Source: an uncultured archaeon (GTDB lineage Archaea > Aenigmatarchaeota > Aenigmatarchaeia > CG10238-14 > SCSR01). Taken from it: a DNA stretch of 64,000 bases. Location: the NCBI GenBank assembly GCA_964373665.1, contig CAYJVM010000001.1, positions 9,546 to 73,545 of the forward strand, written 5' to 3'. Made by a program: the position numbers and the translations under genes. The notes under the pieces are model-generated. The model did no database searches, was not told the origin of the DNA, and worked only from the letters and a program-made list of their open reading frames with translations. Below, piece by piece: positions 1 to 64,000 of the stretch (within the stretch, counting starts at the first letter, position 1; each line of letters begins with the position of its first letter).

Positions 1-1520
1 CCATAATCTGCAAAGTTCCAATAGGCCTTAACTTTTGTTCCCATAGCCATGTTAGACTCTATAGGATATGTTCCAAATGGCGCATCTTTATGGTACATCC
101 ACATCCATATCTGTTTGACTCCCTTATTGTCTACATAGTCACACACATCTACATCACCGGCAAGAATTTGAAAATGGTCCGGTGGAGCTGGACCAGACTG
201 GCCCGCAGAACTCGGAACTTTCTTTAAGAATTCTTTTGTATCATAAATTGAATAGTCTAGATAGGCGACAGCATCAGCATTTTTATGTCCTTTGTATTTA
301 GTTCCTTTTTCAAGTGCAGCTATACCATTAGTTGTTATTGTATCTACCCACGTTCTTATTACAGAAATCTCGCAATTACTGCCGACACTGTTGAAAACAG
401 TGTTGCCCGAGCAACTCGTCCAAGTCTCTTGCGAATCAAGTTTTCCGTCACTGGTAAGGGGAAAGTATTTCAAAACAAGAACCTTAACCAGAATACCTAC
501 ACTAGGAACAGTTATACTAAAGCTTCTTGATGATTGCGAACCTATATTACCAGCAACATCACTCCCCCAAACAGTAACTACACACGTATTAGTACCAGCA
601 GTTCTGCAAGTACCTATCGAACCCATAGTTATTTTCAGTATAGAACTACACGTTCTTGTTTGCGCACTTATTTCCGTACCTGACCTACCTGTATCATCAA
701 CAGAATAAAAGCATGAAGACAGTCCAGAGTCTCCTGTGTCGATATCAGAAACTGTAATTTCAAAATCTATGCTCTGTGTAGAACTAGCTATAGGTGAAGT
801 TATCGAAGATGTAGGAGAATTTTTATCAACTTTAATTTCAGTTCCGGATGTTGTTGTGAATCTATTCCCGGCCTTATCTAAAATGCTATAGCAGAACCAT
901 TTATGACTATTAACAGTAATTGCTGTCGTATAAGCTGTGTAGGTTGTGGTTGAGAAAGTTGGGCATGAAGATGATGAAGAAAGATAATAATAATCTTGGT
1001 TATTATCACAACCAGATCCGACATCTGTACATGTTAATGTTATCGAAGCATCTGTGCTTTGCCAGTTTTTTGGACTACCAGTTAAACTTCCAGTAGGAAC
1101 GATTGTGTCATTAGGTGTTACTGTAAAGCTAGAACTCTTAGTTATTTCGATATTTCCAGTATTGTCGATTGAAAAGTATCTAACAAAACCAGTTCCAGAA
1201 ACAGAAAATGGTCCAGTATAAGCTATTGCTGGTGTACAGCTGTTAGTAATATCAATGCAATATTTCGTTTCCTTGCAACCTTCATTATCCGAACATGATA
1301 ACGTCACTGTAGAACCTAATAATGAAAATGATGTTATTGGTAGAGATAAGGTAACTGTTGGTTCGGTTGGTATAGTGGGGGATGGTTGAGGTTGTTCTTC
1401 TGGTTTTGTGGTATTATCAAGCTCAAGTTTTGGTTGTTCAGTTAATGTTAGGATTATATATGACGCAGCAATACTAACAGATAGTAATGCAACTATTGTA
1501 ATTAGAAACCCAGATACCAA
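1..1520 (-). CDS. Large secreted/cell-surface protein, N-terminal ~500 aa only; the gene continues past the window start. It has a signal-anchor helix, a Thr/Pro/Glu-rich linker, then at least 3 tandem Cys-containing beta-sandwich (Ig/PKD-like) repeats with a D-x-A-G-N motif.
   Basis: Hand translation of the reverse strand gives one open frame from a TTG at 1520-1518 (just after an in-frame TAA) to position 1 with no stop: LVSGFLITIVALLSVSIAASYIILTLTEQPKLELDNTTKPEEQPQPSPTIPTEPT... The repeats read ..FSIDNTGNIE.., ..SILDKAGNRF.., ..GSDVAGNIG... It is absent from the ORF track because no stop codon lies inside the window. Confidence 0.5.
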   Translation of the reverse strand, partial: MVSGFLITIVALLSVSIAASYIILTLTEQPKLELDNTTKPEEQPQPSPTIPTEPTVTLSLPITSFSLLGSTVTLSCSDNEGCKETKYCIDITNSCTPAIAYTGPFSVSGTGFVRYFSIDNTGNIEITKSSSFTVTPNDTIVPTGSLTGSPKNWQSTDASITLTCTDVGSGCDNNQDYYYLSSSSSCPTFSTTTYTAYTTAITVNSHKWFCYSILDKAGNRFTTTSGTEIKVDKNSPTSSITSPIASSTQSIDFEITVSDIDTGDSGLSSCFYSVDDTGRSGTEISAQTRTCSSILKITMGSIGTCRTAGTNTCVVTVWGSDVAGNIGSQSSRSFSITVPSVGILVKVLVLKYFPLTSDGKLDSQETWTSCSGNTVFNSVGSNCEISVIRTWVDTITTNGIAALEKGTKYKGHKNADAVAYLDYSIYDTKEFLKKVPSSAGQSGPAPPDHFQILAGDVDVCDYVDNKGVKQIWMWMYHKDAPFGTYPIESNMAMGTKVKAYWNFADY

Positions 1521-1565
1521 ATTCCCACTATTAATTTAAGTAACTTTAGATTATTAGATAATTAT

Positions 1566-1648
1566 GCTCGGGTGGCAGACCGGCGATGCGACCGCCTGCA
1601 GTTAAAGGCAGCCAGCGGTTTAAGCGAGTTCGACTCTCGTCCCGAGCT
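1566..1648 (+). tRNA. tRNA-Cys (anticodon GCA) with a ~12-nt intron at the canonical 37/38 position
   Basis: Acceptor stem GCTCGGG/CCCGAGC (7 bp). T-arm GCGAG-TTCGACT-CTCGT. Discriminator U73, the Cys identity element. Anticodon stem ACCGC/GCGGT encloses loop CU-GCA-G. The anticodon-containing CTGC pairs with a downstream GCAG, a BHB-like helix. The 83-nt length equals a 71-nt mature tRNA plus ~12 nt. Confidence 0.6.
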
Positions 1649-1703
1649 CATTTATTATTGCCGGCATGAAAAACTTAAATTCCAGGAAATACAGTTATTC
1701 CAA

Positions 1704-1910
1704 GTGGGACAATGGCCGGTGGACGACTTTGCTTTGCAAATAATCGAAAAAGAGCTTTCTAGACCAAAAACTTTCAAACAACTTTTAATATCAACCAAGC
1801 TTCCAGAAAGAACAGTAAGGTACAACTTATCTATCCTGAAGAAAAATGGCGAGGTTGTAGAAATACCTTACCTTATAGATTTGCGAAGCAAGATATTTTT
1901 AAAGAAATGA
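1704..1910 (+). CDS. Possible small winged-helix DNA-binding protein, trimmed from track ORF 1572..1910 whose 5' part is the tRNA-Cys gene
   Basis: In-frame GTG at 1704. The C-terminal segment TFKQLLISTKLPERTVRYNLSILKKNGEVVEI looks like a wHTH recognition helix plus wing. Whether it is coding is uncertain. Confidence 0.25.
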   Translation: MGQWPVDDFALQIIEKELSRPKTFKQLLISTKLPERTVRYNLSILKKNGEVVEIPYLIDLRSKIFLKK

Positions 1911-1924
1911 TTTGAAATGGTAAT

Positions 1925-3349
1925 ATGGCTCTCAAGTTATTCAACACAATGACAAAAAAGAAGGAAGTTTTCAAGCCCTTGAAGAATAAGCAAGTGAAGC
2001 TATTCGTTTGCGGTGTCACAGTCTATGACTATACGCATCTAGGCCATGCAAGAACATACGTCTTCTACGACACCCTAGTTAGGTTCCTGGAGCATCAAAA
2101 TTACAAAGTAAAGTACCTCCAGAATGTAACTGATGTCGGGCATTTGCTTGATACAGGTGAAGACAGAATTCTTAAAAAGGCAAAGCAGGAACAGAAAGAT
2201 CCATTGCAGATTGCCAACAACTATTTGATCCATTGGCTGGAGATGATGGAGAAGCTCCATATAAAAAAGCCTGATTTAATGCCGCGGGCAACCGAGCACA
2301 TAAATGAAATCATCACACAAGTTCAGCATATAATCAAAAACGGCTGCGCCTACATAGCAAACGGCTCTGTATATTTTGATGTCTCAAAGTTCAAAGATTA
2401 TGGAAAACTTTCAAAGAAAATTCCGCAGGAATTGAAGGCGGGTGCAAGGGCCGGTATCAATACAGACAAGACTGATCCGCATGATTTTGCTTTATGGATA
2501 CAGGCTGCGCCGGAGCATGTGCTGAGATGGGAGTCTCCATGGTCTGTCGGGTATCCTGGCTGGCATATAGAAGACACGGCCATAGCTGTGAAATGCTTTG
2601 GACCGCAATATGATATACACGGCGGGGCAATAGAGCTTGCATTTCCCCACCATGAAGCCGAGATAGCGCAGGCAGAATCTGCAACCGGAAAGAAACCTTA
2701 TGTAAGATACTGGGTTCATACTGGTTTGTTGACAATTGATGGGCAGAAGATGAGCAAGTCTTTGAAAAATTTTGTAACCATCCGAGAAGCTTTAGAGAAA
2801 CATTCTCCAGAGACATTAAGAATATGGGTGTCGTCTTCACACTACAGAAAACCAATAGACTATAAAGCGAATGACTTGGAATCAGCTAGAAATAAAGTCG
2901 AAAAAATCAGAGCCGTTTTGGAGAGAATAAGAGAAAGTTATGATAAAACAGGTAAAAAGTCTTACTTTTTGAAAAACAAGATTAAAATATTAAAAAATGA
3001 TTTCTTGAATGCACTGAATGATGATATGAATACGCCTTTAGGATTAACTAAATTCTTCCAGATTATTTCACTCGTCAACAAGTATATTGACAACAATAAA
3101 TTTTCAAAAGATGACTTGGAATTTGCTGAATACACCCTAAAAGAATTAGGCGATATACTGCAGATAATTCCTCCATTAAAGAAAAAAGAATTACCTAAAG
3201 AAGTTTTTGGGTTGATAAAGAAAAGAGAGGCTGCTCGAAAGATTGGCAACTTTGAGCTTGCGGATAAAATCAGAGACGAAATTAGAGAGAAGTACGGAAT
3301 AATTGTAGAAGACACAAAAGAAGGTTTCAAGTGGAAACCTGTCATCTAG
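1925..3349 (+). CDS. cysS: Cysteinyl-tRNA synthetase
   Basis: Class I aaRS with HLGH (HIGH) motif at CGVTVYDYTHLGHARTY and KMSKS at GQKMSKSLKN. Size is 474 aa. The gene lies immediately downstream of tRNA-Cys. Confidence 0.9.
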   Translation: MALKLFNTMTKKKEVFKPLKNKQVKLFVCGVTVYDYTHLGHARTYVFYDTLVRFLEHQNYKVKYLQNVTDVGHLLDTGEDRILKKAKQEQKDPLQIANNYLIHWLEMMEKLHIKKPDLMPRATEHINEIITQVQHIIKNGCAYIANGSVYFDVSKFKDYGKLSKKIPQELKAGARAGINTDKTDPHDFALWIQAAPEHVLRWESPWSVGYPGWHIEDTAIAVKCFGPQYDIHGGAIELAFPHHEAEIAQAESATGKKPYVRYWVHTGLLTIDGQKMSKSLKNFVTIREALEKHSPETLRIWVSSSHYRKPIDYKANDLESARNKVEKIRAVLERIRESYDKTGKKSYFLKNKIKILKNDFLNALNDDMNTPLGLTKFFQIISLVNKYIDNNKFSKDDLEFAEYTLKELGDILQIIPPLKKKELPKEVFGLIKKREAARKIGNFELADKIRDEIREKYGIIVEDTKEGFKWKPVI

Positions 3350-4130
3350 ATGAGCAATAACTCTTTATAAACTCAACTATGTCGGCAGCTGGTACAGCAA
3401 ACGCCATGGTTGCATCGTGCTGTGCTATTTTAGTGACCATGCCTACAAGGGCACCTTCGTGTAAAACAGGCGATCCGCTCATGCCATGTGACATATTAGG
3501 CCTAGTCCAATATTGTGTCATAAAGGATTTTTCGACAAATGTCGATGCAAATATCAACGGATGAATGCCATCCTTTTTTTCAGGATTTAACGTGGAAATG
3601 TTGCTTTGGCTTTCAGGTTCTTTGAATTCCAGTTGATTATCGAATTCTCTAGGAAAGGCTTTGACAAGCGCCAAGTCTTTGTAAAAGTCCTTGCTTACTA
3701 CACTCCCGTATCTTACACCTTCACTTTCCCCATCATATATAGACACAAAGAATTTTTGGTTGTTGTAAGGCGAAAATGGCAATTGAAATTTTGTTATCGA
3801 GTCTACATTATGATATGGCGTAAGCACTAGACCCCCACCCAGTTCATATCCTACGCCTGCATAAAGAATGCCTATAGGATCAGACCAATCGTCATTCATA
3901 GACTCTATAGCTGCAGTTTCCACCCTTACCATTCTTCGGTGAGAATTCTCAGTGGTATGTCTTTTGGAAAAAAAGTTAGATACAGGATGCGGTTTACTTA
4001 TTTTGCATACATTACCATTGTTGGAGAACGAAAGGACATAATTTGAGTTATAAGGCAGCGCAACGTATAAGGATGCCAACCCAATTAATGCCGCGGCACA
4101 AAAATTCAGAATCCCAAATTTGGGAATCAT
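3342..4130 (-). CDS. Secreted trypsin-like (S1 family) serine peptidase
   Basis: N-terminal hydrophobic signal/anchor. Active-site-like GMSGSPV (GDSGGP-type). His and Asp lie in plausible positions (TPYHNVD, DLALVK). Confidence 0.55.
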   Translation of the reverse strand: MIPKFGILNFCAAALIGLASLYVALPYNSNYVLSFSNNGNVCKISKPHPVSNFFSKRHTTENSHRRMVRVETAAIESMNDDWSDPIGILYAGVGYELGGGLVLTPYHNVDSITKFQLPFSPYNNQKFFVSIYDGESEGVRYGSVVSKDFYKDLALVKAFPREFDNQLEFKEPESQSNISTLNPEKKDGIHPLIFASTFVEKSFMTQYWTRPNMSHGMSGSPVLHEGALVGMVTKIAQHDATMAFAVPAADIVEFIKSYCSSR

Positions 4131-4187
4131 TCGAATACCACCAATCTAAAGTAGGCACTTGACGGATTTAAGCTTCTTCCTTCAATA

Positions 4188-5510
4188 TTGTTTCAAGAAG
4201 TCTTTACTTCTCAAGGCATTTCCATGGTCGACTTTAAGAAAGTTTGGGTATGGTATTCCCGCGAATCCGTCCAAAAAGCTCTTCTTGAGATATCAAAAGA
4301 CCGTGAAGTGATTTCTGTTTTTCAGGACGGGGGATTCGGCAGGCGACCGGACATACTACAATATCCCGCAGACATAACCCAGTCGGTGGCAAACGGCACA
4401 GTAGCATTCCACGGCTCGGTCGAAAGATGGACTAATCCCATGAATCTTGGAGTCGGATTGGGTAAGAAGGAACTTGACAACCTGAGAAAAGGATGGGACG
4501 TTATTATAGACCCAGACGTCAAGGATTTTGAAATCTCTAAAATAGTCGCCAAGTCAATAATCAATGGATTGGAGAAGCACAAGATCAAGAACTATTCCAT
4601 TAAATTCACAGGCGGCAAAGGGTTCCACATAGGAGTCGGCTTCGAGTCGTTTCCAGATATGATTAATCTGCAGAAAACGAGCGCTCGTTATCCGATGCTA
4701 TCGCATGCGATTATCGAATATCTAAAATGGTATTTGAAAGACGAGCTTAAGGAAAAGTTGCTTAGCCTCGATGACGCGGAAGATCTTGCAAAAAGGGCCG
4801 GCAAAACACTCCATGATGTGGTTACCGAAAATGAGTTTGATCCCTACAAGCTGGTTTCGATGGACCTTTTTGGATCGCGACATTTGTTCAGATTGCCGTT
4901 TTCGCTGCACGAGTCGACTCTGCTGGTAAGCCTGCCGATAAATCCTGAAAAGATAGACAGGTTCACAAAAGAGGATGCGACCATTGACAAAGCCAAAATT
5001 GAAGAAAAGTTTTTGATACCAAAAATTGAGGGGGATGGTGAAGGACTGGTAGTTGAAGCTCTTGACTGGGCGTCCAAATTCAAGGTGGAAGAAATGGTTG
5101 CAACGCCTCGCAAGTTCAACATCCAGGTAAAGGAAGTGCCTGAGGGTTTCTTTCCGCCGTGTATTAAGAACATACTTGATACTGGTTTGATGGAAGGCAG
5201 GAAGCGCGCCGTATTCATCCTGATAACCTTCCTCAGGAATATGGGTTGGAACGACGAAAAGATTGAGAAAAGGATATTCGAGTGGAACGAGAAAAATGTC
5301 CCTCCATTGAGAGCCAACTATTTACGATCGCAGCTGAGATGGCACTTTAGGCAGGAGAGGAATTTGCTGCCGCCCAACTGCGAGAACGATGTTTTCTACA
5401 GGCAGCTTGGGCTTTACGACATCTGTTGCAAAGAGATTGACCATTCTAATGTAAAGAATCCAGTCAACGTTCCTTTGCGCAGACTGAGGGAAGGGAGGAA
5501 GCACAAGTAA
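4188..5510 (+). CDS. priS: DNA primase catalytic subunit PriS fused to a C-terminal PriL-CTD-like 4-Cys (Fe-S) domain
   Basis: AEP primase motif I VIIDPD, motif II FTGGKGFHIGV, motif III FRLPFSLHES. The C-terminal ~140 aa carry FFPPCIKNIL...LPPNCEN...YDICCKE, resembling the PPCM-containing Fe-S domain of the primase large subunit. Confidence 0.7.
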   Translation: MFQEVFTSQGISMVDFKKVWVWYSRESVQKALLEISKDREVISVFQDGGFGRRPDILQYPADITQSVANGTVAFHGSVERWTNPMNLGVGLGKKELDNLRKGWDVIIDPDVKDFEISKIVAKSIINGLEKHKIKNYSIKFTGGKGFHIGVGFESFPDMINLQKTSARYPMLSHAIIEYLKWYLKDELKEKLLSLDDAEDLAKRAGKTLHDVVTENEFDPYKLVSMDLFGSRHLFRLPFSLHESTLLVSLPINPEKIDRFTKEDATIDKAKIEEKFLIPKIEGDGEGLVVEALDWASKFKVEEMVATPRKFNIQVKEVPEGFFPPCIKNILDTGLMEGRKRAVFILITFLRNMGWNDEKIEKRIFEWNEKNVPPLRANYLRSQLRWHFRQERNLLPPNCENDVFYRQLGLYDICCKEIDHSNVKNPVNVPLRRLREGRKHK

Positions 5511-5555
5511 CGCAAATCTATTAATGCTTTCATTTAACCTTATAATTACGATACA

Positions 5556-6065
5556 ATGCCTGAAGAGACAATCACTTTTGAACTGATAAGAAGGATACAT
5601 TTGGACGAACAAAGGACGCCTGGCCTGACCAAGCTGCCGCCGAACTTTTTCCAAGCCGTATCTGAATATATGGCACAGAAGAAACAGCTTGAGCTGGATG
5701 ACAGGAGGACTGTGCTTGAGGCGAGAAGCATAGAGAATATGGTGCAGAACATTTTTGACAGGAGGGAAAGGAAGATACTCAACCATGCCATAATTTCCGC
5801 AAGGACAGGCTTACCGCCTGAAAACATGGTCGATGAGGAAAAGCTCTTTTACAAATCTGTCTTGAACCTGATCAAGGCTAGAAGGGACATATTCAAGTCG
5901 CCCAAAGTTGAATCGAAGCCAGTTGTAATTTTTAAGGAAGATGTCCCGGAATTCTTGGGCTTGGATGAAAAAACATACGGACCGTTCAAGAAGGGCGACA
6001 CAGCGACACTGCCAGAGGAGAACATGAAAATTTTGCTTGAAAGGGAAGCCATAGAGGTAATGTGA
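5556..6065 (+). CDS. GINS subunit (Gins15/Gins51-like)
   Basis: C-terminal B-domain-like segment TYGPFKKGDTATLPEENMKILLEREAIE. The gene is adjacent to priS, the known priS-gins15 synteny in Crenarchaeota/TACK archaea. Size is 169 aa. Confidence 0.45.
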   Translation: MPEETITFELIRRIHLDEQRTPGLTKLPPNFFQAVSEYMAQKKQLELDDRRTVLEARSIENMVQNIFDRRERKILNHAIISARTGLPPENMVDEEKLFYKSVLNLIKARRDIFKSPKVESKPVVIFKEDVPEFLGLDEKTYGPFKKGDTATLPEENMKILLEREAIEVM

Positions 6066-6091
6066 ATAAACTTTTAAACTAGATGTCATAA

Positions 6092-6385
6092 TTGATTAAA
6101 ATGAAATTCCCCCAAAAAATGAAGACATTTTGCCCCAAGTGCAAAAAGCACACTTTGCACACAGTCGAGATTACAAAGAAGAAACCTAGGGGCGCTATGA
6201 AGCACGGGCAGAGAATTTTTATGCGCAAGATGAAAGGATATGGAAGCTTTCCTAGACCCCAGCCAGATCACGAGAAGAGCACAAAGAAGGTCGATCTTCG
6301 ATACAAGTGTTCCGAATGCGGCAAGAAGCATATGCGCGGAAGCGGCTGGAGGGCAAAGAAATTCGAGATTGTGAAGGTGGATTAG
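6092..6385 (+). CDS. rpl44e: Ribosomal protein L44e
   Basis: CPKCKKH...CSECGK zinc ribbon, basic 97-aa protein, followed by rps27e (conserved archaeal gene pair). Confidence 0.85.
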   Translation: MIKMKFPQKMKTFCPKCKKHTLHTVEITKKKPRGAMKHGQRIFMRKMKGYGSFPRPQPDHEKSTKKVDLRYKCSECGKKHMRGSGWRAKKFEIVKVD

Positions 6386-6574
6386 ATGAAAGATATAATA
6401 CAGATGCCGAAAAGCAGATTCCAGAGGGTGGCTTGCAGGAAATGCAGGAACGACCAGATAGTCTTCAACAAGGCGTCTACCCAGGTCAACTGCCTAAAGT
6501 GCGGCGCCGAGATGCTCATCCCGACAGGCGGCTCGGCCGAGATAAAGGGAAGGGCCGCGAGAACATTCACTTAA
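6386..6574 (+). CDS. rps27e: Ribosomal protein S27e
   Basis: C4 zinc finger VACRKCRNDQIVFNKASTQVNCLKCG, 62 aa. TAGATG junction with rpl44e. Confidence 0.85.
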   Translation: MKDIIQMPKSRFQRVACRKCRNDQIVFNKASTQVNCLKCGAEMLIPTGGSAEIKGRAARTFT

Positions 6575-6612
6575 CTATTAATTTTAAAAGAACCAATTAC
6601 TATTAAGAGTGT

Positions 6613-7170
6613 ATGTTTTGGAAATCAAGCAAGTGCAAAAATTGCGACACGAACATCAAGTTCGAATGGAAATGGTGCCCCAGTTGCGGGTTTAGCCTGA
6701 AAAAGCGCGATATTTTTGTCGATGTGGAAAGGGACATTCACCGCATGGAAAAGGAGTTGGACATGAAAATACCAACGTTTATGCTAAAACCAGGAATGCA
6801 TGCAAAGGGAATAGGCATCACAATTTCTTCCAACAACAACTCCCCGCCAAAAATTCAAGTCACGCCATTAGGAAACAGGCAGCATAAGCATATTCATGAA
6901 AAGCATGTGCACAGGCCTGTCAGGATAGCCAAGTACACCGAAGAACCCGAGGCTAGGATAGAGAAGAAAAACAATGTGCAGATAATCAACCTGAACCTTC
7001 CGGACGTCAAGAGCGTTGACGACATTGAGATAAGAAAGTTCTCGCAGAGCATAGAGGTCAGGGCGTTCGCAGGCGATAAGGGCTATTTCAAGCTCATACC
7101 GATTCCGTCAAACTCTACTATCAACAATGAGTTCAAAGACGGGGTTCTGAAGATTCAAGTCGCGAAATAG
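6613..7170 (+). CDS. Zn-ribbon protein with a C-terminal Hsp20/alpha-crystallin-like domain
   Basis: N-terminal CKNCDT...CPSCG ribbon. The C-terminal end EIRKFSQSIEVRAFAGDKGYFKLIPIPSNSTINNEFKDGVLKIQVAK resembles a small heat-shock protein C-terminus. Confidence 0.45.
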   Translation: MFWKSSKCKNCDTNIKFEWKWCPSCGFSLKKRDIFVDVERDIHRMEKELDMKIPTFMLKPGMHAKGIGITISSNNNSPPKIQVTPLGNRQHKHIHEKHVHRPVRIAKYTEEPEARIEKKNNVQIINLNLPDVKSVDDIEIRKFSQSIEVRAFAGDKGYFKLIPIPSNSTINNEFKDGVLKIQVAK

Positions 7171-7171
7171 G

Positions 7172-7870
7172 TTAGAATATCAGGTACACGAAAAGACCGA
7201 ACGTTATTATGGTGCCGAGATCCGCAAGAGGAGTCATCAATGGCATCACGAGGTTATTGGGATCCTCTTTTCTTCTATAGACATAAAAGACGGCCGACGA
7301 CGCCAGCAGCACGACGATGCTTGTCATCACGGCTGAAGTTAAGACAGAGACCGCTGTAACTTTCACTACAGTGCCAATAGTCAGAGGAAATCCTTTGAGA
7401 TAGGCTACAGCGGACGAAATCAGGCCAATGTAAAGCGAGGACATGATAGAAACCTGGGCTATAGTCATAATTATTTTTCTGACGTCCTTGTTTTGCCACC
7501 ATTTTCCGATAACATTCTTGGTGAACGCCAGGGTGGAGAGCCTCGATACCATTATCATGCCGTAATCTCCCATCATGTCATTCAATGCCGGAAACAGGAT
7601 CAGCAATGGCAGGAAGAATAAAAACTTGTCTTGCATTGCCTGCAGGCTTATGCCAGCTAGTGTTCCTATGACGAGAGCTACAACAAGGGCGAAAAGGCTC
7701 TCCCGCAATATCACTGATGCTATGTGTGACCTCGGGCCGTATTCCTTCATGTAGAAGATTGTTCTTTTCGAGATGCTTTGCTTGGCTGCTATTTTGTGTA
7801 TGATCGGGTGGTGCTCGTGCCTGCGTATTTTTCTCAACTGTCTCCTGATGGAAGCACTTGGCATTTTCAT
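7172..7870 (-). CDS. MgtE/SLC41-like divalent-cation transporter membrane-domain protein (half-size, member 2 of a pair)
   Basis: Multi-TM protein containing DPNNLVMPLMTPLADLG (DP..sgP.ittl.D..G pattern of MgtE TM domains). ATGA overlap with the upstream paralogue. Confidence 0.5.
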   Translation of the reverse strand: MKMPSASIRRQLRKIRRHEHHPIIHKIAAKQSISKRTIFYMKEYGPRSHIASVILRESLFALVVALVIGTLAGISLQAMQDKFLFFLPLLILFPALNDMMGDYGMIMVSRLSTLAFTKNVIGKWWQNKDVRKIIMTIAQVSIMSSLYIGLISSAVAYLKGFPLTIGTVVKVTAVSVLTSAVMTSIVVLLASSAVFYVYRRKEDPNNLVMPLMTPLADLGTIITFGLFVYLIF

Positions 7871-8409
7871 ATGATCACTACCGCAACCAACAGCGAGATT
7901 ATTGTAACAATGTCGCCCATCGTCGAGACGTACGGACCCATGATGTTGTTAGGGTCAAAGCCTTTCTTGAAAAGCCAGAAAGTCGCGATCACAGTCAAAG
8001 GCACCTCTGCGGCGTTTGCCATAACTGCTGCAAGAAGCGAAATAAGGATTATTTTCGGGTAGTTGACGTTGAAGACCGCATAGTTGACGGCGTATGCAAC
8101 CGCTCCGAAAAGCAGGCTCAGTATAACCGTCAGCAGGAATGCGGCCTTGATGTTTTCTCTAGTCACTCTACTGAAGATATTCCGCGGTTTGAGAACGCCC
8201 AAATGCAGGCCTGCACTCAGCCTTGCCGCAAGGCTCCCGCTGATGGTGCCCCTCATGTCCAAAAGGCCGGGAAGCAAAATGAAAAATCCTGGGATCAGGT
8301 AGATCTTGTCGAGATAAACCGCAAGCAATGCGCCTGCCGCGATGCCCCCGGTAACTGAAATTAGTTGCGTGTAGAAGATTTCCTTGAAATCCTTCGTGAA
8401 GAACCCCAT
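7867..8409 (-). CDS. MgtE/SLC41-like divalent-cation transporter membrane-domain protein (member 1 of a pair)
   Basis: PGLLDMRGTISGSLAARLS and DPNNIMGPYVSTMGDIVTII motifs. 5 predicted TM helices. Confidence 0.5.
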   Translation of the reverse strand: MGFFTKDFKEIFYTQLISVTGGIAAGALLAVYLDKIYLIPGFFILLPGLLDMRGTISGSLAARLSAGLHLGVLKPRNIFSRVTRENIKAAFLLTVILSLLFGAVAYAVNYAVFNVNYPKIILISLLAAVMANAAEVPLTVIATFWLFKKGFDPNNIMGPYVSTMGDIVTIISLLVAVVII

Positions 8410-8424
8410 AAAATATCTATGGGC

Positions 8425-9492
8425 TTAAGCGTTAAAATCGATTCCGTCGATTGAAACCAAATTGTTTTTTAAATCAACATCGAACTTGACTCCCAGAAGA
8501 TGCTCCACCACCGAAATGTTTGTCCTACAATGTTCTGTCATCTCCTCTATCTTTATTGTCGACTTGCCGCTGGCCAGTGCCAGGAAAGGCATTATCTGGT
8601 CTGACATGTGCTTGTCCAAGGGGAAGTTTAATGATCTGACAAGTTCATGCGAGGCTTCCTCTCCCACTTTCTCAGCGGGCTTGCCTATGGCTCCTATCCT
8701 GTCGGCACCGATCACGGTATTTTCACAATCTGCCCATAATGTTATTGATGTTCCGGGGGAAGCCGTGTCCGCGAGTTTCTTCTCAATTTGAGCGTTTGAA
8801 TATCCTGCATCAACCAAGACTTTATTTGCGCTGTTTGCCTGTCTTTTTGCTATATCCTCCGGCAGTGAGCCTGAAATAGAAATACCTCTTATACTTTCTA
8901 TCCCTCCCCTCTCAGTGAGCTCTATAGGATCCAATTTTTTAACTGGCTTGAAGACGACTTTCACTTCTCCCTGGCCTTTAGGATAAAACCCTTCCCTCAC
9001 AATGTCGACTTTTGGAAGCGGCATGCCTAGCCTGTTCAAAACAGGGAATGTAACATTCTGAACGTACTGGATCGTCGGGGCCCCCAGGCCAGCAGTGCCG
9101 CCTTTGATATCGAGAGTTATTTCACTGTCGGCGAAAACCATTAATGGAGTTAGTGTCTGCAGCAGAAGGCCTATGGAACCTGCAGTGCCGATGTCTATTT
9201 TCCTGCTCCTAACTTCACGCGACTTGGGGACGAACTCTATTTCCGTGGAATGCAATTCAAGTCCTTTAATTTGTGCATTTGCAAACTCTCCAGCAATTTT
9301 AACTCCTGTCAAATGTTGCATTTGCAGCCCGGGCTTGGGCCTATTCTTCCTAATGTTCGTAATTTTTACAGGCTCTAAGGTAAGCGCAGACAGCGCTATG
9401 CAAGTCCTTAGCACCTGGCCATAACCTAATGAGCCATCTATTGTTATCATAGATCTTGTTTGTTTTACAAGATAGAAAAGATTACTCATCAA
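8425..9492 (-). CDS. rtcA: RNA 3'-terminal phosphate cyclase
   Basis: N-terminus ITIDGSLGYGQVLRTCIALSALT...IRKNRPKPGLQMQHL matches the RtcA signature. Size is 355 aa. Confidence 0.8.
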   Translation of the reverse strand: MMSNLFYLVKQTRSMITIDGSLGYGQVLRTCIALSALTLEPVKITNIRKNRPKPGLQMQHLTGVKIAGEFANAQIKGLELHSTEIEFVPKSREVRSRKIDIGTAGSIGLLLQTLTPLMVFADSEITLDIKGGTAGLGAPTIQYVQNVTFPVLNRLGMPLPKVDIVREGFYPKGQGEVKVVFKPVKKLDPIELTERGGIESIRGISISGSLPEDIAKRQANSANKVLVDAGYSNAQIEKKLADTASPGTSITLWADCENTVIGADRIGAIGKPAEKVGEEASHELVRSLNFPLDKHMSDQIMPFLALASGKSTIKIEEMTEHCRTNISVVEHLLGVKFDVDLKNNLVSIDGIDFNA

Positions 9493-9548
9493 GAAATCTG
9501 GCGGCAGTGGAACAATTTTGGAAGAAAAACTAACCTGAGATTGGCAAG

Positions 9549-10190
9549 TTAGCCTAGGATATGCGACAATATTGCTATGTTGAATATTCCAAGGAAGCTG
9601 AATACGAAAGAGTAGAACAAAACCTTCCTGGTGTCAAACCTGGCTACAGCCCACATCGCCGACACCAAGAATTCAGTGGGCAAAGGCAACGATACTAGTA
9701 TGCCCGAGAGCGCTGGTATGGACGACTTGAGAATCTTGGAGTTCTGTATCTTCCTGTTGATCTTGTGCTCCAAGACAGTCCCATCCACCCCAAAGTCCTG
9801 CGCCAGGACATTTTTCACTTCCTCCAAAAGCCCGTGCTTCACAAACTTGTAAACCATGAAATTGCTAGCTGTAGCCGCAATCGCTCCAATTATTGCCACA
9901 GAAAACGGGTTCATGCTCTTAGACATGATGAAGAGAGCCGTCGCTGCAGGTATGGTGAAGCTCCCGAACGAGAACAGAAAACCGAGCGCAACCACGCTTA
10001 GGTATCCAAAGTTCGCCAGGGCCAGCGCAAGCTGGGACGATACCTGTGTCTTCAAAAGAAGGTAGGAGAAAACTATGCCCAATATAAAGAGGAACACATT
10101 CTGATGAGTCAGCTGGAACCTGGCGACAGCCCTGACAACCTTGCCAACCTTTTTCTTTTTCTCACTTTCCTCGTACGAATAGCGATTCAT
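9549..10190 (-). CDS. Integral membrane protein of unknown function
   Basis: 213 aa, about 5 hydrophobic helices, Lys-rich N-terminus. Confidence 0.4.
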   Translation of the reverse strand: MNRYSYEESEKKKKVGKVVRAVARFQLTHQNVFLFILGIVFSYLLLKTQVSSQLALALANFGYLSVVALGFLFSFGSFTIPAATALFIMSKSMNPFSVAIIGAIAATASNFMVYKFVKHGLLEEVKNVLAQDFGVDGTVLEHKINRKIQNSKILKSSIPALSGILVSLPLPTEFLVSAMWAVARFDTRKVLFYSFVFSFLGIFNIAILSHILG

Positions 10191-10223
10191 TATAATAAAT
10201 TGGTAAGCAAAGAAGAAAAAGTT

Positions 10224-11300
10224 CTACATATTTTCCTCTATCATGACCAGTTCATTCATCTTCTCTGTAGACGAGCCGTCGAAGGCAAACTTTGCAAATT
10301 CCGACCTAAGGCCCAATGCAAGGTGAGCAGGCAAACTGTCGTTGACGTTGTTGATGCACGACATGATCACCGCAATCTTGCTTTTCTTTGCTAGTTCAAT
10401 CAGTTCTACAAGGTCGTTAATCGTGCCAACTTCATGTGGTGTGACAACTATCCCGCTAGTCGACTTGAGGTCTATGCCTGTCTCCAGTCTATCCAAATCG
10501 TTCCCGTAAAGCCCGTTGCCCGCAACTATTCTCGACGGTATCCTCCGTGTCAATGTCGCCGGAAGAATATAATCTTCATCATGGAACGGATCCTCCACAT
10601 AGTCAACCGGATAATCCTTCAATATGTCCTGGACGAACAGCAGCTGCTCCTGAGTGCCCAAGTTTTCTTTTTCATAAACGTAAACCCCGTCCATCTTATC
10701 GTATCCGACGCCAAACCTCACCCCTATGGTCAAGTTCAATTGCGTGAATTTTGACAGAAGCTTTAATGCAGAGTGGACCGTCATGTGCTTCCCAGCTTCC
10801 AGATTGTGGTACACTGAGTTGAGCTTCATCAGCCCTTTAGTAAAGCCTCTTTTAGTAGGATGCATCATCATCTCGTCTACATCTATTCGTTGCCGCCTCT
10901 TCGTAAGCATTACTCCCATAGGCACGGGAATGTCAGACCTACGTTTCCCCACCATTTCGTATATCTCAACATTCTGTGACTTGGCAAGCGCCTTTAGCAG
11001 CGTAGCCGAAAGCGCATATGCCATACCTCCCCCGATCTTCTCGAACACTTTAGTAGGATCTATCTCCTTTATTGCATCATCAACTTCGTCCATGCTGTCG
11101 AACTGACTCTTTACAAAGTACCTCTTAACCTCGCCGAATTTCTCAATATAGCCGGTTGTATGTAAGTGATTGAATTTGTCCGATTTGAACGTAGGGACAG
11201 GCGTGCGGACTAGAAAATCTTGAGCTTTGACGCTGACTTCGACGGTCCTCCTAAAGTCCGCCGTAAAAATTTCCCTTATCGAGATGTCCTCTACTTTCAT
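10224..11300 (-). CDS. Enolase-superfamily protein with a degenerate active site (enolase-like paralogue)
   Basis: N-terminus MKVEDISIREIF..RRTVEVSV follows the enolase N-terminal pattern, and the C-terminal ...GTINDLVELIELAKKSKIAVIMSCINNVNDSLPAHLALGL... follows the pattern of the enolase TIM-barrel end. The canonical SGASTG and HRSGETED signatures are replaced. Confidence 0.5.
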   Translation of the reverse strand: MKVEDISIREIFTADFRRTVEVSVKAQDFLVRTPVPTFKSDKFNHLHTTGYIEKFGEVKRYFVKSQFDSMDEVDDAIKEIDPTKVFEKIGGGMAYALSATLLKALAKSQNVEIYEMVGKRRSDIPVPMGVMLTKRRQRIDVDEMMMHPTKRGFTKGLMKLNSVYHNLEAGKHMTVHSALKLLSKFTQLNLTIGVRFGVGYDKMDGVYVYEKENLGTQEQLLFVQDILKDYPVDYVEDPFHDEDYILPATLTRRIPSRIVAGNGLYGNDLDRLETGIDLKSTSGIVVTPHEVGTINDLVELIELAKKSKIAVIMSCINNVNDSLPAHLALGLRSEFAKFAFDGSSTEKMNELVMIEENM

Positions 11301-11369
11301 CTAACCTTAATTTCGGCTGGAAGTAGTTAAACTTAAATATCTTAACGGCAGTGGCTTTTAAGGATTCGC

Positions 11370-11981
11370 ATGGAAGTACAACATGAAAGAAAGGAGCCTT
11401 GGATATTAAGAACACTCCGTATTTTTCCTTCTGTTGACAATTACCTGGACAATCTGAAATATATTGATGAGTTGACTGGACTTTATCGGCAGAGATATTT
11501 CAATGATATTCTTCGAACCCAGTATGCTCAGACAGCCTCGTACAGAGAAGACAACCATAGGAGGCATAGGATAATTGTTCCAGACCTGTCTTTATTGTTC
11601 GGCGATTTGGATAACTTTCACCTCTTTAACAGGATGTATGGGCAATTGAGAGGAAATGAAGCGCTGCACAATGTCGGCGACACTATAAGACGCAACAAAC
11701 GTCCAGGCGACATTGCAGGAAGATTGGGTGGCGAGGAAATGGGTATTTTGCTGCCTAATACAGAACATCAAGAAGCACTTGTGGCCGCAGAAAAGTTTAG
11801 GCATCTAGTGGAGGCAGAATCAGAAGGTCTTGTAACAATGAGTTTCGGCGCAGCAACATTCACTCCAAGAAATCCTAATATGGCATCCTCCTTAGAACTT
11901 CACAACACTGCTGAGAATGCAATGAAATTAGCCAAAGTAACTGGTGGAAATAGGGTATGCGGAATGTACGAATTACTCTAA
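11370..11981 (+). CDS. Stand-alone GGDEF-domain protein (diguanylate-cyclase-like; GGEEM variant with RxxD I-site)
   Basis: DELTGLYRQRYF (D.LTGL.NRR.F); LLFGDLDNFHLFNRMYGQLRGNEAL (DiDhFK.iND.yGH.GD); RPGDIAGRLGGEEMGILLP (RxxD + GG[DE]EF); VTMSFGAA; AENAMKLAKVTGGNRV (AD.ALY.AK..GRNRV). Confidence 0.7.
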   Translation: MEVQHERKEPWILRTLRIFPSVDNYLDNLKYIDELTGLYRQRYFNDILRTQYAQTASYREDNHRRHRIIVPDLSLLFGDLDNFHLFNRMYGQLRGNEALHNVGDTIRRNKRPGDIAGRLGGEEMGILLPNTEHQEALVAAEKFRHLVEAESEGLVTMSFGAATFTPRNPNMASSLELHNTAENAMKLAKVTGGNRVCGMYELL

Positions 11982-12259
11982 TCCTTCTTCTCCTTCCAGA
12001 CAGCATTAGTTCCTCTAATAAGCAATCCCATCTCAGCGATCTCCTTCTCAGTATAAACCCTTTTAGTGACCTTGAACCCTTCAGGCGGCTTTAACACAGC
12101 TTCCGTTGGGCAGACAGGCACGCAACTCCAGTCATCGACGCACTTGTCTATAATCAGCTCTGCAATGTTGTCCTTATCCATCTCCAAAGCCTTGTAAGGA
12201 CAAACGGCAACGCATGCGCCGCAGCCTATGCACTTCTCCTGCACGATAATCGGCGGCAT
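11978..12259 (-). CDS. 4Fe-4S ferredoxin
   Basis: CIGCGACVAVCP and C...C..CVPVCP cluster motifs, 93 aa. Confidence 0.7.
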   Translation of the reverse strand: MPPIIVQEKCIGCGACVAVCPYKALEMDKDNIAELIIDKCVDDWSCVPVCPTEAVLKPPEGFKVTKRVYTEKEIAEMGLLIRGTNAVWKEKKD

Positions 12260-12323
12260 ATCACTTAATAACTATGTTATGTTTATATATTTTCGAACCG
12301 GTTCTAGCATAAGAGAAATTACC

Positions 12324-12599
12324 ATGTCTAGGGAATTCACAGTAGTAATAGAGCAAGGGGAAGATGGCTATTTTGTTTCAGAAGTAGTTGAACTGCCCGG
12401 ATGCCATACACAAGGCAAAACTATAGATGAGCTACTGGAAAGAACTAGAGAGGCCATTTCACTATACCTTGTGGTCGAGAAGGACATTGAACCTCAAACA
12501 TTCAATCATCCTGATGAAAAAATCGACAGAGGACTTTTGAATAAAATAATCAAGCATGATTTGGGGATGAGAAGAGAAGAATTTATGAGGTATTTGTAG
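12324..12599 (+). CDS. HicB-like antitoxin (UPF0150 / RNase-H-fold antitoxin family)
   Basis: Start moved to ATG 12324 because the track ORF start overlaps the ferredoxin gene. FTVVIEQGEDGYFVSEVVELPGCHTQGKTIDELLERTREAISLYL matches the HicB N-domain pattern. Confidence 0.55.
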   Translation: MSREFTVVIEQGEDGYFVSEVVELPGCHTQGKTIDELLERTREAISLYLVVEKDIEPQTFNHPDEKIDRGLLNKIIKHDLGMRREEFMRYL

Positions 12600-12778
12600 A
12601 ATGCCGGAAAAGTTTGTTGTATGCAGAGTGAACGAGAATTATCTGAAGAATGTCAAGAAGCAGATGAAAGAGCAGAAAATGCCTTTGCCGAAAGACGATG
12701 GAAACATAACGATAGCTCACAATCCAGTCGCAACTTTCTCGAGCGAGGATTTGTGCGACTGCAATGTTTGCAAAAAGA

Positions 12779-13096
12779 TCAGCGCGACGCTGTTATAGCT
12801 TCTTTATTGTATTTGGCATGCTTAATTCCGTCAACGTCATACAAGCCAAATATTAGCCAACTTAACGGATTCGAACAGCCCATTGCAAAGCCGATGTAAA
12901 ACAATGGTCCTCTTCCGTACCCCAACTCATTGGAGTAGCTTTTATATGCACATTCATTACCAAAGGTATATGGCCTTTCACGTGTTGCGTTGCCCCTTAC
13001 ACGCCTCTCTATTAAAGCGGCTGGAAGGTCAAGCCCAAATCCAAACCCGCTAGCAAAGTCAGAAGCAAGTATCTTAATCCTATAGTCTCCATTCAT
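12779..13096 (-). CDS. Hypothetical protein
   Basis: 105-aa ORF, 17-nt overlap with upstream ORF 13080..13352 (same strand, likely co-translated). Confidence 0.3.
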   Translation of the reverse strand: MNGDYRIKILASDFASGFGFGLDLPAALIERRVRGNATRERPYTFGNECAYKSYSNELGYGRGPLFYIGFAMGCSNPLSWLIFGLYDVDGIKHAKYNKEAITASR

Positions 13097-13352
13097 CCAA
13101 AATCTCTCTAAGCTGGTCAGTCAGCTTTCTAGACAAATTGATTTTGGCCTTTAAAAGTTTTTGTCTAGTTTCAGTGTCATTGCTAGTTCTTTCTACAGTG
13201 TTCAAAAACATCAATGCAGACCTCAGTTCAAGCCAGAAGAAAGCCCTTTCAGTAGCCTTTTTCACATTCTGTAAGTCATTCTCAGCGAGAGCCTTCTCCC
13301 TCCACATCTGGTAATTCTCATTGCATGTGGCTATCTGGGTCTCAGTTGACAT
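13080..13352 (-). CDS. Hypothetical helical protein
   Basis: 90-aa ORF, predicted helical, first gene of a 2-gene unit. Confidence 0.3.
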   Translation of the reverse strand: MSTETQIATCNENYQMWREKALAENDLQNVKKATERAFFWLELRSALMFLNTVERTSNDTETRQKLLKAKINLSRKLTDQLREILDEWRL

Positions 13353-13455
13353 ATGTCACTATATGGTAGTTACTTATATATAAGCTTTACTATTTAATAG
13401 TGATAACTTTATTAGGATTGCCATGAATATATTTAAGGGAGTATAGTGTTTAAAC

Positions 13456-13884
13456 ATGACAAGTCTAACATACCAATACCGACTATTGCGGCCAGAAGAT
13501 CCGGAGAGAATAAAGAGACTAGTGCTTGAACTAAATTGGGATAATCCGCTTTTCCAGTTGATTGAAGTAGACGGGACAGCTATAAGGGCAGCCAAACCTT
13601 TACCACACACTTTATATGAAGGTCTCTTTAGGCGAGGCTCGGTTACTTATATCGGCGCTTATCATGACGCACGAGATATTGCTTTGAACTTGCAGGAGAG
13701 AGGTGAAAACGCATTCCATGAAATAGAAAGATATTTTTTAACATACGGTTTTGAATACAGAAATGTACTGCACGAAGCAATAGATTGGCCGTATATCTTA
13801 AAGCGTCAAGGAAAGAGATTGCATGATAAGGCATGGCATTTAGTGCATCAAAGGCACATACAACCTACCATGAACCTTGATTAA
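13456..13884 (+). CDS. Hypothetical protein
   Basis: 142-aa ORF with an upstream AT-rich promoter-like region; no recognisable motif. Confidence 0.3.
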   Translation: MTSLTYQYRLLRPEDPERIKRLVLELNWDNPLFQLIEVDGTAIRAAKPLPHTLYEGLFRRGSVTYIGAYHDARDIALNLQERGENAFHEIERYFLTYGFEYRNVLHEAIDWPYILKRQGKRLHDKAWHLVHQRHIQPTMNLD

Positions 13885-13886
13885 AT

Positions 13887-15149
13887 TTAGAGCGTGAAAA
13901 TTCTGTCGTTCGCCACAGGCGCTATAGCATCATAGCCCTTCTCCTTTAATTCCAGAGCGAATTCCTCAGTGCTGTCTCCGTGGACACAGAATACCTTTTC
14001 AGGATTTAGCTTGCTGATGAATCCAAGCAGATCCTTCCTTCCTAAATGGCTGGAAAAGTCCAGCCTCCTAATATTCATCTTGACCTCTACGTCAATCTCA
14101 TCATGCACAAACCTTCCGGTCTCTAGAAGGAGCTTTCCCGAAGTTCCTTCCACCTGAAAGCCGCTGAGAACAAGGCTGCTATTCCGCCTGTCGAAAAGCT
14201 TGCTTATGTACCAGACTATGGGCCCGCCCGTCAGCATGCCGCTTGTGGAAAGGATTACCCCCGGCTTTTTTATCGCATTCTTCCTCATCCTGTGGTCGTT
14301 CACGTACTCAACCTTCTCCAAAGCCTTGTCCAGACTCTTCGGATCCTTTAGCAGCTTTTTCTGCTCGTTTATAATCGTTATAGCTTTCCTTGCCATACCG
14401 TCCACGTATACGGGATAATCAATCCCATAACTGTCCAGCACAAGCAACAGTTCGTCTATGCGTCCGACGGCGAATCCGGATAGCAATGCCATGCCGTCAT
14501 TGCTCAGAGTGTCCCTCACTATCCTGACAAGCTCCTTCTCCTGCGACGCCCTGTCGGGATGCTCCCTGTTGCAGTATGTGGTTTCTGTTATCAACGTGTC
14601 CACTCTCGGCAGGTCTGTGTCGGCGCCTTTCAGGAGCCTTGTGTCGTCCAGCTTGTAATCGCCAGTGTAAAGAATAGTCTTGCTTCCGGTGTCGATAAAT
14701 GGCATGCTGGAGCCGGGGATGTGTCCGGCGTCGAACAGTATGATTTTGCTCTTGTGCAGCTTTGCAGGCACGCGGAACTTGGTCGGCACGAAATTGGCCA
14801 GAGTCTTTTCCACGTTCTTCTTTGTGAACGGCAGATCATAGCCCTCCTCCTTGCTTATCTTTATCGAGTCCATCCACAGCAATCTGCACAGTTCCCTTGT
14901 AGCGTATCCTGCATACGTCGGGACGCTGTTGCCCTTGGCGGAAAATATGGATGCTCCGCCGCTGTGGTCAAGGTGGGCATGCGACAGCAGTAAAGCGTCT
15001 ATCTTGCCCTCAACAGGTATGGGAAACTTGGGAGGCATGTCCTGTATTTTCGTGCCATAGTCAAGAAGTATCTTTTCTATTCCAGTATCTACCAACGCGC
15101 CGCTCGAGCCCACAGAGCTCATGGCGCCTAGGAAGCTGAGCTGAACCAT
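13887..15149 (-). CDS. Metallo-beta-lactamase/beta-CASP family ribonuclease (aCPSF2 / RNase J-like)
   Basis: HAHLDHSG zinc-binding motif, DAGHIPGS, and C-terminal HGD/H motifs of the beta-CASP family (FCVHGDS). Size is 420 aa. Confidence 0.75.
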   Translation of the reverse strand: MVQLSFLGAMSSVGSSGALVDTGIEKILLDYGTKIQDMPPKFPIPVEGKIDALLLSHAHLDHSGGASIFSAKGNSVPTYAGYATRELCRLLWMDSIKISKEEGYDLPFTKKNVEKTLANFVPTKFRVPAKLHKSKIILFDAGHIPGSSMPFIDTGSKTILYTGDYKLDDTRLLKGADTDLPRVDTLITETTYCNREHPDRASQEKELVRIVRDTLSNDGMALLSGFAVGRIDELLLVLDSYGIDYPVYVDGMARKAITIINEQKKLLKDPKSLDKALEKVEYVNDHRMRKNAIKKPGVILSTSGMLTGGPIVWYISKLFDRRNSSLVLSGFQVEGTSGKLLLETGRFVHDEIDVEVKMNIRRLDFSSHLGRKDLLGFISKLNPEKVFCVHGDSTEEFALELKEKGYDAIAPVANDRIFTL

Positions 15150-15261
15150 TATGTTAATTTAATCGACAACACTATTATAATTAAGTTATGTTTAACAAAA
15201 ACTCATACTAAAATGACTGGTGAATATGGCCAAATACTGAGTCTCAACTAAGATCGGAGTA

Positions 15262-15345
15262 CGTTAAGAAGTTAAGGAAAATCGAAGAAGAGGGCACTTT
15301 CTGAAGAAGAGTTTGAAAGAAAGCTTAAAGTGAAAATAAGATAGA
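15262..15345 (+). pseudogene. Remnant of a relB-like antitoxin gene (3' ~80 bp, frameshifted), followed by the cassette-end motif
   Basis: gttaagaagttaaggaaaatcgaagaagagggcac-tttctgaagaagagtttgaaagaaagcttaaagtgaaa is ~85% identical to 16389-16466 of the intact relB gene, with a 2-nt indel. Confidence 0.6.
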
Positions 15346-15467
15346 CAGCTTTTCCCGTCCCACTATTTTATTAATCAATTGTACACAGTATTACACATCT
15401 TTATTGGAATTATATATTCCCAAAATCTTTATATATCTACCAAATTCATATAATTTTTGGTGATAGT

Positions 15468-15725
15468 ATGAAATATGGTGTTGTAGAAAGAGAGATAGAT
15501 CCTCAAGGTAGAGTTTTGCTGCCTAAGGGGTGGAGAGCTGAAATAAAAACTAAAAAAGTCATTTTGCTGCAGACGCCTGAGTATGTTAAAATTTTACCGA
15601 AGAAAAAAGTAGATCTAACCAAATATTCCAATTCGATAAAAGTTGATTTGAAAGCGCCTCTTACTGATTGGCATGCAGTTAAGGCAGAACTTCTAGCAAA
15701 AGCATACCTTCGTGATAAGAAATGA
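15468..15725 (+). CDS. vapB: VapB-type antitoxin (AbrB/SpoVT swapped-hairpin domain)
   Basis: EREIDPQGRVLLPKGWR motif. 4-nt ATGA overlap with the PIN gene. Confidence 0.7.
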   Translation: MKYGVVEREIDPQGRVLLPKGWRAEIKTKKVILLQTPEYVKILPKKKVDLTKYSNSIKVDLKAPLTDWHAVKAELLAKAYLRDKK

Positions 15726-16141
15726 TATTCTTAGATTCGAATGTTATAATTTACGACCAAATAAAAACAGAAAGAAAGTTAGACGAAAAGACACAGGAAA
15801 TTAAGAAAGCATCGCATCAAATTATGGAACGTATATCTAAGGGAGAAAAAGTAGTAACTACAGTTGTTCATATTTCAGAAACTGCAAATATCTTGGAAGA
15901 AATTGTTGGTATAGAAAACTCTTATAATTCCGTAGTAGATTTATTAAAATCTGAAAATATCCGTGTAGAGAATGTTGAAAAAAGTCTGTATACAGCTAGC
16001 CTAGATGAAGCTAAAGAATTTAAGATCGGTGTTAATGACGGGTTAGCTGTAGTCGTTATGAAAAATTCAGGAATCAATGAAATTTATAGCTTTGATGAGC
16101 ATTTTGACAGAATTGAGGGAATAAAAAGAATAACCAAGTGA
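15722..16141 (+). CDS. vapC: VapC PIN-domain toxin
   Basis: MIFLDSNVIIY...SFDEHFDRI (PIN acidic residues D5, E, D), 139 aa. Confidence 0.75.
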   Translation: MIFLDSNVIIYDQIKTERKLDEKTQEIKKASHQIMERISKGEKVVTTVVHISETANILEEIVGIENSYNSVVDLLKSENIRVENVEKSLYTASLDEAKEFKIGVNDGLAVVVMKNSGINEIYSFDEHFDRIEGIKRITK

Positions 16142-16234
16142 ATGGACAGCTTTTCCTATCCCCTATATTTGTAGGGATGCATACAGCAGAAACGTTTATA
16201 TACGAGATATATATTAAGTATATTAGGTGTATAT

Positions 16235-16471
16235 ATGCCAAAAGCCATGATACAAATATCAGATAAAGCTAACAGAGTGCTGAATATTTTGAAGGCAAAA
16301 TATGGTTTGAAGGATAAATCCCATGCTATCAATAAAATGGCTGAGGAATACAGTCAAACACTGCTAGAGCCTCAATTAAGGCCAGACTATATTAAAAAGT
16401 TAAGAAAAATCGAAGAAGAGGGCACGATTTCTGAAGAAGACTTTGAAAGAAGGCTCAAAGTGAAAGTATAA
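16235..16471 (+). CDS. relB: RelB/ParD-like antitoxin
   Basis: 78-aa ORF directly upstream of the RelE-like gene with a 1-nt (TAATG) overlap. Confidence 0.6.
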   Translation: MPKAMIQISDKANRVLNILKAKYGLKDKSHAINKMAEEYSQTLLEPQLRPDYIKKLRKIEEEGTISEEDFERRLKVKV

Positions 16472-16737
16472 TGTTCTCCGCGGAATTTTCCAAGGAACTT
16501 ACCAGAAAATTGGAGAAATCGCAGGCGAGGAACAAAGTTATGTTTGACGCCATCATCAACAAGATTAGGGAAATTAAGGAGAACCCCGAACATTACAAAC
16601 CACTAAGATATGACATGAAAGGCTTTAGAAGAGCGCACATCATGAAATCATTCGTTCTTATTTTCAGAATTGATTACGCGAATAGTAAAATAATCTTTGA
16701 AGACTTTGGGCATCATGACGACATTTACCAGCGTTAA
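16471..16737 (+). CDS. relE: RelE/ParE-family toxin
   Basis: KIREIKENPEHYKPLRYDMKGFRRAHIMKSFVLIFRIDYANSKIIFEDFGHHDDIY matches the RelE pattern (..G.rR.R.G.YRiiY.id.....i..igHR...Y). Confidence 0.7.
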   Translation: MFSAEFSKELTRKLEKSQARNKVMFDAIINKIREIKENPEHYKPLRYDMKGFRRAHIMKSFVLIFRIDYANSKIIFEDFGHHDDIYQR

Positions 16738-16835
16738 TAGACAGCTTTTCCTATCTGCCTGATTTATTAACATATCATTTCATACTAAAGTGAAGTGAGT
16801 GTGATGAACAACCAATTCAAGGTGAACAGTGGCCA

Positions 16836-17123
16836 ATGGGTGATGGATCGCCAATATCTAGCGATCTTTCCAGTCTAAAGAAAATCATACTCAAAGCGCT
16901 TAATCAAAACCAGATACTGCTTTTGAACGAGATTGAAAAGAATCCTTCTAAAACTATAACATCGATAATAAACAAAACTTCTAAAACATCAAAAGTACCT
17001 CTCTCTACGCTAAAGCTAAATGCACGTCTATTGAAAGAGTTGGAGCTGATAAAGTACTCTGTTTCTAAACCGGTTGAGTTAAGCAAGTCCGGCATGCTTG
17101 TAATGAATTTGGTCAGGCGATGA
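16836..17123 (+). CDS. Winged-helix transcriptional regulator
   Basis: ILKALNQNQILLLNEIEK...LSTLKLNARLLKELELIKY wHTH pattern. Stop overlaps the start of the racemase gene. Confidence 0.5.
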   Translation: MGDGSPISSDLSSLKKIILKALNQNQILLLNEIEKNPSKTITSIINKTSKTSKVPLSTLKLNARLLKELELIKYSVSKPVELSKSGMLVMNLVRR

Positions 17124-17124
17124 C

Positions 17125-17814
17125 ATGAAAGCTGTTGGAATTATAGGCGGTTTGGGGCCTGAAACAACTTCAGAGTTCTACATGAGCATAATAAAAAGGA
17201 ATTCTGAAAGAAGCAATAGCCATCCAAGGATTCTGGTACACAATGTACCAATGCCGTTCTCTTTAGAGGAAGATATAGTAAAGAATTCTAGAAATGAACA
17301 CAAATTGTTACCTCTACTGCTTGAAGGTTTGAACATACTGCAAGACAAAGTAGACTTTATCGTCATTCCATGCAATACAGCCCACATATTCATCGATGAC
17401 GTGAGAGTGCAATCGAAAATTCCAGTCCTGAGTATAATAGAAGAAGTTGTCGACAGAATTAAAAGTAAAAAAATAGGTCGTGTGGGGATATTGGCGACTT
17501 CAAAGACTATTGAAAGTAAATTATTCGACTCCAAATTGGTCTCAAATAACATCGGTTGCATTACACCAGATGCGAATGATCAAAGAAGGGTATCTGAAAT
17601 AATACATTTACTTCTCAAGGGAGTCAAGTCCAAGGAATTGAAGTCCGGACTAATGGGAATTGTAGACAAACTCAAAGATGACGGTGCAGAAGCAATAATT
17701 CTTGGATGCACAGATCTGCAACTTTTGCTGAAGCAGGAGGAATCTCCGATAGAGTTGATCGACACATTGGACGTGCTAGCCGATTCCGTTGTGAAAGGAA
17801 TTAATCCAGAGTGA
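17125..17814 (+). CDS. Aspartate/glutamate racemase family protein (aspartate racemase-like)
   Basis: GIIGGLGPETT, catalytic Cys motifs VIPCNTAH and ILGCTDL. Confidence 0.7.
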   Translation: MKAVGIIGGLGPETTSEFYMSIIKRNSERSNSHPRILVHNVPMPFSLEEDIVKNSRNEHKLLPLLLEGLNILQDKVDFIVIPCNTAHIFIDDVRVQSKIPVLSIIEEVVDRIKSKKIGRVGILATSKTIESKLFDSKLVSNNIGCITPDANDQRRVSEIIHLLLKGVKSKELKSGLMGIVDKLKDDGAEAIILGCTDLQLLLKQEESPIELIDTLDVLADSVVKGINPE

Positions 17815-17820
17815 TTCTAA

Positions 17821-18663
17821 ATGACTCGAGAAACACTTTTAGAATCCCTTCAGAGCGAACCACTTTTAACAGGCTTGACTGTAGGAAGCGATTTGAATGG
17901 CTCAACTGGTAATTATTTTGGAATAGGAATAGGAAATCGGCATGGTTTAACAGAGGATTTGCCTTTTGATGCTTTAGGTATGGTGTTAATTTCAGAATTG
18001 GTAAAAAGAGAGCTTGGATTAAATACCACTAAAGTTATAGTGGCTGATGAACACGCAAAATCGAATGGCTTCAATGAAGCAGATATTGATAGAATAGCCA
18101 AATCGCGCAGAGATTTTCTTGTAAATACATCAGACAGGCTTGGATTTGCTGGATGGAGAGTCGTCTTAGGTTCTGAGACAGCGAAAGACCCTCAATATTT
18201 AGAAGTTGTAGCTGGAATAAAAAAAGGAAACTACTACGAAAGAGCTCAATTAGCAGATATGGAACTTTGCAGAAAATTAGGAAATGGAATAAAAATAGGA
18301 TGGAAACATGGATACATGGAATTTGATGAGAGGCATTTCGATAGTCTTTACAATTCGATTTTTGGAGATGGGACGACTTTCGTTTACATGGAAGCAGGTA
18401 AAGCACTAGACGGGACGCCCCAAGCGCCGTACTTGGTCAATTCAGACAGATCAAGATTATTTCTAAGACAAGATGAGGATTTAGAGCGGATGGTTAGCCA
18501 GATGTCGAGAAGAGTTAGAGCCCATTTCAATAATATAGTCGATTTATACGAGAGAATATTATACGGCGCGATAAAAACAAACGATAGTCAGAATACACCG
18601 GAAAATCTTAGAATGCGATTAAGGGAGACATATGGTGTTATATTTGGGAGTAGATATATCTAA
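17821..18663 (+). CDS. Hypothetical protein (280 aa) between the racemase and tyrS
   Basis: Long ORF with tight spacing (6 nt after the racemase, 25 nt before tyrS); no motif recognised. Confidence 0.5.
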   Translation: MTRETLLESLQSEPLLTGLTVGSDLNGSTGNYFGIGIGNRHGLTEDLPFDALGMVLISELVKRELGLNTTKVIVADEHAKSNGFNEADIDRIAKSRRDFLVNTSDRLGFAGWRVVLGSETAKDPQYLEVVAGIKKGNYYERAQLADMELCRKLGNGIKIGWKHGYMEFDERHFDSLYNSIFGDGTTFVYMEAGKALDGTPQAPYLVNSDRSRLFLRQDEDLERMVSQMSRRVRAHFNNIVDLYERILYGAIKTNDSQNTPENLRMRLRETYGVIFGSRYI

Positions 18664-18688
18664 AAACTTTGAAATAGAATAGGATATT

Positions 18689-19777
18689 ATGGACTTGGAA
18701 TCGCGACTAGAGTTAGTCAAAGGGGTCGGTGAAGAAATAATAACCGAAAATGAACTTAGAGAACTCCTGGCTACTAAATTGCATCCGGTAGCTTACGATG
18801 GGTTTGAGCCTTCGGGTCTGGCACACCTTCCATTCGGAATTTACAGACCACTGCTGTTAAGAGATCTTACCAAGGCTGGGGTGCATTTCAAATTATACGT
18901 CGCCGACTGGTATGGTTGGTTGAACAACAAGATGGGCGGCGACCTGCAAAAAATAAGGAAAGTTGGCGAGTATTTTGTCGAGGTGTGGAAGGCTGGCGGT
19001 GTCGACACAAAAAAAGTCGAGTTTATATGGGCATCAGACGTGATGGCTGACAGAGAATACTGGAAAACGGTAATACACATAGCAAAGAATACAACTCTCA
19101 ACAGGGCGACGAGGATGCTTACTATAATGGGTCGAAAGGAAGGAGAACTGCAGGAAGTGGCACAGTATTTCTATCCTATGATGCAAACCGCGGATATTTT
19201 TGCCCTGAAAGCGGATATATGCCAGCTTGGTTTAGACCAAAAGAGAGCGAATATTTTGGCGAGAGAGGTTGGTCCTAAAATCGGTTTCTGGAAGCCTGTC
19301 GTAGTTTCGCACCACATGCTCATGGGCCTGGAAGGAATTAAGAAACCTGAAGGATTCGAAGAAAACAAAGAACTCGACGTAGAGATTTCATCGAAAATGA
19401 GCAAGTCCAAGCCGCAGACATCGATATTCGTCCACGATTCAATGGAAGAGATAAAAAAGAAAATAAATTCCGCATTTTGCCCGGCTAAAGTCATTGAAGG
19501 CAATCCCGTTCTTGAATATTCAAAGCATCTTGTGTTCAGAAAGTTCAAGTCCATGAAAATAGAGCGGGACAAAAAGTTCGGCGGCGATATAGAATTTGAC
19601 AACTATAATGAATTGGAAAGCATGTTCAGGGAAGGCAAGCTGCATCCGGCTGACTTGAAGAACACAGTTTCAGAGTATCTTGACGACATGATAGAGCCAA
19701 TCAGGACGCATTTCGAGAAGGACAGGAAGGCAAAGAAACTGTACGAGTTCGTGAAGAAGCAGCAGGTCACCAGATAA
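18689..19777 (+). CDS. tyrS: Tyrosyl-tRNA synthetase (archaeal type)
   Basis: AYDGFEPSGLAHL (HIGH region), YPMMQTADIFAL..GLDQKRANILAREV, KMSKSKP (KMSKS). Confidence 0.8.
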   Translation: MDLESRLELVKGVGEEIITENELRELLATKLHPVAYDGFEPSGLAHLPFGIYRPLLLRDLTKAGVHFKLYVADWYGWLNNKMGGDLQKIRKVGEYFVEVWKAGGVDTKKVEFIWASDVMADREYWKTVIHIAKNTTLNRATRMLTIMGRKEGELQEVAQYFYPMMQTADIFALKADICQLGLDQKRANILAREVGPKIGFWKPVVVSHHMLMGLEGIKKPEGFEENKELDVEISSKMSKSKPQTSIFVHDSMEEIKKKINSAFCPAKVIEGNPVLEYSKHLVFRKFKSMKIERDKKFGGDIEFDNYNELESMFREGKLHPADLKNTVSEYLDDMIEPIRTHFEKDRKAKKLYEFVKKQQVTR

Positions 19778-19814
19778 TGCGATGTCTTTTAAAATTTAAC
19801 ATCTAAATCAATGT

Positions 19815-20309
19815 ATGAAATTAGGGTTGTTTCTTGTGGTCCTGGCTGTCCTCATGGCTGGATGCACCAGCGGCGCTGTTGTTGATTTTATGGGAAAGGA
19901 CACGGTGGAGAAAGGGGATCATGTATACGTTGATTATACGGGAAAACTTGAGGATGGTTCTGTCTTCGATACTTCAGAAGGCAGGCAGCCGCTCGACTTT
20001 ACAGCAGGCTCCGGCCAGATGATTAAAGGCTTTGACAGCGCAGTCATAGGAATGAAAATCGGCGAAAAGAAGACGGTCACTATCCAGCCAGAGGACGCCT
20101 ATGGCATGCCGGATCCGGAGAATGTAATAGCTGTGCCTAGGAGCCAAGTGCCAGAAGACGTGAAGGAAGGAGATACTTTGTACGCTAACGGCCAGCCAAT
20201 AAAAGTGATCAAAGTTACGGACACGATGGTGACCATAGACGCCAATCATTTTCTTGCAGGAAAAACGCTGATATTCGACATCACTATAGTGAAGATAGAG
20301 AAGAGCTAA
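19815..20309 (+). CDS. FKBP-type peptidyl-prolyl cis-trans isomerase (SlyD-like), predicted lipoprotein
   Basis: Lipobox LMAGC after a signal peptide; VDYTGKLEDGSVFDTS...IPEDAYG...DANHFLAGKTLIFDI. Confidence 0.7.
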   Translation: MKLGLFLVVLAVLMAGCTSGAVVDFMGKDTVEKGDHVYVDYTGKLEDGSVFDTSEGRQPLDFTAGSGQMIKGFDSAVIGMKIGEKKTVTIQPEDAYGMPDPENVIAVPRSQVPEDVKEGDTLYANGQPIKVIKVTDTMVTIDANHFLAGKTLIFDITIVKIEKS

Positions 20310-20323
20310 CGCACAGCAATGAG

Positions 20324-20617
20324 TTAAAACTTGTGAAAATACACCTTGCCTATTCTCCCGTCATTTACATCAATACCATCCTTTCTCAAAAGCGCAATCT
20401 TCCCCTTCATACGACCTTTTCCTGAATAGTTGCCTATTCGACCATCATACTTCACAACCTTGTAGCACGGGCAGTTGACAGGGTCTTTATTGTATTTCAT
20501 TATCGTTCCAATAGCTCTTGGTGATGTTCTGCAAAATCTGGCCAATTCTTTATAAGAAACGACTTTACCCTTTGGGATCTTCTTCAACAATTCTAAAGCC
20601 GGATGCATGACTATCAT
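20324..20617 (-). CDS. MGMT-family protein (methylated-DNA-protein-cysteine methyltransferase DNA-binding domain, Cys retained)
   Basis: IPKGKVVSYKELARF...NCPCYKVV (PCHR-like) ...GNYSG...ALLRKDG. Confidence 0.6.
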   Translation of the reverse strand: MIVMHPALELLKKIPKGKVVSYKELARFCRTSPRAIGTIMKYNKDPVNCPCYKVVKYDGRIGNYSGKGRMKGKIALLRKDGIDVNDGRIGKVYFHKF

Positions 20618-20662
20618 TTATTCCTACAGCTTAAATCGCATACAAACATTTAATAGTCTGAA

Positions 20663-21010
20663 TTGCCTTTAATCAGATATGTCCGGGTGCATAATGTGTC
20701 CGAAATATTTCTAGTCTTGGGCGCTGCAGCAGCATTGGCTTACTTGGAACATGTTGCGATGAGCAGTGCTCAAGCATACAATGATAGGGAAGCGGAGCGA
20801 ATCATACGAAGACTGGACGCTGAATACATTGCAAATCCAAGTGTTTCGTACGGTGAGCTGGGAGAGGATGCTAAAATCGGTCTACGCGAATTTAACAATC
20901 TGAACGTAGATGGACGCTATACACCAAACGTGCCATTTCACTTGTCTCAGACTATGCAGAGATGGCGTGTAGAGTCCAGAAGACAACCATTTAAGATTTT
21001 GCAACCCTAA
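20663..21010 (+). CDS. Hypothetical protein (possible signal peptide)
   Basis: 115-aa ORF ending 9 nt before serS. Confidence 0.3.
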   Translation: MPLIRYVRVHNVSEIFLVLGAAAALAYLEHVAMSSAQAYNDREAERIIRRLDAEYIANPSVSYGELGEDAKIGLREFNNLNVDGRYTPNVPFHLSQTMQRWRVESRRQPFKILQP

Positions 21011-21018
21011 GAAATAAT

Positions 21019-22302
21019 ATGCTTGACATAAAGCTGTTGAGAGAAAATCCTTCCTTGGTCAAGGCAAACCTTAAAAAACGGAAGGACCCGGAGAAATTAA
21101 AGTTGCTTGACGAGCTGTTGAAGGTTGACGGTGAATGGAGGCAAGTCCAGACACAAACCAACGGTCTGAAGCAGAAAAGAAACCAGCTGAGCATCGAGAT
21201 AGGCAAGTTGAAGAAATCAGGCAAGGCCGCAAAGAAGCAGTTGAGTGAAGCAAAGAAAGTTGACGCTTCCATAACTAAAAACGAGGCAAAGTCAAGCGAA
21301 CTGGAAATAAGGGAAAAGTTCCTATTGATGGCAATACCGAACATGCTTCATGAGAGCGTGCCCTTTGGGAAGGACGAGAATGATAATGTCGAGGTAAGCA
21401 GACATGGGAAAGAGCCTGACTTTAATTTCGAGCCGAAAGGTCATCTGGAAATTTTGCAGAGCCTCGGCTTGATAGATGTGGAGCGCGGCGCAAAGGTTGC
21501 GGGCGAGAGGTTCTATTACATGAAAGGCGATCTGGTATTGCTTGACAAGGCCCTGCAGGGTTTCGCACTCGATGTCCTCAGAAAAAAGGGATTCACAATC
21601 ATCCAACCGCCACTGATGATAAGAAGAAAGCCGTACGAGGGTGTCATAGACCTTTCAGACTTTGAAATGGTCACTTACAAGATAGAGAATGAGGACGCAT
21701 ACATGATAGCGACGAGCGAGCATCCGATAGGAGCGATGTTCATGGACGAGATACTTGACGCGACAAAATTTCCATTGATGTTTGCTGGCATTTCACATTG
21801 CTTTCGAAAAGAAGTCGGTTCCCACAACAAGTACACGAAAGGACTATTTAGAATGCACCATTTCAACAAGGTCGAGCAGTTCGTTTTCAGCACTCCGGAA
21901 CAGTCATGGAAATTGCATGAAGAACTACAGAGGAATTCAGAGATTCTTTTGCAGGCACTAGGCATTCATTATCGCGTCGTTAATGTCTGCACAGGGGACA
22001 TAGGCAACATAGCCGCCAAAAAATACGACACCGAGTTCTGGATGGCTGATGGCCAGTTTAGAGAGATAGGGTCCAATTCCAACTGCACTGACTATCAGGC
22101 AAGAAGGCTAGGCATCCGCTACAGAGAGAGCGAGGGTAAGCCAGTGAAAGGTTTTGTCCACACTCTAAATAATACTGCGCTCGCCACAAGCAGAGTCATG
22201 ATCGCGATTATCGAGCAGTTCCAGCAGAAGGACGGAAGTGTCGTCATACCCAAAGTCCTTAGGCCGTACATGTACGGCATAGACAGCTTGGAAAAGAAGT
22301 AA
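21019..22302 (+). CDS. serS: Seryl-tRNA synthetase
   Basis: N-terminal coiled-coil MLDIKLLRENP...; class II motifs (FRKE, GDIGNIAAKKYD), 427 aa. Confidence 0.85.
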   Translation: MLDIKLLRENPSLVKANLKKRKDPEKLKLLDELLKVDGEWRQVQTQTNGLKQKRNQLSIEIGKLKKSGKAAKKQLSEAKKVDASITKNEAKSSELEIREKFLLMAIPNMLHESVPFGKDENDNVEVSRHGKEPDFNFEPKGHLEILQSLGLIDVERGAKVAGERFYYMKGDLVLLDKALQGFALDVLRKKGFTIIQPPLMIRRKPYEGVIDLSDFEMVTYKIENEDAYMIATSEHPIGAMFMDEILDATKFPLMFAGISHCFRKEVGSHNKYTKGLFRMHHFNKVEQFVFSTPEQSWKLHEELQRNSEILLQALGIHYRVVNVCTGDIGNIAAKKYDTEFWMADGQFREIGSNSNCTDYQARRLGIRYRESEGKPVKGFVHTLNNTALATSRVMIAIIEQFQQKDGSVVIPKVLRPYMYGIDSLEKK

Positions 22303-22552
22303 GTTTATGGACGCCGGACTTTATTTCACAATACTGTCACCAATGGTTTCCAGCATAGCGGTCATTTTCCAGAGCAATGCGGTAAAACTGTTGCATCCTT
22401 TAATTGTTGCAAACTTTGGTACGCTCATAGGTCCATTGACGCTGTTTATCATAATTCTAGTTTCACGCGAGAAGATAGATAGTAAAAAGATAAAAGCAAA
22501 CTCGCTAATTACTTCTTTCATGATAACGCGGGAGCATTTCAGCAAGGAGAAC

Positions 22553-23434
22553 TCAAACAAGGCTCATTAGGACAAAAATAATATCCCCGTATATGAGCGT
22601 AGCCAGCAAAGCCAATGGAAAAGCAGGCGCGAAAGGAACTCCGAGCTTGACATCGACATATCTTTTGCCCGACTTTTTCAACGCCTTTATCTGTTTCTCG
22701 GTGACGCCGACCAGCTTCTTTTCCGACATGAGCATGTCGCCGACCTTGAGTTTTGAGATGGGCACTCTTTCCTTAAAGCCGTATGTCTCTACAGCCTTGG
22801 CCAGTTTCCACAGTAGATAAAGCGTGGATGCTGCGACAATTGGATATATTGAGATTGAAAGGATCTTTCCCATGTCCAAATATCCGTAGATGCTTCCTGC
22901 AAGAATCACACCCGCAAGAACTGAAGACAGCACTATAGCGGCGAATATAGTCGCAATCGATCTCCTCGAATTCCCAATTTCTTTTTTAATGCCATTGATT
23001 ACAAACTTGTTTTTGAGAGTGAACAGCAGTCCGTACACGATGAGGTAAATTGCCCCGATGATGAACATGTTGACCATGTAGCTTATCGGGAACTTGAAGA
23101 ATGTCTGTGCAAAGACATTCGGCACTGACGGCAATAAGAAACCAATTGCTCCAAGAATCAGTCCGTCAGCGCCCCCCCATTGCCCTATGTAATACATGAA
23201 TGCTCCGAATGCAAGGAATGCCAGGCCGAATGCAATGCTGCCCAGCAATGGCTCAATTGTGCCAGTAATGATTGACTGGTATCCATAGAACAAAATCGCA
23301 ATAGCAATCATCGCATACGAAATCTGGTCCGGGACTTCTGTAGTCTTCACGTCCCATATCGCCGCAACACTAGTCCCTATGAATGCTGTTGCCAGCGGGA
23401 TGTAAGCGAAAACCATAATTATAAATAAATTCAT
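22553..23434 (-). CDS. Archaeal prepilin/preflagellin peptidase (A24 family, PibD/FlaK-like)
   Basis: First catalytic-Asp motif IWDVKTTEVPD; second GQWGGADGLILGAIG; polytopic membrane protein. Confidence 0.7.
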   Translation of the reverse strand: MNLFIIMVFAYIPLATAFIGTSVAAIWDVKTTEVPDQISYAMIAIAILFYGYQSIITGTIEPLLGSIAFGLAFLAFGAFMYYIGQWGGADGLILGAIGFLLPSVPNVFAQTFFKFPISYMVNMFIIGAIYLIVYGLLFTLKNKFVINGIKKEIGNSRRSIATIFAAIVLSSVLAGVILAGSIYGYLDMGKILSISIYPIVAASTLYLLWKLAKAVETYGFKERVPISKLKVGDMLMSEKKLVGVTEKQIKALKKSGKRYVDVKLGVPFAPAFPLALLATLIYGDIIFVLMSLV

Positions 23435-23785
23435 CCCATTAAATCTTTAACCGGTTTTATGTCTTTGCACGGAAGAAGGCAGATGAAGATGATGCTCGGA
23501 AGCGCGTCGCCTACAATGCGACTGAAATATAAATATGATTATGATTCTGATGAGGGATTTTTGCTGGTGGGTGTTTCGATAATGGGCAGACATTCGCCCC
23601 TTTCCTTCGAGATATTTCAACGGTATGGAGATCGCATAGAAAGATTGGCTATTATGCGACTAGAATGTTTTGAATCTGACCGCGGACGTAAGCCATGGAA
23701 TTTTATTTGATCCTCAAATCAAAAGTTACTGGGAAGCGGACAGGAAGGATTATTTTCCCGTTTAAGTTGCAACTAGAATAAGCAA

Positions 23786-23944
23786 TCATCCGTATTTCTT
23801 GAATCCTATGCTGGATGCGACTTCCCTGATGCAACGTCTGCAGTAAAACAGTCCATACTTCCTGATGACACCGCGGAAATTCTTGCATCTGCGGCACCTG
23901 CGCGTGCCCTTGCCAAACTTTTTCGGCAGCCTACCCACCCACAT
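23786..23944 (-). CDS. rps14: Ribosomal protein S14 (type Z, Zn-binding)
   Basis: Hand translation: [52 protein letters not shown]. It is under 60 aa, hence missing from the ORF track. It lies downstream of rpl5 as in archaeal spc operons. Confidence 0.8.
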
Positions 23945-24089
23945 TTCCAAGAATCTGCAGGACTTCCGGATTCTCCATGTACTCCAATTCTATCAGTTTC
24001 TCAAAGACTCGCGTATAAATTTTCATATAGTTGCCTTCCCACTCTGCCTGTCTGAATATCGAACCGCTGACTTCAAGCGCCATTTCCAT
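23931..24089 (-). CDS. Possible small acidic ORF (53 aa) between rpl5 and rps14
   Basis: [53 protein letters not shown]. It starts 5 nt after the rpl5 stop and overlaps the rps14 start by 14 nt. Confidence 0.25.
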
Positions 24090-24093
24090 CATT

Positions 24094-24609
24094 TCACTCA
24101 ACTTTAACACCTCTCTGCTGCAGCCAATTTATCGTGTCTTCTTTATAAATCTTGTGACTCTTCCCTATTATACTTTTTGACACCTTCCTCCTCTTCACCC
24201 TGTATCCAGGCCTCTCCAGCGTGACCGCAACATCCAGCCCCATCATGCCGATATCAGGAGAATATCTGACGTTTGGCATGTCTATGTACTCCTTGACTCC
24301 AAAGCTGATGTTACCGTCTTTGTCTATCTGCGACGCCTTTACGACATTGTCAACAGACTTGACGACAGAAGAGAACATGTCCTCGGCCTTTTTTCCCCTT
24401 AGCGTGGTCTTGACGCCCAGAGGTCTGCCCTTCGGGACGCCGAATGTCGACCTCTTCTTCGATTTTGTTGCAACAGACTTGTTTGCAGTAAGCATTTCCA
24501 CAAGATTCTTCGCCCTTTCTATTTTCAGCTTGTCGTCGCCGCACCCGATATTCAGGGTCACCTTTTCTATTCTAATGCCCCTCATGGGATTTTCCGCCAT
24601 AAGAATCAA
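24094..24609 (-). CDS. rpl5: Ribosomal protein L5 (uL5)
   Basis: Gene order and sequence (GIRIEKVTLNIGCG...). Confidence 0.85.
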   Translation of the reverse strand: MILMAENPMRGIRIEKVTLNIGCGDDKLKIERAKNLVEMLTANKSVATKSKKRSTFGVPKGRPLGVKTTLRGKKAEDMFSSVVKSVDNVVKASQIDKDGNISFGVKEYIDMPNVRYSPDIGMMGLDVAVTLERPGYRVKRRKVSKSIIGKSHKIYKEDTINWLQQRGVKVE

Positions 24610-25304
24610 CTCATTTTAACCAACGGGCTGTTTTCACCGACAATGAAAATATTATCCTTCGTCAAAGTCTTGATTTGTTCACCTATGCTGCAAACGATCT
24701 TTAGTCCTTCTTTCCGTCCACCCTTTGATATATCATTGACAGTCGCGATTTTTCCTGCGGCCGCACCTTTGAGCACTACTCCAATGTTGCCGCTTTTCAA
24801 AGGCACATGCTTTACAATCTTCACTTTCGGCAGTTCAACCAGCAGCGAATCCCCCATGCTGTAATTTCCATTCTCGACCAGGACATTCCTCCCGTCGTGA
24901 AGGTTCAATTGGGTCTTACCCTTCCTGTTTATAGTCTTGCCAATTATCTTGCACAATTTCATCTTTGCATCGCCGTCGCCTATCTCAACAACCTCCAGCC
25001 CCTTCCTACCCGGCACTATCCTATAGTTTTTCTTCATGGCCGGAAGAGAAAAAACGTCAAACAGTCCCAGCGGATGACTGTACTCCTTCCTTCTAACACC
25101 GTCGACAAATACCTCTCCTCTCCTTATTATCTTCTTTGCCTCGGAAGTGGTTTCAGCAACCTTTAAGATCGAAGTAAGCGCTATCGACATTGGTATCGAA
25201 TTGGCTTTCGGATGCGGGCCGGCTCTAGGCGTGACGACCCACTTGCTTGCTTTCTTCGCCACCTTCCAGAAGGACGGCGCCGACAGTCTTTTCAAATGTG
25301 GCAT
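24606..25304 (-). CDS. rps4e: Ribosomal protein S4e
   Basis: MPHLKRLSAPSFWKV N-terminus. Confidence 0.85.
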   Translation of the reverse strand: MPHLKRLSAPSFWKVAKKASKWVVTPRAGPHPKANSIPMSIALTSILKVAETTSEAKKIIRRGEVFVDGVRRKEYSHPLGLFDVFSLPAMKKNYRIVPGRKGLEVVEIGDGDAKMKLCKIIGKTINRKGKTQLNLHDGRNVLVENGNYSMGDSLLVELPKVKIVKHVPLKSGNIGVVLKGAAAGKIATVNDISKGGRKEGLKIVCSIGEQIKTLTKDNIFIVGENSPLVKMS

Positions 25305-25371
25305 ACTCTCAGAATTTAGTTCAAATGCTTATATAACTTTCCATCAATTCACAAATGAGATATTTTGCCTA

Positions 25372-25770
25372 TCAAGTCGGTGCAGATGACTGAACTTCCA
25401 CCTTGACACCCTTGCGCTCCAAAACCTTCTGCCTTTTCTTATCATCCACGTTCAAGTTTGTTATCTTCAGCTTGCTGGGATGTATGCCAACTTGCGCCTC
25501 TGTACCCACAGTCCTCTTTCTCGTGACACCATCAATATAAACCCGGTATTTTTTGTAATTGACCTTCGCCACCTTCCCCGTCCTTCCCTTGAACTTGCCC
25601 TGCATGATATGCACCTCGTCGCCCTTCCTAAGCGGCATGGCCCTTCTCTTGTATTTTTCCCTCAACTCCTTTGAAAGATGGGATGAAAAAATCTTCCTCT
25701 TTGTGTGCAGAAATGCCTCGTGCATGAATTTTCTCTGCTTGCCGGGCCTCTTTGATTCTGGTCTTTTCAT
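25372..25770 (-). CDS. rpl24: Ribosomal protein L24 (uL24)
   Basis: KOW motif LRKGDEVHIMQGKFKGRTGKV. Confidence 0.8.
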   Translation of the reverse strand: MKRPESKRPGKQRKFMHEAFLHTKRKIFSSHLSKELREKYKRRAMPLRKGDEVHIMQGKFKGRTGKVAKVNYKKYRVYIDGVTRKRTVGTEAQVGIHPSKLKITNLNVDDKKRQKVLERKGVKVEVQSSAPT

Positions 25771-26169
25771 TCACACCACTATCGTCGCTATCTTCCCGAT
25801 TGTCGAAAACCTTTCAACAACTTCCTTCGCAACAGGTCCCTTGATCTCTGTGCCTTTTGGCACCCCATCCTCGTCCGTAAGCACCGCAGCATTGTCCGAA
25901 AAACTGACTCGCATCCCGTCCAATCTTCTGTATTCTTGTCTCTGCCTGATTATGACGGCATTGAACATCTGCTTCCTCATCTTCGGGTCGCCTTGTTTCA
26001 CCGTAATCTTGATCATTGACGCCACGCCCGCGGCGGGCACCCTCTTCCTCTTGCCCTTGTACCCGGATACAGATATCATTCTCAGCATCTTGGCGCCGCT
26101 GTTGTCCGCGCACGTAAGATAACTTCCTACATTAAGTCCCCGTGTAACAGAAGCCTTTACACCTTTCAT
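25771..26169 (-). CDS. rpl14: Ribosomal protein L14 (uL14)
   Basis: [27 protein letters not shown]. Start moved to ATG 26169 (ATGA overlap with the rps17 stop); the track ORF begins further upstream inside rps17. Confidence 0.8.
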
Positions 26170-26495
26170 AATTTCACCTTCTCGACGATGACAAAGCTCT
26201 TTGTCTTGCTCAGCGGTCTGCATTCGGCTATCGTGACGGTATCCCCTTCCTTGGCGTCTATGCACGTCGGGTTGTATGCAGTGATCTTCGACGTCCTCCT
26301 TTCATACCTTTCATACTTGGGCAAAAAGTGCACAAAGTCCCTCTTTATGACCGCGGTCTTTTGGGCCTTGGATGAAACGACCTTGCCGCTCAATACACTG
26401 CCCCTTACAGGTATCTTCCCGTGCCACGCGCACTTGGGGTCCGAGCATTCGCTCTTCGGCGGACTGATATCAATGCCAATGTTCCTAGCCTTCAT
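26166..26495 (-). CDS. rps17: Ribosomal protein S17 (uS17)
   Basis: OB-fold r-protein with N-terminal Zn-binding extension (CSDPKC); operon position. Confidence 0.75.
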
Positions 26496-26536
26496 AAATC
26501 CACTCTATTAATTAACAAAAGATATGTTTTTATTGG

Positions 26537-26926
26537 TTATCTTTCTACGTCTGCTTCAACCTTTTCAGCCAGCTCTTGTATCGCAGGAGCAAGTGCTCTT
26601 AAATATGTTCCTATTTGCAGCATATTTGCTCCTTGATTATATTCTAATTTTACATCCTCTACTTCACGAGTTCTACTGCCAGAACTTAGACTACGTCCAT
26701 ACGTCAAATAATTGAATCGAGGATAGTCCCATCTCCTTAGGCGAATAAGCTGGTGTTCTTCCACAACTCCCAAAGCTGTAATTGAGTCTTCAAATAACCA
26801 ATCAACATCTTCGATAGGCTCAGCCAAATATAATCTTAGGAAATACCACTCCCGAGAAGGCCCATTAAAAAAATTAGGAACAAGTTCCTTGCGTTGTAGC
26901 TTATACCCCAATTGTCGCACCGCCAT
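26537..26926 (-). CDS. Uncharacterised acidic protein embedded in the r-protein operon
   Basis: 129-aa ORF packed 4 nt after the rnp1 stop and 41 nt before the rps17 start; no r-protein signature. Confidence 0.45.
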   Translation of the reverse strand: MAVRQLGYKLQRKELVPNFFNGPSREWYFLRLYLAEPIEDVDWLFEDSITALGVVEEHQLIRLRRWDYPRFNYLTYGRSLSSGSRTREVEDVKLEYNQGANMLQIGTYLRALAPAIQELAEKVEADVER

Positions 26927-26930
26927 GATA

Positions 26931-27212
26931 TTACCATTTAGGGAACTTTTTCTTAATCCTATCTTCAGACCTAGCTATAATAAGCTTTCCATCAATCTGG
27001 ACCCTTCTCTTGTCCGGAAGGGTGAAGACAAAGACGCAGTTTCCTTTCATCACAGTTTTTTCCTTATCCCCATCATCGATTTTAAGAGTATTGTAAGTTT
27101 CATCAATCACAGTTCCTCTCACCCCTTTCTGTGTTGGGTCGGTCGAGTTCTCCACCTTAATCTTTAATCCTATAAGTTCGTGTCTGACAATGTTGTGTGG
27201 TGTTATTGACAT
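26931..27212 (-). CDS. rnp1: RNase P protein component 1 (Rpp29/Pop4)
   Basis: HELIGLKIKV...GTVIDETYNTLKI...; canonical position next to rps17 in archaea. Confidence 0.75.
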   Translation of the reverse strand: MSITPHNIVRHELIGLKIKVENSTDPTQKGVRGTVIDETYNTLKIDDGDKEKTVMKGNCVFVFTLPDKRRVQIDGKLIIARSEDRIKKKFPKW

Positions 27213-27329
27213 TAAACCATAATTGTGAGTTGAATAAATTATCTGTTAGGAACTGTGCAGTTAATGCAAGGCTCGACCTCCAAGTTCAAGAAAATATAAT
27301 TGCGACTATTACTGGGAGGCATGGTAAGC

Positions 27330-27920
27330 CTACAAATGATCCGTGCTGTTCAGCAAGTGAAATGAAATCACTCCATCGATAATCTCAACAATGTTCACGG
27401 AAGTGTTCTCCAAGTTCATTCCCACAGACTCCTCCAAAGTCTTTTTCAAAAGGATTCCCAGAAGCACCTGTATGAACCACCTGTGCGATGATATCAAAAT
27501 TGTCTCTTTCATGTAATCTGCCTTGAGCTTTTCAAGAAACATTGCAGCCCTTTGCATGAGCTCTCTGAAACTCTCCCCGCCTTCAGGCTTGAATTCACCG
27601 AACGGCAGGCCGCTTTCCACATCAGCCTTTTTTATCTCTGTTTTCGGTCTGCCTTCAAAAATACCTTGCGCCCTTTCTCTTATTTCCGGCGTATAATAGA
27701 CAGGAACAGATTCATGATATTTGACTATCTCAGCAGTCGTGTCCACCGCCCTTTTGGAATCGCTGGAAAATATGACATCTATTTTCTCGTCCTTCAGCCT
27801 TGCGCCAAGTCTTTTTGCCTGTTCCACTCCTCTCCCTGTTAGCATCCCAGGACGTTGTCCTTGAGTAATCCCGTTTACATTATCCACACTTTCACCATGC
27901 CTTACCATTACCAGTTTCAT
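27330..27920 (-). CDS. Histidine phosphatase superfamily protein (phosphoglycerate-mutase-like)
   Basis: VRHGESVDN (RHG catalytic motif), 196 aa. Confidence 0.65.
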   Translation of the reverse strand: MKLVMVRHGESVDNVNGITQGQRPGMLTGRGVEQAKRLGARLKDEKIDVIFSSDSKRAVDTTAEIVKYHESVPVYYTPEIRERAQGIFEGRPKTEIKKADVESGLPFGEFKPEGGESFRELMQRAAMFLEKLKADYMKETILISSHRWFIQVLLGILLKKTLEESVGMNLENTSVNIVEIIDGVISFHLLNSTDHL

Positions 27921-27944
27921 AAATGAACAAGTATCTTTAACAGA

Positions 27945-28277
27945 CTAACTGATTTCAATTTGCCCTTCAGAATAACCCAGCTTTACCAGTATAGGCTTTA
28001 TCCTGTCCTTGTGGTTCCCCTGCAGTTCAATATGCCCTTCCTTGAAAGTGCCGCCGCATGCAAGCTTGGACTTGAGCTGCTTGGAGACTTGCTTGGCATT
28101 TTCCGTTATGCCCGCGACGATGGTTATAGGCTTGTTGAACCTCCTCATTTCGGTGGTGACGCGGATTTTCTCTGCTTCGCGCTCTATGGCGACGCACACA
28201 CACAGTTCAAAAGGCAGTCCACATCTAGAGCAGTTGTTCAAAGTCGCTTGAGCGCCGCATTTAGGACAAACAGCCAT
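27945..28277 (-). CDS. Translation initiation factor SUI1 (aSUI1/eIF1) with N-terminal Zn ribbon
   Basis: CPKCG...CSRCG; ITIVAGI...LACGGTFKEGHIELQGNHKDRI. Confidence 0.75.
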   Translation of the reverse strand: MAVCPKCGAQATLNNCSRCGLPFELCVCVAIEREAEKIRVTTEMRRFNKPITIVAGITENAKQVSKQLKSKLACGGTFKEGHIELQGNHKDRIKPILVKLGYSEGQIEIS

Positions 28278-28477
28278 TACTTCTTTCCCTCGCCCAGTCT
28301 TTTAACAGTAAGAATCCTTGCTATGTCCCGCCTGAGAACTCGAATCTTGCCCGGATTTTTAGTCGGCCTCCCGCGCTTGACATTTCCAATTTCTTTCATC
28401 AGTTCCAATCTGAGCTCGGACAACCTGCCGTCCAAATCTTTCTTGCTCATCTTCCGAACTTCTTTTATTCTCAACAA
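28277..28477 (-). CDS. rpl29: Ribosomal protein L29 (uL29)
   Basis: KKDLDGRLSELRLELMK pattern, 66 aa. Confidence 0.75.
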   Translation of the reverse strand: MLRIKEVRKMSKKDLDGRLSELRLELMKEIGNVKRGRPTKNPGKIRVLRRDIARILTVKRLGEGKK

Positions 28478-28512
28478 ATCCCTTTTATTTGTTATTTGTT
28501 AAAATATAAATA

Positions 28513-29103
28513 TTAAACTTCGTGGATAACGACTTCCTTGGGCATACTCTTCATTATCCTCACCTTAATCCCGATTATCCCAGCCTTTATTATGGCCTGG
28601 GTGTAGCCCTTGTCAACCAACCTTTCAGCATACTCGCCGGAATGCGCGACGAAACCTTTTTTGAACTTTTGCTGACGAGAGCGCTCCACGCCACCAATCT
28701 TACCAGCGATTTCTAAATGCACGCCAACTGCCCCAGCTTCCATGACCCTTTCCAAATAATAATTAGCCACTTTCTTGTAATGAGTCCCCTTTTCTATCGA
28801 GCCAGCAATTCTCCTTGAAACTATATTGGCGTCAAGCAGAGGGTTCTCCACTTCCCTGACGTCAAGCAGAGGGTTCTCCAAGTTGAACTTGTTCTTTACA
28901 TCCTCTGTAATTTCATTTATTCTCCTGCCGCTCCGTCCTATGACCAGGCCCGGTTTGTTTACATGCACAATTATCCTGGTTCCCAGAGGCGTCCTCTGGA
29001 TTTCTGTATGGCTGTAGCCTGCCCGTTCGAACCTCTTTTTCAGAAACTCCTCGACTTCGGACTCTTTTATTCCTTCCTTCACGAATAATTTCTCAATCGC
29101 CAT
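28513..29103 (-). CDS. rps3: Ribosomal protein S3 (uS3); contains an in-frame 30-bp tandem duplication
   Basis: KH domain (GLVIGRSGRRI). The repeat NPLLDVREVENPLLDANIV is encoded by tandem copies of cgtcaagcagagggttctcca at 28831-28883. Confidence 0.8.
   Translation of the reverse strand: MAIEKLFVKEGIKESEVEEFLKKRFERAGYSHTEIQRTPLGTRIIVHVNKPGLVIGRSGRRINEITEDVKNKFNLENPLLDVREVENPLLDANIVSRRIAGSIEKGTHYKKVANYYLERVMEAGAVGVHLEIAGKIGGVERSRQQKFKKGFVAHSGEYAERLVDKGYTQAIIKAGIIGIKVRIMKSMPKEVVIHEV
28831..28883. repeat. 30-bp-period tandem duplication inside rps3
   Basis: gcgtcaagcagagggttctccacttccctgacgtcaagcagagggttctccaa; 23/23 identical cores 30 nt apart. Confidence 0.7.
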
Positions 29104-29422
29104 TCTTCACCTTTATCATTTCTCGTTTATTAGGATTTTTATCCGCAATCGAGTCTTCAAGCCACTCTAGAAAGCCCCTATAAATTTCAGACTTGCTGTA
29201 AACTTTAGGCCGGAACCTGATCGCAAGGACATCGCTAATGCTACGGTTTGTATAAACATGCAAAGGCACAGTGCCGGATCTGATCGGGGTTTTCCCGGCA
29301 AATCTGCCAACTGGCGCATTGACCGTGAGGACGGAGTATCCGTTTGAAGTCTCGGTTCTTGAATAGTCCCCTCCATTAAACGTTACAGCCTCCAGCAAGC
29401 TATTCAATATTGAAGCATCCAT
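29093..29422 (-). CDS. Uncharacterised protein embedded between rpl22 and rps3
   Basis: 109-aa ORF filling an otherwise ~400-nt gap inside the operon; overlaps the rps3 start by 11 nt. Confidence 0.4.
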   Translation of the reverse strand: MDASILNSLLEAVTFNGGDYSRTETSNGYSVLTVNAPVGRFAGKTPIRSGTVPLHVYTNRSISDVLAIRFRPKVYSKSEIYRGFLEWLEDSIADKNPNKREMIKVKNGD

Positions 29423-29499
29423 CCAAGAATCATAATGAAAGCTCTCGCCATAGCTTCTTCTGGGAGTTTTTGTGATAATGTATGTTCGCCTTGAAATAA

Positions 29500-29859
29500 T
29501 TACCTCTCCTCTAGGACAATCTCAATGTGCGCGCCTTTTGCCACTCTCCCTCTCATAAAAACTCTGCTTTTCGGCAACTGCCTTTTCGGAGACATGTTGG
29601 CAACGGCCTTTTTGATGAACAGTTTTTCTGTATTCATCGTCTTGTTTTTCGCATTCGCCTCTGCGGACTCGATTATGTCCAAAAGCTTTTTTGCAGATTT
29701 TGTATAATGCTTTCCGTCCAAACTTCTTTTTTCATCTATCAAATCATTCAGCAGTCTCTTGGCCTTGTCCGTCTTCTTGTTCTTTATTTCACCAAGAAGA
29801 ACCCTTGTGGATTTGAGCGATACGCGGGCGCCAGTTTCTTTACCAACTGCAACAGCCAT
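29500..29859 (-). CDS. rpl22: Ribosomal protein L22 (uL22)
   Basis: Operon position and basic composition, 119 aa. Confidence 0.75.
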   Translation of the reverse strand: MAVAVGKETGARVSLKSTRVLLGEIKNKKTDKAKRLLNDLIDEKRSLDGKHYTKSAKKLLDIIESAEANAKNKTMNTEKLFIKKAVANMSPKRQLPKSRVFMRGRVAKGAHIEIVLEER

Positions 29860-29867
29860 TGAATCAC

Positions 29868-30281
29868 TTAGGTTGTCCTCATGTTGGAGTGCTTGGTCGA
29901 CCTAGATGCCCCGATGCCTGGCGCAGAATGCTGCACTCTTTTGACAGGAATGGAAAAATCACCCAGCCTGAATCCAATCATCTCCGGCCTTATCTCCACC
30001 GTCACCCATTTGGTGGACTTGTCTCCCGCGGCCGCGCCGCCTTTGTAAACGCCGAATTTTTTCCCAACCATGTCCGGAAAAATTATCATGTCTCTCAGGT
30101 GGGTCTTGTGGAACTTTTCAGGCTTTTTCCTGACCTTTTCCAACAGTTTCTTGTGCTGGTCTCCTAAACCTCGTTTGAAAGTTCTCCGTTCCCTAGCAGT
30201 AAGCAACTTTACAAACTCATCAACGCCCATTTTCTTAATTTCATCCCAACTTTTTCCTCTCAATCTGAATTCGCGAGCCAT
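29868..30281 (-). CDS. rps19: Ribosomal protein S19 (uS19)
   Basis: ...THLRDMIIFPDMVGKKFGVYKG... Confidence 0.8.
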   Translation of the reverse strand: MAREFRLRGKSWDEIKKMGVDEFVKLLTARERRTFKRGLGDQHKKLLEKVRKKPEKFHKTHLRDMIIFPDMVGKKFGVYKGGAAAGDKSTKWVTVEIRPEMIGFRLGDFSIPVKRVQHSAPGIGASRSTKHSNMRTT

Positions 30282-30314
30282 ATTAACAATAACACCTGCA
30301 TTGTATTTAAAACG

Positions 30315-31013
30315 TTACTTTCTGTACCCTGTCCTTCTTGCCGATATACTACCTATCTTCCTTCCCGGAGGCGCATGCCTGGATATAGTCTTGAACTTGA
30401 CAGATTTTTTCCTGCCTCCATAAGGATGGTCTGTCGGAGTCATTGCAACGCCAGCAGTCCTGGGGAACAGTTTTCCGCGCGCCATCATAGCATGCCACTT
30501 TTGGCCCACTTTATAATAAGGTTTCTCCAATCTTCCTCCGCCTGCCGGCACTCCTATAGTTGCCCTGCATCTACCATCCATAATTTTCTCTTTTCCGGAA
30601 GTGAATTTAACGGTAATCTTGGTGCCGCTTATGCCAGACACTAGAGCATAAGTGCCTGAGCTCCTGCAAAGCTTGGGGCCCGATCCTGGCCAAGTTTCCA
30701 GTCCAAATACCCTAGTGCCCACAGGAACTTTTGAAAGCTCGACAACATTTCCTGCACTAGTCTCCGCGCCCCCATAATTTATCATGTCTCCTACCTGCAC
30801 GCCTTCAGGCGCTATCTGCAAAATCTTCTTGCCGTCCCCGGTCTTTAAAACCATTATCGGTGCAAGGTGAGTCGCATCGCTCACAAGGTCGACAATCTTT
30901 GCCGTATAATTGCCTGAAGGCAGATAACCAATTCTACCCAAGTATCTGTGCGACGGGATTCTATACCTAGGCCCGCCTTTCCCCCTTGCCTGTACGATAA
31001 GTCTTTTTCCCAT
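30315..31013 (-). CDS. rpl2: Ribosomal protein L2 (uL2)
   Basis: MGKRLIVQARGKGG...; GAMMARG..FPRT..V.MNPTDHPYGG-like C-terminus. Confidence 0.85.
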   Translation of the reverse strand: MGKRLIVQARGKGGPRYRIPSHRYLGRIGYLPSGNYTAKIVDLVSDATHLAPIMVLKTGDGKKILQIAPEGVQVGDMINYGGAETSAGNVVELSKVPVGTRVFGLETWPGSGPKLCRSSGTYALVSGISGTKITVKFTSGKEKIMDGRCRATIGVPAGGGRLEKPYYKVGQKWHAMMARGKLFPRTAGVAMTPTDHPYGGRKKSVKFKTISRHAPPGRKIGSISARRTGYRK

Positions 31014-31105
31014 AACATCACACCGCGCTTTTATACAGTGCAGGATTCCTTCCGAATCACATACAACACTCCTGGGAAATTTCTAACATAAGCCATGCGA
31101 ACACC

Positions 31106-31366
31106 TTATACTGTCAACCCCAATTTTGTGGCAATGTCTATAGCCTTGAACTCCGGCTTTAATTTCACAAGCGCCTTCTTTTCCCCGCCTTTTATTTGTG
31201 TGTTAACTTTGGCGACCTTGACCTCGAACGCCTTTTCAATCGCCTCTTTTATCTCCTTCTTATTCGAAGTCCTGCTTACAATAAAAACTAATTCATTCTT
31301 GCTCTCCATCACAGACACAGATTTTTCGGTCAAATACGGGTAACGTATGACTTTGTACGGATCCAT
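31106..31366 (-). CDS. rpl23: Ribosomal protein L23 (uL23)
   Basis: YPYLTEKS...[16 protein letters not shown]. Confidence 0.8.
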
Positions 31367-31370
31367 AACA

Positions 31371-32156
31371 TCACTTTAGCTTTTCTATCGCTCCTTTGGT
31401 AAATATGGTCAGCCTGCCTGCAGAAGCTCCAGGCGCCAGATGCTCTGCTGATAAATCTTCAACTCGGCAGACACTGCATCCCGCAATATTACCAACGGCT
31501 TTTGACAGGCCATTCTGAGCCACAACAAACAGTGGTCCAACCTTGGTTTTATATCTCCTGCCTCTCATCTTGCCTTTTCCTGCCCTTACTTTCCTTTCGC
31601 TTATCCTCTCAAGCTCTTTTTCCAATCCTATCTTCTTCAAAAATTCGACAACATCCTTCGACTTTTTCAGTTCCTGCAGCTTGTCTTCGACTATGATAGG
31701 AATTTGGACATCGACTATTCTGTGTCCTCTTTTGAGGACGAGTTCTTTCACAGCAGTTGCTGCAAGAGCGCTTGCTACAGCTTTTCTCCTCTCCTTCTTG
31801 TTTATCTTCTGCTCCCAAACCTTTTCCGTTAGCGGCGGATGCGCCCTTCTGCCCTTTACAGCATGCGGAACAAACCTCGCAGTCAGCGCCAGAAACGGAA
31901 CGGTCTTGCCGTGCAACCTTGGAGCACGGGCCATCTCCCTGTTCATCATCGAGTATCTCTGTCTTCTTGTTCCATGATAGTGCGCGGATGTCCTTTTACC
32001 AGCCATCTCGTTCGGCGAGTACGGCTGTCTCCTTTTGCTTTGCTGAGCAAGAACTGCCCTTCTGATCAGGTCCTCCCTTACAGGCTCTTCGAAAATCTTC
32101 GGCAGGTCTATCGTCCCAACTGGTTTGCCATTGATATCCAAAACATCTGCTTTCAT
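31371..32156 (-). CDS. rpl4: Ribosomal protein L4 (uL4)
   Basis: Operon position; 261 aa. Confidence 0.8.
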
Positions 32157-32160
32157 AACA

Positions 32161-32412
32161 TCACGCCTCGGGCATCACCAAATCTGACAATCCATACAAC
32201 ATTGTTACAAAATAGCGATAGTCACCTTTATTATCAAACATGGTATAAATATCTTGATATGGTCCACGAGGCGCCGTACTAGGCAACAGCATACCCACCC
32301 ATCTTTTATCTAGTTGACAGATTCTTGTCATTCCATCGTCTTCTAGAGTTAACACATATTTCTCTGGCGTTCGCATCAGGTGCACTGTACGATTAAATAC
32401 CATAAAAATCAC
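32161..32412 (-). CDS. Uncharacterised 83-aa protein embedded between rpl3 and rpl4
   Basis: ATGA start/stop overlap with rpl3 and a 4-nt gap to rpl4. Confidence 0.4.
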   Translation of the reverse strand: MIFMVFNRTVHLMRTPEKYVLTLEDDGMTRICQLDKRWVGMLLPSTAPRGPYQDIYTMFDNKGDYRYFVTMLYGLSDLVMPEA

Positions 32413-33392
32413 TTGACGATCTCCCTGACTTCCGGCAAGAAAAATTTCAACTTGCTCGGTCTTATGGCAGGCCTCAGCATTATCAGTCTTTTTTCCGTGC
32501 CCGGGACAGAGCCGTGAATAAGCATGTAATCGCCTTTAACAACGCCATAGTTGACAAAACCACTGCTTGGAGTCACGTCACCGTTACCGATCTTCAAGAC
32601 CCTCTTGTTTATTTCTGTCCGTCTTTGCATGCCCATCTGCCCAGCTTGCGCGACTGTATGCCTGACTTTACCCGGCCTCTCCTGACCAAGGCTGCCGACG
32701 TGTCTCAATTTCTTTTTGGCATGCCTGTTCTGGATCTTTACACCGAACCTCTTTACAGGTCCTTGAGTTCCCTTTCCGGTTGTAATTGAAATAACGTCAA
32801 CAAGTTCGCCTTCCTTTACAAAGTCCTTGGCGGCAATATTCTTGTTCAGCAGACCTTTTGCATACTCTAGATTTTCCTTGACATCCTTCCCGCCGACTTC
32901 GAGCTCGAAAACTTCTGGCGTCTTCTTCCCAAAACCTGATAGCCTAGGCTGCGTGACAGCAATTAATCTGATTTTGGAAACTTTGGCGATATTTTTTTCA
33001 ATACCAGCAAGTTTTTCCTCGGTTTTAAAATTACCAACCTTGATTTTCCTTGATATGTCTTTTGGCAGGTCTTTGACAATGGCTTCTGAAATTACTTTTA
33101 GGCCGTTAACAGAATCCTGATAGGCTCTTATGCCGGCAACCTTCAGCGGCGGGCAGTCCAAAACTGTGATTGGGACGGAAACTTCCTGGCCGTATGTCAA
33201 GGAACCTTTCCGGTTGTCGAAGACTATGGCATGCAGCATCCCTGCCTTGTACGCAGCAAAGCCCATGATTTTTGCTTTATCGGATGCTGGGTATGATGTT
33301 ATATCTGGATATATTCTCTTCGCCCTTTTCCTAGGCCAAAATCCCTTAGAACCCTTTCTGGATTTCTTCACTTCTGGCATCCGATCACTCAA
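32409..33392 (-). CDS. rpl3: Ribosomal protein L3 (uL3)
   Basis: First gene of the cluster; ...FAAYKAGMLH..., 327 aa. Confidence 0.85.
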   Translation of the reverse strand: MSDRMPEVKKSRKGSKGFWPRKRAKRIYPDITSYPASDKAKIMGFAAYKAGMLHAIVFDNRKGSLTYGQEVSVPITVLDCPPLKVAGIRAYQDSVNGLKVISEAIVKDLPKDISRKIKVGNFKTEEKLAGIEKNIAKVSKIRLIAVTQPRLSGFGKKTPEVFELEVGGKDVKENLEYAKGLLNKNIAAKDFVKEGELVDVISITTGKGTQGPVKRFGVKIQNRHAKKKLRHVGSLGQERPGKVRHTVAQAGQMGMQRRTEINKRVLKIGNGDVTPSSGFVNYGVVKGDYMLIHGSVPGTEKRLIMLRPAIRPSKLKFFLPEVREIVK

Positions 33393-33494
33393 ACTTTATT
33401 GTTAAGATATGTTTAAAATACTTCGGTTGGCTTGCAATGCCGAACTTAATCGCGTAGCTCAAGCATATTAGACAGGATTAACATATAATTAAAT

Positions 33495-33911
33495 ATGTCT
33501 CAGTTGATAGAGGTCGGCGACAAGGATCTGGAGAAAGTAGACAATCTTGTAAAGCGGGGGGTGTTCCTTAGCAGGGAACACGTAGTAAAAGCCGGTTTGG
33601 AATCATTGTTGGAGCTACCAGAAGAAGAAATTGAGAAAATGAAATTGGCGCAGGTTAAAGTCAGCGGCTATTGCGACTCGCATCTCGGAAACATGCTGGG
33701 AGGCGGCGTTCCTGCACGGGTTCTCGTCAACGGCAAAGAATATTTCAAAGTACCTGTGAAGGGAGAATATAAGAGCGATATTTACACTTATGGTCATTTG
33801 TTCGTTGATGCCGATACATTCGCCATAGATGAGCGTTTGTCTGATTCTCCGAAGAAAATACACAGCACAGCATTAGAGTTAACCGGTGAAAATGAGAGTC
33901 CCTTGCTATAA
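33495..33911 (+). CDS. Ribbon-helix-helix (CopG/Arc-like) N-terminal domain protein with an unknown ~90-aa C-terminal domain
   Basis: QLIEVGDKDLEKVDNLVKRGVFLSREHVVKAGLESLL has the beta-strand and two-helix RHH pattern; compare the ..SRSE.iReAir..l consensus. Confidence 0.45.
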   Translation: MSQLIEVGDKDLEKVDNLVKRGVFLSREHVVKAGLESLLELPEEEIEKMKLAQVKVSGYCDSHLGNMLGGGVPARVLVNGKEYFKVPVKGEYKSDIYTYGHLFVDADTFAIDERLSDSPKKIHSTALELTGENESPLL

Positions 33912-34329
33912 ACAGGAACTTTGGTTTAGCTGTTTCGCCACCTGCGTTAGAATGATTTTAGAGCATTATGGTGTTGCCAAGTCTGAACGGGATTTGAGGA
34001 TCTTGCTGAAAACAACGCCCAGCTTCGGAACTATTTGGGATGAGGCACAGCGTGAGATAAAGCGGATTGGATTCGAGCTTGTTTGGAGGAAGCAATGGGG
34101 TATTGGTGAAATAAAGGAATTAGTTGACAGTTCTACGCCTGTGATAGTTGGACTGAAACGCGAAGGCGAGGTGCACGGACATGCTGTTGTTGCGGTTGAG
34201 CTTTCGGAAAATGTCTCAGTTGCTGATCCGCAAGTAGGAGGGATCGTCGTGTTGGAAGAAGATGAATTTATGAGATTGTGGAGTGGGAGGGAGAGGATAG
34301 CTGGTTTTCTAAGGAAGATTAAAGAATAG
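33886..34329 (+). CDS. Stand-alone C39-like papain-fold cysteine peptidase domain protein
   Basis: YKQELWFSCFATCVRMILEHYG carries the Gln and Cys of the C39 Q...C..aclamil.yyG motif. It is followed by STPVIVGL...VHGHAVVAVE (His) and VADPQVGG (Asp) ...EFMRLWSG. 26-nt overlap with the upstream gene. Confidence 0.55.
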   Translation: MKMRVPCYKQELWFSCFATCVRMILEHYGVAKSERDLRILLKTTPSFGTIWDEAQREIKRIGFELVWRKQWGIGEIKELVDSSTPVIVGLKREGEVHGHAVVAVELSENVSVADPQVGGIVVLEEDEFMRLWSGRERIAGFLRKIKE

Positions 34330-34396
34330 GAAAGTAACTACTAATATGTAGTTAAGAGTAGAAAAGCTTAAATATCAGCGTTTGCAATAAACGGGT

Positions 34397-34795
34397 ATGC
34401 CAAAGCTAACAAATATAGGATATGGAATATCCTTGGCACTTGCACTCGCCTTGTCAGGAGCACCTAGAAATGTCTATTGTCAATCAAACCGATCCACGGA
34501 AGGCACAGTGGTTGCGGTGGAAAGAGGAGGTTACGTAGGAATTCCTGCAAAGGAAAATAGGGTTGATACTTACGAAATAGGTAATCGTGTAACAAAGGAA
34601 GGTTGGCTAGGTAAAGGCTGGATAGAATACTTGCTCAAGGGACCTGATACAAATGAAAATCGAGGAACAGGTAACCATTACAGATTTTACAAAAGCGAAA
34701 TTGACTCTGAAGGATTGGAAACGATGGATCCGGATAGATTTGAAGTGGGGGACAGAGTAGTTTACAATGAAAGTTGCGGCTGGAAATTAAAATGA
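34397..34795 (+). CDS. Small secreted protein (signal peptide, two Cys)
   Basis: GYGISLALALALSGA hydrophobic N-terminus; 132 aa. Confidence 0.45.
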   Translation: MPKLTNIGYGISLALALALSGAPRNVYCQSNRSTEGTVVAVERGGYVGIPAKENRVDTYEIGNRVTKEGWLGKGWIEYLLKGPDTNENRGTGNHYRFYKSEIDSEGLETMDPDRFEVGDRVVYNESCGWKLK

Positions 34796-34801
34796 GAAAT
34801 T

Positions 34802-35245
34802 ATGCTTAAGAATGCATACAGAGCTATTGTGCAAGCCGTCGGAGGTGCTTCAAGATCAGAATCTTCGCCAAGGCTAGTGTCTGTTGGAAGCAAAAATTTA
34901 GGCGATTACGCTATCCCAGAAGATAGGGATATGTATATGGGCAGAGACTCCGAGAATGATATTGTTTTACCTTATGGCACACATTCACGAAGGCACGCAA
35001 GAATTATCTCGTTTGGATATGGACACGGTGTCCAAGATTTGGGTAGTATGTTCGGAACATATTTGAACGGACAAGATATAGGCGAATTAGGCGGATTTAA
35101 TAAACGTACCTTACCTGAAGACAAGTCACAATTTACCAACGACGATTGGAAAGAGTTTCACCGGGGGTACACTGGCCTTAAAAACGGAGATGTAATATCT
35201 TTTGGGAGTCCGAACAGTGCATACAAGCTGAGATATCGAGAATGA
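34802..35245 (+). CDS. FHA (forkhead-associated) domain protein
   Basis: MGRDSENDIVLPYGTHSRRHARI...GHGVQDLGSMFGTYLNGQDI...LKNGDVISFG matches the FHA GR..SR.H...DL.S.NGT..NG...GD.i.fG pattern. Confidence 0.6.
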   Translation: MLKNAYRAIVQAVGGASRSESSPRLVSVGSKNLGDYAIPEDRDMYMGRDSENDIVLPYGTHSRRHARIISFGYGHGVQDLGSMFGTYLNGQDIGELGGFNKRTLPEDKSQFTNDDWKEFHRGYTGLKNGDVISFGSPNSAYKLRYRE

Positions 35246-35277
35246 GTCAATTGCTTGTTCGCAGAAATCCAACCAAC

Positions 35278-35679
35278 TTACAATAACCTTAATCCATCGA
35301 TTTTCTCAAAGTCTTTTTTATTGTTGGTGAAAAGCTTGAATGAGTTGGTCAGGCATATAGATCCGATAAACAAGTCCCTCAAAGCAATCATTTTGCTTTT
35401 CTTCTCCAAATCTGCAATAATTTTTGCGGCCATTTCCATCGAGTCTTCACTTGTGCTGACGAGAAAAACCGTGTTCAGCAACCCCTTTACAGCAGCCAGT
35501 TCTTTTTCTTGGTGTCGACTTTTGTACACACCTAAATAAAGCTCAAATGCATTTATGTCAGTTGTTCCTAGCTCATTTTCTTCTTTGAGCTCTCTTATTT
35601 TTTCCACAACTTTTGGATCATTCTTCAAAAAGTCTATCATCACATCCGAGTCTAAGATTATCTTTTCCATGATTTCCAC
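35278..35679 (-). CDS. vapC: VapC PIN-domain toxin
   Basis: ILDSDVMIDFL...TNNKKDFEKI PIN acidic residues; 133 aa. Confidence 0.65.
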   Translation of the reverse strand: MEIMEKIILDSDVMIDFLKNDPKVVEKIRELKEENELGTTDINAFELYLGVYKSRHQEKELAAVKGLLNTVFLVSTSEDSMEMAAKIIADLEKKSKMIALRDLFIGSICLTNSFKLFTNNKKDFEKIDGLRLL

Positions 35680-35951
35680 AAGTCCGAAATTCCCTTTTTC
35701 ATTTTTTCAGCTTCTTTATCGGTCATAGTCCATGTGCCAGCAAAAGACATGATATCCCCTCTTTTCTCAGTTTTCAAAAGTTCAGAAATGGCATCGTTCA
35801 TTGAAACAGGCCTCCTTTCTTTAACCCTGAGCATGCCCACGTACCTATTCAATCTGTTGTACAGTTCTTCCTTGACTTTAATTGATTTTTCCACTTTTTC
35901 CACCAAGTAGTATTGGTATACTTGATATTTATACTTTACCACACTAATCAT
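35658..35951 (-). CDS. vapB: Cognate antitoxin (RHH-like N-terminus, C-terminal toxin-binding tail)
   Basis: SIKVKEELYNRLNRYVG strand-helix; C-terminal MSFAGTWTMTDKEAEKM; 22-nt overlap with the PIN gene. Start codon uncertain. Confidence 0.5.
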   Translation of the reverse strand: MISVVKYKYQVYQYYLVEKVEKSIKVKEELYNRLNRYVGMLRVKERRPVSMNDAISELLKTEKRGDIMSFAGTWTMTDKEAEKMKKGISDLWKSWKR

Positions 35952-35955
35952 TTTT

Positions 35956-36462
35956 ATGGATCAGAAATGCATCTTCTGCGCTATAGTCGCAAAACAGATT
36001 CCTTCTTTAGGCGTTTACGAGGACGACAATTTTATAGCATTCCTCGACATACGACCTTTAACAAAAGGCCATACACTAGTCATCCCTAAGAAGCACCACC
36101 GCTGGGTGCAGGAAGTCGAAGATTTTGGACGATACTGGGAAGTAGCAAAGAAAATAAGTTCTTCTGCTATAGCATCATTATCACCGAAATTCATAGAGTT
36201 CATCACAGCTGGCCTTGAAGTGCCGCATGCACACATACATATAGTTCCCCGTTATGAAAACGATGGTCATCCAGAATTGCCTGACCTAGCCAACAGGCAG
36301 CAGATTGCAGAACAGGAGATGAAAGAAATCGCCGAAAATCTGAAGAAGAACCTGCCGCCTGAGAAAAGAATACAAGAAGAACCAGAGCCCTACGTAGAGA
36401 ATGTCCAAAAATGGAGCGAAGAAGAAATCGCGCTAATCAAAAGGGAGCTGCAAAAGACTTGA
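35956..36462 (+). CDS. HIT-family (histidine triad) hydrolase
   Basis: CIFC...; histidine triad HAHIHIVPR. Confidence 0.75.
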   Translation: MDQKCIFCAIVAKQIPSLGVYEDDNFIAFLDIRPLTKGHTLVIPKKHHRWVQEVEDFGRYWEVAKKISSSAIASLSPKFIEFITAGLEVPHAHIHIVPRYENDGHPELPDLANRQQIAEQEMKEIAENLKKNLPPEKRIQEEPEPYVENVQKWSEEEIALIKRELQKT

Positions 36463-36488
36463 TATCCTTTGCATCCGATATTAAACCC

Positions 36489-37031
36489 ATGGGAAACAAT
36501 TGGTACGTCGTCACTGGCGGACCGAATTCCGGCAAGACGACTCTGATAAACAAGCTGGCAAGCATGGGCTATTTGACAAGCCAGGAATACTCGAGGTTCT
36601 TCATCGACAGGGAGCTCAAGAAAGGAAGGGTATTGGACGAGATAAGGAAGGACAGCCTCAAGTTCCAGAATGACATAATAAAGGTCAAGCTAAAGCTGGA
36701 GCATGATGCCCAGAAAGACAAGACGGTCTTTTTCGACAGGGGCCTGCCGGATTCCATCGCATATTATAAGGTGTTGAAGATACAGATGCCGAAAGGTCTG
36801 ATTGAGCTGTGCAGGAACAGGTACAGGAAGATCTTCCTTTTGGACATGTTGCCGTACAGGCAGGATTACGCAAGGAATGAGTCCAAGAAGCAGGCCTACA
36901 GGATCCACAGGACTATAAGAAAGGTGTATGAAATGCTGGGTTACAGAATCGTAAGGGTTCCTGTCATCTCTGTGGAGGAACGGGCTAGAATGGTTATAGA
37001 GAATCTAGCCAAAGACCAGCCTAAATCTTGA
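36489..37031 (+). CDS. P-loop NTPase / predicted kinase (AAA_28, NadR-like ATPase family)
   Basis: Walker A VTGGPNSGKTTL. Start moved to ATG 36489 so it does not overlap the HIT gene. Confidence 0.5.
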   Translation: MGNNWYVVTGGPNSGKTTLINKLASMGYLTSQEYSRFFIDRELKKGRVLDEIRKDSLKFQNDIIKVKLKLEHDAQKDKTVFFDRGLPDSIAYYKVLKIQMPKGLIELCRNRYRKIFLLDMLPYRQDYARNESKKQAYRIHRTIRKVYEMLGYRIVRVPVISVEERARMVIENLAKDQPKS

Positions 37032-37340
37032 CCTGTCTGGTCTCCATCCAGCGCTCATCATAGACCTTAGCTTGTACTCGCTCCAATTCCTATGCTGTAT
37101 ATGCCCTAATTCATGGTCAAGGACAAACGGATCGTTGTATCTCAGCCAAACGCGGTTAATACCGTCGGTCATTCCCAGCACATGCTCTTCCAAATAGGCG
37201 CCAACCTTGACGAAAATGTATCGTGCGCGTTCCGCATAGCTGGGCCTTTCGTATTTGTACGTTGGCTCGTGTTCGCTGTCATCCTTCGGTAGAGCCAAAA
37301 ACTCGTCATAAAGACGTTTAAGGTATTCGACAAGGCTCAT
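37005..37340 (-). CDS. Small HExxH-motif protein (possible minimal metallopeptidase-like)
   Basis: DHELGHIQH; 111 aa; ATGA overlap with the upstream 49-aa ORF. Confidence 0.35.
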   Translation of the reverse strand: MSLVEYLKRLYDEFLALPKDDSEHEPTYKYERPSYAERARYIFVKVGAYLEEHVLGMTDGINRVWLRYNDPFVLDHELGHIQHRNWSEYKLRSMMSAGWRPDRSRFRLVFG

Positions 37341-37486
37341 AACTTCTTTCTTTTCTTCAAAGTTTTTATCCTCGTCTCCTCTCCGGACAGCGGAATCAGT
37401 TCCCTTTCAAGCTGCTTGTCGTCAAGCCCAGGATGCATACTTTTGAATTTCTTGAGCCTTTTCCTTATCAGCTCGTCATCTGACAT
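37337..37486 (-). CDS. Small Lys-rich protein (49 aa), co-translated with the HExxH gene
   Basis: MSDDELIRKRLKKFKSMHPGLDDKQLERELIPLSGEETRIKTLKKRKKL, found by hand translation (below the track threshold). Confidence 0.3.
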   Translation of the reverse strand: MSDDELIRKRLKKFKSMHPGLDDKQLERELIPLSGEETRIKTLKKRKKL

Positions 37487-37497
37487 AATTTAAAATG
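37486..37497 (+). promoter_or_regulatory. Putative archaeal TATA box for tRNA-Gly
   Basis: aatttaaaatg centred ~-28 from the tRNA 5' end. Confidence 0.3.
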
Positions 37498-37523
37498 TTA
37501 TGCCTAATATAAATTAACAACAT

Positions 37524-37608
37524 GCGCCGATAGTCTAGTCTGGTAGGACATCAAACTTTGTGTAAGCCTTCCAAGCTGAACGCATGGGTTCAAATCCCGT
37601 TCGGCGCA
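37524..37608 (+). tRNA. tRNA-Gly (anticodon TCC) with a ~12-nt non-canonical intron near positions 26-30
   Basis: Acceptor GCGCCGA/TCGGCGC. D-arm GTCT-AGTCTGGTA-GGAC. T-arm ATGGG-TTCAAAT-CCCGT. Anticodon arm TAAGC-CUUCCAA-GCTGA (the typical Gly-UCC loop). 12 extra nt (TCAAACTTTGTG) lie between the D-arm and anticodon stem. Confidence 0.6.
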
Positions 37609-37670
37609 CTAGAACTTTAAAGAAATAGAGAAAAATTAAAGAAAAACTCAAAAATTAGCGATGGATTGTC

Positions 37671-37826
37671 TCATTGCTTTCCAGCTAATTTCTTGCTTTT
37701 TACGAAAGCCCAAATCCTCTTTGTCATTTCGCTAGGTGCGATATTTCCAGAGCCGAAAACCTGTTCAACGGTTTCCTTTCTTCCCTTGAAGCTGATGGTA
37801 TATCCACCGAATGCTTTCTTTGCCAT
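37671..37826 (-). CDS. Small basic protein (51 aa) with a strong Shine-Dalgarno site
   Basis: MAKKAFGGYTISFKGRKETVEQVFGSGNIAPSEMTKRIWAFVKSKKLAGKQ; AAGGAGGT lies 6 nt upstream of the ATG. It is missing from the track (<60 aa). Confidence 0.45.
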   Translation of the reverse strand: MAKKAFGGYTISFKGRKETVEQVFGSGNIAPSEMTKRIWAFVKSKKLAGKQ

Positions 37827-37908
37827 TTAACTACCTCCTTAATTTAAATGGAGATTTTGGCTTAAATACTATTTTGTCTTGATCCCCCTTATCGAGAAAC
37901 TGAATTCA

Positions 37909-38301
37909 CTAACTTTTCCACACAAAAGAATATTTCATTGGCATGAAAGCTTCCAAATCGCTTTGATATCCGCATCCTGTACAACTATAGCCGATTGTAA
38001 CATCCCTATCCAACAAGTTCTTTACTCGCAATGGTTCTATTTCAGAATGACATATAGGACAGTTGATTATTTTCTGCAGCTTCAAAGCCTTCTTCGTCTT
38101 CGCCTTTACCTCCACTTCAGGTATCTCCAAGGCCGCTCTTTTCACCCTAGTGGGTGAGACGACATAATTCTTGTTTTCCTGCCTCAATCTCTTGGAAACC
38201 AGTCTTGCCAATTCCTCCTGCGAGCTGACCTTCAAATGAGACGATAAAACAGCCTTGACAATGTCCTGCAATTTGTGCTTTGAAGGAATCCTTTTATCCA
38301 T
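37909..38301 (-). CDS. Zn-ribbon protein (C-terminal CPIC...CTGC), possible nucleic-acid-binding factor
   Basis: Start moved to Met-41 (MDKRIPS..) because the longer track ORF overlaps tRNA-Ser. CPICHSE..CTGCGY ribbon. Confidence 0.4.
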   Translation of the reverse strand: MDKRIPSKHKLQDIVKAVLSSHLKVSSQEELARLVSKRLRQENKNYVVSPTRVKRAALEIPEVEVKAKTKKALKLQKIINCPICHSEIEPLRVKNLLDRDVTIGYSCTGCGYQSDLEAFMPMKYSFVWKS

Positions 38302-38339
38302 AATAAGAATATAGACTTTGTAATTAATGTTATGCTTAT

Positions 38340-38436
38340 GCTGAGGTCGCCTAACCTGGTATAATTTCGGGAAATGGCGCCAGCCTGGAAAGCTGGTTGG
38401 CTTCGGCCTGTATGGGTTCAAATCCCATCCTCAGCG
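38340..38436 (+). tRNA. tRNA-Ser (anticodon GGA), class II, with a ~13-nt intron inside the D-loop
   Basis: Acceptor GCTGAGG/CCTCAGC, discriminator G. Anticodon arm CCAGC-CUGGAAA-GCTGG. Long variable arm TTGGCTTCGGCCTGT. T-arm ATGGG-TTCAAAT-CCCAT. The D region is 24 nt (TAACCTGGTATAATTTCGGGAAAT) between GCC and GGC, about 13 nt too long. Confidence 0.6.
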
Positions 38437-38489
38437 CTTTGGCATAACTAATGTCATCTACGTAGTAGAATTAAAAATTCATCCAGCAT

Positions 38490-39185
38490 TCATTTATCCA
38501 TATAAAACATTTTCTTCTTCTCAGGAAACCTCTCGATCGCATATCTTAATGCAGTCCTAGGCATCGTTTTATAGTGCTTCCTAAGAAATCCCTCTTCGGC
38601 GTTAATATCAACCTTTCCAACCTCCCTCAGCATCCACCCAACGGCCTTGTGTATGAGATCGTGCTTGTCCTCCATAAGCATCTGGGAAACAGCAAAAGTG
38701 TCTTCGAACTTTCCATTCCTTATGGAATGCATAGTAGCGATTATGGCTATCCTTCTCTCCCACAGGTTTCCTGATTTAGCAAGTCTGTATATAACAGACC
38801 TGCCGCCGTTCTCTATGAACGGACCCACTATTCTGTGCGCGCTAAGGTCTACCAAATCCCAGTTGTTAACTTTTTTCGCATTTCTTATGTAGAAATCAAA
38901 TATTCGTTTCTTGACCGCTTCATCGCCGTCATCAAACTTTTTCACAAGAATCAAGAGTGCTGCAAGCCTGTGCTCGTGTACCTCGCTGTCGAGAAGTTTC
39001 TCCACATCGTCCAAGCTCATCATGGGATACTTGTGTGCTATAGTCCTTACATCAGGAACTTGTATACCCAAAAACTTGTCTCCCTCACCATACTCACCCT
39101 TGCCGGTTTTGAAAAACCCCGAAAGTATCTCAGCCTTCTTCCTATCCCTCATCTTTTCCATGTCGGCTACAAGCCTTTTCAACAT
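38490..39185 (-). CDS. DNA alkylation repair protein (AlkD/AlkC-like HEAT-repeat glycosylase family)
   Basis: 231 aa; NWDLVDLSAH and helical-repeat pattern of the PF08713 family. Confidence 0.55.
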   Translation of the reverse strand: MLKRLVADMEKMRDRKKAEILSGFFKTGKGEYGEGDKFLGIQVPDVRTIAHKYPMMSLDDVEKLLDSEVHEHRLAALLILVKKFDDGDEAVKKRIFDFYIRNAKKVNNWDLVDLSAHRIVGPFIENGGRSVIYRLAKSGNLWERRIAIIATMHSIRNGKFEDTFAVSQMLMEDKHDLIHKAVGWMLREVGKVDINAEEGFLRKHYKTMPRTALRYAIERFPEKKKMFYMDK

Positions 39186-39191
39186 AAGCGC

Positions 39192-39662
39192 TCAGTCCAG
39201 CAATGCCTTGATAAGATCCGACCGTGAAACAATACCAACTAATTTCCCGACCTCTATGACAGGCAGCCTGTCTATCTCATACTTGTCCATTGTGTTTGCC
39301 GCTTCCAATATACTCACATCTGGGGCAACTGATATGACACCCTTGGTCATAAAGTCTTTGACCTTGAATTTCGACAGTCTTTCAATCTCCCTTTTTAAAT
39401 CAATCTCCCCCTTCAATAGAGTGAGCAAAACAATGCTGATAGAATGCGGCTCTGCTGCCAGGGCGGCGTTGTTCTTCGACAAATCGATTTTCATGAATTT
39501 TATTATATCGGCCTCGGTGATCATACCTATGACCTTATTGCCGCGCACAACTGGCATGCCGGACAGATGGTATTTGGACATGATTTCCGCGGCCTTGAAT
39601 ATGGAATAACTAGGTCGTGTTTTCTTAACCTTCTTTTTCATATAGTCCTTTACAAGCTTCAT
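39192..39662 (-). CDS. Tandem CBS-domain protein
   Basis: Two CBS repeats (..MTKGVISVAPD..SILEAANTM.. / ..MSKYHLSGMPVV..). Confidence 0.7.
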   Translation of the reverse strand: MKLVKDYMKKKVKKTRPSYSIFKAAEIMSKYHLSGMPVVRGNKVIGMITEADIIKFMKIDLSKNNAALAAEPHSISIVLLTLLKGEIDLKREIERLSKFKVKDFMTKGVISVAPDVSILEAANTMDKYEIDRLPVIEVGKLVGIVSRSDLIKALLD

Positions 39663-39699
39663 CGCGACTAGTATTATTTCGCTTTGAATCGTTATGAAC

Positions 39700-40026
39700 T
39701 TATCTGATTCTGCTGCCTAGTTCTATGTCCTTGATAGGCTGCAGCAACACAACAGTTCCTTTTCCGTCATCTGCCGCAAGTATCATGCATTGGCTTTCCT
39801 CGCCCATGAAGTTCTTTCTCTCGAGGTTAAGAACGAAAATGAATTTGTTTCCTATAAGTTCCTCCTTTGAATAATAGTTCTGCAGTCCTGCAACAGCTTG
39901 TCTTTGCTCGTCTCCAAAGTCCACAATGAGCTTTATCAAGTTCTTCGAACCTTCGATATCTTGGACATCCTTCACTAATCCTACTCTAATGTCCAGCTTC
40001 TTGAAATCCTCGAAAGGAACTTCCAT
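39700..40026 (-). CDS. Stand-alone tRNA-binding domain protein (Trbp111/CsaA/MetRS-C-terminal-like OB fold)
   Basis: LDIRVGLVKDVQDIEGSKNLIKLIVDFGDEQRQAVAGL. Start moved to Met-19. Confidence 0.6.
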   Translation of the reverse strand: MEVPFEDFKKLDIRVGLVKDVQDIEGSKNLIKLIVDFGDEQRQAVAGLQNYYSKEELIGNKFIFVLNLERKNFMGEESQCMILAADDGKGTVVLLQPIKDIELGSRIR

Positions 40027-40078
40027 AAGGAAATTTACTTCGCCAAAGTTTATATAAACGGTGTGACAGGTATGAAGC

Positions 40079-41164
40079 ATGGATAGAATTATAATGCATA
40101 TAGACTTGGATGCATTCTACGCCGCTGTTGAGGAAAGGGAGAATCCTGAACTGAAAGGCAAGTCGGTGATAATTGGTGCGGATCCTAAGAATGGGCTCGG
40201 TAGGGGGGTTGTAGCTACATGCAATTATTCGGCAAGGGAATTCGGAGTACGTTCGGCCATGCCGATATCAACGGCCTGGAAGCTTTGTCCTGATGGGGTG
40301 TATCTGAGGCCAAACTTTCCCCTTTACGCCGAAGCTTCGCACAAAACAATGGAAATAATTAGAAAGTATGCAGACAAGTTCCAGCAGCTGAGCATAGACG
40401 AAGCATTCATAGACGTGACGGATAAAGTTAATGGTTTTGAGGACGCTGTCAAGTTGGGTGAGAAATTAAAGAGGGAAATTATGGACAAGGAGAAGATAAG
40501 TTCGTCTGTTGGAATTGGTTCCAATAAACTAATTGCCAAACTCGCGTCGGATTACAAAAAGCCGTATGGACTTACGGTCGTAAAGCCGGAAGATGTGGTA
40601 AAATTCCTCAATCCTATGACAGTAAGGAAATTGATAGGCGTCGGACCGAAAACAGAGGCTGCGCTTAAAGAGATGGGAATTGAGAGAGTGGAGCAACTTT
40701 CCAGAGTCAACGTCGCAAAATTAACCCATGTTTTTGGCAAGTTCGGCTACAGATTGAATGAGATGTCACGAGGCATAGACACGAGCCAAGTCTTGGAAGA
40801 AGGCCAGGTCAAGTCGATAGGCAAGGAGGTCACATTTGAGGATGACGTAAAAGAAGCAGAACTGATATTCAAGGCAATAGAATATTTAGTTGATGAATTC
40901 CACTCTGAAATAATCTCAGGCGGCATCCAGTTCAAGACTGTGAATCTTAAGGTGAGATATGAAGGATTCGAAACACATACCCGCGCAAAGACATTGGATT
41001 ACACAAACAGAAAGGACATCATTATAAAAACGGCAAATGGCTTGGTCAAGCCATTCCTCAATGGGAAAAAGAAAATAAGGCTAATAGGCGTAAGAGTTTC
41101 GGGCATCAAATTCATGGGTAAGGAAAACCTGCGCCATCTGGTATCCCGTTATATACGGCAATAA
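40079..41164 (+). CDS. dbh: Y-family DNA polymerase IV (Dbh/Dpo4)
   Basis: HIDLDAFYAAVEE...; SIDEAFIDVT; 361 aa. Confidence 0.85.
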   Translation: MDRIIMHIDLDAFYAAVEERENPELKGKSVIIGADPKNGLGRGVVATCNYSAREFGVRSAMPISTAWKLCPDGVYLRPNFPLYAEASHKTMEIIRKYADKFQQLSIDEAFIDVTDKVNGFEDAVKLGEKLKREIMDKEKISSSVGIGSNKLIAKLASDYKKPYGLTVVKPEDVVKFLNPMTVRKLIGVGPKTEAALKEMGIERVEQLSRVNVAKLTHVFGKFGYRLNEMSRGIDTSQVLEEGQVKSIGKEVTFEDDVKEAELIFKAIEYLVDEFHSEIISGGIQFKTVNLKVRYEGFETHTRAKTLDYTNRKDIIIKTANGLVKPFLNGKKKIRLIGVRVSGIKFMGKENLRHLVSRYIRQ

Positions 41165-41284
41165 ATTCCGTAAAGCGATTCAATTCATTCGGATCCTTGT
41201 TCAAAATAACGTTGTGCGCCCTCACATAAGGCGAGTCTGGTGAATTCACATAGTTGGATTTATATATACCGATACAATCTTCGA

Positions 41285-41293
41285 TTTTTTTTT
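41285..41293 (+). terminator. Oligo-T tract in the convergent dbh/metG intergenic region
   Basis: tttttttt run; archaeal terminators are oligo-T. Confidence 0.25.
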
Positions 41294-41400
41294 CGCGTCT
41301 AAACTTTCGCAAAGGTATGGAGCATTGGAACTTGTCTACGCGGTTTGCGTGACTAGGATTGTAGATCCGGCGACACGAAAAGTATATCCGTGAAATAAAC

Positions 41401-42879
41401 TCAAATCTTTATGTCAACCTTTTTGAACAGGTACTCGCCTTTTTTAACCTTTCCAACGAACTTGCCGAATTTACAATCTTCCAGAGATCCAGGCTTGACT
41501 CCAAACTGTCTGTTTATTTTCTCCGCAGTCTCTGGCATGAAAGGAGAAATCAAGATTCCTATAATCCGACATGACTCCAGCAGGTTATAAAGCACATTGC
41601 CCAAATCTTCACCTTCAAGTTTCCAAGGCTCCTTCTGATTTATGTACTTGTTTGTAGCCCTGATAAATTCCCAGATTGTCTCGACTGCCCTGTGCAGTTC
41701 TAGGTTCTCCATATAGTGTTCGATCTCATCAAGATGGAGATGCTGGTTCAATTCAGGCTGTCCATCAATCTTTCCCTTGAATTTCTCTACCATAGTGAGC
41801 ACTCTATAAAGAAGATTGCCAAGATCATCCGCTAGCTCTCCATTGATTTTATGAATAAATTCATGCTCAGAAAAGTTCCCGTCTTCACCGAAAGGAAATT
41901 CCCTAATTAAATAGTATCTGACCGCGTCCACCGAATATTCTTCAGAAAGCTTTACCGGATCCACCACATTGCCTAACGTCTTGCTCATCTTCTGCCCGTC
42001 TATTGTGAAGTAGCCATGTGCGAAGAACTTTTTCGGCGCCTTTAATCCTATAGCAAGCAGTTGGGCGGGCCAGATTGTTGCATGGACTCTAAGAATGTCC
42101 TTACCTATCAAATGCAAATCAGCCGGCCAATACTTTTCAAATCTTTTGTTCGGCCATCCTATACCTGTAACGTAATTAAGGAATGCATCAATCCAAACAT
42201 ACGTAGTCTGAGTCTCATCCCATGGTATCTTTATACCCCACTTGACTTTTGCGCGGGATATAGAAATGTCTTCCAACTTGTTGTTTTCAAGAAAAGACAG
42301 TATTTCATTCTTTCTTGCATCTGGCTTGATAATAATGTCATCATGGTTTATCTTCTGGTACAAAATGTTGTGGAATTTGGAAAGGCTGAAAAAGTATGAT
42401 TCCTCATTCCTAAGCTCGGGTTTTTTCAGATGGTCCGGGCATTTACCGTCAACAAGCTCGGATTCTGTTCTGTATCGTTCGCATCCTACACAGTAAAGTC
42501 CCTGGTAAGTTCCTTTATAGATATACCCCATATCACGAAGGGTTTTGAGCATCTTTTCAACTGCTTTGACATGGTACTCATCTGTTGTCCTAATGAAATG
42601 ATCATAGCTAATGTTCAGAACTTTCCACGAGTCTTTGAACTTTTTTGAAATCTCGTCGCAGAACTTCTTCGGCGGTTTTCCGGCAGCCTGTGCAGTTTGC
42701 TCTATTTTTTCACCATGCTCGTCAGTTCCGGTAAGGAAAAATACATCTTCATCCTTCAGTCTGTGCCAACGGGCAATTACATCCGCGGCTATCGTCGTGT
42801 AAGCCGTGCCGATATGAGGCTCTGAATTAACGTAATATATTGGGGTTGTAATAAAGAATTTTTTCTTTACGATAATCAC
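41401..42879 (-). CDS. metG: Methionyl-tRNA synthetase (catalytic core + anticodon-binding domain, no C-terminal tRNA-binding domain)
   Basis: PIYYVNSEPHIGTAY (HIGH), Zn knuckle CVGCERY..CPDH, KMSKTLGN (KMSKS). Confidence 0.85.
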   Translation of the reverse strand: MIIVKKKFFITTPIYYVNSEPHIGTAYTTIAADVIARWHRLKDEDVFFLTGTDEHGEKIEQTAQAAGKPPKKFCDEISKKFKDSWKVLNISYDHFIRTTDEYHVKAVEKMLKTLRDMGYIYKGTYQGLYCVGCERYRTESELVDGKCPDHLKKPELRNEESYFFSLSKFHNILYQKINHDDIIIKPDARKNEILSFLENNKLEDISISRAKVKWGIKIPWDETQTTYVWIDAFLNYVTGIGWPNKRFEKYWPADLHLIGKDILRVHATIWPAQLLAIGLKAPKKFFAHGYFTIDGQKMSKTLGNVVDPVKLSEEYSVDAVRYYLIREFPFGEDGNFSEHEFIHKINGELADDLGNLLYRVLTMVEKFKGKIDGQPELNQHLHLDEIEHYMENLELHRAVETIWEFIRATNKYINQKEPWKLEGEDLGNVLYNLLESCRIIGILISPFMPETAEKINRQFGVKPGSLEDCKFGKFVGKVKKGEYLFKKVDIKI

Positions 42880-43010
42880 CTTATTAGATAACGTGAAGAG
42901 TATTTTATTAAGCTAACTGGCCTATATCCTTTCTGAATTGCATACCTTCAAAATAAATTCTCGGCAGAATTTCTTCAGAGTTAAATAGTTTTTCACCAAT
43001 AACAATCTTA

Positions 43011-44165
43011 ATGGTATTAAGATATTCTGATTTTGTTGATTACTCCAAGCTAGATCCTGTTAAAAGAATGGCGTTGGAGATTTTTGAGCCAACTTTGGTT
43101 TATCCTGAAAGATTGGGAATAAGAATTGTGCCAGAAACACTTGGACAGACTGCTGTTGGCTATGATTTCAGTGGTGTCGAAGATTTAGATTTCATCTTAA
43201 CAGGCAACATAGAAGGGCTCGGAACTAAGAACCGAGTGGCAGATGCAATGTACGCTTTTATGCTTCTGGAAAAGAAGAGGATAGCTGACCGGATGAATGC
43301 ACCAAATCTATACAGAGGTCTAGGAAAAGATACAGTTGCAATGTCTGTCAACGATCAAATTCCTCTTGGTGCAGATGTCTTTACCTACCATGATATAATC
43401 TCTTGTGGAAATTCTTCATGGTTTTCAGCGGATGAAGAAAGAATCACGCAATTGTTACTGGGTTATAGAGACGCCGCAGATGAAGGACAATTCGCAATAC
43501 CGCAAGGAGAGACACCAGAGCTAAGAGATGTTGTGAACCCAGAATCTCTCGATCTTGCAGGATTTTCAAATGGTCTGATAAAGCCCCGAAGCAGATTAGT
43601 TACTGGAAGCAGAATACAAGCAGGAGATATTATTTATGGTTTGGAAAGTAGCGGAATACACGCAAATGGACTCACTAAAGCCAGACGAATGGCGGAGAAA
43701 TTACCCAATGATTACTTTACTGATCTAGGAAACGGTCAAGTGTTAGGAGAAGCATTGCTTGTCCCAACTAGGTTGTATTCCCGCCCGGTTATACGTATGT
43801 TCGAATTGGGCGCAGACATACATTATTTGCAGCCGATAACAGGTCATGGGTGGGAAAAGATTGCAAGAGCGAAGGGCCAGTTTGATTACGTGGTTGAAAT
43901 GGTGCCTGAGCCTCCATTTATATTTCAAAAATTGGTCGAATGGAGCAATCATGAATTTGATGTGTCCAACAAGGAAAATTACTTTGTTTGGAACATGGGA
44001 ATAGGCTTCGTGGTTATTGCCCCTGAGAAAGACGAAGCAACCATAAGAAAATCCGCGGAAGAATACGGAATCAGAGCCCATAAAATGGGTTATGTGGATA
44101 ATGGATCAAGAAGAGTTCTGATGCCATTTAATCAAGACGGCAAGCAAGTTGTTTACACTCCATAA
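43011..44165 (+). CDS. purM: Phosphoribosylformylglycinamidine cyclo-ligase (AIR synthetase)
   Basis: GLGTKNRVA N-domain, GLESSGIHANGL C-domain; 384 aa. Confidence 0.7.
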   Translation: MVLRYSDFVDYSKLDPVKRMALEIFEPTLVYPERLGIRIVPETLGQTAVGYDFSGVEDLDFILTGNIEGLGTKNRVADAMYAFMLLEKKRIADRMNAPNLYRGLGKDTVAMSVNDQIPLGADVFTYHDIISCGNSSWFSADEERITQLLLGYRDAADEGQFAIPQGETPELRDVVNPESLDLAGFSNGLIKPRSRLVTGSRIQAGDIIYGLESSGIHANGLTKARRMAEKLPNDYFTDLGNGQVLGEALLVPTRLYSRPVIRMFELGADIHYLQPITGHGWEKIARAKGQFDYVVEMVPEPPFIFQKLVEWSNHEFDVSNKENYFVWNMGIGFVVIAPEKDEATIRKSAEEYGIRAHKMGYVDNGSRRVLMPFNQDGKQVVYTP

Positions 44166-44240
44166 AAACAAAACTTAAAAGCTTTCCTTAGACAGTTTTA
44201 ATTTAAATCCTTTCAAATCGAGTAAAGAATTATAGATTCG

Positions 44241-45098
44241 ATGAGACCTATAAACTTTTCTAACACAATAACACAAACCGATTTATCACACCCTATATAC
44301 AGAAGAGGAAAAGTAAGGGACACGTACGACTTGGGTGATAGGCTTTTGATGGTTTCGACAGATAGAATATCTGCATTTGATGTCGTCCTTCCAACAGGAA
44401 TTCCCTACAAAGGCGAAGTATTGAATACTCTTTCGCTCTGGTGGTTTGACAAGACAAAAGGCATCATGCCAAATCATCTAGTGCGGCAGGTCGACGAAAG
44501 AAGTGTGCTTGTTGACAGGGCATATGTGTTACCAATCGAATGGGTTGTTCGAGGTTACCTGTACGGATCTCTTTGGGCCGATTATAAGGCGGGCAATGAT
44601 TCTTACGGGCTTAAACTTCCGGCTGGCATGAAAGAGGCTGACAAGTTGCCCCGTCCGATATTGACACCGACTACAAAAGCCCTAACAGGTCATGACGAAG
44701 CTTTGTTGCCAGAGCAAGCCGCAGAGATGGTTGGCAGGACACTTTATAGGCAAGTAGAATCGAAACTATTAGAACTATACCAGTTTGCAGAAGAAGAGGC
44801 AGCACATCGCGGAATTATTATTGCAGACACCAAATTCGAGGTAGGGCTGCTGGAAGATCTTCCAATACTGGTTGACGAATTGCTTACTCCAGACTCTTCA
44901 AGATTTTGGCCTATGGATCAGTACGAGCCAGGAAGATCACAGCCAAGCTACGACAAGCAGTATGTGAGAGACTGGCTGGACAGAGATGTTGGATGGAACA
45001 AGGAGCCACCTGCGCCTCCACTGCCTCCAACAATTGTCATAAACACTAGCCAAATATATCAGGAAGCATACGAAAGACTAATAGGCAATGTGTTTTAA
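44241..45098 (+). CDS. purC: SAICAR synthetase
   Basis: RGKVRDTYDLGDRLLMVSTDRISAFD signature. Confidence 0.8.
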   Translation: MRPINFSNTITQTDLSHPIYRRGKVRDTYDLGDRLLMVSTDRISAFDVVLPTGIPYKGEVLNTLSLWWFDKTKGIMPNHLVRQVDERSVLVDRAYVLPIEWVVRGYLYGSLWADYKAGNDSYGLKLPAGMKEADKLPRPILTPTTKALTGHDEALLPEQAAEMVGRTLYRQVESKLLELYQFAEEEAAHRGIIIADTKFEVGLLEDLPILVDELLTPDSSRFWPMDQYEPGRSQPSYDKQYVRDWLDRDVGWNKEPPAPPLPPTIVINTSQIYQEAYERLIGNVF

Positions 45099-45123
45099 TA
45101 AATTCAAGTTCAAATAACTTCTA

Positions 45124-46236
45124 ATGAAAGATTTTATCCAGATGACAGAAAATCTTGCAAAGATTGTAAGCGAACTTGAGAACCAAAGAAGGCAGGTGGG
45201 TCAGTTCCTTAGAGACATGAATTCTTTTACAAATCTTTCCTTAACAAACGAAATTCTGGAAGACAAAATAATCATACCCGTTGAAAAGTCCGAATTGAAC
45301 AACATCAGGATCGCGGGCATAGATGGCGGGATGGTGAAGAAATCCTTTCATGGTCTCGACATGCTCTTAATCCGAGCGATAGGCGTCGTCTTCAACTATG
45401 AAAACAACAAGCTTGCATCGACGGAATATTATCCAGATTCAATACCAATACCGGAACCGAAGACGGTCTTCGACCCCTTCAACGACTTGGAGTTCGAGAT
45501 TAATTCCAACATCGAGCGACAGCTGAAGGAGATCATTACTGCGAAAGAGACAATAGAGAAACATCACCCAGACATTCTCTTCCTTCACGGTTCTATAATA
45601 CCCCAATGCATCGGCCAGTACACGCTGGTACCCAAGGGTTCCATGCTCTATACCAGTTATCAGAGACTGATTGATGCATACAGACAATTGTTCGAAACAG
45701 TGAAAAGCAGCAAAACCGTCCTCGCGGGTGTCATCGAAGATTCGAGGGGTACAAGGTTCTGCGAGGTGCTGAACAGCTTACTTGTCACTCATTTCAATCC
45801 GCACATGACGCAGACGGCGAAGGTGGCCCTGCTCAAGTCGAAGGACTCAAACCTGTTGACATATGCTTTGAACCATGGGGAGAGGAGCTTTGTGTTTCCC
45901 TATTCAGCAAACCCGAAGAAGCACACGGTGCTGAAGGAGTTCCAGGACAGGGACAAGGTGCTGGTGTTTTATGTAAAGACAGCCGAGTTCGACAGGCCTT
46001 TAAGAGTGGAATTGTTTGCGGACAAGGGTGCTGCCGAGAAGGTCAACCTTGTATCATCATCCTTGCTTTCTCTTGCCGGTCATTCCAACTATGGCATACC
46101 GTCTGTCATTATAGAGGCGGACCAGAGGGCCAAGCTTCAGGAGAGCGATCTGGAGATGTTTTATCATGACATTATCAACAAGGCCGGAAATCTTGCAAGC
46201 TTGATGGAACAGAGGAGGAGCCAAAGACCATTCTAA
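45124..46236 (+). CDS. nurA: NurA 5'-3' nuclease
   Basis: IAGIDGG motif and RNase-H-like layout; 370 aa. Confidence 0.65.
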   Translation: MKDFIQMTENLAKIVSELENQRRQVGQFLRDMNSFTNLSLTNEILEDKIIIPVEKSELNNIRIAGIDGGMVKKSFHGLDMLLIRAIGVVFNYENNKLASTEYYPDSIPIPEPKTVFDPFNDLEFEINSNIERQLKEIITAKETIEKHHPDILFLHGSIIPQCIGQYTLVPKGSMLYTSYQRLIDAYRQLFETVKSSKTVLAGVIEDSRGTRFCEVLNSLLVTHFNPHMTQTAKVALLKSKDSNLLTYALNHGERSFVFPYSANPKKHTVLKEFQDRDKVLVFYVKTAEFDRPLRVELFADKGAAEKVNLVSSSLLSLAGHSNYGIPSVIIEADQRAKLQESDLEMFYHDIINKAGNLASLMEQRRSQRPF

Positions 46237-46471
46237 GTTAATGTTCCCGATTTGTTCGCATCTCTATATAATTCTTTGTAAGCTTTACTTCTCCAGTTTC
46301 TTCATTTATACTAACGCACTCCGAGAAAACTGACAACTTTAGTTGACAAATGAATCGAGTGAACCCTTTGTTCTTCAGGCTTTGTTACTTTTAAGATACC
46401 GCACCCTTTAGGGTGAATGTAGTTCATTTGCCTCTATAAACCAGAATTTAGAATTAAATTTATTAAACATA

Positions 46472-46876
46472 TCAGCGAGTTAATACAGGTTCGCGAGCTT
46501 CTGCAACTATCCGCTCCGCTTGTGCAATTACACTCGGCATTTCTATATATGACGGTGCTTCGGTACGTGTTACCCTTTCAAACAAATATTCGACTAGTTC
46601 AGTATCAGAAATTTCTTCTTGGTCCCAATCGCGTATAAACTGATTAAGATGCGACAATGTAGAGAACACAGTAGTAAGGGCACCTCTTAAAGGGTATGCG
46701 GATTGAACCGGACACTTTGGTCCAGGAATCGGCACATTTAGAAGTATATAATTAAACGGAAACAATACATTATATTTACCTCGAATCCACGGATTTCTTT
46801 CCCTATACCCGAGCATTTTGTAAACTTGTTTATCGCTTAGCGTGTCAAGTTCCTCCCTAACTGAGTAAGATATCAT
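46472..46876 (-). CDS. Hypothetical protein, co-transcribed with the SepF-like gene
   Basis: 134 aa; 1-nt overlap with the upstream gene. Confidence 0.4.
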   Translation of the reverse strand: MISYSVREELDTLSDKQVYKMLGYRERNPWIRGKYNVLFPFNYILLNVPIPGPKCPVQSAYPLRGALTTVFSTLSHLNQFIRDWDQEEISDTELVEYLFERVTRTEAPSYIEMPSVIAQAERIVAEAREPVLTR

Positions 46877-47226
46877 TAATATTCCCCAGGTCTTTCTATT
46901 CTGACGTAATTAGGTGTGGCAACCAGATAACCTTCAGGCAGCGCAACCAAGTCCCAGTTGAATTGCGTGCACATCCTCTTCATCTTCTGCACGGTGGTCT
47001 GAAACAACCCAACGTCGTTCCTCTGCAGATCCTTAACCTTCACAAGAATTACATGCCCCTGCTTCAAGTAGGAAGCAACCCTGTCCAAGTCCGTCAGGTT
47101 GTTGACAGTCTCTACCCGTATCTTCATCCTTTCCTGCACTACTTCTCCTTCAGGAAATTCTACAGAATCTCCGGCAGGCTCTCTAGAAACTTTTCTCTTG
47201 AATATATCTGCCAGACCCACACTCAC
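46876..47226 (-). CDS. sepF: SepF-like cell-division protein (DUF552)
   Basis: ...LKQGHVILVKVKDL...DLVALPEGYLVATPNYVRIE pattern. Confidence 0.5.
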   Translation of the reverse strand: MSVGLADIFKRKVSREPAGDSVEFPEGEVVQERMKIRVETVNNLTDLDRVASYLKQGHVILVKVKDLQRNDVGLFQTTVQKMKRMCTQFNWDLVALPEGYLVATPNYVRIERPGEY

Positions 47227-47264
47227 ACCTATGAAATTATATTGTCCATATAAATTTAAATAGG

Positions 47265-47483
47265 CTATACGGGTGAAGCGTAGACTATGGTGTCACCACG
47301 CACAAGAACATTGCCGAGCCTTATCTTCACATCGTTTTTCTGTATCTCCGCCTCGTCTATCCAAAGGTTCAAATGCAGGTCAAGCGCCTTTAGAATTCCG
47401 GTGACTTCCTCACCGTTCTTCAACTTTACCATTATCTTCTTTCCCTTGGCCCGGTCCAAAACATCAATCGGTCTGTCAGTCAT
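47265..47483 (-). CDS. Sm-like archaeal protein (LSm)
   Basis: IDVLDRAKGKKIMVKLKNGEEVTGILKALDLHLNLWIDEAE..VRGDTIVY. Confidence 0.8.
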   Translation of the reverse strand: MTDRPIDVLDRAKGKKIMVKLKNGEEVTGILKALDLHLNLWIDEAEIQKNDVKIRLGNVLVRGDTIVYASPV

Positions 47484-47579
47484 TACGTTCTGTTGTTATT
47501 TGACACTATAAATATAAAGCTTTATGCTTTCACAGTAGTTCGAGAAGTAGGTTTAAAAGTTGAAAATTAATCTCATTTT

Positions 47580-47747
47580 ATGTTACAAGATCGCCCTTTA
47601 ACATGTGATAAATGTGGTCAATCAAGCAATTATCCCAAAAATGAAGCATATAAAGACGGTGTGACATGCAAAAATTGCAATAAGGAGATAGATACGACTA
47701 AACTAAAAGTTCTCGACGTGGTAAAAGCATTTAGAGAAGAAGACTAG
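47580..47747 (+). CDS. Small Zn-ribbon protein (55 aa)
   Basis: MLQDRPLTCDKCGQ...VTCKNCNKEI; below the track threshold; abuts the transposase gene. Confidence 0.3.
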   Translation: MLQDRPLTCDKCGQSSNYPKNEAYKDGVTCKNCNKEIDTTKLKVLDVVKAFREED

Positions 47748-49315
47748 GTATGAACAATCTCATAAAGAGATTTCAAGAATAGCTTAAAGGTAACTACCCT
47801 TTTTGCAGCGTCCTTTATTCCAAGTTCTAACATTACAAGTAGGTTGATTAATGTCCATAAATTGTATAGTGCAACCGAAAACAGAAAATAGAATAATCTT
47901 ATTGAATAATTGTTAGATGTTGTCTTAACTAAACCTTCTCTTTTCTTAACACGGTATCCAGTTTCTATTCCCCATCTCTTACCATACATTCTAGGCAGGT
48001 TTTCAATCAAATCCACATCGTGACTGTTAATTGGAATGTTGGTTGCTATCTTCATCAGACCTTTAGTTCCTTCAACCAGAACAAGGTTCTTTATGATAGC
48101 GTTGCCTCTCTTATAGTTATGAATAACAAATGGTGGTGATACAGTTTCTATAACTTTCTTAACGCCTCTGTCATCAGGCAGTGGTACCACATAATTCAAT
48201 TTCATTGACTGCAACAGGTTGAATATTTTCTCGTTAGCGAATCCTCTATCCATGTAAATCTTGTTGATCTTGATTTTCTTCTGAGTATATTCTAACAACT
48301 CTTTAACTAAATCAGCTTCTCTATCGAAGATGAAAACAGGGAAAGCACATAACGTAAACCTAGTACCGTTTTCTACAATATCAAGAGTAATGTACTTGAA
48401 GTATCTGATAGTACCGTGATCATATTTGCTGTTGACGATGTTGGGATGGTTAGGATCTCCATAATAATGTTGGAAAGTATAGTCAACTGCAACATCAAAC
48501 TTTCTCTTATTAAATTTTCCAGACCTTTTAGCTATCCTAAACAACTCATCCGAAACTTTGGTAAATATGGCCTTGGTAGATTTAGGGTCGTGCTTCTTCA
48601 GATGATAAAGAATTGTGTTGGAAGCTGGTGAAATGGAGCCATTCTTCTTGTAGGACAATGCTCCACCATTCGTGAAACTACCTTCCAATGCCGAATGTAC
48701 TAGAACATCTAATATAGTGTTTTTAGTGTATTTTGCGTTATGCTTTATGTCAAGTTTTATCTTAGGATATATTATCTGTCTTAATCTTTTGGAGAGTTCG
48801 CTTAATTTCTGCTCCTTTTGATATTGTACATTGGTTTCTTTAACTGGCTCTATTTTTTCTTCTATTTTCGGAATTTCTGTGTCGAAACTCAGATCGAATT
48901 TCTCGGATATTTCCCTAATTTTTTTGACTATCAGTTCTATAATTTCCTTTTCTTCCTGAATGAGCTTGTGAACAAGAAAATAGGAAAAGCTCCTTTGGTC
49001 AGGTACCATTAATGTGTTGGTTTCGTCTTTGTCAAAACCTAGATTAAGTGCGTCGTTTTCGTTTGACTTTAGATAATCCGATAGATTTTTGGAGGATTTA
49101 ATTCCTTTCAATTGTTTGTAAATCAAGGCTCTTATCAACGATAATTTGGAGAATCTTATCATTTCTTCATCTGGTATTATGTGACCTATCTCCAGTTTAG
49201 ATAGAAATTCAGATAACTTGATAGAGCTAACATTCTTTAAACTAACAAAATTCTTATATACAGTCTTTTCAATTTTACTAATGGGGATTGTTGCTGTCAT
49301 AGGTAACATCTCCAC
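47744..49315 (-). CDS. DDE transposase, IS4-superfamily (IS1634/ISH3-like size)
   Basis: 523 aa; C-terminal KRWGIETGYRVKKRE (Y..RW.IE....K signature of IS4-type DDE transposases). Confidence 0.7.
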   Translation of the reverse strand: MEMLPMTATIPISKIEKTVYKNFVSLKNVSSIKLSEFLSKLEIGHIIPDEEMIRFSKLSLIRALIYKQLKGIKSSKNLSDYLKSNENDALNLGFDKDETNTLMVPDQRSFSYFLVHKLIQEEKEIIELIVKKIREISEKFDLSFDTEIPKIEEKIEPVKETNVQYQKEQKLSELSKRLRQIIYPKIKLDIKHNAKYTKNTILDVLVHSALEGSFTNGGALSYKKNGSISPASNTILYHLKKHDPKSTKAIFTKVSDELFRIAKRSGKFNKRKFDVAVDYTFQHYYGDPNHPNIVNSKYDHGTIRYFKYITLDIVENGTRFTLCAFPVFIFDREADLVKELLEYTQKKIKINKIYMDRGFANEKIFNLLQSMKLNYVVPLPDDRGVKKVIETVSPPFVIHNYKRGNAIIKNLVLVEGTKGLMKIATNIPINSHDVDLIENLPRMYGKRWGIETGYRVKKREGLVKTTSNNYSIRLFYFLFSVALYNLWTLINLLVMLELGIKDAAKRVVTFKLFLKSLYEIVHT

Positions 49316-49496
49316 CAGAGGAGTCAGTTCACAAGGCTAGCTCCTCTGGCTTACTTATCCAATGGGATAAGATTATTAGTCCTTATCCATAGTCTTATCC
49401 ATAGGTATAATATATATGTACTAGTATTTAAGCTTATCGGTATGGCTATCGGTAGAAAGTATTTAAATATAATAAACGAATTACTTTTAGATTAAT

Positions 49497-49700
49497 ATGG
49501 AAGACGAAATATCCAAGAAAATTGTCAGTACCATTAAATCTTCAGACGAACCAATCGAAACAAAAGAGATAGAACAAAAAATCAAAGGTGTGTCTAGAGA
49601 TAAGATATTGTACAGATTGTTTAATTTGAGAGGTGAAGGAGTAATTAAAGGAAAACAAGTAGGCTCAGGTAAAGGTACTTGGATATGGTGGAAAAAGTAA
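49497..49700 (+). CDS. Small winged-helix protein upstream of the R-M gene (candidate controller/regulator)
   Basis: IETKEIEQKIKGVSRDKILYRLFNLRGEGVIKGKQ. Confidence 0.45.
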   Translation: MEDEISKKIVSTIKSSDEPIETKEIEQKIKGVSRDKILYRLFNLRGEGVIKGKQVGSGKGTWIWWKK

Positions 49701-49718
49701 ACTGCATCAGGAGATAAT

Positions 49719-52700
49719 ATGGTAGAAAAACCAGACTTTGTAGATTCCGTCTTGAACTCTTTTAAGAATATATTAGGAGAGGTAGAGAAAGGCTCATCTG
49801 AACACGATATCAGATACAAGTTTGTCAAGTATTTTCTCGAGGATGTACTAGGTTACGAACCAAGACTGATCAAATGGGAAAAGAAGAGAGCTGACTTGAC
49901 CATCATAGACGATAACAATTTTTCTGTAATAATGATAGAAACGAAAAGACCCCAAGAGGACATAGAGAAAGCATCGATAGAAGAACAGGCTTTCAAGTAT
50001 GAGGAGGGAACTACAAAATACATAGGACTGACTAATTTTTCTCGGTTCAAATTATGGGAAACTAAGGATTCTAAAAGAGAACTGAAGGCGGACATAGACT
50101 TTTCGAGACTAATAGAAAGAAAAAGTGAACTATCGACTGAGGATAAAGGTAATATACTATTTCTGAATAATCTCACCAAAGATCAAATTTTTGATGCAAG
50201 AAAATACGAGAAATTCGACGAAACATATGCTAAAATCGATATAACGAAAGACGTTGGATTTAGAAAATTGTTGGAGAAGCTTAATTTCATTGCCAATAAT
50301 CTTTTGCTGGGATATACGCTGAAAGCATTTGGAGAATACAAAGAAGGTTATGGTAGATACCTGGAAGAATTGAAGCAAGTCGAGAAAGTGTCTAATAATT
50401 CGCATAAAGAAATTAATCATGGTGTGGCCAAGTTCAAGCAAAAGCTAGAGGAAAAATATGAAAAATACAGGACATTTTCTGGCTATTATTTATGGAAGGA
50501 GTATTCGGGAAAAGAGAACATTACAGATGATGAGATAAAGGAAGTTTTCTGCAAAGAAACAATTTACGTATTCCTTAACAAGTTGCTCTTCCTAAGAATA
50601 TGCGAAGATAAGGGATTGCTTGAGAAGAATATTTCAAACGGTGGAATCGAAGAGTTAAGAGCTGTCCTCAAAAAGAGATTTGAAAAAGATATCTTAAACA
50701 AAGAAATACTAAAGCTGGCTTTTGAGAGTGCGAAAGGTCTGTACTCCCATTTTTACGAGACGGGTATCTTGGATTGGTTTAGAACTGGAGATGGTGAACT
50801 AAACGAGTTGTTGAACAGAGTGCTGTGGATAATGAATTCGTTCAACTTTAGACATGTTGACAGGGATATACTAGGCAACCTTTATGAAAAATACCTTCCC
50901 AGTAACGAAAGAAAAAGATTGGGGGAATTTTACACACCAGTTGAGGTTATAGACTACATTTTAACGTCTGTTGGATATACTTACAGCTATGATATTGAAA
51001 CTAAAGATTTGTTAGATCCAGCGTGTGGTTCAGGCGGTTTCTTAGTTAGAGGTACAAGAAGATTAATTAGCAGGTATTTGATGAAATTTGGTAAATCTGA
51101 CAAGAAAGAATTGAGAGATCCTAAAAATTGGAAGGAGATTGTTAGTAGATTGTCACCTGACGAAGCAAAAATAATTCTTGAATCTATTAAAGAACATATT
51201 TATGGTCTTGATGTCAATCCTTTTGCCTGCCACATTGCTGAGATGAACCTTCTTTTTCAAGTAGTAGATTTGTATCAGAAAGCTAGAGAAAAATATAGAG
51301 ATTACAAGTTAGGAAGATTCAAAATATATAGAACAGATTCTTTGGAAAAACCTAGTCAAAAACAGATTTTTGATTACACCCATTCGACATTCTTGGAAGA
51401 GCAGGAAGAGATCGATAAGATTAAGAGCAAGAAGTTTGATTTTGTTACGGGTAACCCACCATATATCCGCGTACAAATGTTGGATGAGAGAGTGAAGAAG
51501 TATATTACCGAGAATTACAAAACGGCTTATAGCAACTTTGATTTATATGTTATTTTTATTGAGCGTGGTCTGAATTGGCTTAAGGATAATGGGAATTTTG
51601 GATACATTACGTCCAATCAATTCATAAATAGAGAATATGGTAAAAAATTAAGAAAATATATTTTGGAAAATTCCAAAATCATAAGCATAATAGATTTCGG
51701 TGATTCTGGAGTATTCAAGGATGCTACAAATTATCCAATGATACTGATTTTTAAAAGGGGCACACAAAAATCTAATAGGTTCAAATTTATAAAAGTAAAG
51801 CAATCGAAAGATAATTTAATTGGAGATATTTTTTCCAAGTTTAAGGAAAAAGAATATAATGGTCCTTATTTTGATATTTTTGAAATTGAACAGAATAAAC
51901 TTTCCGAAGAAACATGGCAACTATTTTCAGGTACAATAATTAAAATTCTAGAAAAGCTAGAAAAGAATATTAAACTGAAGGATCTGTGTAGAGAAAATGG
52001 TGTAGTAGTTGGTGTACAAACAGGATTAAATGATGTTTATGTTGTAAATAAAGACACTATTAACAAATACAAATTAGAAAGCAGTTTAATCAAAAAGTTG
52101 TTAGACAGTAGAGATGTAAGACGATGGAAAATAAATCATAGTGGACTGTATTTAATATACCCTTATTACGAAAGGGGTGGAAAAACAATCTTGATTGATG
52201 AAAAGACATTGAAGTCTGATTTTTCGAACGTTTATTCATATTTACTTGAAAATAAAAATAAACTTATAAAACGATGGGGTGTGAAAAACTGTTGGTATGA
52301 ATTGCCAACCGCAAGAACTCTAAATTTCTTTGAACAGAAAAAAATTTTAACTCCGACCATAAGTAATTTTAACAACTTTGCCTTAGATACAAATGGACTT
52401 TTCTTTGCGAAAGGAGCAGGAGGAAGCTATGGAATTATATTAAAAAATGATAGCAAAGATAACTATCTTTACATTTTGGGTCTGATAAATTCCAGATTGT
52501 TAGAATTCTACTTAAAGCAATTTCTTCCTGTAAAAGCCGGTGGATGGTATGAATATATAGCAGCATATCTGGAAAAACTCCCTATCAAACTTCCAGAAAC
52601 TGCAGAGGAAAAGAAAATTACCAATCAGATAATCAAGAAAGTAGACGAAATTTTAGAATTGCATAAATCTGGAATTGTGGATATAGACACTGCACTTGAA

Positions 52701-53096
52701 AATGTAGAAACAGAGAAACTATGCAATTTACCAAAAATAACATTCAATATAAAAGATGATGCTAAATTTGAGAAAGTTAAAACAGAAGGAAACAAAATTT
52801 ACATCAATTCTCAGGATTTCATAGAGGTCAAAGACAAGAAACTTAAGGACTTTGTTGAAATGTATCTCAACTTTAACAGTGAAAAGTTATCTAAAGATAT
52901 CAAAAGTATGCTTATCAACATTCCTATTCCAAAATCCGATGAAATTCTAAAAGATGTAATAGCTAAAGGCGGTATCGATTATTCACAGATTAAAGAAGAA
53001 ATTAGAAAACTAGAGCAGGAAATTAACGATTTGGTTTATCAAATTTATGGAATAACTAAAGAAGAACAACATGTTATAGATAATAGTATTAAATAA
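49719..53096 (+). CDS. Type IIG restriction-modification enzyme (fused PD-(D/E)xK endonuclease, gamma-class N6-adenine methyltransferase and target-recognition domain; Eco57I/MmeI-like)
   Basis: N-terminal D..E.K (ADLTIIDD..VIMIETKRP); MTase motif I LDPACGSGGFLV and motif IV FDFVTGNPPYIRV; 1125 aa. Confidence 0.8.
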   Translation: MVEKPDFVDSVLNSFKNILGEVEKGSSEHDIRYKFVKYFLEDVLGYEPRLIKWEKKRADLTIIDDNNFSVIMIETKRPQEDIEKASIEEQAFKYEEGTTKYIGLTNFSRFKLWETKDSKRELKADIDFSRLIERKSELSTEDKGNILFLNNLTKDQIFDARKYEKFDETYAKIDITKDVGFRKLLEKLNFIANNLLLGYTLKAFGEYKEGYGRYLEELKQVEKVSNNSHKEINHGVAKFKQKLEEKYEKYRTFSGYYLWKEYSGKENITDDEIKEVFCKETIYVFLNKLLFLRICEDKGLLEKNISNGGIEELRAVLKKRFEKDILNKEILKLAFESAKGLYSHFYETGILDWFRTGDGELNELLNRVLWIMNSFNFRHVDRDILGNLYEKYLPSNERKRLGEFYTPVEVIDYILTSVGYTYSYDIETKDLLDPACGSGGFLVRGTRRLISRYLMKFGKSDKKELRDPKNWKEIVSRLSPDEAKIILESIKEHIYGLDVNPFACHIAEMNLLFQVVDLYQKAREKYRDYKLGRFKIYRTDSLEKPSQKQIFDYTHSTFLEEQEEIDKIKSKKFDFVTGNPPYIRVQMLDERVKKYITENYKTAYSNFDLYVIFIERGLNWLKDNGNFGYITSNQFINREYGKKLRKYILENSKIISIIDFGDSGVFKDATNYPMILIFKRGTQKSNRFKFIKVKQSKDNLIGDIFSKFKEKEYNGPYFDIFEIEQNKLSEETWQLFSGTIIKILEKLEKNIKLKDLCRENGVVVGVQTGLNDVYVVNKDTINKYKLESSLIKKLLDSRDVRRWKINHSGLYLIYPYYERGGKTILIDEKTLKSDFSNVYSYLLENKNKLIKRWGVKNCWYELPTARTLNFFEQKKILTPTISNFNNFALDTNGLFFAKGAGGSYGIILKNDSKDNYLYILGLINSRLLEFYLKQFLPVKAGGWYEYIAAYLEKLPIKLPETAEEKKITNQIIKKVDEILELHKSGIVDIDTALENVETEKLCNLPKITFNIKDDAKFEKVKTEGNKIYINSQDFIEVKDKKLKDFVEMYLNFNSEKLSKDIKSMLINIPIPKSDEILKDVIAKGGIDYSQIKEEIRKLEQEINDLVYQIYGITKEEQHVIDNSIK

Positions 53097-53102
53097 TATA
53101 AC

Positions 53103-53594
53103 TTATTTTGGAATATACTTAATTACTTTTACCAAACCCTTCCATTGTTTCACGGGAATCTTAACAAACTTATTAGATGCAATATAAGATTCTATACTTT
53201 TAGAACTTAGAGACTTTGATACAGATGTGCCTTTTAAAATTAGTGTAAATGTACCTAAATCACCTAAACTTGTAAATCTACAAATTTTCTTATCATAGTA
53301 CTGTCCCGCATACATAGAACATACTTCGTTGCGTATTTCTGAGTCCAAATTAAGAGTTAATATTTCATGAATTACACCATTAGCTATTACATCTCCTTCA
53401 CCACTGACACAAACCTCATAGTTTTCCATAGTAAACTCAGGAGGACATACAATCAAATCATCAAGTTGTGCTAATGCATTTTCAACAGCCGGTAGTGTAG
53501 CATCTATAACTTGATCTGCAACCCACATTTGAAAGAGAAATACAATTAGAGCTGTTATACTAATGCCACCTATTATCGGTATACCCCCTTTCAT
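53103..53594 (-). CDS. Membrane-anchored/secreted protein with four Cys
   Basis: N-terminal TM GGIPIIGGISITALIVFLF; last gene of a minus-strand string. Confidence 0.4.
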   Translation of the reverse strand: MKGGIPIIGGISITALIVFLFQMWVADQVIDATLPAVENALAQLDDLIVCPPEFTMENYEVCVSGEGDVIANGVIHEILTLNLDSEIRNEVCSMYAGQYYDKKICRFTSLGDLGTFTLILKGTSVSKSLSSKSIESYIASNKFVKIPVKQWKGLVKVIKYIPK

Positions 53595-53905
53595 TAAATC
53601 ATCTTTAATAAACTAGTCTAATTCCAACTTCAGCCTCTTTTATAGCATTATTTTCAACGAGTTTGGATAATCCCCACATCAACAAAAAGAAACCACAAAT
53701 GCTTGCTAGAGTGTATGTTGAACTATCATTCCGATATTCTTGCTGATAATAGTTCACGAGTTCACCTCCTGTAGCTCTGCATATTTTCTATGCCTTTTAG
53801 AAAAAGGAAGATGCATCATATTGTACGCATAATTCCATTGCTTTTCCGTCATGGATTTGAAACCTTTATTACAAATATTACAAACTCTTTTTGATTTCAT
53901 AACAT

Positions 53906-54310
53906 TCAACCTCTAGGTGTCCAAATTTCATTTGCGGATATTCCAAGTTGACGAAGTCTTTCCTTAACTGACTCTCTGCTAGAACTAGTATTACACGTTT
54001 TTGGGACAACTATATGGAATTCACTTCCAGTAGTTCTTGATCTGTTGTAAAAGGCAGTCCATTGTCTTTCTGTATGTTGATCAAATATAGAACTACATGT
54101 TTCAGCTTCTAAAATAATAAGACTTCTATTAACACCATTTTTATAACAAGTTAAATCTGGTATATAACCATTAATGGAATCCGGCCTAGAGTAACCGTCC
54201 AAATCAGCTTTGATATCTGTACACCCAAGACTTTTAAAATGATTTGCCATCATTTCAATAAGTTGTATATGTTCTTTACTCTCTGCTGAGGTTCTAGTCA
54301 TAAAAATCAT
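53906..54310 (-). CDS. Hjc-like PD-(D/E)xK-fold protein, paralogue 2 (E-x-E-T variant)
   Basis: IQLIEMMANHFKSLGCTDIKADLDGY...PDLTCYKNGVNRSLIILEAET aligns to Hjc ERELv.lLek.GfaVvRsAGS...vDliA.ngk..l.IEvK; catalytic-position Lys replaced by Glu. Confidence 0.45.
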   Translation of the reverse strand: MIFMTRTSAESKEHIQLIEMMANHFKSLGCTDIKADLDGYSRPDSINGYIPDLTCYKNGVNRSLIILEAETCSSIFDQHTERQWTAFYNRSRTTGSEFHIVVPKTCNTSSSRESVKERLRQLGISANEIWTPRG

Positions 54311-54600
54311 CTCATACGTCTAACCCTAACCTCTGTATTTGGTCTATTTTTGGCATATTTCCTAAGGAGTCTCCTCTGATTAATATCTCTCCTGAAAGAA
54401 GTTGGGGTCTCAACTTCGACTATTCTAGTCTTCTTCCCTTTTTTTGCAATTATATCGGGTCTTACTGAATGACTGTGTACTCTAAGTGTTCTAGGTTTAT
54501 CGAATCCAGAAACATCTGCATGTACTCTCCAACCATAACTTTCTAACGCAGCAGCTCTTCTAATTACAGATTTATCGTGCTTCGAGATTTTACGGCTCAT
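54307..54600 (-). CDS. Hjc-like PD-(D/E)xK-fold protein, paralogue 1 (E-x-E-T variant)
   Basis: RRAAALESYGWRVHADVSGF...RPDIIAKKGKKTRIVEVET; same pattern as its neighbour; ATGA overlap. Confidence 0.45.
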   Translation of the reverse strand: MSRKISKHDKSVIRRAAALESYGWRVHADVSGFDKPRTLRVHSHSVRPDIIAKKGKKTRIVEVETPTSFRRDINQRRLLRKYAKNRPNTEVRVRRMR

Positions 54601-54723
54601 TTTCTTTCAATATTAATTATAAGCTAACACTTAAATACTTTGTTTTTGCATGTAGTTTGCGTATACTAGGTATAATATGGGGAAAGAACATACTGATATA
54701 AGGCTATAAAAGAAAATAATAAT

Positions 54724-55101
54724 ATGGTTGTACGATATGTATCTAAATTTATTACTGATGTGCAACCAGAAAAACTAAAATCAGAAAGTAAGATCTTTGA
54801 CATCTCAGATAAAATATTTCATCCCCTCAGAATGTTAATACTTTTTGATTTGGCTAAACACAAAGAAGCTTCTTTTCAGGAACTTAAAACTGCAACCCGT
54901 ACGACAGACGGTAATCTTGCAAGCCATCTAAGAGCTTTGGAGGAGAACGGTTTTGTTCGATATAAAAAGGAAATTAATGGAAAGCGTGTTATAACTTTTT
55001 ACCAACTAACAGAGTCTGGAAAAGACGAATTAAATAAACTAATCGAAGTGTTAACCCAACATCTCGAAAAACTTAAAGGTGATTCAGATGACAGATATTA
55101 A
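54724..55101 (+). CDS. Winged-helix (ArsR/TrmB-like) transcriptional regulator
   Basis: LRMLILFDLAKHKEASFQELKTATRTTDGNLASHLRALEENGFVRYKK..GKRVITFYQLTESG. Confidence 0.55.
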   Translation: MVVRYVSKFITDVQPEKLKSESKIFDISDKIFHPLRMLILFDLAKHKEASFQELKTATRTTDGNLASHLRALEENGFVRYKKEINGKRVITFYQLTESGKDELNKLIEVLTQHLEKLKGDSDDRY

Positions 55102-55552
55102 AAAAATATTAGCATGTTTAAACTATTTAGGAGTTTCATCTAATTTGAATTATTTTGCAAAGAGAATGCAAATACAAAAACTTATTTATTTAATACAAAT
55201 TTTTGGTGTAGATTTAGATTATAAATTTAATTGGTATCTTCACGGACCTTATAGTTCACCTTTGACTAAAATATTATTTGAGAATAAAAATATACCACGC
55301 GATTCGAGTAGTCTTACTCAAGGTGAAACTGAAAAATTAAGTAAGTTGAAAGAATTTCTAGGCGAAGATTTGCAATCGTCACATAATTTAGAAATCATAG
55401 TTTCCCTGCATTTTCTATTAATGGTAGGCAAATACCATCATAAAAGCGATAAAGAAATGATCGAACTTTTAAAAGAAAAGAAACCTTTCATTCCTCCAGA
55501 AAAAATAGAGAAATACTATGAAAAGATCAAGAAATTAATAGAAGAAAAATAA
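55079..55552 (+). CDS. Panacea-domain (DUF4065, SocA/PanA-like antitoxin domain) protein
   Basis: IQKLIYLIQIFGVDLDYKFNWYLHGPYSSPL matches the KLqKLLY...W..GPv signature; 23-nt overlap with the upstream wHTH gene. Confidence 0.5.
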   Translation: MIQMTDIKKILACLNYLGVSSNLNYFAKRMQIQKLIYLIQIFGVDLDYKFNWYLHGPYSSPLTKILFENKNIPRDSSSLTQGETEKLSKLKEFLGEDLQSSHNLEIIVSLHFLLMVGKYHHKSDKEMIELLKEKKPFIPPEKIEKYYEKIKKLIEEK

Positions 55553-55586
55553 ACAGTTGACTTTTACTAAAACATACCATTTTAAT

Positions 55587-55718
55587 CTGAAATAAAGTTG
55601 TCGTCTTTTATCCTTATATTTACGTTACTCCGTTTTTCTCTAGCTTTTAATCTTACACCAAACATTTCTGATAAATAGTTCAATTCCTGATACGATGTAG
55701 CCTTCTTTTTCATTAATG
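55587..55718 (-). pseudogene. Duplicated 3'-terminal fragment (~40 codons) of the double-HTH gene at 56598..57242
   Basis: The fragment translates as MKKKATSYQELNYLSEMFGVRLKAREKRSNVNIRIKDDNFISD. The intact C-terminus reads KKKTTSYQELNYLSQVFGIKLKAVEKRNTVNTTIKEISQVSKV. DNA identity is ~80% over ~130 bp. Confidence 0.6.
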
Positions 55719-55749
55719 ATATTTATTTGGATTTAATCAACTTCTATAA

Positions 55750-56403
55750 ATGATTGTAGGCATCGATAGTGCTAATAATTTGACATGCACAGGTATAATA
55801 TCTGGCAACGAATTGGAGATAACCGATTTTTACGAAGAACTTAGAACAATCTTTGCAAAAAGGAAAGTATATCCGCCATTCAAATGGGGCAATCTCACGG
55901 AAAATACTAGAAACTCATGTAAAAATGAGATAGAAGAATTGTTCAATAACCACGATTCCAAACTGAAATTCAACGTATTGTTCCATAAAAAGCCTCTTTC
56001 CATATCCAAAAAGGAAGTTTTGTTTGACATATTGCCAACATCCATTTCGGAAAATCTGGCAGAATGGATTAAAAACATTTCAGGATTTGTTATATTCGAA
56101 ATAGACAATGATTATAATATCAAAAACAAAAATACGCATGATTTCATTGAGAGCTTATTCAAGAGAATTATACCTACTCTTACGGACAAAATAATAACGA
56201 TCAGACGAGAACATGGTGTGCATAAGGTCACTATTAAGAAAAAAGTTGGTCCTAAAGACAGAAGCACAATTCATTTGGCAGGACGGGTTTCCAATGTCAA
56301 AGATTCGAGATCCATTCAGATAATAGACGTAATTCTAGGATATGTATTGAACAGAAAATGCAAATTTAGAAAAGATAAGCTGTATATTAGAACAATTTGT
56401 TGA
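55750..56403 (+). CDS. Hypothetical protein flanked by direct repeats (candidate toxin/effector; possible RNase-H-like fold)
   Basis: MIVGIDSANN.., ..IFEIDNDY.., ..IQIIDVILG resemble D/E/D of RuvC-like folds. This reading is speculative. Confidence 0.35.
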   Translation: MIVGIDSANNLTCTGIISGNELEITDFYEELRTIFAKRKVYPPFKWGNLTENTRNSCKNEIEELFNNHDSKLKFNVLFHKKPLSISKKEVLFDILPTSISENLAEWIKNISGFVIFEIDNDYNIKNKNTHDFIESLFKRIIPTLTDKIITIRREHGVHKVTIKKKVGPKDRSTIHLAGRVSNVKDSRSIQIIDVILGYVLNRKCKFRKDKLYIRTIC

Positions 56404-56597
56404 AAAAATTAAGATTGCTCCTCGCCTGTCGGCAAAGGAGTGAGTTTGTAGGCATTCCCAAGTCAACGCCCATAGGGGTCATAACTTGAGAACTGAAACT
56501 CTAATTATTAATACGGTACAGTAATATATAAAAGCACATCATTCGAAGCCTTTTAAGCTTTTCTGGTAAGCTACTTAAACATTCTAATTTGAGACAG

Positions 56598-57242
56598 TTA
56601 AACTTTTGAAACTTGGCTAATCTCTTTTATTGTGGTGTTAACAGTATTTCTCTTCTCTACAGCCTTTAATTTTATACCAAATACCTGTGATAAGTAATTC
56701 AGTTCTTGATAAGACGTAGTCTTCTTTTTCATCAACTTTAAAACTTCCTTCAACGCTTCTCCATTTTTATCTTGTAAAAAACAAACAGTCACACAAAACT
56801 TGCCCTTAAACAACCTAACCCTCCTGATGTTCAATTGGCTAGTCAAACTTCTTACAGCTCTAAGGTACGAATGTTTTTTCTTAGGCACTATAAAATACCC
56901 TTTATCAGTCAGTTCAGACAACACTTCCATGATAGGAGTACTACCAAACCTTCTGACAGAACCTCTGAGGTCATATGTCAGTAGATAGACAGTCTGTCTG
57001 TGAATCCCGAACATTTTAGCCAGTTCCAGAATATCAGTACCTTCATTAAAGAGTTTCCTTATCTCTTCCTTCTCTTCTGTGGTTAGTCTTCTAATCTGTC
57101 GTGGCAAGTCATCTGTATACCGTAAAACTTGCCATTTTTGGACACCTAGCTTTCTAGATATTTCCAATAGCTTGAAACCTCTTTTGTAGAGTTCTCTGAT
57201 CTGGTTAATGGTCTCGGCAGATAACTGTGATTTTCTAGGCAT
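56598..57242 (-). CDS. Double helix-turn-helix protein (transposase N-terminal-domain-like; no catalytic domain)
   Basis: Two resolvase/Tc1-type HTH repeats: INQIRELYKRGFKLLEISRKLGVQKWQVLRY and KEEIRKLFNEGTDILELAKMFGIHRQTVYLLTY. Confidence 0.45.
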   Translation of the reverse strand: MPRKSQLSAETINQIRELYKRGFKLLEISRKLGVQKWQVLRYTDDLPRQIRRLTTEEKEEIRKLFNEGTDILELAKMFGIHRQTVYLLTYDLRGSVRRFGSTPIMEVLSELTDKGYFIVPKKKHSYLRAVRSLTSQLNIRRVRLFKGKFCVTVCFLQDKNGEALKEVLKLMKKKTTSYQELNYLSQVFGIKLKAVEKRNTVNTTIKEISQVSKV

Positions 57243-57433
57243 GAGAAGAGCTTCTGTAATGCCTTTAAAAGCGATTTCTATACTCCATTATGATTTGGTA
57301 AAATTCGAGCAGAAAAATACTTTATTCTTGAACTCGGAATTTTCAAATTCTGCGTCTATTCGCCCTAAATCTCAAGAATTTGAGCTAGATTGGTAAATAA
57401 TTACTTATAGATCTACTGTTTCATGTTGATTTC

Positions 57434-57988
57434 ATGGCATACTCTTACAGAATGTTAAGGAAACTGATATTGGACAAGATAGCTCCAAATCACGACGCTG
57501 TCATCGAAGGCGGTATAGGAAACAATTTCCAAAGATTCCACTATTTCCGGCAATATGGATACAGAGGCTTGTATTTTGGAGTGGATGTGAAAAGGCCAAA
57601 TGAAGAGATACCAGAAGGCTTGACCTACCTGCAGGCAGACTGTTTCGACGAGGATTCTATGATAAATTACATGCTTGGCTTTAGGGTGAAGAATCCTTTC
57701 TTTGTCACAAATGCGGCTCTGGTCGACTGCCTACTTAACGGTTCCAATAGTTACAGAATGGTTGATGTTGTGGATGCCATGACTTTAATTTGCGGAGCAC
57801 AGATGCATCTGAAACCATTGAAAAACTTTTCGCCGAGAGAATTAAGGAAGTATGCGAGAACCGGTAGTCACACTGAAGATTATAGAAAGTTGGCGGAATT
57901 CCTGGAAGAAAGCAAAAGGGCCGGTTGGGAATATTATATCGAAGGCGGTATAGTCCTGCTCAATAAAAACAACTCTTTTCCAGACTGA
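57434..57988 (+). CDS. Hypothetical protein, possible small Rossmann/SAM-MTase-like fold
   Basis: VIEGGIGNN (G-rich loop) then FGVDV; weak. Confidence 0.3.
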   Translation: MAYSYRMLRKLILDKIAPNHDAVIEGGIGNNFQRFHYFRQYGYRGLYFGVDVKRPNEEIPEGLTYLQADCFDEDSMINYMLGFRVKNPFFVTNAALVDCLLNGSNSYRMVDVVDAMTLICGAQMHLKPLKNFSPRELRKYARTGSHTEDYRKLAEFLEESKRAGWEYYIEGGIVLLNKNNSFPD

Positions 57989-58146
57989 ACGTATAAAAGG
58001 TTTTGCTGCGTTATAGCAATGTAGAATCCATTTAAGCTTTTCCATAGAAACGGCAATACCCCAAAATTTTCTATAGGAAATATAATTGCCTATGAGAATT
58101 TCGTGTAAATTTATAAACTCACAACTACCATAGTTTTTAGATTGTC

Positions 58147-58527
58147 ATGGTGATATGGCACGGTGAATCCGGGAAGAAACCTTCGGGCGGGAAGATAAAG
58201 CTTGTCCGCAAGAAGAGGAAATACGAGCTTGGTGGCTTTCCTGTACACACGCGACTGGGTGAGGAACGCAGGATAAAGACCCGCACAAAAGGCGGGGGTT
58301 CCAAAGTAAAGCTTGTCTCATTATCGTTCGTTAACGTGGTAGATGCGAAGACCAAATCGTCGAAGAAAGTCAAGGTCACGGATGTTGTATCGAACCCCGC
58401 GAATCCTGATTTGGCAAGGAGAAAAGTCGTGACAAAAGGCGCTATTGTGAATACTGAAATAGGCAAGGTAAGAATAACTTCTCGGCCCAGCCAGCACGGC
58501 GTGGCGAACGGAGTGCTGGTAGAGTAA
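58147..58527 (+). CDS. rps8e: Ribosomal protein S8e
   Basis: HGESGKKPSGGKIKLVRKKRKYELGG...TKGAIVNTEIGKVRITSRPSQHGVANGVLVE. Confidence 0.85.
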   Translation: MVIWHGESGKKPSGGKIKLVRKKRKYELGGFPVHTRLGEERRIKTRTKGGGSKVKLVSLSFVNVVDAKTKSSKKVKVTDVVSNPANPDLARRKVVTKGAIVNTEIGKVRITSRPSQHGVANGVLVE

Positions 58528-59178
58528 CTATCTCCTCAATTTTCTCTTGTACGTTTTTGCTTCCTGCGCAACGGCATCTTTAAGGCCTAGTCCAAGAGCC
58601 AGTGCAACTCCCAAACCGACTGTTCCAGTCGCAATCAGCAAAAGGTTCTGCAATAGCAAAGTCTCTATTCCAATCAAAGGCAGGGCCATTATAAAAGATA
58701 TGTAAATGACAAGAAAGAACACAACATTCGCCATAACTTTTGAATATGTGAGCCTTGAATGCTCCATGTGGTGCTTGCTGAATGACGCAATTGCATATCC
58801 GGCCGACACTACAATAACTGCCTTGACGATCTCAGGAAGGACGCCTATCAATTCGCTTGCCGCCATGCTCAAAGGCGGTATTCCCAGCACCTCGATGGCG
58901 GCCTTGATGAAAACTATGTAAATCGACCACGCGGCAATTGTAGACACAAGACTGCTCATCTTGAACGTAGGTTTTTCTATGAACAGCCTCTCCTCTATCT
59001 TGTACCTGGTGATTATGTTCCTCAAAAAGTTTTTGATGAGATGGCCGAACAGCGCCCCTATCGACATGAGAATAAATGCGCCTAGAAGACGCGGCAGGAA
59101 TATCAGAAAAGTGTTCCAATATCCCGCAAGCAACGCTATCAGCGTATCAGATATGCTCTCAAAAGCCATTAGCCTCAA
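58528..59178 (-). CDS. Integral membrane protein of unknown function
   Basis: 216 aa, ~5 TM helices, basic C-terminus. Confidence 0.4.
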   Translation of the reverse strand: MRLMAFESISDTLIALLAGYWNTFLIFLPRLLGAFILMSIGALFGHLIKNFLRNIITRYKIEERLFIEKPTFKMSSLVSTIAAWSIYIVFIKAAIEVLGIPPLSMAASELIGVLPEIVKAVIVVSAGYAIASFSKHHMEHSRLTYSKVMANVVFFLVIYISFIMALPLIGIETLLLQNLLLIATGTVGLGVALALGLGLKDAVAQEAKTYKRKLRR

Positions 59179-59211
59179 ATTAAATTGCGGTTCCGGCTCT
59201 TAAATATGTTC

Positions 59212-60183
59212 TTAAAAGATTGGGATTGTAAGCTTTCCAAGCGTAACCCCGAAGCTGAGAAGCAGAAATGCGATGTAAAGCGACACCAGAAGAACACCTT
59301 CCGGCCTTTCTAATCTTTCCCTGCCTACGAAAATCCACAGAAGCAGGCTGACGCCGAGTAGGTAAACTGCAACGGTGGAGTACGCAGAAAAGTCGAGCAC
59401 AACGGACGGTGATAAAAGGAAAACCGATCCCAATATCAAAGTTATTCCTGTCAAGTTGGATCCAAGCACGCTCCCTATCCCAAGGTTCGTATGTCGACTC
59501 AACGCGCTTCTTATGACAATCATCAATTCAGGGAGGTTGGTCGCAACTGCGAAAATGCTGGAGCCGATTATCAGCTGGGACATTCCAAATATTTCAGCCA
59601 AGTTTATCGCAGACCTAACAGCCACGGAAGCGCTTGCCATGACCACTACCATGCTTATCAGCAACCCCACAACCCACATCTTCTTTAACTTCTGCTTCCG
59701 TTTACCTTTTCCACTTTCCCTGAGTTTCAGCTTTCCTTTTACTGAAGTCCAAATAAACCACGCGTAGAATACAATAAGCATCGCACCGAGAATTTTCAGT
59801 GGCCAATCCGCAATTATAACAAGAAGAGAAATTCCGGCCACGTAGAACAGCATTTTCGACATTTGTTTTAGCGCTTCCTTCCTTATTGCTACCGTCGCGA
59901 TTATCGCCATCAGGCCTATTGAAAATGTCGTATTGTAAACATTCCCCCCCACCAAGTTTCCTATGCTTACGTTCTGGCTGCCTGTTATGATTCCATTCGC
60001 AGCCAAGGTGAATTCCGGGAGATTAGTGAGCAATGAAAGGACTATAAATCCGAAAGCCATCTCACCGATTTTCGTGGCGTTCGCAATGTCTAGTGAATAT
60101 TTCAAAACGAACCTTGATGCGAATGCCATAACTAGCAGGGAACCTGTCAGCAGCACAACCTCCGTAATTGCCTCCATAAACAT
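59212..60183 (-). CDS. CaCA-family cation/Ca2+ exchanger (YrbG-like)
   Basis: Two alpha-repeat motifs: TNLPEFTLAANGIITGSQNVSIGNLVGGNVYNTTFSIG and TNLPELMIVIRSALSRHTNLGIGSVLGSNLTGITLILG. Confidence 0.7.
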   Translation of the reverse strand: MFMEAITEVVLLTGSLLVMAFASRFVLKYSLDIANATKIGEMAFGFIVLSLLTNLPEFTLAANGIITGSQNVSIGNLVGGNVYNTTFSIGLMAIIATVAIRKEALKQMSKMLFYVAGISLLVIIADWPLKILGAMLIVFYAWFIWTSVKGKLKLRESGKGKRKQKLKKMWVVGLLISMVVVMASASVAVRSAINLAEIFGMSQLIIGSSIFAVATNLPELMIVIRSALSRHTNLGIGSVLGSNLTGITLILGSVFLLSPSVVLDFSAYSTVAVYLLGVSLLLWIFVGRERLERPEGVLLVSLYIAFLLLSFGVTLGKLTIPIF

Positions 60184-60244
60184 ATTTGGTTTACAATTAA
60201 TTTAACAACTTGTTTATATCATCAAATGCTCTTTATTAATTCTT

Positions 60245-61966
60245 ATGGTGTTTTTACAAGGTTCCGAATATAAGAAAATAGACAAAGAAATCCGTAAGGA
60301 TTTGAACTATTCTATTGCAGATGGGATGGGAGCATCGATAATGAGTGCTCTAACTTCTGGTGTTTTCCTTGCAGGTTTTGCTATTCTATTGGGTGCAACC
60401 CCCTTGCAGATTGGTATACTATCGTCACTTCCTTTGTTCGCAAACGCATTCCAGATAATAGGCTCTTACTTCATAGAGACAGGCACTAGTAGGAAGTTCG
60501 TCACTGTCACAGGCTCTTTAATAGCAAGACTTCTTTGGGTGTTGATAATGCTAGTGCCGGTTTTTATGTTTCAGAGTAAAATAGCAGTTTGGCTGATAAT
60601 AGCAGTATTTACAATATCTAGCATATGCAGCTCCGCAAGTGGAGTTGCATGGCTTTATTGGACTTCCGACATTGTTCCAAAAAATCTATTAGGCAGGTTT
60701 TTCAGCAGAAGAAATATTTATCTTGGTGTTGGAGGAATTGCAGCAAGTCTGCTTGCAGGATTATTCCTCGATATATGGAAAATCAATCATCCGCCATTGA
60801 GCGGCTTCCTTATACTTTATTCAGTAGCAATTGTTTTTGGCTTGCTTAGTGTCCTATTTTTAGGTTTGATAAAAGACGTCCGAATAAAAGGCAAGCCAGT
60901 CAGCCATAATGTTTTCACAGACTTGGTACAAAGACCTTATAGGGACAGTAATTTCAGGAAACTTGTAAGGTTCGGAATTTTCTGGGGATTTGCCGTTGGT
61001 CTAGCTGGACCGTTCTTTATTGTGTATATGTTAAAGGTGATCAACCTGGATTATTTGGTTGTTGTAGCATTGGAAACTCTTTTCGGTGTAAGCGGTTTGC
61101 TATCATTGAAAATTTGGGGCAAGGTTGTTGACAAGTATGGAGCCAAACCAGTTCTTGTAATCTGCACTTTTCTAATAGCACTTTACCCGCTCTTTTACAT
61201 TTTCCTTAGAAAGTCAGATTACCTTTTATTGTTTCCTATTAACGCCGTGGTAGGAGTCGCATGGGCTGGAACAGATTTCACGACAACACAGTTGCTTTTG
61301 AGAATCTCTCCACGTGAGAATAAATCAGTTTACATGTCATCGTTTGCCGCTGCAACAGGCCTTGCTTTTGCGGCTGCAGCCATAATTGGTGGCATACTCG
61401 CAACTTACGTAATTAATTTGTCGTATACAATAAGTTTCGTCACATTGTACGGGTTACATATCTTATTTCTGGTTGCAGCAATTTTACGGCTTTGGAGCAG
61501 CACTTTAATTAAAAGTGTAAAAGAACCTATGTCTGGTAATGTCAGATCTGTAATTTCACATTTGAAACAGGACAGAGTAATGAACATTTTCATAAACTTC
61601 TACCAGTTTAGTCAGCTGTCATTCAGCCTTATCACTTTGCCGTTGATTTATAGTGCAAAAGCCTTCCAAGAAGGTCAAAAGGTTTTGAATCAATTGCGCC
61701 GGCGAACTCGTAGAGCTTTAAGGGATTTGGACAGTATTATGAAATCGCCATGGATATATAAGAATAAAGAATTGAATAGACTCGCTTCAAGCTTGAAAGT
61801 TGTAGGAAAGGAAATCGGAAGATTAGAAGAAGATATAGAATATGCCTCCGATGAAACTGTTTTAGGGACTATAAGGTCTGAAACTGAAAAATCAATTAAA
61901 CATGTGGCAAAGATAGAGAAAATGCTCAACGCAATAAGAAAGCGTAAAAGGAAAGTTGGCAAGTAG
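60245..61966 (+). CDS. MFS transporter with a C-terminal coiled-coil extension
   Basis: 12 predicted TM helices followed by a ~100-aa charged helical tail. Confidence 0.6.
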   Translation: MVFLQGSEYKKIDKEIRKDLNYSIADGMGASIMSALTSGVFLAGFAILLGATPLQIGILSSLPLFANAFQIIGSYFIETGTSRKFVTVTGSLIARLLWVLIMLVPVFMFQSKIAVWLIIAVFTISSICSSASGVAWLYWTSDIVPKNLLGRFFSRRNIYLGVGGIAASLLAGLFLDIWKINHPPLSGFLILYSVAIVFGLLSVLFLGLIKDVRIKGKPVSHNVFTDLVQRPYRDSNFRKLVRFGIFWGFAVGLAGPFFIVYMLKVINLDYLVVVALETLFGVSGLLSLKIWGKVVDKYGAKPVLVICTFLIALYPLFYIFLRKSDYLLLFPINAVVGVAWAGTDFTTTQLLLRISPRENKSVYMSSFAAATGLAFAAAAIIGGILATYVINLSYTISFVTLYGLHILFLVAAILRLWSSTLIKSVKEPMSGNVRSVISHLKQDRVMNIFINFYQFSQLSFSLITLPLIYSAKAFQEGQKVLNQLRRRTRRALRDLDSIMKSPWIYKNKELNRLASSLKVVGKEIGRLEEDIEYASDETVLGTIRSETEKSIKHVAKIEKMLNAIRKRKRKVGK

Positions 61967-61995
61967 TTTTAATTTGTTTAAATTAAATTGAGTTT

Positions 61996-62757
61996 ATGAT
62001 TGATAGTCACTGCCACCTTGAGCAAAAAGAATATTTTAATGATTTGGACGGTGTTATTCAGTCGTGCAAGAAAGGAGGGTTGAAAGCTGTTGTGACCAGC
62101 TGTCCTGACCCGAGGGATTTTGATAGGTCTTTGGAAATTGTCAATGCGCATCCAGAATATGTCTTCCTATGCTCGTCAATACACCCGCAATTTATCAAAG
62201 AGTTCACAGCCAAGCAGGTTGATGAATATTTTGACAGGTTGAAAGCGAACAAGAGCAAGTTAGTTGCTGTAGGAGAGTGTGGTTTGGACTTTTTTTGGAT
62301 AAAGGAAGAAGAGTGGAGAGAAAAGCAGAAAGATCTATTTATTCAGCACATTGAATTGTCTAGGAAATTGAAACTACCCCTAGTGATTCATTCGAGGGAT
62401 GCTTGGGAAGACGTCTTGAAAATTTTGGAACAGGAAGACACCAGAAAGGTACTGCTCCACTTCTGGGGAGGCAAAGAATTCACGCATCGTGTTATAGAAA
62501 ACAATTATTCCATAACGATAGGACCGGTAATAGCGAAGAGCAAAAGCTATAAGAAAATCGCCTGCGATTTTCCCATTGAAAATATTTTGCTTGAAACAGA
62601 TTCTCCGTGGTTTGGAGCAAACGGTGAAAGAGGTATACCGACCAACATAAGAGTGCCATGTGAGGAAATAGCCGAGGTTAAGAAATTGGAATTCAAAGAA
62701 GTTTGGGAGAAGTGTGGTAACAATGCGGAGAAGTTTTTCAATTTGGATTTAAAGTAA
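61996..62757 (+). CDS. tatD: TatD-family metal-dependent hydrolase (DNase)
   Basis: MIDSHCHLE...GECGLD...HSR...; 253 aa. Confidence 0.75.
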   Translation: MIDSHCHLEQKEYFNDLDGVIQSCKKGGLKAVVTSCPDPRDFDRSLEIVNAHPEYVFLCSSIHPQFIKEFTAKQVDEYFDRLKANKSKLVAVGECGLDFFWIKEEEWREKQKDLFIQHIELSRKLKLPLVIHSRDAWEDVLKILEQEDTRKVLLHFWGGKEFTHRVIENNYSITIGPVIAKSKSYKKIACDFPIENILLETDSPWFGANGERGIPTNIRVPCEEIAEVKKLEFKEVWEKCGNNAEKFFNLDLK

Positions 62758-62758
62758 T

Positions 62759-63301
62759 TTATTTCGACATTTTCAAGATTGATTCCAACACAACAGGCAA
62801 TTCTGTTACACCGTGGTCACCAGCGAAATGCTTCAAGCTGTGCTGCACAGTCACGGTTGCATTTAACTTTTCCTTGAAAATATCACCATAGTGCATCGAA
62901 ACATATGGGTCGTCATCAGAATGGATTGCAATGAAGTTTTTACAATGCGACTTTATTTTCTTCCACTCAATAGGCTTTCTAAAAAAACTTTTGATTTCAT
63001 CATATCCTAAATCAGATGCGAATCCAGCTACAAGGACGGCCCCTTTAATTTTCTGGCCTTCTTTTAATGATTCCAGATATCGCAAGATAGTCATGCATCC
63101 GAGGCTGTGTCCAACTAAATAGCATTCTTTGTCGGGAATTATCGTATTCTTCAAACATCCTAACCATTTGTCCATTTTAGGGTGCTTTGAATCTGGAAGT
63201 TTAGGAACAATAACTTTGAAACCTCTATTCTCAAGTTCGTTCTTTAGCCATGGCATCCAATCTCTTTCCGGCGAACCTTCCCACCCGTGTATTATGTACA
63301 C
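62759..63301 (-). CDS. RBBP9/YdeN-family alpha/beta serine hydrolase
   Basis: YIIHGWEGSPERDWMPWL and nucleophile elbow GHSLG. Start moved to GTG 63301 so it does not overlap the aRF1 gene. Confidence 0.6.
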   Translation of the reverse strand: MYIIHGWEGSPERDWMPWLKNELENRGFKVIVPKLPDSKHPKMDKWLGCLKNTIIPDKECYLVGHSLGCMTILRYLESLKEGQKIKGAVLVAGFASDLGYDEIKSFFRKPIEWKKIKSHCKNFIAIHSDDDPYVSMHYGDIFKEKLNATVTVQHSLKHFAGDHGVTELPVVLESILKMSK

Positions 63302-63314
63302 TCTCTTAATATTA

Positions 63315-64000
63315 TCACCTGATTCTATACCTGAGAAAAGCTCCGACGCCTCCAAGTTTCTTGAATTGCATTCCTTCATTAGTTTCCGTGGAGATGATCT
63401 CCACTTTGGTCCCAAAGTTCGCTGCCTTTTCTGAAAGTAGTTCTCCTATATCATCCTTGTCAATCACTTTCATAGGCTGACCGCAGATGTCACACGTTTG
63501 ATTCTGCATTTCGCTTTTTGGCAGGTCTCTTTCCGCTTCATGCGAGCTGTCGCATTTGAGCTTTGTTCTTACCCAGTCAAGCTCTTCCGATACAAGAAGT
63601 GTCTCCACAGCCCCGAGATTCAGCGCTTCTATAGTCTGGGTATAACCATAAACGACATTGCCGCTTTTCTGCAACTCTGTCAAGAATTTTTCTATGAGCT
63701 GCCTTTCCTTCATCACGGAAGCTTCCTTCAGCAAGTCCTCAGATCTGTGCACAAGCTCTTCAAATCCGTGTTCACCCGTATATCCGATGTCCTTCACACC
63801 GATAACCTTGTCTCGGATCTGATAATTGAGATGTTCTTCCTTCACAAACTGGTCCTTTATCGGACCTGGTCCACCTACAACCACACCTTTCAGATCCTTC
63901 TGCTTCATGAACAGATCAGATGCAATCTCAGCTACTTTCTTGAAGTATTCGTTAATAGCTTCTTCCCTGATTCTGTCATACCTGCGCTGACTCATCCCGC
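63315..64000 (-). CDS. prf1: Peptide chain release factor aRF1 (eRF1/Pelota family domains 2-3), C-terminal part; gene continues past the window end
   Basis: VVGGPGPIKDQF (domain 2), C-terminal GGVGAFLRYRI; the frame stays open to position 64000. Confidence 0.55.
   Translation of the reverse strand, partial: GMSQRRYDRIREEAINEYFKKVAEIASDLFMKQKDLKGVVVGGPGPIKDQFVKEEHLNYQIRDKVIGVKDIGYTGEHGFEELVHRSEDLLKEASVMKERQLIEKFLTELQKSGNVVYGYTQTIEALNLGAVETLLVSEELDWVRTKLKCDSSHEAERDLPKSEMQNQTCDICGQPMKVIDKDDIGELLSEKAANFGTKVEIISTETNEGMQFKKLGGVGAFLRYRIR

Follow-up and report, generated by a model that had tools for sequence, protein, structure and literature searches.

Does a single archaeal gene at this locus unite the catalytic primase subunit (PriS) with the iron-sulfur domain of the large subunit (PriL), and, if so, is the fusion genuine, does it serve the host chromosome, and does it still hold its cluster? 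The locus lies near one end of the window, by which is meant the whole 64-kb stretch of DNA that was analyzed. Sequence comparison and structure modeling predict with high confidence that the gene encodes a monomeric replicative primase of Ca. Aenigmatarchaeota (DPANN Cluster 2), composed of a PriS core, a flexible linker, and a trimmed PriL C-terminal domain (CTD), with the N-terminal domain of PriL missing. Both the fusion and the order of the surrounding genes have been published before, and the only detail that may be new is a small one, namely variation among the putative ligands of the cluster.

Translation confirmed two open reading frames on the + strand, an uninterrupted one spanning 4188..5510 and another at 5556..6065, together with all the motifs quoted for the first of them in an earlier note on this DNA (found within IIDPDV, GGKGFH, RLPFSLH, FPPC, PPNCEN, and DICC). 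The program-called frame of the primase begins with TTG at 4188, and the 12 extra N-terminal residues that this start supplies are without support in any homolog. The true start is almost certainly the ATG at 4224, giving a protein of 428 aa, because a called protein that is 100% identical has exactly this length and because homologs begin at or within a few residues of that Met. Residues are numbered here on the 428-aa protein; the 440-aa numbering of the earlier note is higher by 12. The features of the locus are collected in Table 1.

Table 1. Features of the primase gene and of the genes downstream of it, in window coordinates
Feature	Coordinates	Strand	Basis or remark
Fused PriS-PriL(CTD) primase gene	4224..5510	+	428 aa + stop
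PriS-type AEP catalytic domain, residues 1-265	4224..5018	+	PF01896, AlphaFold2, Foldseek
AEP motif I, D96-P-D98, metal ligands by homology	4509..4517	+	Invariant 49/49; model strand 93-98
AEP motif II (sxH), G130-G-K-G-F-H135	4611..4628	+	G130, G131, F134, H135 invariant
AEP motif III, M213-D214, third acidic residue	4860..4865	+	D214 invariant; strand 212-214
Nucleotide-binding segment R223-L-P-F-S-L-H229	4890..4910	+	PDB alignments to human PriS KSPFSVH
Inter-domain linker, residues ~266-299	5019..5120	+	Helix 273-286; low-confidence 290-299
PriL C-terminal (Fe-S) domain-like helical domain, residues 300-428	5121..5507	+	Pfam, PDB profile, CTD-only model
Cys313 (FPPC), putative cluster ligand 1	5160..5162	+	Invariant; aligns with P. 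abyssi PriL FPPC
R326-K-R328-A-V-F331, counterpart of NEQ395 R301/R303/F306	5199..5216	+	K327, R328, F331 invariant
Cys386 (PPNC), putative cluster ligand 2	5379..5381	+	Invariant; aligns with P. abyssi PriL PPNC
Cys401 (invariant, aligns with ligand 3) and Cys402 (clade-specific neighbor)	5424..5429	+	
His407, aligned with the fourth Cys of canonical C-x5-C	5442..5444	+	hmmalign, profile of 79 diverse representatives
Gins51/Gins15-type GINS subunit, 169 aa	5556..6065	+	Pfam Sld5 + Gins51_C, PDB matches
GINS A domain, residues ~9-107	5580-5876	+	Sld5, 25.9 bits vs cut-off 22.3
GINS B domain, residues ~123-165	5922-6050	+	Gins51_C, E 4.2e-15, 55.7 bits vs 27
Ribosomal protein gene L44e	6101-6385	+	Pfam, gene calls
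Ribosomal protein gene S27e	6386-6574	+	Pfam, gene calls; completes conserved cluster

The N-terminal part of the protein was recognized by family and by fold. PF01896 matched the window protein at E 1.3e-5 and 46 of the 49 aligned homologs (best E 4.9e-9), and the full-length AlphaFold2 model had a mean pLDDT of 89.7, with most of the catalytic domain above 90. Foldseek searches with this model retrieved human, yeast, and Pyrococcus PriS, all three at E ~1e-7, as well as bacterial Prim-Pol and LigD polymerase domains, the whole set spanning E ~1e-7 to 1e-5, and these matches bear out the reading of this region as the catalytic PriS subunit. Within the nucleotide-binding segment, the 49-sequence alignment shows no variation at R223, P225, or S227 and conservation of at least 90% at H229. 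The only Cys residues of the 428-aa protein are at positions 313, 386, 401, and 402, none of them in the catalytic domain, which therefore has no Cys-based Zn motif or knuckle. Searched singly with phmmer, the sequence found PriS in the PDB only marginally (E ~0.1) and PriL not at all, and a family profile was required.

The linker that follows includes a block, residues 290-299, with a pLDDT of 41 (below 50 throughout the segment), and resembles the flexible, protease-sensitive linker published for the Nanoarchaeum equitans primase NEQ395 (PMC10250227). Beyond it, positions 87-189 of PF04104 align with the window protein at E 1.5e-4 and with 47 of the 49 homologs (best E 5.5e-9). A profile of the CTD, searched against the whole PDB, matched a single sequence, Pyrococcus abyssi PriL (9f26_B, E 5.7e-4), in two collinear stretches, FPPC... 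and PPNC...C...NP. In the fold search with the full-length model the catalytic domain prevailed, and all matches were PriS or Prim-Pol structures, so a separate model of the CTD was required; this model (pLDDT 88.1, pTM 0.82) gave weak Foldseek E-values of 0.1-1.6, and its nine top matches were all PriX or yeast or human PriL. The window protein scores just below the Pfam gathering cut-offs (26.0 vs 26.8, and 21.5 vs 22.4 for PF04104), and the assignment therefore rests on the family-wide matches and the fold. By the Pfam, profile, and structural matches, the domain aligns with PriL-CTD rather than with an unrelated Cys-rich fold, much as the earlier note had proposed. Its suggested label, PriCT, does not apply, because that name belongs to a different Pfam family: the phage and plasmid primase domains PriCT_1 and PriCT_2 had no match in the window protein, and only 2 of the 49 members matched PriCT_1, weakly (best E 4.6e-4). 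The homology is to the PriL-CTD only, and the PriL N-terminal domain is absent. The protein is not a canonical full-length PriL, as PF04104 aligns over the CTD part only, and NCBIfam, whose matches all stayed below threshold, scored 12-21 bits for its PriL models vs cut-offs of 339-479. An [RK]xRxx[FYW] motif follows the first cluster Cys in 231 of 236 relatives.

Assembly or frameshift error joining separate priS and priL genes, a concern raised in the earlier note, has a general prior plausibility in metagenome assemblies, but as an account of this long reading frame it is refuted. Identical copies of the 428-aa protein were called on 5 independent contigs, which come from different sequencing runs, relatives are encoded by 269 species-level GTDB genomes, and hundreds of relatives are equal in length and collinear through the linker. 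Furthermore, the C-terminal part is a CTD of ~130 aa, not a PriL of ~350 aa, and read-through of two canonical genes therefore cannot yield it. Homologs at E <= 0.001 numbered 1,771, and the best 120 of these (E = 3.6e-292 to 1e-164) are almost all ~430 aa long, with query coverage of 94-98%. Among the best 80 of the 269 genomes, nearly all relatives align in one piece from about residue 1 to residues 418-428, and all lineage-named records belong to Aenigmatarchaeota, except two that are titled bacterial MAGs (L013 and L041). The nearest GTDB representative is 84% identical to the window protein. Very long relatives, of 660-1019 aa, were considered as new domain fusions and rejected, as most of them are explained by LAGLIDADG-intein insertions. 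The nearest named homologs, which represent a replicative primase, carry the deposited title 'hypothetical protein', and annotating them would be useful, if not new.

No second primase copy was found above noise in the 64-kb window by six-frame searches with the family HMMs, the gene being found once, and neither PF04104 nor PF01896 matched any of the other 21 scanned window ORFs of at least ~225 aa. The window also carries archaeal genes for ribosomal proteins, tRNA-synthetase, NurA, and Y-family polymerase.

Fused primases of this kind were first reported for N. equitans, by Iyer et al. in 2005 (cited in PMC3914693), and Raymann et al. extended the fusion to Nanohaloarchaea and Parvarchaeota in 2014 (PMC3914693). 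Dombrowski et al. in 2020 reported fused primases in all the DPANN Cluster 2 genomes that they examined, with Aenigmarchaeota expressly among them, and in all Undinarchaeota, and regarded the fusion as a synapomorphy; no separate priS or priL was reported in Cluster 2 (PMC7414124). The likeness to Nanoarchaeum that the earlier note had remarked on accords with this published placement of Aenigmarchaeota among the fused-primase lineages (PMC3914693, PMC7414124), and phylogenies already use the fused primase to mark DPANN Cluster 2.

The gene downstream of the primase encodes a GINS subunit. Its 169-aa product matched two PDB entries, Gins51 of T. kodakarensis (3anw_A, over the C-terminal region) and a Gins51 C-domain (5ghr_B), and its A-then-B domain order together with the Gins51_C match identifies it as Gins51-type, in keeping with the Gins15/51 assignment made before. 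The NCBIfam label 'Gins23' was rejected as misleading, since that match covers the A domain only and scores 45 against a cut-off of 120. Of 80 related species-level loci, 75 extend far enough downstream to be scored, and 71 of these 75 have a GINS homolog downstream on the same strand; the full set of GINS, L44e, and S27e occurs in 55 of 69 related loci, and a CysRS gene lies in the vicinity in 26 of 80.

This PriS-Gins15-L44E-S27E arrangement was described by Berthon, Cortez and Forterre in 2008, who found PriS and Gins15 adjoining in all Crenarchaea, as well as in Methanosarcinales and haloarchaea, and who took the conserved arrangement to suggest a functional association of PriS with Gins15 (PMC2643942). 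The synteny pointed out in the earlier note is real, but it is not peculiar to TACK archaea: the published cluster also occurs in Euryarchaeota (PMC2643942), and the source genome here is DPANN. Compared with the PPsG/LSIN cluster (PCNA-PriS-Gins15 plus L44E-S27E-aIF2alpha-Nop10; PMC2643942), the window locus shares the order primase, Gins51, L44e, S27e; unlike that cluster, it has no adjacent PCNA gene, and a Zn-ribbon ORF rather than aIF-2alpha or Nop10 follows S27e. The gene order is consistent with a primase that would act beside a CMG-type helicase, and with the functional tie to GINS and MCM that has been put forward for archaea at large (PMC2643942).

Gene neighborhood also bears on whether the protein might instead be a primase-polymerase like those of pTN2 or pRN1, derived from a plasmid or virus, encoded by an integrated element, and distinct from the host replicative primase. 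Fusions of PriS with helix bundles are common on mobile elements (PMC3914693, PMC3973330), and the window does contain an island with a transposase and a restriction-modification system, but this lies ~43 kb away. Around the primase gene itself the neighborhood is a housekeeping one, with Gins51, the two ribosomal protein genes, and CysRS recurring at the frequencies given above; the local GC content equals the genome background, and no helicase or integrase adjoins the gene. In published trees, moreover, DPANN fused primases group with cellular PriS and PriL (PMC7414124), whereas an independent origin is reported for plasmid fusions such as that of pTN2 (PolpTN2; PMC3914693), and the likeness to plasmid primases drawn in the earlier note does not hold in this respect. 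A mobile origin is thus very improbable. The chromosomal and essential character of the primase gene is supported by its synteny with Gins51, L44e, and S27e and by the LAGLIDADG inteins found in some relatives.

The fused primase of N. equitans, NEQ395, was characterized by Schneider, Bergsch and Lipps in 2023 as a brown, monomeric protein with a [4Fe-4S] cluster on C289/C364/C376/C384, and no other AEP primase was detected in the N. equitans genome (PMC10250227). This enzyme primes at xTx triplets and yields RNA primers of ~9 nt, and initiation requires its PriL domain. Mutation of R301/R303/F306, residues that contact both the initiating nucleotide and the 5′ end of the primer, abolishes priming while extension is kept (PMC10250227). 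On the basis of homology to NEQ395 and to the heterodimeric primases, D96, D98, and D214 of the window protein would hold the catalytic metals, and H135, R223, and H229 would bind the elongating NTP. The CTD is envisaged to swing on the linker, with R326, R328, and F331 gripping the initiating nucleotide by its triphosphate as well as the 5′ end of the primer. Such a grip would permit dinucleotide formation and short RNA primers.

Whether the CTD still binds a cluster depends on its ligand positions, and here the family varies. Only three Cys residues, C313, C386, and C401, are invariant, and a standard four-Cys cluster is therefore not assured. The segment after PPNC reads C-x5-C in 79 of 95 diverse representatives at 50% identity, the same pattern that P. 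abyssi PriL carries (LCTPDKHC). Among the 120 nearest homologs, the segment of the third and fourth Cys is C-x5-C in 60 and C-x2-C in 4. Tandem Cys residues occur in 22 of these 120, including the window protein, and all 22 have a His six residues past the first Cys; the single-Cys type accounts for 29, each with a downstream His. An initial MAFFT placement set C401 on the second Cys of C-x5-C, implying loss of the third ligand, and was set aside for the profile alignment: realignment to the canonical profile of 79 sequences places C401 at the third Cys and H407 at the fourth. This second placement is preferred, though not proven. Of the DICC segment, cited in the earlier note as part of the resemblance to the Fe-S domain, only the leading Cys is invariant, and a His stands where the fourth Cys of the canonical pattern aligns; the segment probably supplies one canonical ligand, not two.

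On these alignments, the CTD probably carries a [4Fe-4S] cluster liganded by C313, C386, and C401 together with either H407 or C402. For the fourth position we infer H407 or the extra C402, or else a cluster that has been altered or lost. A more specific and rather doubtful reading is that an Aenigmatarchaeota sub-clade including the source genome replaced the fourth Cys with H407, with or without the addition of a Cys beside the third, leaving either a [4Fe-4S] cluster with three Cys and one His or with tandem Cys, or a cluster-free domain. If true, this would make the sub-clade a natural test of whether the cluster in primases works as a redox switch or serves as a structural brace only, and the drift of the fourth ligand, if confirmed biochemically, would bear on the unsettled debate over redox signaling and structure as the role of [4Fe-4S] in primases.

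It is unlikely that the CTD is simply a cluster-free, PriX-like helical bundle, in which the initiating-nucleotide function would be kept and the conserved Cys residues would have a structural role or be vestiges. The lack of conservation of the fourth canonical Cys in this clade, the 29 single-Cys relatives among the 120 nearest homologs, as well as the presence of PriX among the best structural matches, are in line with such a bundle; Cys-to-Ala mutants of NEQ395 that lose the cluster also stay active, making the cluster dispensable in vitro (PMC10250227). Sulfolobus PriX (4wyh, 5of3) and the plasmid helix bundles (RepB', ColE2 Rep, pRN1, PolpTN2) lack the Fe-S Cys residues, and the sequence profile of the CTD matches PriL, not PriX or the plasmid bundles.

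The probable cluster-bearing, fused replicative primase can be placed beside two kinds of known enzymes. The canonical PriS and PriL of P. abyssi (9f26), human (4rr2/5exr), and yeast (3lgb/6di2) have the same catalytic fold and motifs, and canonical PriL agrees with the window protein in the fold of the CTD and in cluster Cys residues one to three. In contrast to the canonical heterodimer, the window protein is one chain without the PriS-docking PriL N-terminal domain and without a Cys-based zinc motif, and its CTD is ~130 aa vs 181-187 aa in the yeast and human PriL-CTD chains.

NEQ395, which has already been proposed as a minimal model primase, is the closer counterpart. By its published description, it shares with the window protein a single chain in which an AEP core is followed by a helical or flexible linker and a PriL-CTD of ~110-130 aa, with the first Cys followed by R-x-R-x-x-F and the second Cys in a PPNC-like context, and the PriL N-terminal domain is absent from both. 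The window protein accordingly has the marks of an NEQ395-type primase, carrying AEP motifs I (DxD), II (sxH), and III (hD) and the R-x-R-x-x-F sequence, in a host lineage, Aenigmarchaeota, that is listed in DPANN Cluster 2 (PMC7414124). The two differ in length, the window protein having 428 aa and NEQ395 393 aa, and in the ligand set, with four Cys ligands in NEQ395 as against His407 at the last Cys position and an extra Cys402 after the third Cys in the window protein. The fused primases of DPANN Cluster 2 and Undinarchaeota are the family to which the window protein belongs, and it is one more member of that family, with nothing substantive to set it apart.

In the clade to which the fused PriS-PriL primase belongs, a histidine appears to occupy the alignment column of the canonical fourth Fe-S cysteine, the second member of the C-x5-C pair of the PriL C-terminal domain (CTD), and in the alignment the same clade carries an extra cysteine adjoining the third cluster cysteine. 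Positions 5424-5444 of the window encode the residues concerned, C401, C402, and H407. Among the 120 nearest primase homologs, the segment spanning the third and fourth cysteines takes the canonical C-x5-C form in 60, a single cysteine plus histidine in 29, CC plus histidine in 22, and C-x2-C in four.

Inteins were also observed in seven long fused primases from other sequences (P0241, P0147, P0154, P0194, P0240, P0228, and P0167; 687-1019 aa), with the LAGLIDADG type found in six of the seven. The insertion site lies inside the PriS domain or at its beginning in all except P0241, whose intein is downstream of the PriS match. Instead of an intein, the 659-aa homolog P0123 has an additional PriCT_1-like stretch C-terminal to the CTD.

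Features of the window outside the primase cluster
Feature	Position	Strand	Remarks
262-aa protein	3342-4130	-	divergent from primase; hydrophobic N-terminal segment
185-aa ORF	6613-7170	+	directly 3′ of S27e; N-terminal zinc ribbon
Overlapping ORF pair	7172-7870 and 7867-8409	-	both match MgtE family (precomputed annotation, identical contig)
RNA 3′-phosphate cyclase RtcA	8425-9492	-	nucleic-acid-processing gene
280-aa ORF	17821-18663	+	flanked by housekeeping genes
tRNA-His (GTG), 86 nt	37524-37609	+	RNA gene detection
Y-family (Dpo4-like) DNA polymerase	40079-41164	+	nucleic-acid-processing gene
NurA nuclease	45124-46236	+	nucleic-acid-processing gene
DDE transposase, 523 aa	47744-49315	-	low-GC region
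Eco57I/MmeI-like type IIG restriction-modification enzyme, 1125 aa	49719-53096	+	low-GC region

The tRNA-His gene, which exceeds standard tRNA length, is the sole RNA gene detected within the 64 kb, and a Pfam search with the 280-aa ORF returned no match at E ≤ 1e-4. GC content is 0.31-0.35 at about 48000-56000, versus 0.42-0.47 in the rest of the window. The region from the transposase through the restriction-modification gene, together with the low-GC stretch, is probably a horizontally acquired island.

The 262-aa protein has weak matches to trypsin-like and S55 peptidases, both under Pfam cut-offs. Its gene is not a conserved neighbor of the primase, because related fused-primase loci have other genes upstream: a radical-SAM gene in L004 and a directly adjoining CysRS gene in L006 and L007. 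The overlapping ORF pair encodes an MgtE-type transporter that is either split or else tandem-duplicated. In many archaea, S27e is followed by aIF-2alpha and Nop10; both are absent after S27e in the window. The C-terminal part of the 185-aa ORF looks, by eye, like an HSP20/alpha-crystallin domain, and relatives carry an HSP20 gene at or near the same position, one of them with a separate zinc-ribbon gene as well.

Follow-up and report, generated by a model that had tools for sequence, protein, structure and literature searches.

A 203-residue open reading frame (ORF) in the stretch of 64,000 nucleotides analysed here (the window) encodes a genuine GGDEF domain without a sensor domain. It truly belongs to the chromosome of an archaeon of the DPANN group (Aenigmarchaeota/Aenigmatarchaeota), and two genomes carry it in the same position. 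Judged from its residue pattern, the protein has about an even chance of being a working dinucleotide cyclase that is regulated through its I-site and whose choice of base is relaxed or altered. The statement of an earlier note on this DNA that GGDEF domains and c-di-GMP are near-absent from Archaea agrees with the literature, in which archaeal GGDEF domains are held to be near-absent and unconfirmed (PMC5847659, PMC10086821, PMC10249747, PMC7288161). Reviews describe Archaea as essentially devoid of c-di-GMP and of the enzymes for it, and the few GGDEF hits in archaeal genomes as possible contamination (PMC5847659, PMC10086821, PMC10249747); no archaeon has so far been found to contain c-di-GMP (PMC10249747).

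Domain assignment and fold

The gene (P0001) occupies positions 11,370-11,981 of the forward strand, from an ATG at 11,370 to a TAA at 11,979-11,981, as read from the ORF list and the sequence. An HMM search bears out the proposed stand-alone GGDEF ORF: the protein matches PF00990 with E=4e-25 and 88.9 bits (cut-off 23.8) over profile positions 2-161 of 161, and TIGR00254 with E=3.6e-27 and 95.1 bits (cut-off 37.4). The significant profile hit on which the call had been made to depend is thus present for both models, well above their cut-offs. Our impression is nevertheless that 88.9 bits is low for the PF00990 score of an active cyclase domain.

Among solved structures, 46 GGDEF chains match the protein, 3ign (2.4e-17) and WspR 3i5a (1.2e-16) most strongly. 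The AF2 monomer model has a mean pLDDT of 86.8, with the core residues 31-203 mostly above 90, and it superposes on solved GGDEF domains as expected of the superfamily fold; Foldseek aligns it with WspR, 3ign, PadC and PleD at E~1e-15 and TM 0.70-0.77, with 26-33% identity in the structural alignments. These profile and structure matches are far above chance.

Genomic locus and archaeal residence

The GGDEF gene sits in a slot with conserved borders. On the left is a gene on the reverse strand (10,224-11,300) for a short, highly divergent enolase-family protein of 358 aa (Enolase_C 3e-13, Enolase_N 7e-9), whose best PDB match is the M. jannaschii enolase 2pa6 (1e-22) and which has orthologs in two further genomes, that of the GGDEF ortholog (L001) and a third, more distant one (L020). 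The right border is a convergent 2x[4Fe-4S] ferredoxin gene (11,978-12,259, reverse strand; Fer4 E=5e-14), the stop codon of which overlaps that of the GGDEF gene by 4 nt; the overlap is identical in L001, where the ferredoxin is 92.5% identical, and a near-identical ferredoxin is found in L020. The 69-bp divergent intergenic region (11,301-11,369) contains a central TATA-like element, TTAAATAT (11,334-11,341), at ~30 nt from the start codons of both the enolase-like and the GGDEF gene. Its core (11,311-11,362) is identical to the ortholog locus at 46 of 52 positions, as compared with 63% nucleotide identity for the GGDEF gene. From the position of the archaeal TATA element, this region is presumably a shared or bidirectional archaeal promoter that gives leaderless or nearly leaderless transcripts. 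That the flanking genes are archaeal, as had been noted, is evident from an archaeal operon of ribosomal proteins, which includes S4e, L44e, S27e, RNase P p29 and SUI1, and from the genes for primase S, GINS, NurA and LSM.

The ortholog (P0002; MBI2084437.1), from Candidatus Aenigmarchaeota archaeon NC_groundwater_223 (GCA_016181005.1), has 205 aa, is 56-58% identical, and shares the locus and a clade-specific insertion described below. It is already auto-annotated as "GGDEF domain-containing protein", and the domain call is therefore not new to the databases. Neighbouring genes of the two loci are 52-92% identical, the GGDEF proteins 56%. For the ortholog pair dN is 0.325 and dS is saturated, which makes dN alone meaningful and leaves no usable dN/dS; an amino acid divergence of this size, after synonymous sites have been saturated, indicates that the gene has probably been under purifying selection since the two lineages parted.

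It is hardly credible that the gene is an artefact, be it a piece of bacterial DNA that assembly or binning wrongly placed in an archaeal genome, or the decaying pseudogene of a recent transfer. Galperin et al. (2018) voiced the same concern for unfinished archaeal genomes (PMC5847659), and the GC3 of the gene lies below that of its neighbours. However, the gene is located mid-contig (contigs of 61-215 kb) with archaeal genes on both sides, in independent samples and assemblies of 4-7 contigs each; two species share its position, the 4-nt overlap with the ferredoxin stop and the conserved promoter; the reading frames are intact at a dN of 0.325 against saturated dS; and the overall GC content of 0.423 compares with 0.415 for the window. 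The contamination that the earlier note had named as a possible refutation was rejected, since an independent Aenigmarchaeota MAG carries an ortholog of 56-58% identity at the syntenic position, and the artefact reading is effectively refuted. That the gene resides in an archaeon is established by its orthology and synteny, by the conserved promoter region of archaeal type and by purifying selection in the two species.

The values of GC3 are 0.39 for the GGDEF gene, 0.36 for its ortholog and 0.5-0.65 for the core neighbours. Low GC3 is common to both orthologs and to another fast-evolving gene, a racemase, and we read it as weak codon selection, not as the scar of a transfer; it suggests low expression, which counts against an active cyclase. 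Compositional foreignness was considered and rejected, because the overall GC content equals the window mean and the low GC3 is not specific to the GGDEF gene.

Distribution and origin

The enolase-like to ferredoxin locus is also present in L020, where the corresponding slot lacks the GGDEF gene and is occupied by a 90-aa ORF and an AdoMet decarboxylase gene. An exhaustive HMMER search of 1.84 billion representatives gave three matches at or below 1e-30: the cluster of the query itself and two multi-GGDEF proteins of 31-35% identity; single-domain matches outside the clade were at most 45% identical. The named nearest relatives are all bacterial and scattered (Cytophagaceae, Spirochaetales, Egicoccus and Saccharothrix). 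A scan of GTDB species representatives returned the known ortholog only, in one representative, the JGI metagenome scan found no clade member and only canonical bacterial REC-GGDEF proteins at 38-40% identity, and a viral scan gave no match. A recent transfer with an identifiable donor was rejected, nothing above 45% having been found outside the clade in the 1.84 billion representatives. This pattern of sequence identities points to an old, lineage-restricted acquisition, probably a single capture from a bacterium by the ancestor of a small groundwater lineage, which then kept the gene. A literature search found no prior description of a GGDEF domain in Aenigmarchaeota.

Earlier archaeal cases are the GGDEF protein CAJ37382 of Methanocella arvoryzae and the REC-(inactive)GGDEF protein of 'Ca. 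Micrarchaeum acidiphilum' (Galperin et al. 2018, PMC5847659), likewise rare, bacterial-type and uncharacterised proteins in archaeal genome data. They were single-genome cases whose authenticity was left open, whereas here orthology and synteny extend over two species, and a third genome has the slot without the gene. The Aenigmarchaeota protein is stand-alone with an intact catalytic motif, and is in these respects set apart from both by their published descriptions.

Catalytic residues and the I-site

The protein was compared, position by position, with its ortholog and with a phmmer alignment of neighbouring GGDEF domains, comprising up to 253 domains per position. The motifs DELTGL (residues 33-38), D79-L-D81, VTMSFGAA (155-162) and K189...G192-G-N-R-V196 can be read directly in the sequence. 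The earlier note had found essentially every GGDEF landmark in the protein; its core motifs are indeed present, among them the D-L-D site, the RxxD five residues before GGEEM and VTMSFGAA, but the statement goes too far in view of about ten deviating near-invariant positions. Two of its motif strings also need correction: the reported D.LTGL..R.F is off by one and reads D.LTGL...R.F, and the C-terminal "AD..KLAK" is in fact AENAMKLAK.

The active-site strand and helix, DLDNFHLFNRMYGQLRGNEAL (residues 79-99; 11,604-11,666, forward strand), carries the metal ligands D79 and D81 (PleD D327 and D329) and the sugar-face N87 (N335), all kept in both orthologs; the functions of the positions in this segment have been described (PMC6456294, PMC7288161). 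The signature hairpin G120-G-E-E-M124 (11,727-11,741, forward strand) includes the metal-binding E122 and the general base E123, and in the ortholog it reads GGEEI. The Hallberg heuristic scores only Phe and Tyr at the last signature position as active (PMC6456294). Among the 253 neighbour domains this position is F in 210, L in 22, M in 10 and I in 8, and the 40 domains with M, I or L include some that are otherwise canonical. The C-terminal helix, AENAMKLAKVTGGNRV (11,910-11,957, forward strand), retains the phosphate-binding K189 (K442). D327, D329, N335, R366, GGEE and K442 (PleD numbering) are all kept in both orthologs. In the same helix, R446, likewise phosphate-binding in PleD, is replaced by G193, while the ortholog retains Arg; Gly occurs here in 17 neighbours, and its presence in the window protein would count against an active cyclase.

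The primary I-site, R111-P-G-D114 (11,700-11,711, forward strand), lies five residues before GGEEM and reads RVND in the ortholog; its Arg is found in 182 and its Asp in 181 of the 253 neighbour domains. K142-F-R144 (11,793-11,801, forward strand) is the equivalent of the secondary I-site by offset mapping and ortholog alignment; we take K142 to correspond to PleD R390, anchoring our own alignment on P129 = PleD P377, and the position is basic in the ortholog too (R142). The I-site (R111xxD114 and K142) is complete and kept in both orthologs.

Loss of the guanine-selectivity residues

The two positions that select guanine in canonical cyclases are replaced in both orthologs. At the Watson-Crick face (role of the Asp: PMC6456294, PMC7288161), PleD D344 corresponds to N96 in the window protein and to His in the ortholog, and is Asp in 226 of 253 neighbour domains. 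The hairpin DELTGLYRQRYF (residues 33-44; 11,466-11,501, forward strand) carries the cross-dimer position, where PleD R300 is Q41 in the window protein and Leu in the ortholog, as against Arg in 107 of 145 neighbours. The cross-dimer Arg stacks on guanine and is kept in 94% of predicted cyclases (PMC6456294). The adjacent PleD N299 is R40 here and Asn in 128 of 146 neighbours. K332H (H84), D336R (R88) and H340Q (Q92) are fixed in both orthologs, which brings the list of deviating near-invariant positions in the window protein to N299R, R300Q, K332H, D336R, H340Q, D344N, F372M and R446G (PleD numbering), with AD to AE and Y to K as further departures in the last helix. Both selectivity replacements, like the conserved 11-residue insertion, had been overlooked in the earlier note.

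Since both guanine-selectivity determinants are replaced, and differently so in the two orthologs, the label "diguanylate cyclase", taken strictly, is open to doubt even for a catalytically active protein. An ordinary diguanylate cyclase that uses GTP only and makes c-di-GMP, with the other parts of the circuit elsewhere in the genome, is in our view distinctly unlikely. The full-length GGDEF profile match speaks for it, as do the retained GGEE, DxD, N335 and K442 and an I-site with its guanine-reading Asp and Arg; Asn may still accept the N1-H/N2-H bonds of guanine, and R40 or R42 might stand in for R300. Against it, Asp344 and Arg300, with the frequencies given above, are both lost, the His of the ortholog mimics Asp poorly, and the Asp drives GTP specificity, as the S348D substitution turns GacA into a pure diguanylate cyclase (PMC6456294).

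Five neighbours with intact motifs have N344 together with an aromatic residue (Tyr or Phe) at 300, and a functional Asn at 344 therefore has a natural precedent; a literature search found no characterised D344N or Asn-type GGDEF. Asn equals Asp in length and, starting from the published "Goldilocks" argument (PMC6456294), may keep the distance to GGEEx. From the sequences, the exchange of N for H and of Q for L between the orthologs looks more like relaxed constraint than like a tuned new specificity, and such a difference at the selectivity positions is also expected of a non-catalytic domain.

N-terminal extension and basic insertion

The first 30 residues (11,370-11,459, forward strand) form an extension with two short predicted helices (11-18 and 20-29) of low confidence (pLDDT 45-58), and no Pfam match was found upstream of residue 31. 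E9-P10, I12-L13, L16, P20, V22, Y25 and L29-K30 are kept in the ortholog, and the best structural match is 3i5c, a fusion of the GCN4 zipper with the WspR GGDEF domain (199 columns). The extension is presumably a dimerisation stalk and not a sensor domain. Such a stalk would be very short, and this, together with the low confidence of the model, would count against an active cyclase.

The spacing from G37 to D79 is 42 residues, compared with 31 in 125 of 146 neighbouring GGDEF domains, which corresponds to an 11-residue insertion. This clade-specific basic insertion, SYREDNHRRHRIIV (residues 57-70; 11,538-11,579, forward strand), lies in the alpha1-beta1 loop, is almost identical in the ortholog (SYRANNHRRARILV) and is modelled with low confidence (pLDDT ~58).

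Comparison with cyclases and receptors

PleD of Caulobacter and WspR of Pseudomonas (1w25, 2v0n, 3bre, 3i5a) share with the archaeal protein the fold, the full-length domain, the DxLTGL hairpin, DxD, N335, R366, GGEE, K442, RxxD and the R390 equivalent. They differ in that the archaeal protein lacks REC or any other input domain and resides in an archaeal host, and in that the archaeal proteins carry N or H for D344, Q or L for R300, K332H, D336R, H340Q, M or I for F372, and the basic insertion. In the Hypr enzymes (GacA of Geobacter and Bd0367 of Bdellovibrio; 5VS9/6d9m), both selectivity positions are likewise neither Asp nor Arg; 6d9m matches the archaeal model at E=1e-11, and Q41 is of a residue type reported in cGAMP-producing Hypr enzymes, Gln, Tyr, Ser or Ala at the cross-dimer site accompanying cGAMP production (PMC6456294). 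However, Hypr enzymes have Ser or Thr at the Watson-Crick face and exclusively GGDE[F/Y], since the short Ser needs the shorter Asp (PMC6456294). With Asn or His in place of Ser/Thr and GGEE[M/I] in place of GGDE[F/Y], the archaeal protein is not a member of the Hypr group, and might still work in a Hypr-like manner.

The main rival to an active cyclase is an inactive GGDEF domain kept as a receptor or adaptor for nucleotides or cyclic dinucleotides, acting via the I-site and the insertion or via protein contacts, which we consider possible though somewhat unlikely. By analogy, the protein would then resemble the degenerate GGDEF receptors or staphylococcal GdpS. GdpS keeps GGEEF and lacks cyclase activity; the GdpS model NF047872 matches the archaeal protein weakly but really (5.6e-6), and a GdpP-type GGDEF profile gave no match to it (E=0.14). 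A retained I-site with many departures from the consensus is shared with the PelD and PopA receptors and with the GGDEF domains of GdpS and GdpP. The replaced near-invariant positions (K332H, D336R, H340Q, N299R/K, D344N/H, R300Q/L and F372M/I) would also fit an inactive receptor, as would the base-contacting positions that differ between the orthologs, an I-site and adjacent insertion that are among the best-conserved segments, and a window without turnover enzymes. On the other hand, receptor-type GGDEF domains such as PelD and PopA normally lose the metal ligands, the GG turn and the general base, whereas the archaeal orthologs, with RxxD intact, keep the catalytic signature and the metal ligands: D79, D81, the GG turn, GGEE with E371, N335, R366 and K442 are retained in both despite saturated dS. 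A receptor moreover needs a source of ligand, and no such source is known in archaea. The earlier choice between an acquired cyclase and a GGDEF domain recruited to another role remains rightly framed.

Signalling context

No EAL, HD-GYP, PilZ, MshEN or DAC domain was found among the Pfam-annotated window genes (~3,400-56,500) and the larger ORFs near the window ends, a scan that covered all but a few of the end ORFs. At Rfam gathering thresholds, no c-di-GMP or cGAMP riboswitch was detected anywhere in the window. These absences from the window count against an active cyclase. A role in anti-phage defence was rejected, as PADLOC had no match for the GGDEF protein or for eight of its neighbours.

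Proposed mechanism

As an active, feedback-regulated cyclase, the protein would work as follows. Two GGDEF copies would pair via the short N-terminal helices, and each subunit would bind one Mg-NTP via D79, D81, E122, K189 and main-chain amides. The 3'-OH of the nucleotide in either subunit would then lose its proton to E123 of the partner, as in all GGDEF cyclases, to yield a 3',3'-cyclic dinucleotide. With N or H for the Watson-Crick-face Asp and Q or L for the cross-dimer Arg, base selection is probably relaxed or shifted, and c-di-GMP would then be only one of three possible products, next to 3'3'-cGAMP and c-di-AMP. This product, or another guanine-containing dinucleotide, would bind the I-site (R111xxD114 with K142/R144) and shut the enzyme off; the NHRRHR stretch of the basic insertion may add to that site, its nearness being suggested by the GGDEF topology. 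As there is no sensor domain, output would be controlled mainly by transcription, from the promoter shared with the enolase-like gene, and by product feedback.

A bolder version of this mechanism, which we consider improbable, would make the protein the first GGDEF cyclic-dinucleotide synthase native to Archaea, one that has lost GTP specificity and accepts ATP to make c-di-AMP or 3'3'-cGAMP. Asn and adenine form a classical bidentate pair. If this were true, a bacterial catalytic scaffold would be joined to archaeal c-di-AMP-type signalling in a reduced DPANN genome, and the bacterial GGDEF domains with Asn344 and Tyr/Phe300 would represent a second, unrecognised class of non-canonical specificity beside Hypr.

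Implications

The find is narrow, comprising two species and an ortholog that already bore the GGDEF annotation, and it amounts to a good lead, not to a discovery. It is a clear example of a DPANN lineage that has made a bacterial second-messenger enzyme its own. With its catalytic machinery and I-site preserved but both guanine-selectivity residues gone, the protein of 203 residues is a compact candidate that can be tested directly in two respects: i) as an archaeal cyclic-dinucleotide synthase, and ii) as a naturally occurring variant of GGDEF specificity.

Domain assignment and fold

An intact open reading frame of 203 codons (ATG to TAA) lies at 11370-11981 on the plus strand. The HMM search proposed in the earlier note, which had read the product as a GGDEF protein, confirms this assignment: the Pfam profile PF00990 matches end to end (profile positions 2-161 of 161, E=4e-25), scoring 88.9 bits where the gathering threshold is 23.8. 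TIGR00254 matches at E=3.6e-27. The product also matches 46 solved GGDEF chains, led by the Marinobacter GGDEF 3ign and WspR. The AlphaFold2 model (mean pLDDT 86.8, core mostly >90) is superposed by Foldseek on WspR, PadC, PleD, DgcB and the Geobacter Hypr GGDEF (E 1e-15 to 1e-11, TM 0.70-0.77). The N-terminal 30 residues have no domain match and are predicted to form two short helices running into the DxLTGL hairpin. The top structural match is the zipper-GGDEF fusion of WspR, covered across 199 columns, and the N-terminal segment probably acts as a minimal dimerisation stalk.

Archaeal host and maintenance of the gene

The surrounding genes encode the primase small subunit, GINS, ribosomal proteins L44e and S27e, RtcA and a beta-CASP nuclease, and farther along the window there is an archaeal ribosomal-protein operon (L3-L4-L23-L2-S19-L22-S3-L29-SUI1-RNase P p29-S17-L14-L24-S4e-L5), followed by NurA and an LSM protein. 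The flanks are thus archaeal, as previously noted, and the archaeal origin of the window is beyond doubt. The exact protein is present on 4-5 contigs, the largest of 174 kb. Its ortholog MBI2084437.1 (205 aa, 56-58% identity), titled 'GGDEF domain-containing protein [Candidatus Aenigmarchaeota archaeon]' in GenBank, is encoded on contig JACPAE010000002.1 (215 kb) of the MAG NC_groundwater_223. Both genomes share the gene order MgtE-MgtE-RtcA-transmembrane protein-enolase-like, GGDEF, then ferredoxin and, farther on, beta-CASP, and at both loci the convergent GGDEF and ferredoxin stop codons overlap by 4 nt. Neighbouring orthologs are 52-92% identical; the GGDEF protein (56%) stands at the fast-evolving end, beside the enolase-like protein and a racemase. 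Synonymous sites are saturated between the two GGDEF genes and dN is 0.325, which indicates that the frame has been maintained long-term by purifying selection. Contamination, the reservation raised in the earlier note, is excluded by the archaeal flanks, the syntenic ortholog in a second MAG and this purifying selection, and an artefact in place of a real archaeal gene is effectively excluded.

Active site, I-site and a conserved insertion

PleD numbering was transferred by aligning 253 neighbouring domains with phmmer, and the mapping was cross-checked against the two selectivity positions, which lie a constant 44 residues apart in PleD, PadC and GacA. Both orthologs keep the metal ligands D327 and D329 (D79 and D81 in the window protein), the sugar-face residue N335 (N87), R366 (R118), G368-G369-E370-E371 (120-123), in which E370 is a metal ligand and E371 serves as general base across the dimer (PMC6456294), and K442 (K189). 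The primary I-site R359xxD362 is also kept, as R111-P-G-D114 and as RVND in the ortholog, and the secondary I-site residue R390 remains basic (K142 and R142, respectively). The changes K332 to H, D336 to R and H340 to Q are identical in the two proteins, and N299 is R or K; being common to both, these changes are fixed and not products of decay. Four positions differ between the window protein and the ortholog: D344 (N and H), R300 (Q and L), F372 (M and I) and R446 (G and R). The motifs listed in the earlier note do occur in the sequence, apart from two small transcription slips, but its "essentially every landmark" is too generous given these substitutions.

D344 contacts the Watson-Crick face and enforces the choice of GTP, and is Ser in Hypr GGDEFs (PMC6456294, PMC7288161); the S348D change converts GacA into a pure diguanylate cyclase (PMC6456294). 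R300 makes a cation-pi contact to guanine across the dimer and is conserved in 94% of predicted cyclases; Tyr, Ser, Ala or Gln at this position occurs in enzymes with mainly cGAMP as product (PMC6456294). With both residues replaced, the guanine-selectivity determinants are gone from the window protein and its ortholog alike. Asn has the length of Asp and would preserve the 'Goldilocks' distance to the GGEE motif. Hypr enzymes carry exclusively Ser/Thr with GGDE[F/Y] (PMC6456294), in contrast to N/H with GGEE[M/I] here, so the window protein is not a Hypr GGDEF.

Between helix alpha1 and strand beta1, the two proteins share a basic insertion of 11 residues (SYRxxNHRRxRI), and the LTGL-to-DxD spacing of the window protein is 42 residues versus 31 in 125 of 146 neighbours. 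The insertion is more conserved between the orthologs than most of the protein and is modelled with low confidence by AlphaFold2. Judged from GGDEF topology, its loop would lie on the same side as the I-site and may contribute to ligand binding there.

Among the neighbouring domains, five bacterial or metagenomic GGDEFs (P0041, P0065, P0093, P0109 and P0113) combine Asn344 with Tyr or Phe at 300, and their [G/A]G[D/E]E[F/I/L] motifs are intact. In 144 neighbour domains, a sample biased to the query, those lacking Arg at 300 tend also to lack Asp at 344 (Fisher p=0.002). Such proteins may form a specificity class of their own, as yet uncharacterised, alongside Hypr (Tyr with Ser). Another metagenomic protein of 1274 aa (P0006), matched by the query in seven separate stretches, has several GGDEF-like domains arranged in tandem, an unusual architecture, and the motifs of some are degenerate (GRDEF, NGE..GGEF).

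Proposed activity

The best-supported reading of the residue pattern, to which we give about an even chance, is a sensor-less cyclase whose homodimer would condense two Mg-NTPs into a 3',3'-cyclic dinucleotide, with feedback inhibition at the intact, guanine-reading I-site, control chiefly at the transcriptional level, and relaxed or shifted base selection in the active site. The main rival, a nucleotide- or dinucleotide-binding protein without turnover, seems to us rather doubtful: many near-invariant positions are substituted and the base-contact residues are unlike between the two orthologs, as it would predict, but every metal ligand and the general base are preserved. The retained I-site points to guanine in at least one ligand, i.e. 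c-di-GMP or cGAMP, whereas the loss of D344 and R300 disfavours strict GTP use; a diguanylate cyclase of the strictly canonical kind is conceivable but ranks below both readings, and we consider it improbable.

Locus and promoter

The GGDEF gene is transcribed away from the enolase-like gene and towards that of a 2x[4Fe-4S] ferredoxin, and has no operon partner at its locus. The 69-bp divergent spacer (11301-11369; 7933-8000 at the ortholog locus L001) is more conserved than either flanking coding sequence: 46 of 52 positions in its core (11311-11362) are identical to the ortholog locus, the GGDEF gene showing 63% nucleotide identity. A central TATA-like element, TTAAATAT (11334-11341), sits between the two halves of GTTAA...TTAAC, some 30 nt away from each start codon. 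The spacer is probably a shared or bidirectional archaeal promoter, the distance to both starts suggesting (near-)leaderless transcription, and it possibly holds a regulator site.

The enolase-like gene (10224-11300, minus strand) encodes a short, very divergent protein of 358 aa that matches Enolase_C at only 3e-13 and, as top PDB match, Methanocaldococcus jannaschii enolase at 1e-22; just four closer relatives (39-52% identity) were found among 5.8 billion proteins, the rest being 23-25% identical. Immediately beyond the ferredoxin, on its downstream side, is a HicB-like antitoxin (12282-12599). The annotated genes of the 64-kb window include no EAL, HD-GYP, PilZ or DAC protein, no c-di-GMP or cGAMP riboswitch was found in it at Rfam gathering thresholds, and PADLOC defence models matched neither the GGDEF protein nor eight neighbours.

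Relatives and origin of the gene

GGDEF hits numbered 172,069 when 1.84 billion 50%-cluster representatives were searched exhaustively with HMMER, and of these only the query's own cluster exceeds 50% identity; the top single-domain matches reach 40-45% (about 80-90 bits). The nearest named relatives are all bacterial (Cytophagaceae, Spirochaetales, Egicoccus, Saccharothrix, unclassified 'bacterium'). A pattern scan covering a single genome for each GTDB species brought up the known ortholog and nothing else, the JGI metagenome scan gave nothing but canonical bacterial REC-coiled-coil-GGDEF proteins (38-40% identity), and the IMG/VR scan yielded no relatives.

Homolog search with the enolase-like neighbour uncovered a third genome, GCA_964606175.1, which is more distant and has an enolase-like protein 39% identical and a nearly identical ferredoxin. 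Its slot between these genes (locus L020, 6895-8000, on CAZSGA010000003.1) contains a 90-aa ORF and an AdoMet decarboxylase and no GGDEF; the cargo of this site is variable. The pattern is most simply explained by one ancient acquisition, in which the ancestor of a small Aenigmarchaeota lineage from groundwater took up a bacterial GGDEF at this position from a donor that is no longer recognisable. Overall GC of the gene is 0.423 versus a window mean of 0.415, and GC3 is low (0.39; 0.36 in the ortholog). We read the low GC3 as weak codon selection and low expression, not as a transfer scar, because divergence between the orthologs is saturated. The GC3 dichotomy exists inside one genome: the GGDEF and Asp/Glu racemase genes have 0.27-0.39 in both species, core genes, including the neighbours, 0.5-0.65.

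Other features of the window

A low-GC island at 15100-16600 (0.31-0.35 versus about 0.45 around) carries PIN and ParE/YafQ-type toxin genes and small ORFs, has different small ORFs at the corresponding place in the ortholog genome, and is probably a mobile toxin-antitoxin island. At 47744-53096, a DDE-type transposase (518-523 aa) with a 1125-aa MmeI/Eco57I-like type IIG restriction-modification enzyme directly downstream is likely a mobile defence insertion. The sole tRNA, tRNA-His(GTG) (37524-37609, plus strand), measures 86 nt by ARAGORN, and Rfam spreads model positions 1-71 over 85 nt; it seems over-long for tRNA-His and might contain an intron or extension. The adjacent overlapping MgtE ORFs (7172-8409, minus strand; 232 and 180 aa, one MgtE transmembrane domain each), also kept in the ortholog genome, appear to form a split or duplicated MgtE-like divalent-cation transporter.

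Significance

The literature describes archaeal GGDEFs as near-absent and unverified, in line with the earlier note, whose interpretation overall is supported and sharpened here. Methanocella arvoryzae is among the archaeal reports, and bacterial-type regulators in unfinished archaeal genomes are possibly contamination (PMC5847659); c-di-GMP has been detected in no archaeon (PMC10249747). We found no literature linking Aenigmarchaeota with GGDEF. The domain call is not new, since the ortholog is already auto-annotated in GenBank; what is new is the evidence that an archaeal lineage has maintained the gene vertically, the comparison with a third genome that lacks it at this slot, and the double loss of guanine-selectivity residues together with a conserved insertion. 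The case comprises two species, known here from sequence, with no partners in the window. It is a genuine and clean exception to 'no GGDEF signalling in Archaea', and one open to testing; the two proteins may represent a new GGDEF specificity variant.

Follow-up and report, generated by a model that had tools for sequence, protein, structure and literature searches.

Tandem accretion through unequal or short-homology recombination is known at genomic hot spots, where TA-rich variable islets lie between conserved core genes and Campbell-type insertions give repeated att-like flanks. Acinetobacter plasmids have pdif modules, small units with TA or other content that lie between short repeated sites and are shuffled between replicons; the repeats, called pdif, are XerC/XerD sites of 28 bp whose orientation alternates. 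Integron cassette arrays and CALINs, including those of archaeal integrons (Ghaly et al. 2022, PMC9668308), consist of tandem co-oriented short operons with a repeated site after each; chromosomal integrons often carry TA modules, and their content varies between relatives at one chromosomal place, as it does at the locus described below. MarR-family (winged-helix) regulators bind pseudo-palindromic operators in their own or divergent promoters. The archaeal regulators TrmBL1/Tgr, Ptr2 and TFB-RF1 bind upstream of the BRE/TATA (PMC4158304), and palindromic sites in this position are typical binding sites for archaeal regulators of the winged-helix kind (PMC4158304).

The window analysed here is a 64-kb stretch of DNA with archaeal gene content (GINS, L44e, S27e, S4e, primase and eRF1). 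A first-pass annotation had reported an ~18-bp motif after a relB remnant, vapC and relE, and the motif was located there as three direct copies of ATRGACAGCTTTTCCYRTC, starting at positions 15341, 16142 and 16737, all on the + strand and following the relB pseudogene, vapC and relE, respectively. The 19-mers of copy 1 (15341-15359, ATAGACAGCTTTTCCCGTC), copy 2 (16142-16160, ATGGACAGCTTTTCCTATC) and copy 3 (16737-16755, ATAGACAGCTTTTCCTATC) share an exact 12-nt core, GACAGCTTTTCC, at 15344-15355, 16145-16156 and 16740-16751. Similarity runs for about 34 nt and amounts to 79% between copies 1 and 3 and to 65% between copies 1 and 2. In its full extent copy 1 (15341-15374, +) retains a TATA-like part after the core (TTTTATTAA), copy 2 (16142-16165, +) has lost the TATA part, and copy 3 (16737-16771, +), the native copy, is orthologous at fixed spacing to sequences of the related loci L072, L082, L081b, L085, L086 and L087. 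Every copy starts at, or at most 1 nt from, a stop codon: TAG lies inside copy 1, vapC ends at copy 2 as TGA|ATGG, and TAA overlaps copy 3. The copies are spaced by 801 and 595 nt, with co-oriented genes between them, all on the + strand. No further copies were found in the 64 kb, even when 1 mismatch was allowed in the 12-mer or 3 mismatches in the 19-mer. The window sequence is 100% identical over 20 kb in two independent public assemblies, indicating that the array is not an assembly artefact.

The array is flanked on the left by a gene for a 420-aa beta-CASP/metallo-beta-lactamase RNase (13887-15149, - strand; Pfam Beta-Casp, RMMBL and Lactamase_B_6), which constitutes the conserved left flank of a variable site and has orthologues in L072, L081 and L083-L087; by blastn, window positions 13887-15166 align to L072 4417-5698. 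In the beta-CASP-proximal intergenic sequence (15150-15208) the first ~17 nt are orthologous to those of the relatives, and the remainder is junction. It is followed by a relB (DUF2683) pseudogene (15209-15340, +), a frameshifted 3' fragment with no relE behind it. This fragment is 80-85% identical to 16333-16471, with frameshifting deletions of 4 nt and 2 nt, and 80% identical to the relB of L072; as to which of the window relB copies is the orthologue of the L072 gene, the pairwise identities are 85%, 80% and 75%. The vapBC unit has a promoter and leader at 15417-15467 (+), conserved in L081, L083 and L084; a TATA-like TCTTTATATAT lies around 15426-15436, and GGTGAT precedes the ATG. It encodes an 85-aa AbrB/MraZ-like VapB antitoxin (15468-15725, +; Pfam MraZ, E 2e-4, below the gathering cutoff), whose orthologues adjoin PIN genes in L081-L084, and a 139-aa PIN-domain VapC toxin (15722-16141, +; Pfam PIN, E 4e-11), homologues of which, with 60-74% identity, occupy the same locus in relatives. 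The PIN toxin gene thus lies behind a small antitoxin gene that overlaps it by 4 nt, as in VapBC modules. The relBE unit has its promoter and leader at 16190-16234 (+), with the TATA-like GTTTATATA, where a 75.5% alignment to L072 5718-6670 begins. Here a RelE/ParE-fold toxin gene lies behind a small overlapping antitoxin gene, as in RelBE/ParDE modules: a 78-aa RelB-type antitoxin (16235-16471, +; Pfam DUF2683, E 5e-7) is followed by an 88-aa RelE/ParE/YafQ-type toxin (16471-16737, +; Pfam ParE_toxin, E 8e-8; YafQ_toxin, E 3e-7), the two genes overlapping by 1 nt. One hundred homologues of this toxin were found, and its pairing with the DUF2683 antitoxin is conserved in L072, L076, L079 and L080.

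On the right of the array lies the gene of a 95-aa protein (16836-17123, +) with a small MarR-like winged-helix fold in an AlphaFold model of pLDDT 84. Nearly all of the top Foldseek matches in the PDB were MarR-family proteins (probability 1.0, TM 0.6-0.68, E about 3e-3), so that a winged helix-turn-helix is recognised at fold level only, the sequence identity to these matches being 10-24%. In contrast to typical MarR proteins of about 140 aa, this protein is short and has no Pfam match; its family is narrow and comprises 17 sequences. We take it to be a regulator with the motif in its promoter. Further to the right (17125-19777, +) are genes for an Asp/Glu racemase, a 280-aa protein of no assigned function and a class-I (Trp/Tyr-type) tRNA synthetase, in the same order as in L085.

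Comparison with relatives, covering nine locus architectures, established the orthology of the motif to the promoter region of the regulator gene. The motif forms a pseudo-palindrome of 16 bp, GAYAG-N6-CTRTC, directly 5' of a BRE/TATA-like box (CCGCCTGATTTATWAAC) and about 95 nt before the start codon. In copy 3 the pseudo-palindrome reads GACAG-CTTTTC-CTATC (16740-16755) and is separated by TGCCTGA from the TATA-like TTTATTAA (16763-16770); the copy leads into the conserved 5' leader of the regulator gene (16772-16835, +), which in the alignment of orthologous loci has AAGGTGAA before the ATG. All seven orthologous loci keep a fixed spacing from the motif to the TATA-like box TTTATWAA and on to the conserved leader of the 95-aa gene, in which GGTGA precedes the ATG, and they can be aligned in an ungapped register, G..AG-.TTTT.-CT.TC-cGcc..ATTTAT.Aac. 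An inverted-repeat site is conserved in the regulator's own predicted promoter in 7/7 loci; a relaxed form of the pattern reads AGCTTTTYCTRTCC, or GNYAG-N6-CTRTC followed by TTTATWAA. GAYAG is present in 14 of 20 half-sites, and G at position 1 together with AG at positions 4-5 in 18 of 20; the half-site centres are 11 bp apart. The pseudo-palindrome looks like an operator. Position and conservation suggest that the regulator gene is transcribed from the TATA-like box and that the regulator itself binds the palindrome, probably in autoregulation. In this respect the locus resembles those of the MarR and archaeal regulators, with a small winged-helix protein and a predicted 16-bp inverted-repeat site, half-sites one helical turn apart, immediately 5' of its own BRE/TATA and within the divergent intergenic region. 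Two other assignments were tried and rejected: a duplicate of the beta-CASP 5' coding end showed no convincing similarity to the motif, and an antisense small ORF through it (D[RG]KSC) has an in-frame stop in copy 1 and no start codon.

The relatives differ in what occupies the site, which holds no TA module, vapBC only, relBE only or, as in this window, both. In L085, L086 and L087, which have no TA module, the beta-CASP gene adjoins the regulator gene and the bare stretch between these divergent genes already contains the motif (GGTAGCTTTTTCTATCCGCCGAATTTATTAAC, GCTAACTTTTTCTGTCCGCCGAATTTATTAAC and GCTAGATTTTCCTGTCCGCCTGATTTATAAGC). The motif tracks the regulator gene, being found in each of the seven loci that have it, and is absent from L083 and L084, where vapBC is present and the regulator gene is not. 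It is likewise absent after the non-syntenic relBE homologues of L076, L079 and L080 (76-80% RelE identity) and, within the window, at a second vapBC (35278-35951) and at a HicB-like module. These absences indicate that the cassettes do not bring the motif with them. In loci with a single cassette (L072, L082) the motif occurs once, not twice. L081 is further rearranged: two non-identical motif copies bracket a 3.2-kb segment, and one of them, L081a, has an intact palindrome with no regulator gene next to it. Compared with L072, the beta-CASP/relB intergenic region of the window is interrupted by an insertion of 1023 bp (15167-16189). In every lineage the toxin genes, which are of two unrelated kinds, end 0-9 nt from the motif. 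We explain this by selection that keeps both divergent promoters intact, but site-directed insertion would also yield such an arrangement; with TA uptake confined to the few nt between two divergent promoters, any module at the site ends right at the motif. The first-pass annotation had proposed that the modules share a 3' boundary, and to this extent it holds, since modules end at the motif and TA modules were taken up as discrete units; the meanings it offered for the motif are not supported.

The motif is thus probably the upstream promoter part of the winged-helix regulator gene, duplicated with each TA module added. Ancestrally, the beta-CASP RNase gene and the regulator gene would have been separated by a short divergent spacer with the motif in it, and the few nt between the divergent promoters would have become a site of repeated type II TA module uptake in this archaeal group. 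Three versions of the locus, with a decayed relB(E), vapBC and relBE, would then have been joined head to tail, each unit starting with beta-CASP-proximal sequence, continuing with a promoter and genes of its own and closing with a motif copy, so that the joining of three versions, each ending in its own copy, accounts for the three direct copies. The boundaries of the units are visible in the sequence. After copy 1, TAATCAATTGTA (15372-15383, +), the left end of the vapBC unit, is an exact 12-mer match to the L083 sequence by the beta-CASP start, 3-6 nt from the start codon in L083/L084; 6 of 2000 shuffles did as well. After copy 2, ATATTTGTA (16165-16173, +), the left end of the relBE unit, is an exact 9-mer match, also aligned by MAFFT, to the equivalent in L072/L085, about 6 nt from the beta-CASP start codon; 7-8 of 2000 shuffles were as good. 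The array has the appearance of alleles of the whole locus strung together head to tail, and AT-rich microhomology most likely served to join them: at the joints, the AT-rich TATA region behind the motif (GATTTATWAACAT) is similar to the sequence by the beta-CASP start codon (CATTTATNAATAT). From this similarity we infer that alleles probably recombined unequally or through short homologies, or that a circularised allele was inserted in the Campbell manner; a dedicated site-specific recombinase would not take part in either process. Beyond the motif, promoter homology extends to about +24 nt in copy 2, +31 in L081a and +34 in copy 1, and since the retained homology stops at different points in each copy there was no single crossover point. 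The microhomology at the joints is short and AT-rich, which counts against the model.

An array of this kind invites a recombination reading, and the first-pass annotation had indeed suggested an integron-like cassette organisation. The motif would then be a dedicated recombination site (integron attC/attI-like or att/dif-like) and the TA cassettes would be moved by a recombinase encoded elsewhere. Direct repeats bracket each window unit and the 3.2-kb segment of L081, alternative cassettes occupy the same site in different relatives, the toxin genes have their stop codons right at the motif, all three copies share an identical 12-nt core, and an attI-like site would likewise pre-exist in empty loci; moreover, at least two sites lie less than 4 kb apart between co-oriented short ORFs, a feature that alone is not specific to integrons/CALINs. 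However, there is no IntI, which integrons have next to the array and CALINs may lack, and no tyrosine or serine recombinase domain was detected among the window ORFs covered, namely those of the Pfam list for 5722-26141 and another 30 with 138 aa or more; the only mobile-element genes, for a DDE transposase (47744-49315) and an HTH_7 protein (56598-57242), are both more than 30 kb away. The repeat, of 19-34 nt, has neither the R''-L''/L'-R' structure (no R''(RYYYAAC)/R'(GTTRRRY) pair in the three spacers, on either strand) nor a single-strand fold, its single-strand DNA folding no better than shuffles (z -1.4 to +0.35). Unlike in integrons/CALINs, the repeat is orthologous to a promoter element of empty loci and is missing from the same cassettes at other loci, and the junctions after the motif lie at three different positions. 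Single-cassette loci show one copy rather than two, many differences separate the two L081 copies, which did not arise in one exchange, and the half-sites lack the 11-6-11 architecture of dif-like sites; together with the direct orientation, this also separates the motif from pdif sites. Nothing was found at the motif in Rfam at gathering thresholds in the window and seven loci. Scans with 19/20-mers gave 42 matches in 185,579 species genomes and 27 in JGI metagenomes, about the number expected by chance and none in TA context, with patterns that required GACAG and would miss the GATAG/GGTAG variants of relatives; viral contigs gave 0 matches. The sole enrichment in the scans came from bacterial MAGs, where an unrelated element, multi-copy and longer than 120 nt, happens to contain the 19-mer. 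A dedicated recombination site is thus quite unlikely, and the integron-like organisation is not supported. In a further reading, which we hold to be very unlikely, the palindrome would be more than part of a promoter and would form, with the winged-helix protein, a docking site for TA capture and exchange between archaeal lineages, through a recombinase acting in trans or protein binding that makes the site recombinogenic, and the extra copies would wire the modules into regulator control; if true, this would be an integrase-less, operator-centred cassette platform in archaea.

Other readings concern the function of the copies in place. Copies 1 and 2 may be functional, as extra operators and, in the case of copy 1, a full extra promoter, with the regulator controlling vapBC/relBE and the repeat kept by selection. 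The identity of the 12-nt core, in spite of flanks and relB copies that differ by 15-20%, the correct spacing of the TATA-like part in copy 1 and the intact palindrome of L081a all point this way, but in relatives without an upstream motif (L083, L072) conserved TATA-like promoters belong to vapBC and relBE themselves, the TATA part is lost in copy 2, and the copy number is too low for a statistical test of constraint; we hold this reading to be unlikely. The core identity exceeds that predicted from the ~15-20% divergence of the neighbouring relB copies; copies 1 and 2 could be functional or homogenised, and a simple view of them as passive duplicates does not explain it. The common terminator also put forward in the first-pass annotation, by which the TA operons would share a terminator of transcription or a 3'-end element, is highly improbable. 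The motif does directly follow three stop codons and contains a T-run with a weak imperfect inverted repeat, GACAG/CYRTC, around it, and one terminator-like match was obtained, on the opposite strand and in copy 1 only (the sigma-70/terminator scan uses bacterial models and is not informative for an archaeon). Nevertheless, in the TA-less loci the sole upstream gene is divergent, the spacing to the downstream TATA-like box and gene is fixed, and the motif follows no other gene in 64 kb. The T-run of the window copies is only 4 nt, short of a run of at least 5 nt, and a hairpin with a T-run is not formed, as the putative RNA stem GACAG-N6-CYRTC has a central mismatch in every window copy and its half-site changes across loci are not compensatory. 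Chance similarity of the three copies, for which the short length of the core and nothing else speaks, has a negligible probability: three matches were reached in 0 of 100 shuffles, the expected counts in 64 kb are 0.03 for the 19-mer with 3 mismatches and 0.40 for the 12-mer with 1 mismatch, and orthologous copies exist in six other loci.

The reading as a duplicated promoter element of the regulator gene places the locus closest to hot-spot accretion, with which it shares conserved flanks, alternative occupants and direct flank repeats bracketing each added unit, as well as an older unit in decay, in which the toxin was lost first and the antitoxin was then truncated. It differs from such accretion in two points: what is repeated looks like a functional promoter element, and each unit is a complete allele of one small intergenic site. 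The finding is an ordinary one, cleanly resolved down to the nucleotide, which removes the tempting but wrong reading of an integron-like TA cassette array in an archaeon. A promoter/operator element of the flank can become a repeated 'cassette boundary' merely by head-to-tail joining of alleles, and this calls for caution in motif-based searches for new recombination systems. As a by-product, a narrow family of 95-aa MarR-like proteins (17 sequences) has been defined, together with a predicted operator and promoter. For the related archaea, the locus reveals a permissive gap of ~10 nt between divergent promoters as a recurrent landing place of type II TA modules, seen in the states empty, vapBC, relBE and stacked.

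A search of the whole window located the exact 12-mer GACAGCTTTTCC at three positions, starting at 15344, 16145 and 16740, and the 19-mer ATRGACAGCTTTTCCYRTC at 15341-15359, 16142-16160 and 16737-16755, all in direct orientation (copies 1, 2 and 3). No further copy was found in the 64 kb when one mismatch was allowed for the 12-mer or three for the 19-mer. Dinucleotide shuffles gave a chance expectation of 0.40 and 0.03 matches, respectively, and three copies were obtained in 0 of 100. Similarity between copies extends to ~34 nt, and each begins at a stop codon or at most one base from one, in agreement with the first-pass annotation, which had placed the repeat behind a relB remnant, vapC and relE. 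The gene identities proposed there also hold. The AbrB/MraZ-like antitoxin gene (vapB, 15468-15725) overlaps the PIN toxin gene (vapC, 15722-16141), and the DUF2683 antitoxin gene (relB, 16235-16471) overlaps the ParE/RelE/YafQ toxin gene (relE, 16471-16737). A second relB is present as a 3' fragment (~15209-15340) that shares 80-85% identity with the intact copy and carries 4-nt and 2-nt deletions. In this left-most unit, relE has been lost and only a truncated, frameshifted relB is left, which is the expected course of decay for a toxin-antitoxin (TA) locus. Since the window is 100% identical to two independent public assemblies over 20 kb, the array is not an assembly artefact. The G+C content of the interval between the beta-CASP RNase gene (13887-15149, -) and a gene for a predicted 95-aa winged-helix protein (16836-17123, +) is low (31-37%, versus a window mean of 41%).

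Exact-protein look-ups with RelE, VapC and the 95-aa protein retrieved eight other versions of this locus. In L085, L086 and L087 the beta-CASP gene (-) adjoins the 95-aa gene (+) and TA genes are absent; L072 has beta-CASP, relBE and the 95-aa gene; L082, whose contig begins inside vapB, has vapBC and the 95-aa gene; L083 and L084 have beta-CASP and vapBC, then a tRNA synthetase gene, and no 95-aa gene; L081 has beta-CASP, a deaminase gene, vapBC, an inverted 3.2-kb block and the 95-aa gene. Together with the window (beta-CASP, relB remnant, vapBC, relBE, 95-aa gene), these differing architectures indicate that the interval is a variable spot with conserved flanks, and the cassette-like modules with a shared 3' boundary initially proposed are borne out by the different occupants in the relatives. 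In L081 (6430-9720), the inverted block, which includes a racemase gene and a 288-aa gene, is flanked by two motif copies that differ in sequence but have the same orientation; downstream of the second copy, the 95-aa gene appears to have lost its start codon. The 931-aa beta-CASP orthologue of L086 (4017-6812) carries an intein containing a LAGLIDADG endonuclease domain.

The motif is already present in the 79-188-nt beta-CASP/95-aa intergenic region of the TA-less loci (GGTAGCTTTTTCTATCCGCCGAATTTATTAAC in L085, GCTAACTTTTTCTGTCCGCCGAATTTATTAAC in L086 and GCTAGATTTTCCTGTCCGCCTGATTTATAAGC in L087). Seven orthologous sequences, set in one ungapped register and also aligned with MAFFT, gave the consensus G..AG-.TTTT.-CT.TC-cGcc..ATTTAT.Aac, followed by a strongly conserved leader (tCATAaTAAa.TGAAGTGaG...) and by GGTGA before the ATG. 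Regardless of the upstream content, a TATA-like box (TTTATWAA; 16763-16770 in the window) and the 95-aa gene lie at a constant distance from the motif. The motif was found in 7/7 loci having this gene and was absent from L083 and L084, which have none; TA insertion has shifted it 0.6-1.6 kb from beta-CASP, never from the 95-aa gene. Judging by this fixed spacing and co-occurrence, the motif is part of the predicted promoter region of the 95-aa gene. The leader (window 16772-16880; L072, L082, L085, L086 and L081) is conserved to the degree seen in coding sequence and includes a 24-codon upstream ORF (ATG at 16805; MNNQFKVNSGQWVMDRQYLAIFPV, then a stop) overlapping the annotated start in another frame, whose peptide looks conserved in relatives, and a CTGA-N8-TGATGA sequence reminiscent of a C'/D' K-loop, CTGA being GTGA in three of seven loci. 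It is possibly a leader peptide or an RNA element.

Two pentamers of the motif form the pseudo-palindrome GAYAG-N6-CTRTC, with half-site centres 11 bp apart. Among the 20 half-sites of ten copies, 14 read GAYAG and 18 fit the pattern GNNAG. Half-site changes across loci are non-compensatory (GAC with CTA, GAT with CTG) and single-strand folding of the spacers was no better than that of shuffles (z -1.4 to +0.35); the symmetry is therefore more consistent with binding of a dimeric protein than with a hairpin. No Pfam match was found for the 95-aa protein. The AlphaFold model obtained from an alignment of its only 17 homologues was confident (pLDDT 84), and almost all of its best PDB matches were winged-helix regulators of the MarR family (Foldseek probability 1.0, TM 0.6-0.68, E ~3e-3). 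Regulators in archaea usually bind palindromic sites just upstream of BRE/TATA, often for activation (PMC4158304). From this precedent, the MarR-like fold and the position of the palindrome upstream of a TATA-like box, we infer that the motif is a putative operator of the 95-aa regulator, probably with a role in autoregulation.

Neither the second vapBC of the window (35278-35951, -; PIN, 133 aa, and VAPB_antitox, 97 aa) nor a HicB-like module (12279-12599) carries the motif. Within 12279-13352, a HicB-like antitoxin gene (106 aa) is followed by a 65-aa ORF, and two small ORFs without Pfam match (105 and 90 aa, -) overlap; both sets lie across the beta-CASP gene from the array and may represent additional TA-like pairs. 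Variable small genes are also found there in L072, L083 and L087, the last with HicA. Downstream of its tRNA synthetase gene, L087 has a lone DUF2683 (relB-type) gene (9460-9696, -) with no annotated toxin partner. The region 47744-57242 is likely a mobile or defence patch, with a DDE transposase (47744-49315, -), an 1125-aa Eco57I/MmeI-type restriction-methylase fusion (49719-53096), a winged-helix HTH_34 protein (54724-55101) and an HTH_7 resolvase-type HTH protein (56598-57242, -). A 203-aa GGDEF-domain protein (Pfam match) is encoded at 11370-11981 of this archaeal genome; GGDEF domains are uncommon in archaea.

Public scans with exact patterns, which are too strict for GATAG/GGTAG variants, gave 42 matches in one genome per prokaryotic species, 0 in viral contigs and 27 in JGI metagenomes, numbers close to the chance expectation; none of the matches in these three sets adjoined TA genes. 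Bacterial MAGs contain the 19-mer ATAGACAGCTTTTCCTGTC as well, as part of a conserved non-coding element present in multiple copies (>120 nt; ...CATGAGCGACTCGGATAACTGCTTATAGACAGCTTTTCCTGTCGTATAAAATTCCAGATGG...TTAATCCAATTTTAAGCATAAGATTGGAATAAG...), in which the palindrome GACAG-N6-CTGTC is perfect. This element, which has no Rfam match, occurs in Ca. Neomarinimicrobiota MAGs (L011, L018, L036 and L041, in the last ~50 nt upstream of a TPR-repeat gene), in three contigs of one 'uncultured bacterium' MAG (L003, L009 and L033) and in L006, L032, L056 and L063. A relationship to the archaeal motif is improbable.

An integron-like array, a common terminator and a shared recombination site had been suggested initially, and none of them is supported. 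No recombinase domain was found in the annotation of 5722-26141 or in 30 further window ORFs, and the spacers contain no R''/R' box pairs and no significant fold by shuffle comparison. Nor do the cassettes carry the site: the motif is absent from the same modules elsewhere, including behind relE homologues found at unrelated loci (L076, L079 and L080; RelE identity 76-80%), it is present in empty loci, and it stays with the 95-aa gene. The junctions also vary. The only integron feature, a trivial one, is that the repeats lie <4 kb apart between co-oriented ORFs, and the locus should not be classed as an integron or CALIN. A terminator is not supported because the empty loci have the motif without a co-directional gene upstream.

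Blastn aligned window 13887-15166 with L072 4417-5698 and window 16190-17128 with L072 5718-6670. Relative to L072, the window therefore contains a 1023-bp insertion (15167-16189) within the beta-CASP/relB intergenic region, consisting of the relB remnant, copy 1, the vapBC unit and copy 2. Directly after copy 1 lies TAATCAATTGTA (15372-15383), which in L083/L084 is 3-6 nt from the beta-CASP start codon (exact 12-mer, equalled by 6/2000 shuffles), and directly after copy 2 lies ATATTTGTA (16165-16173), ~6 nt from the beta-CASP start in L072 and L085 (exact 9-mer, equalled by 7-8/2000). The beta-CASP-proximal sequence after the extra copies indicates that each array unit is a complete 'allele' of the inter-promoter interval, which would start with that sequence, continue with the conserved promoter and the genes of the module itself, and end in a separate copy of the right-flank element. 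At the joints, the post-motif region GATTTATWAACAT resembles the beta-CASP-proximal sequence CATTTATNAATAT. The copies probably derive from unequal or short-homology recombination between alleles or, alternatively, from Campbell-type insertion of a circularised allele via the shared flank. A recombinase cutting at one fixed point does not fit the varying promoter homology kept after the motif (~24 nt in copy 2, 31 nt in L081a, one of the two L081 copies, and 34 nt in copy 1), the one motif copy, not two, of single-module loci, or the many differences between the two L081 copies. An operator-centred cassette docking site appears very improbable. The 12-nt core is identical in the three copies although the adjacent relB copies diverge by 15-20%, which would predict poorer conservation, and copy 1 retains the TATA-like part with correct spacing. 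The regulator might thus still be bound by the extra copies, which might even act as promoters for vapBC, a reading that we regard as unlikely.

The gap between the beta-CASP promoter region and the palindrome is just ~10-15 nt in L085, a locus devoid of TA genes, and unrelated modules have a common right-hand boundary within 0-9 nt of the motif. Insertion at any other position would disrupt one or the other of the predicted divergent promoters, so that selection by itself could explain this shared boundary; a targeted insertion mechanism would be expected to give the same picture. Overall, we consider the repeat likely to be an operator-like element in the promoter of the small MarR-like regulator gene. 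This element borders a site at which TA modules have landed repeatedly, and it would have been duplicated as alleles of the locus were joined head to tail.
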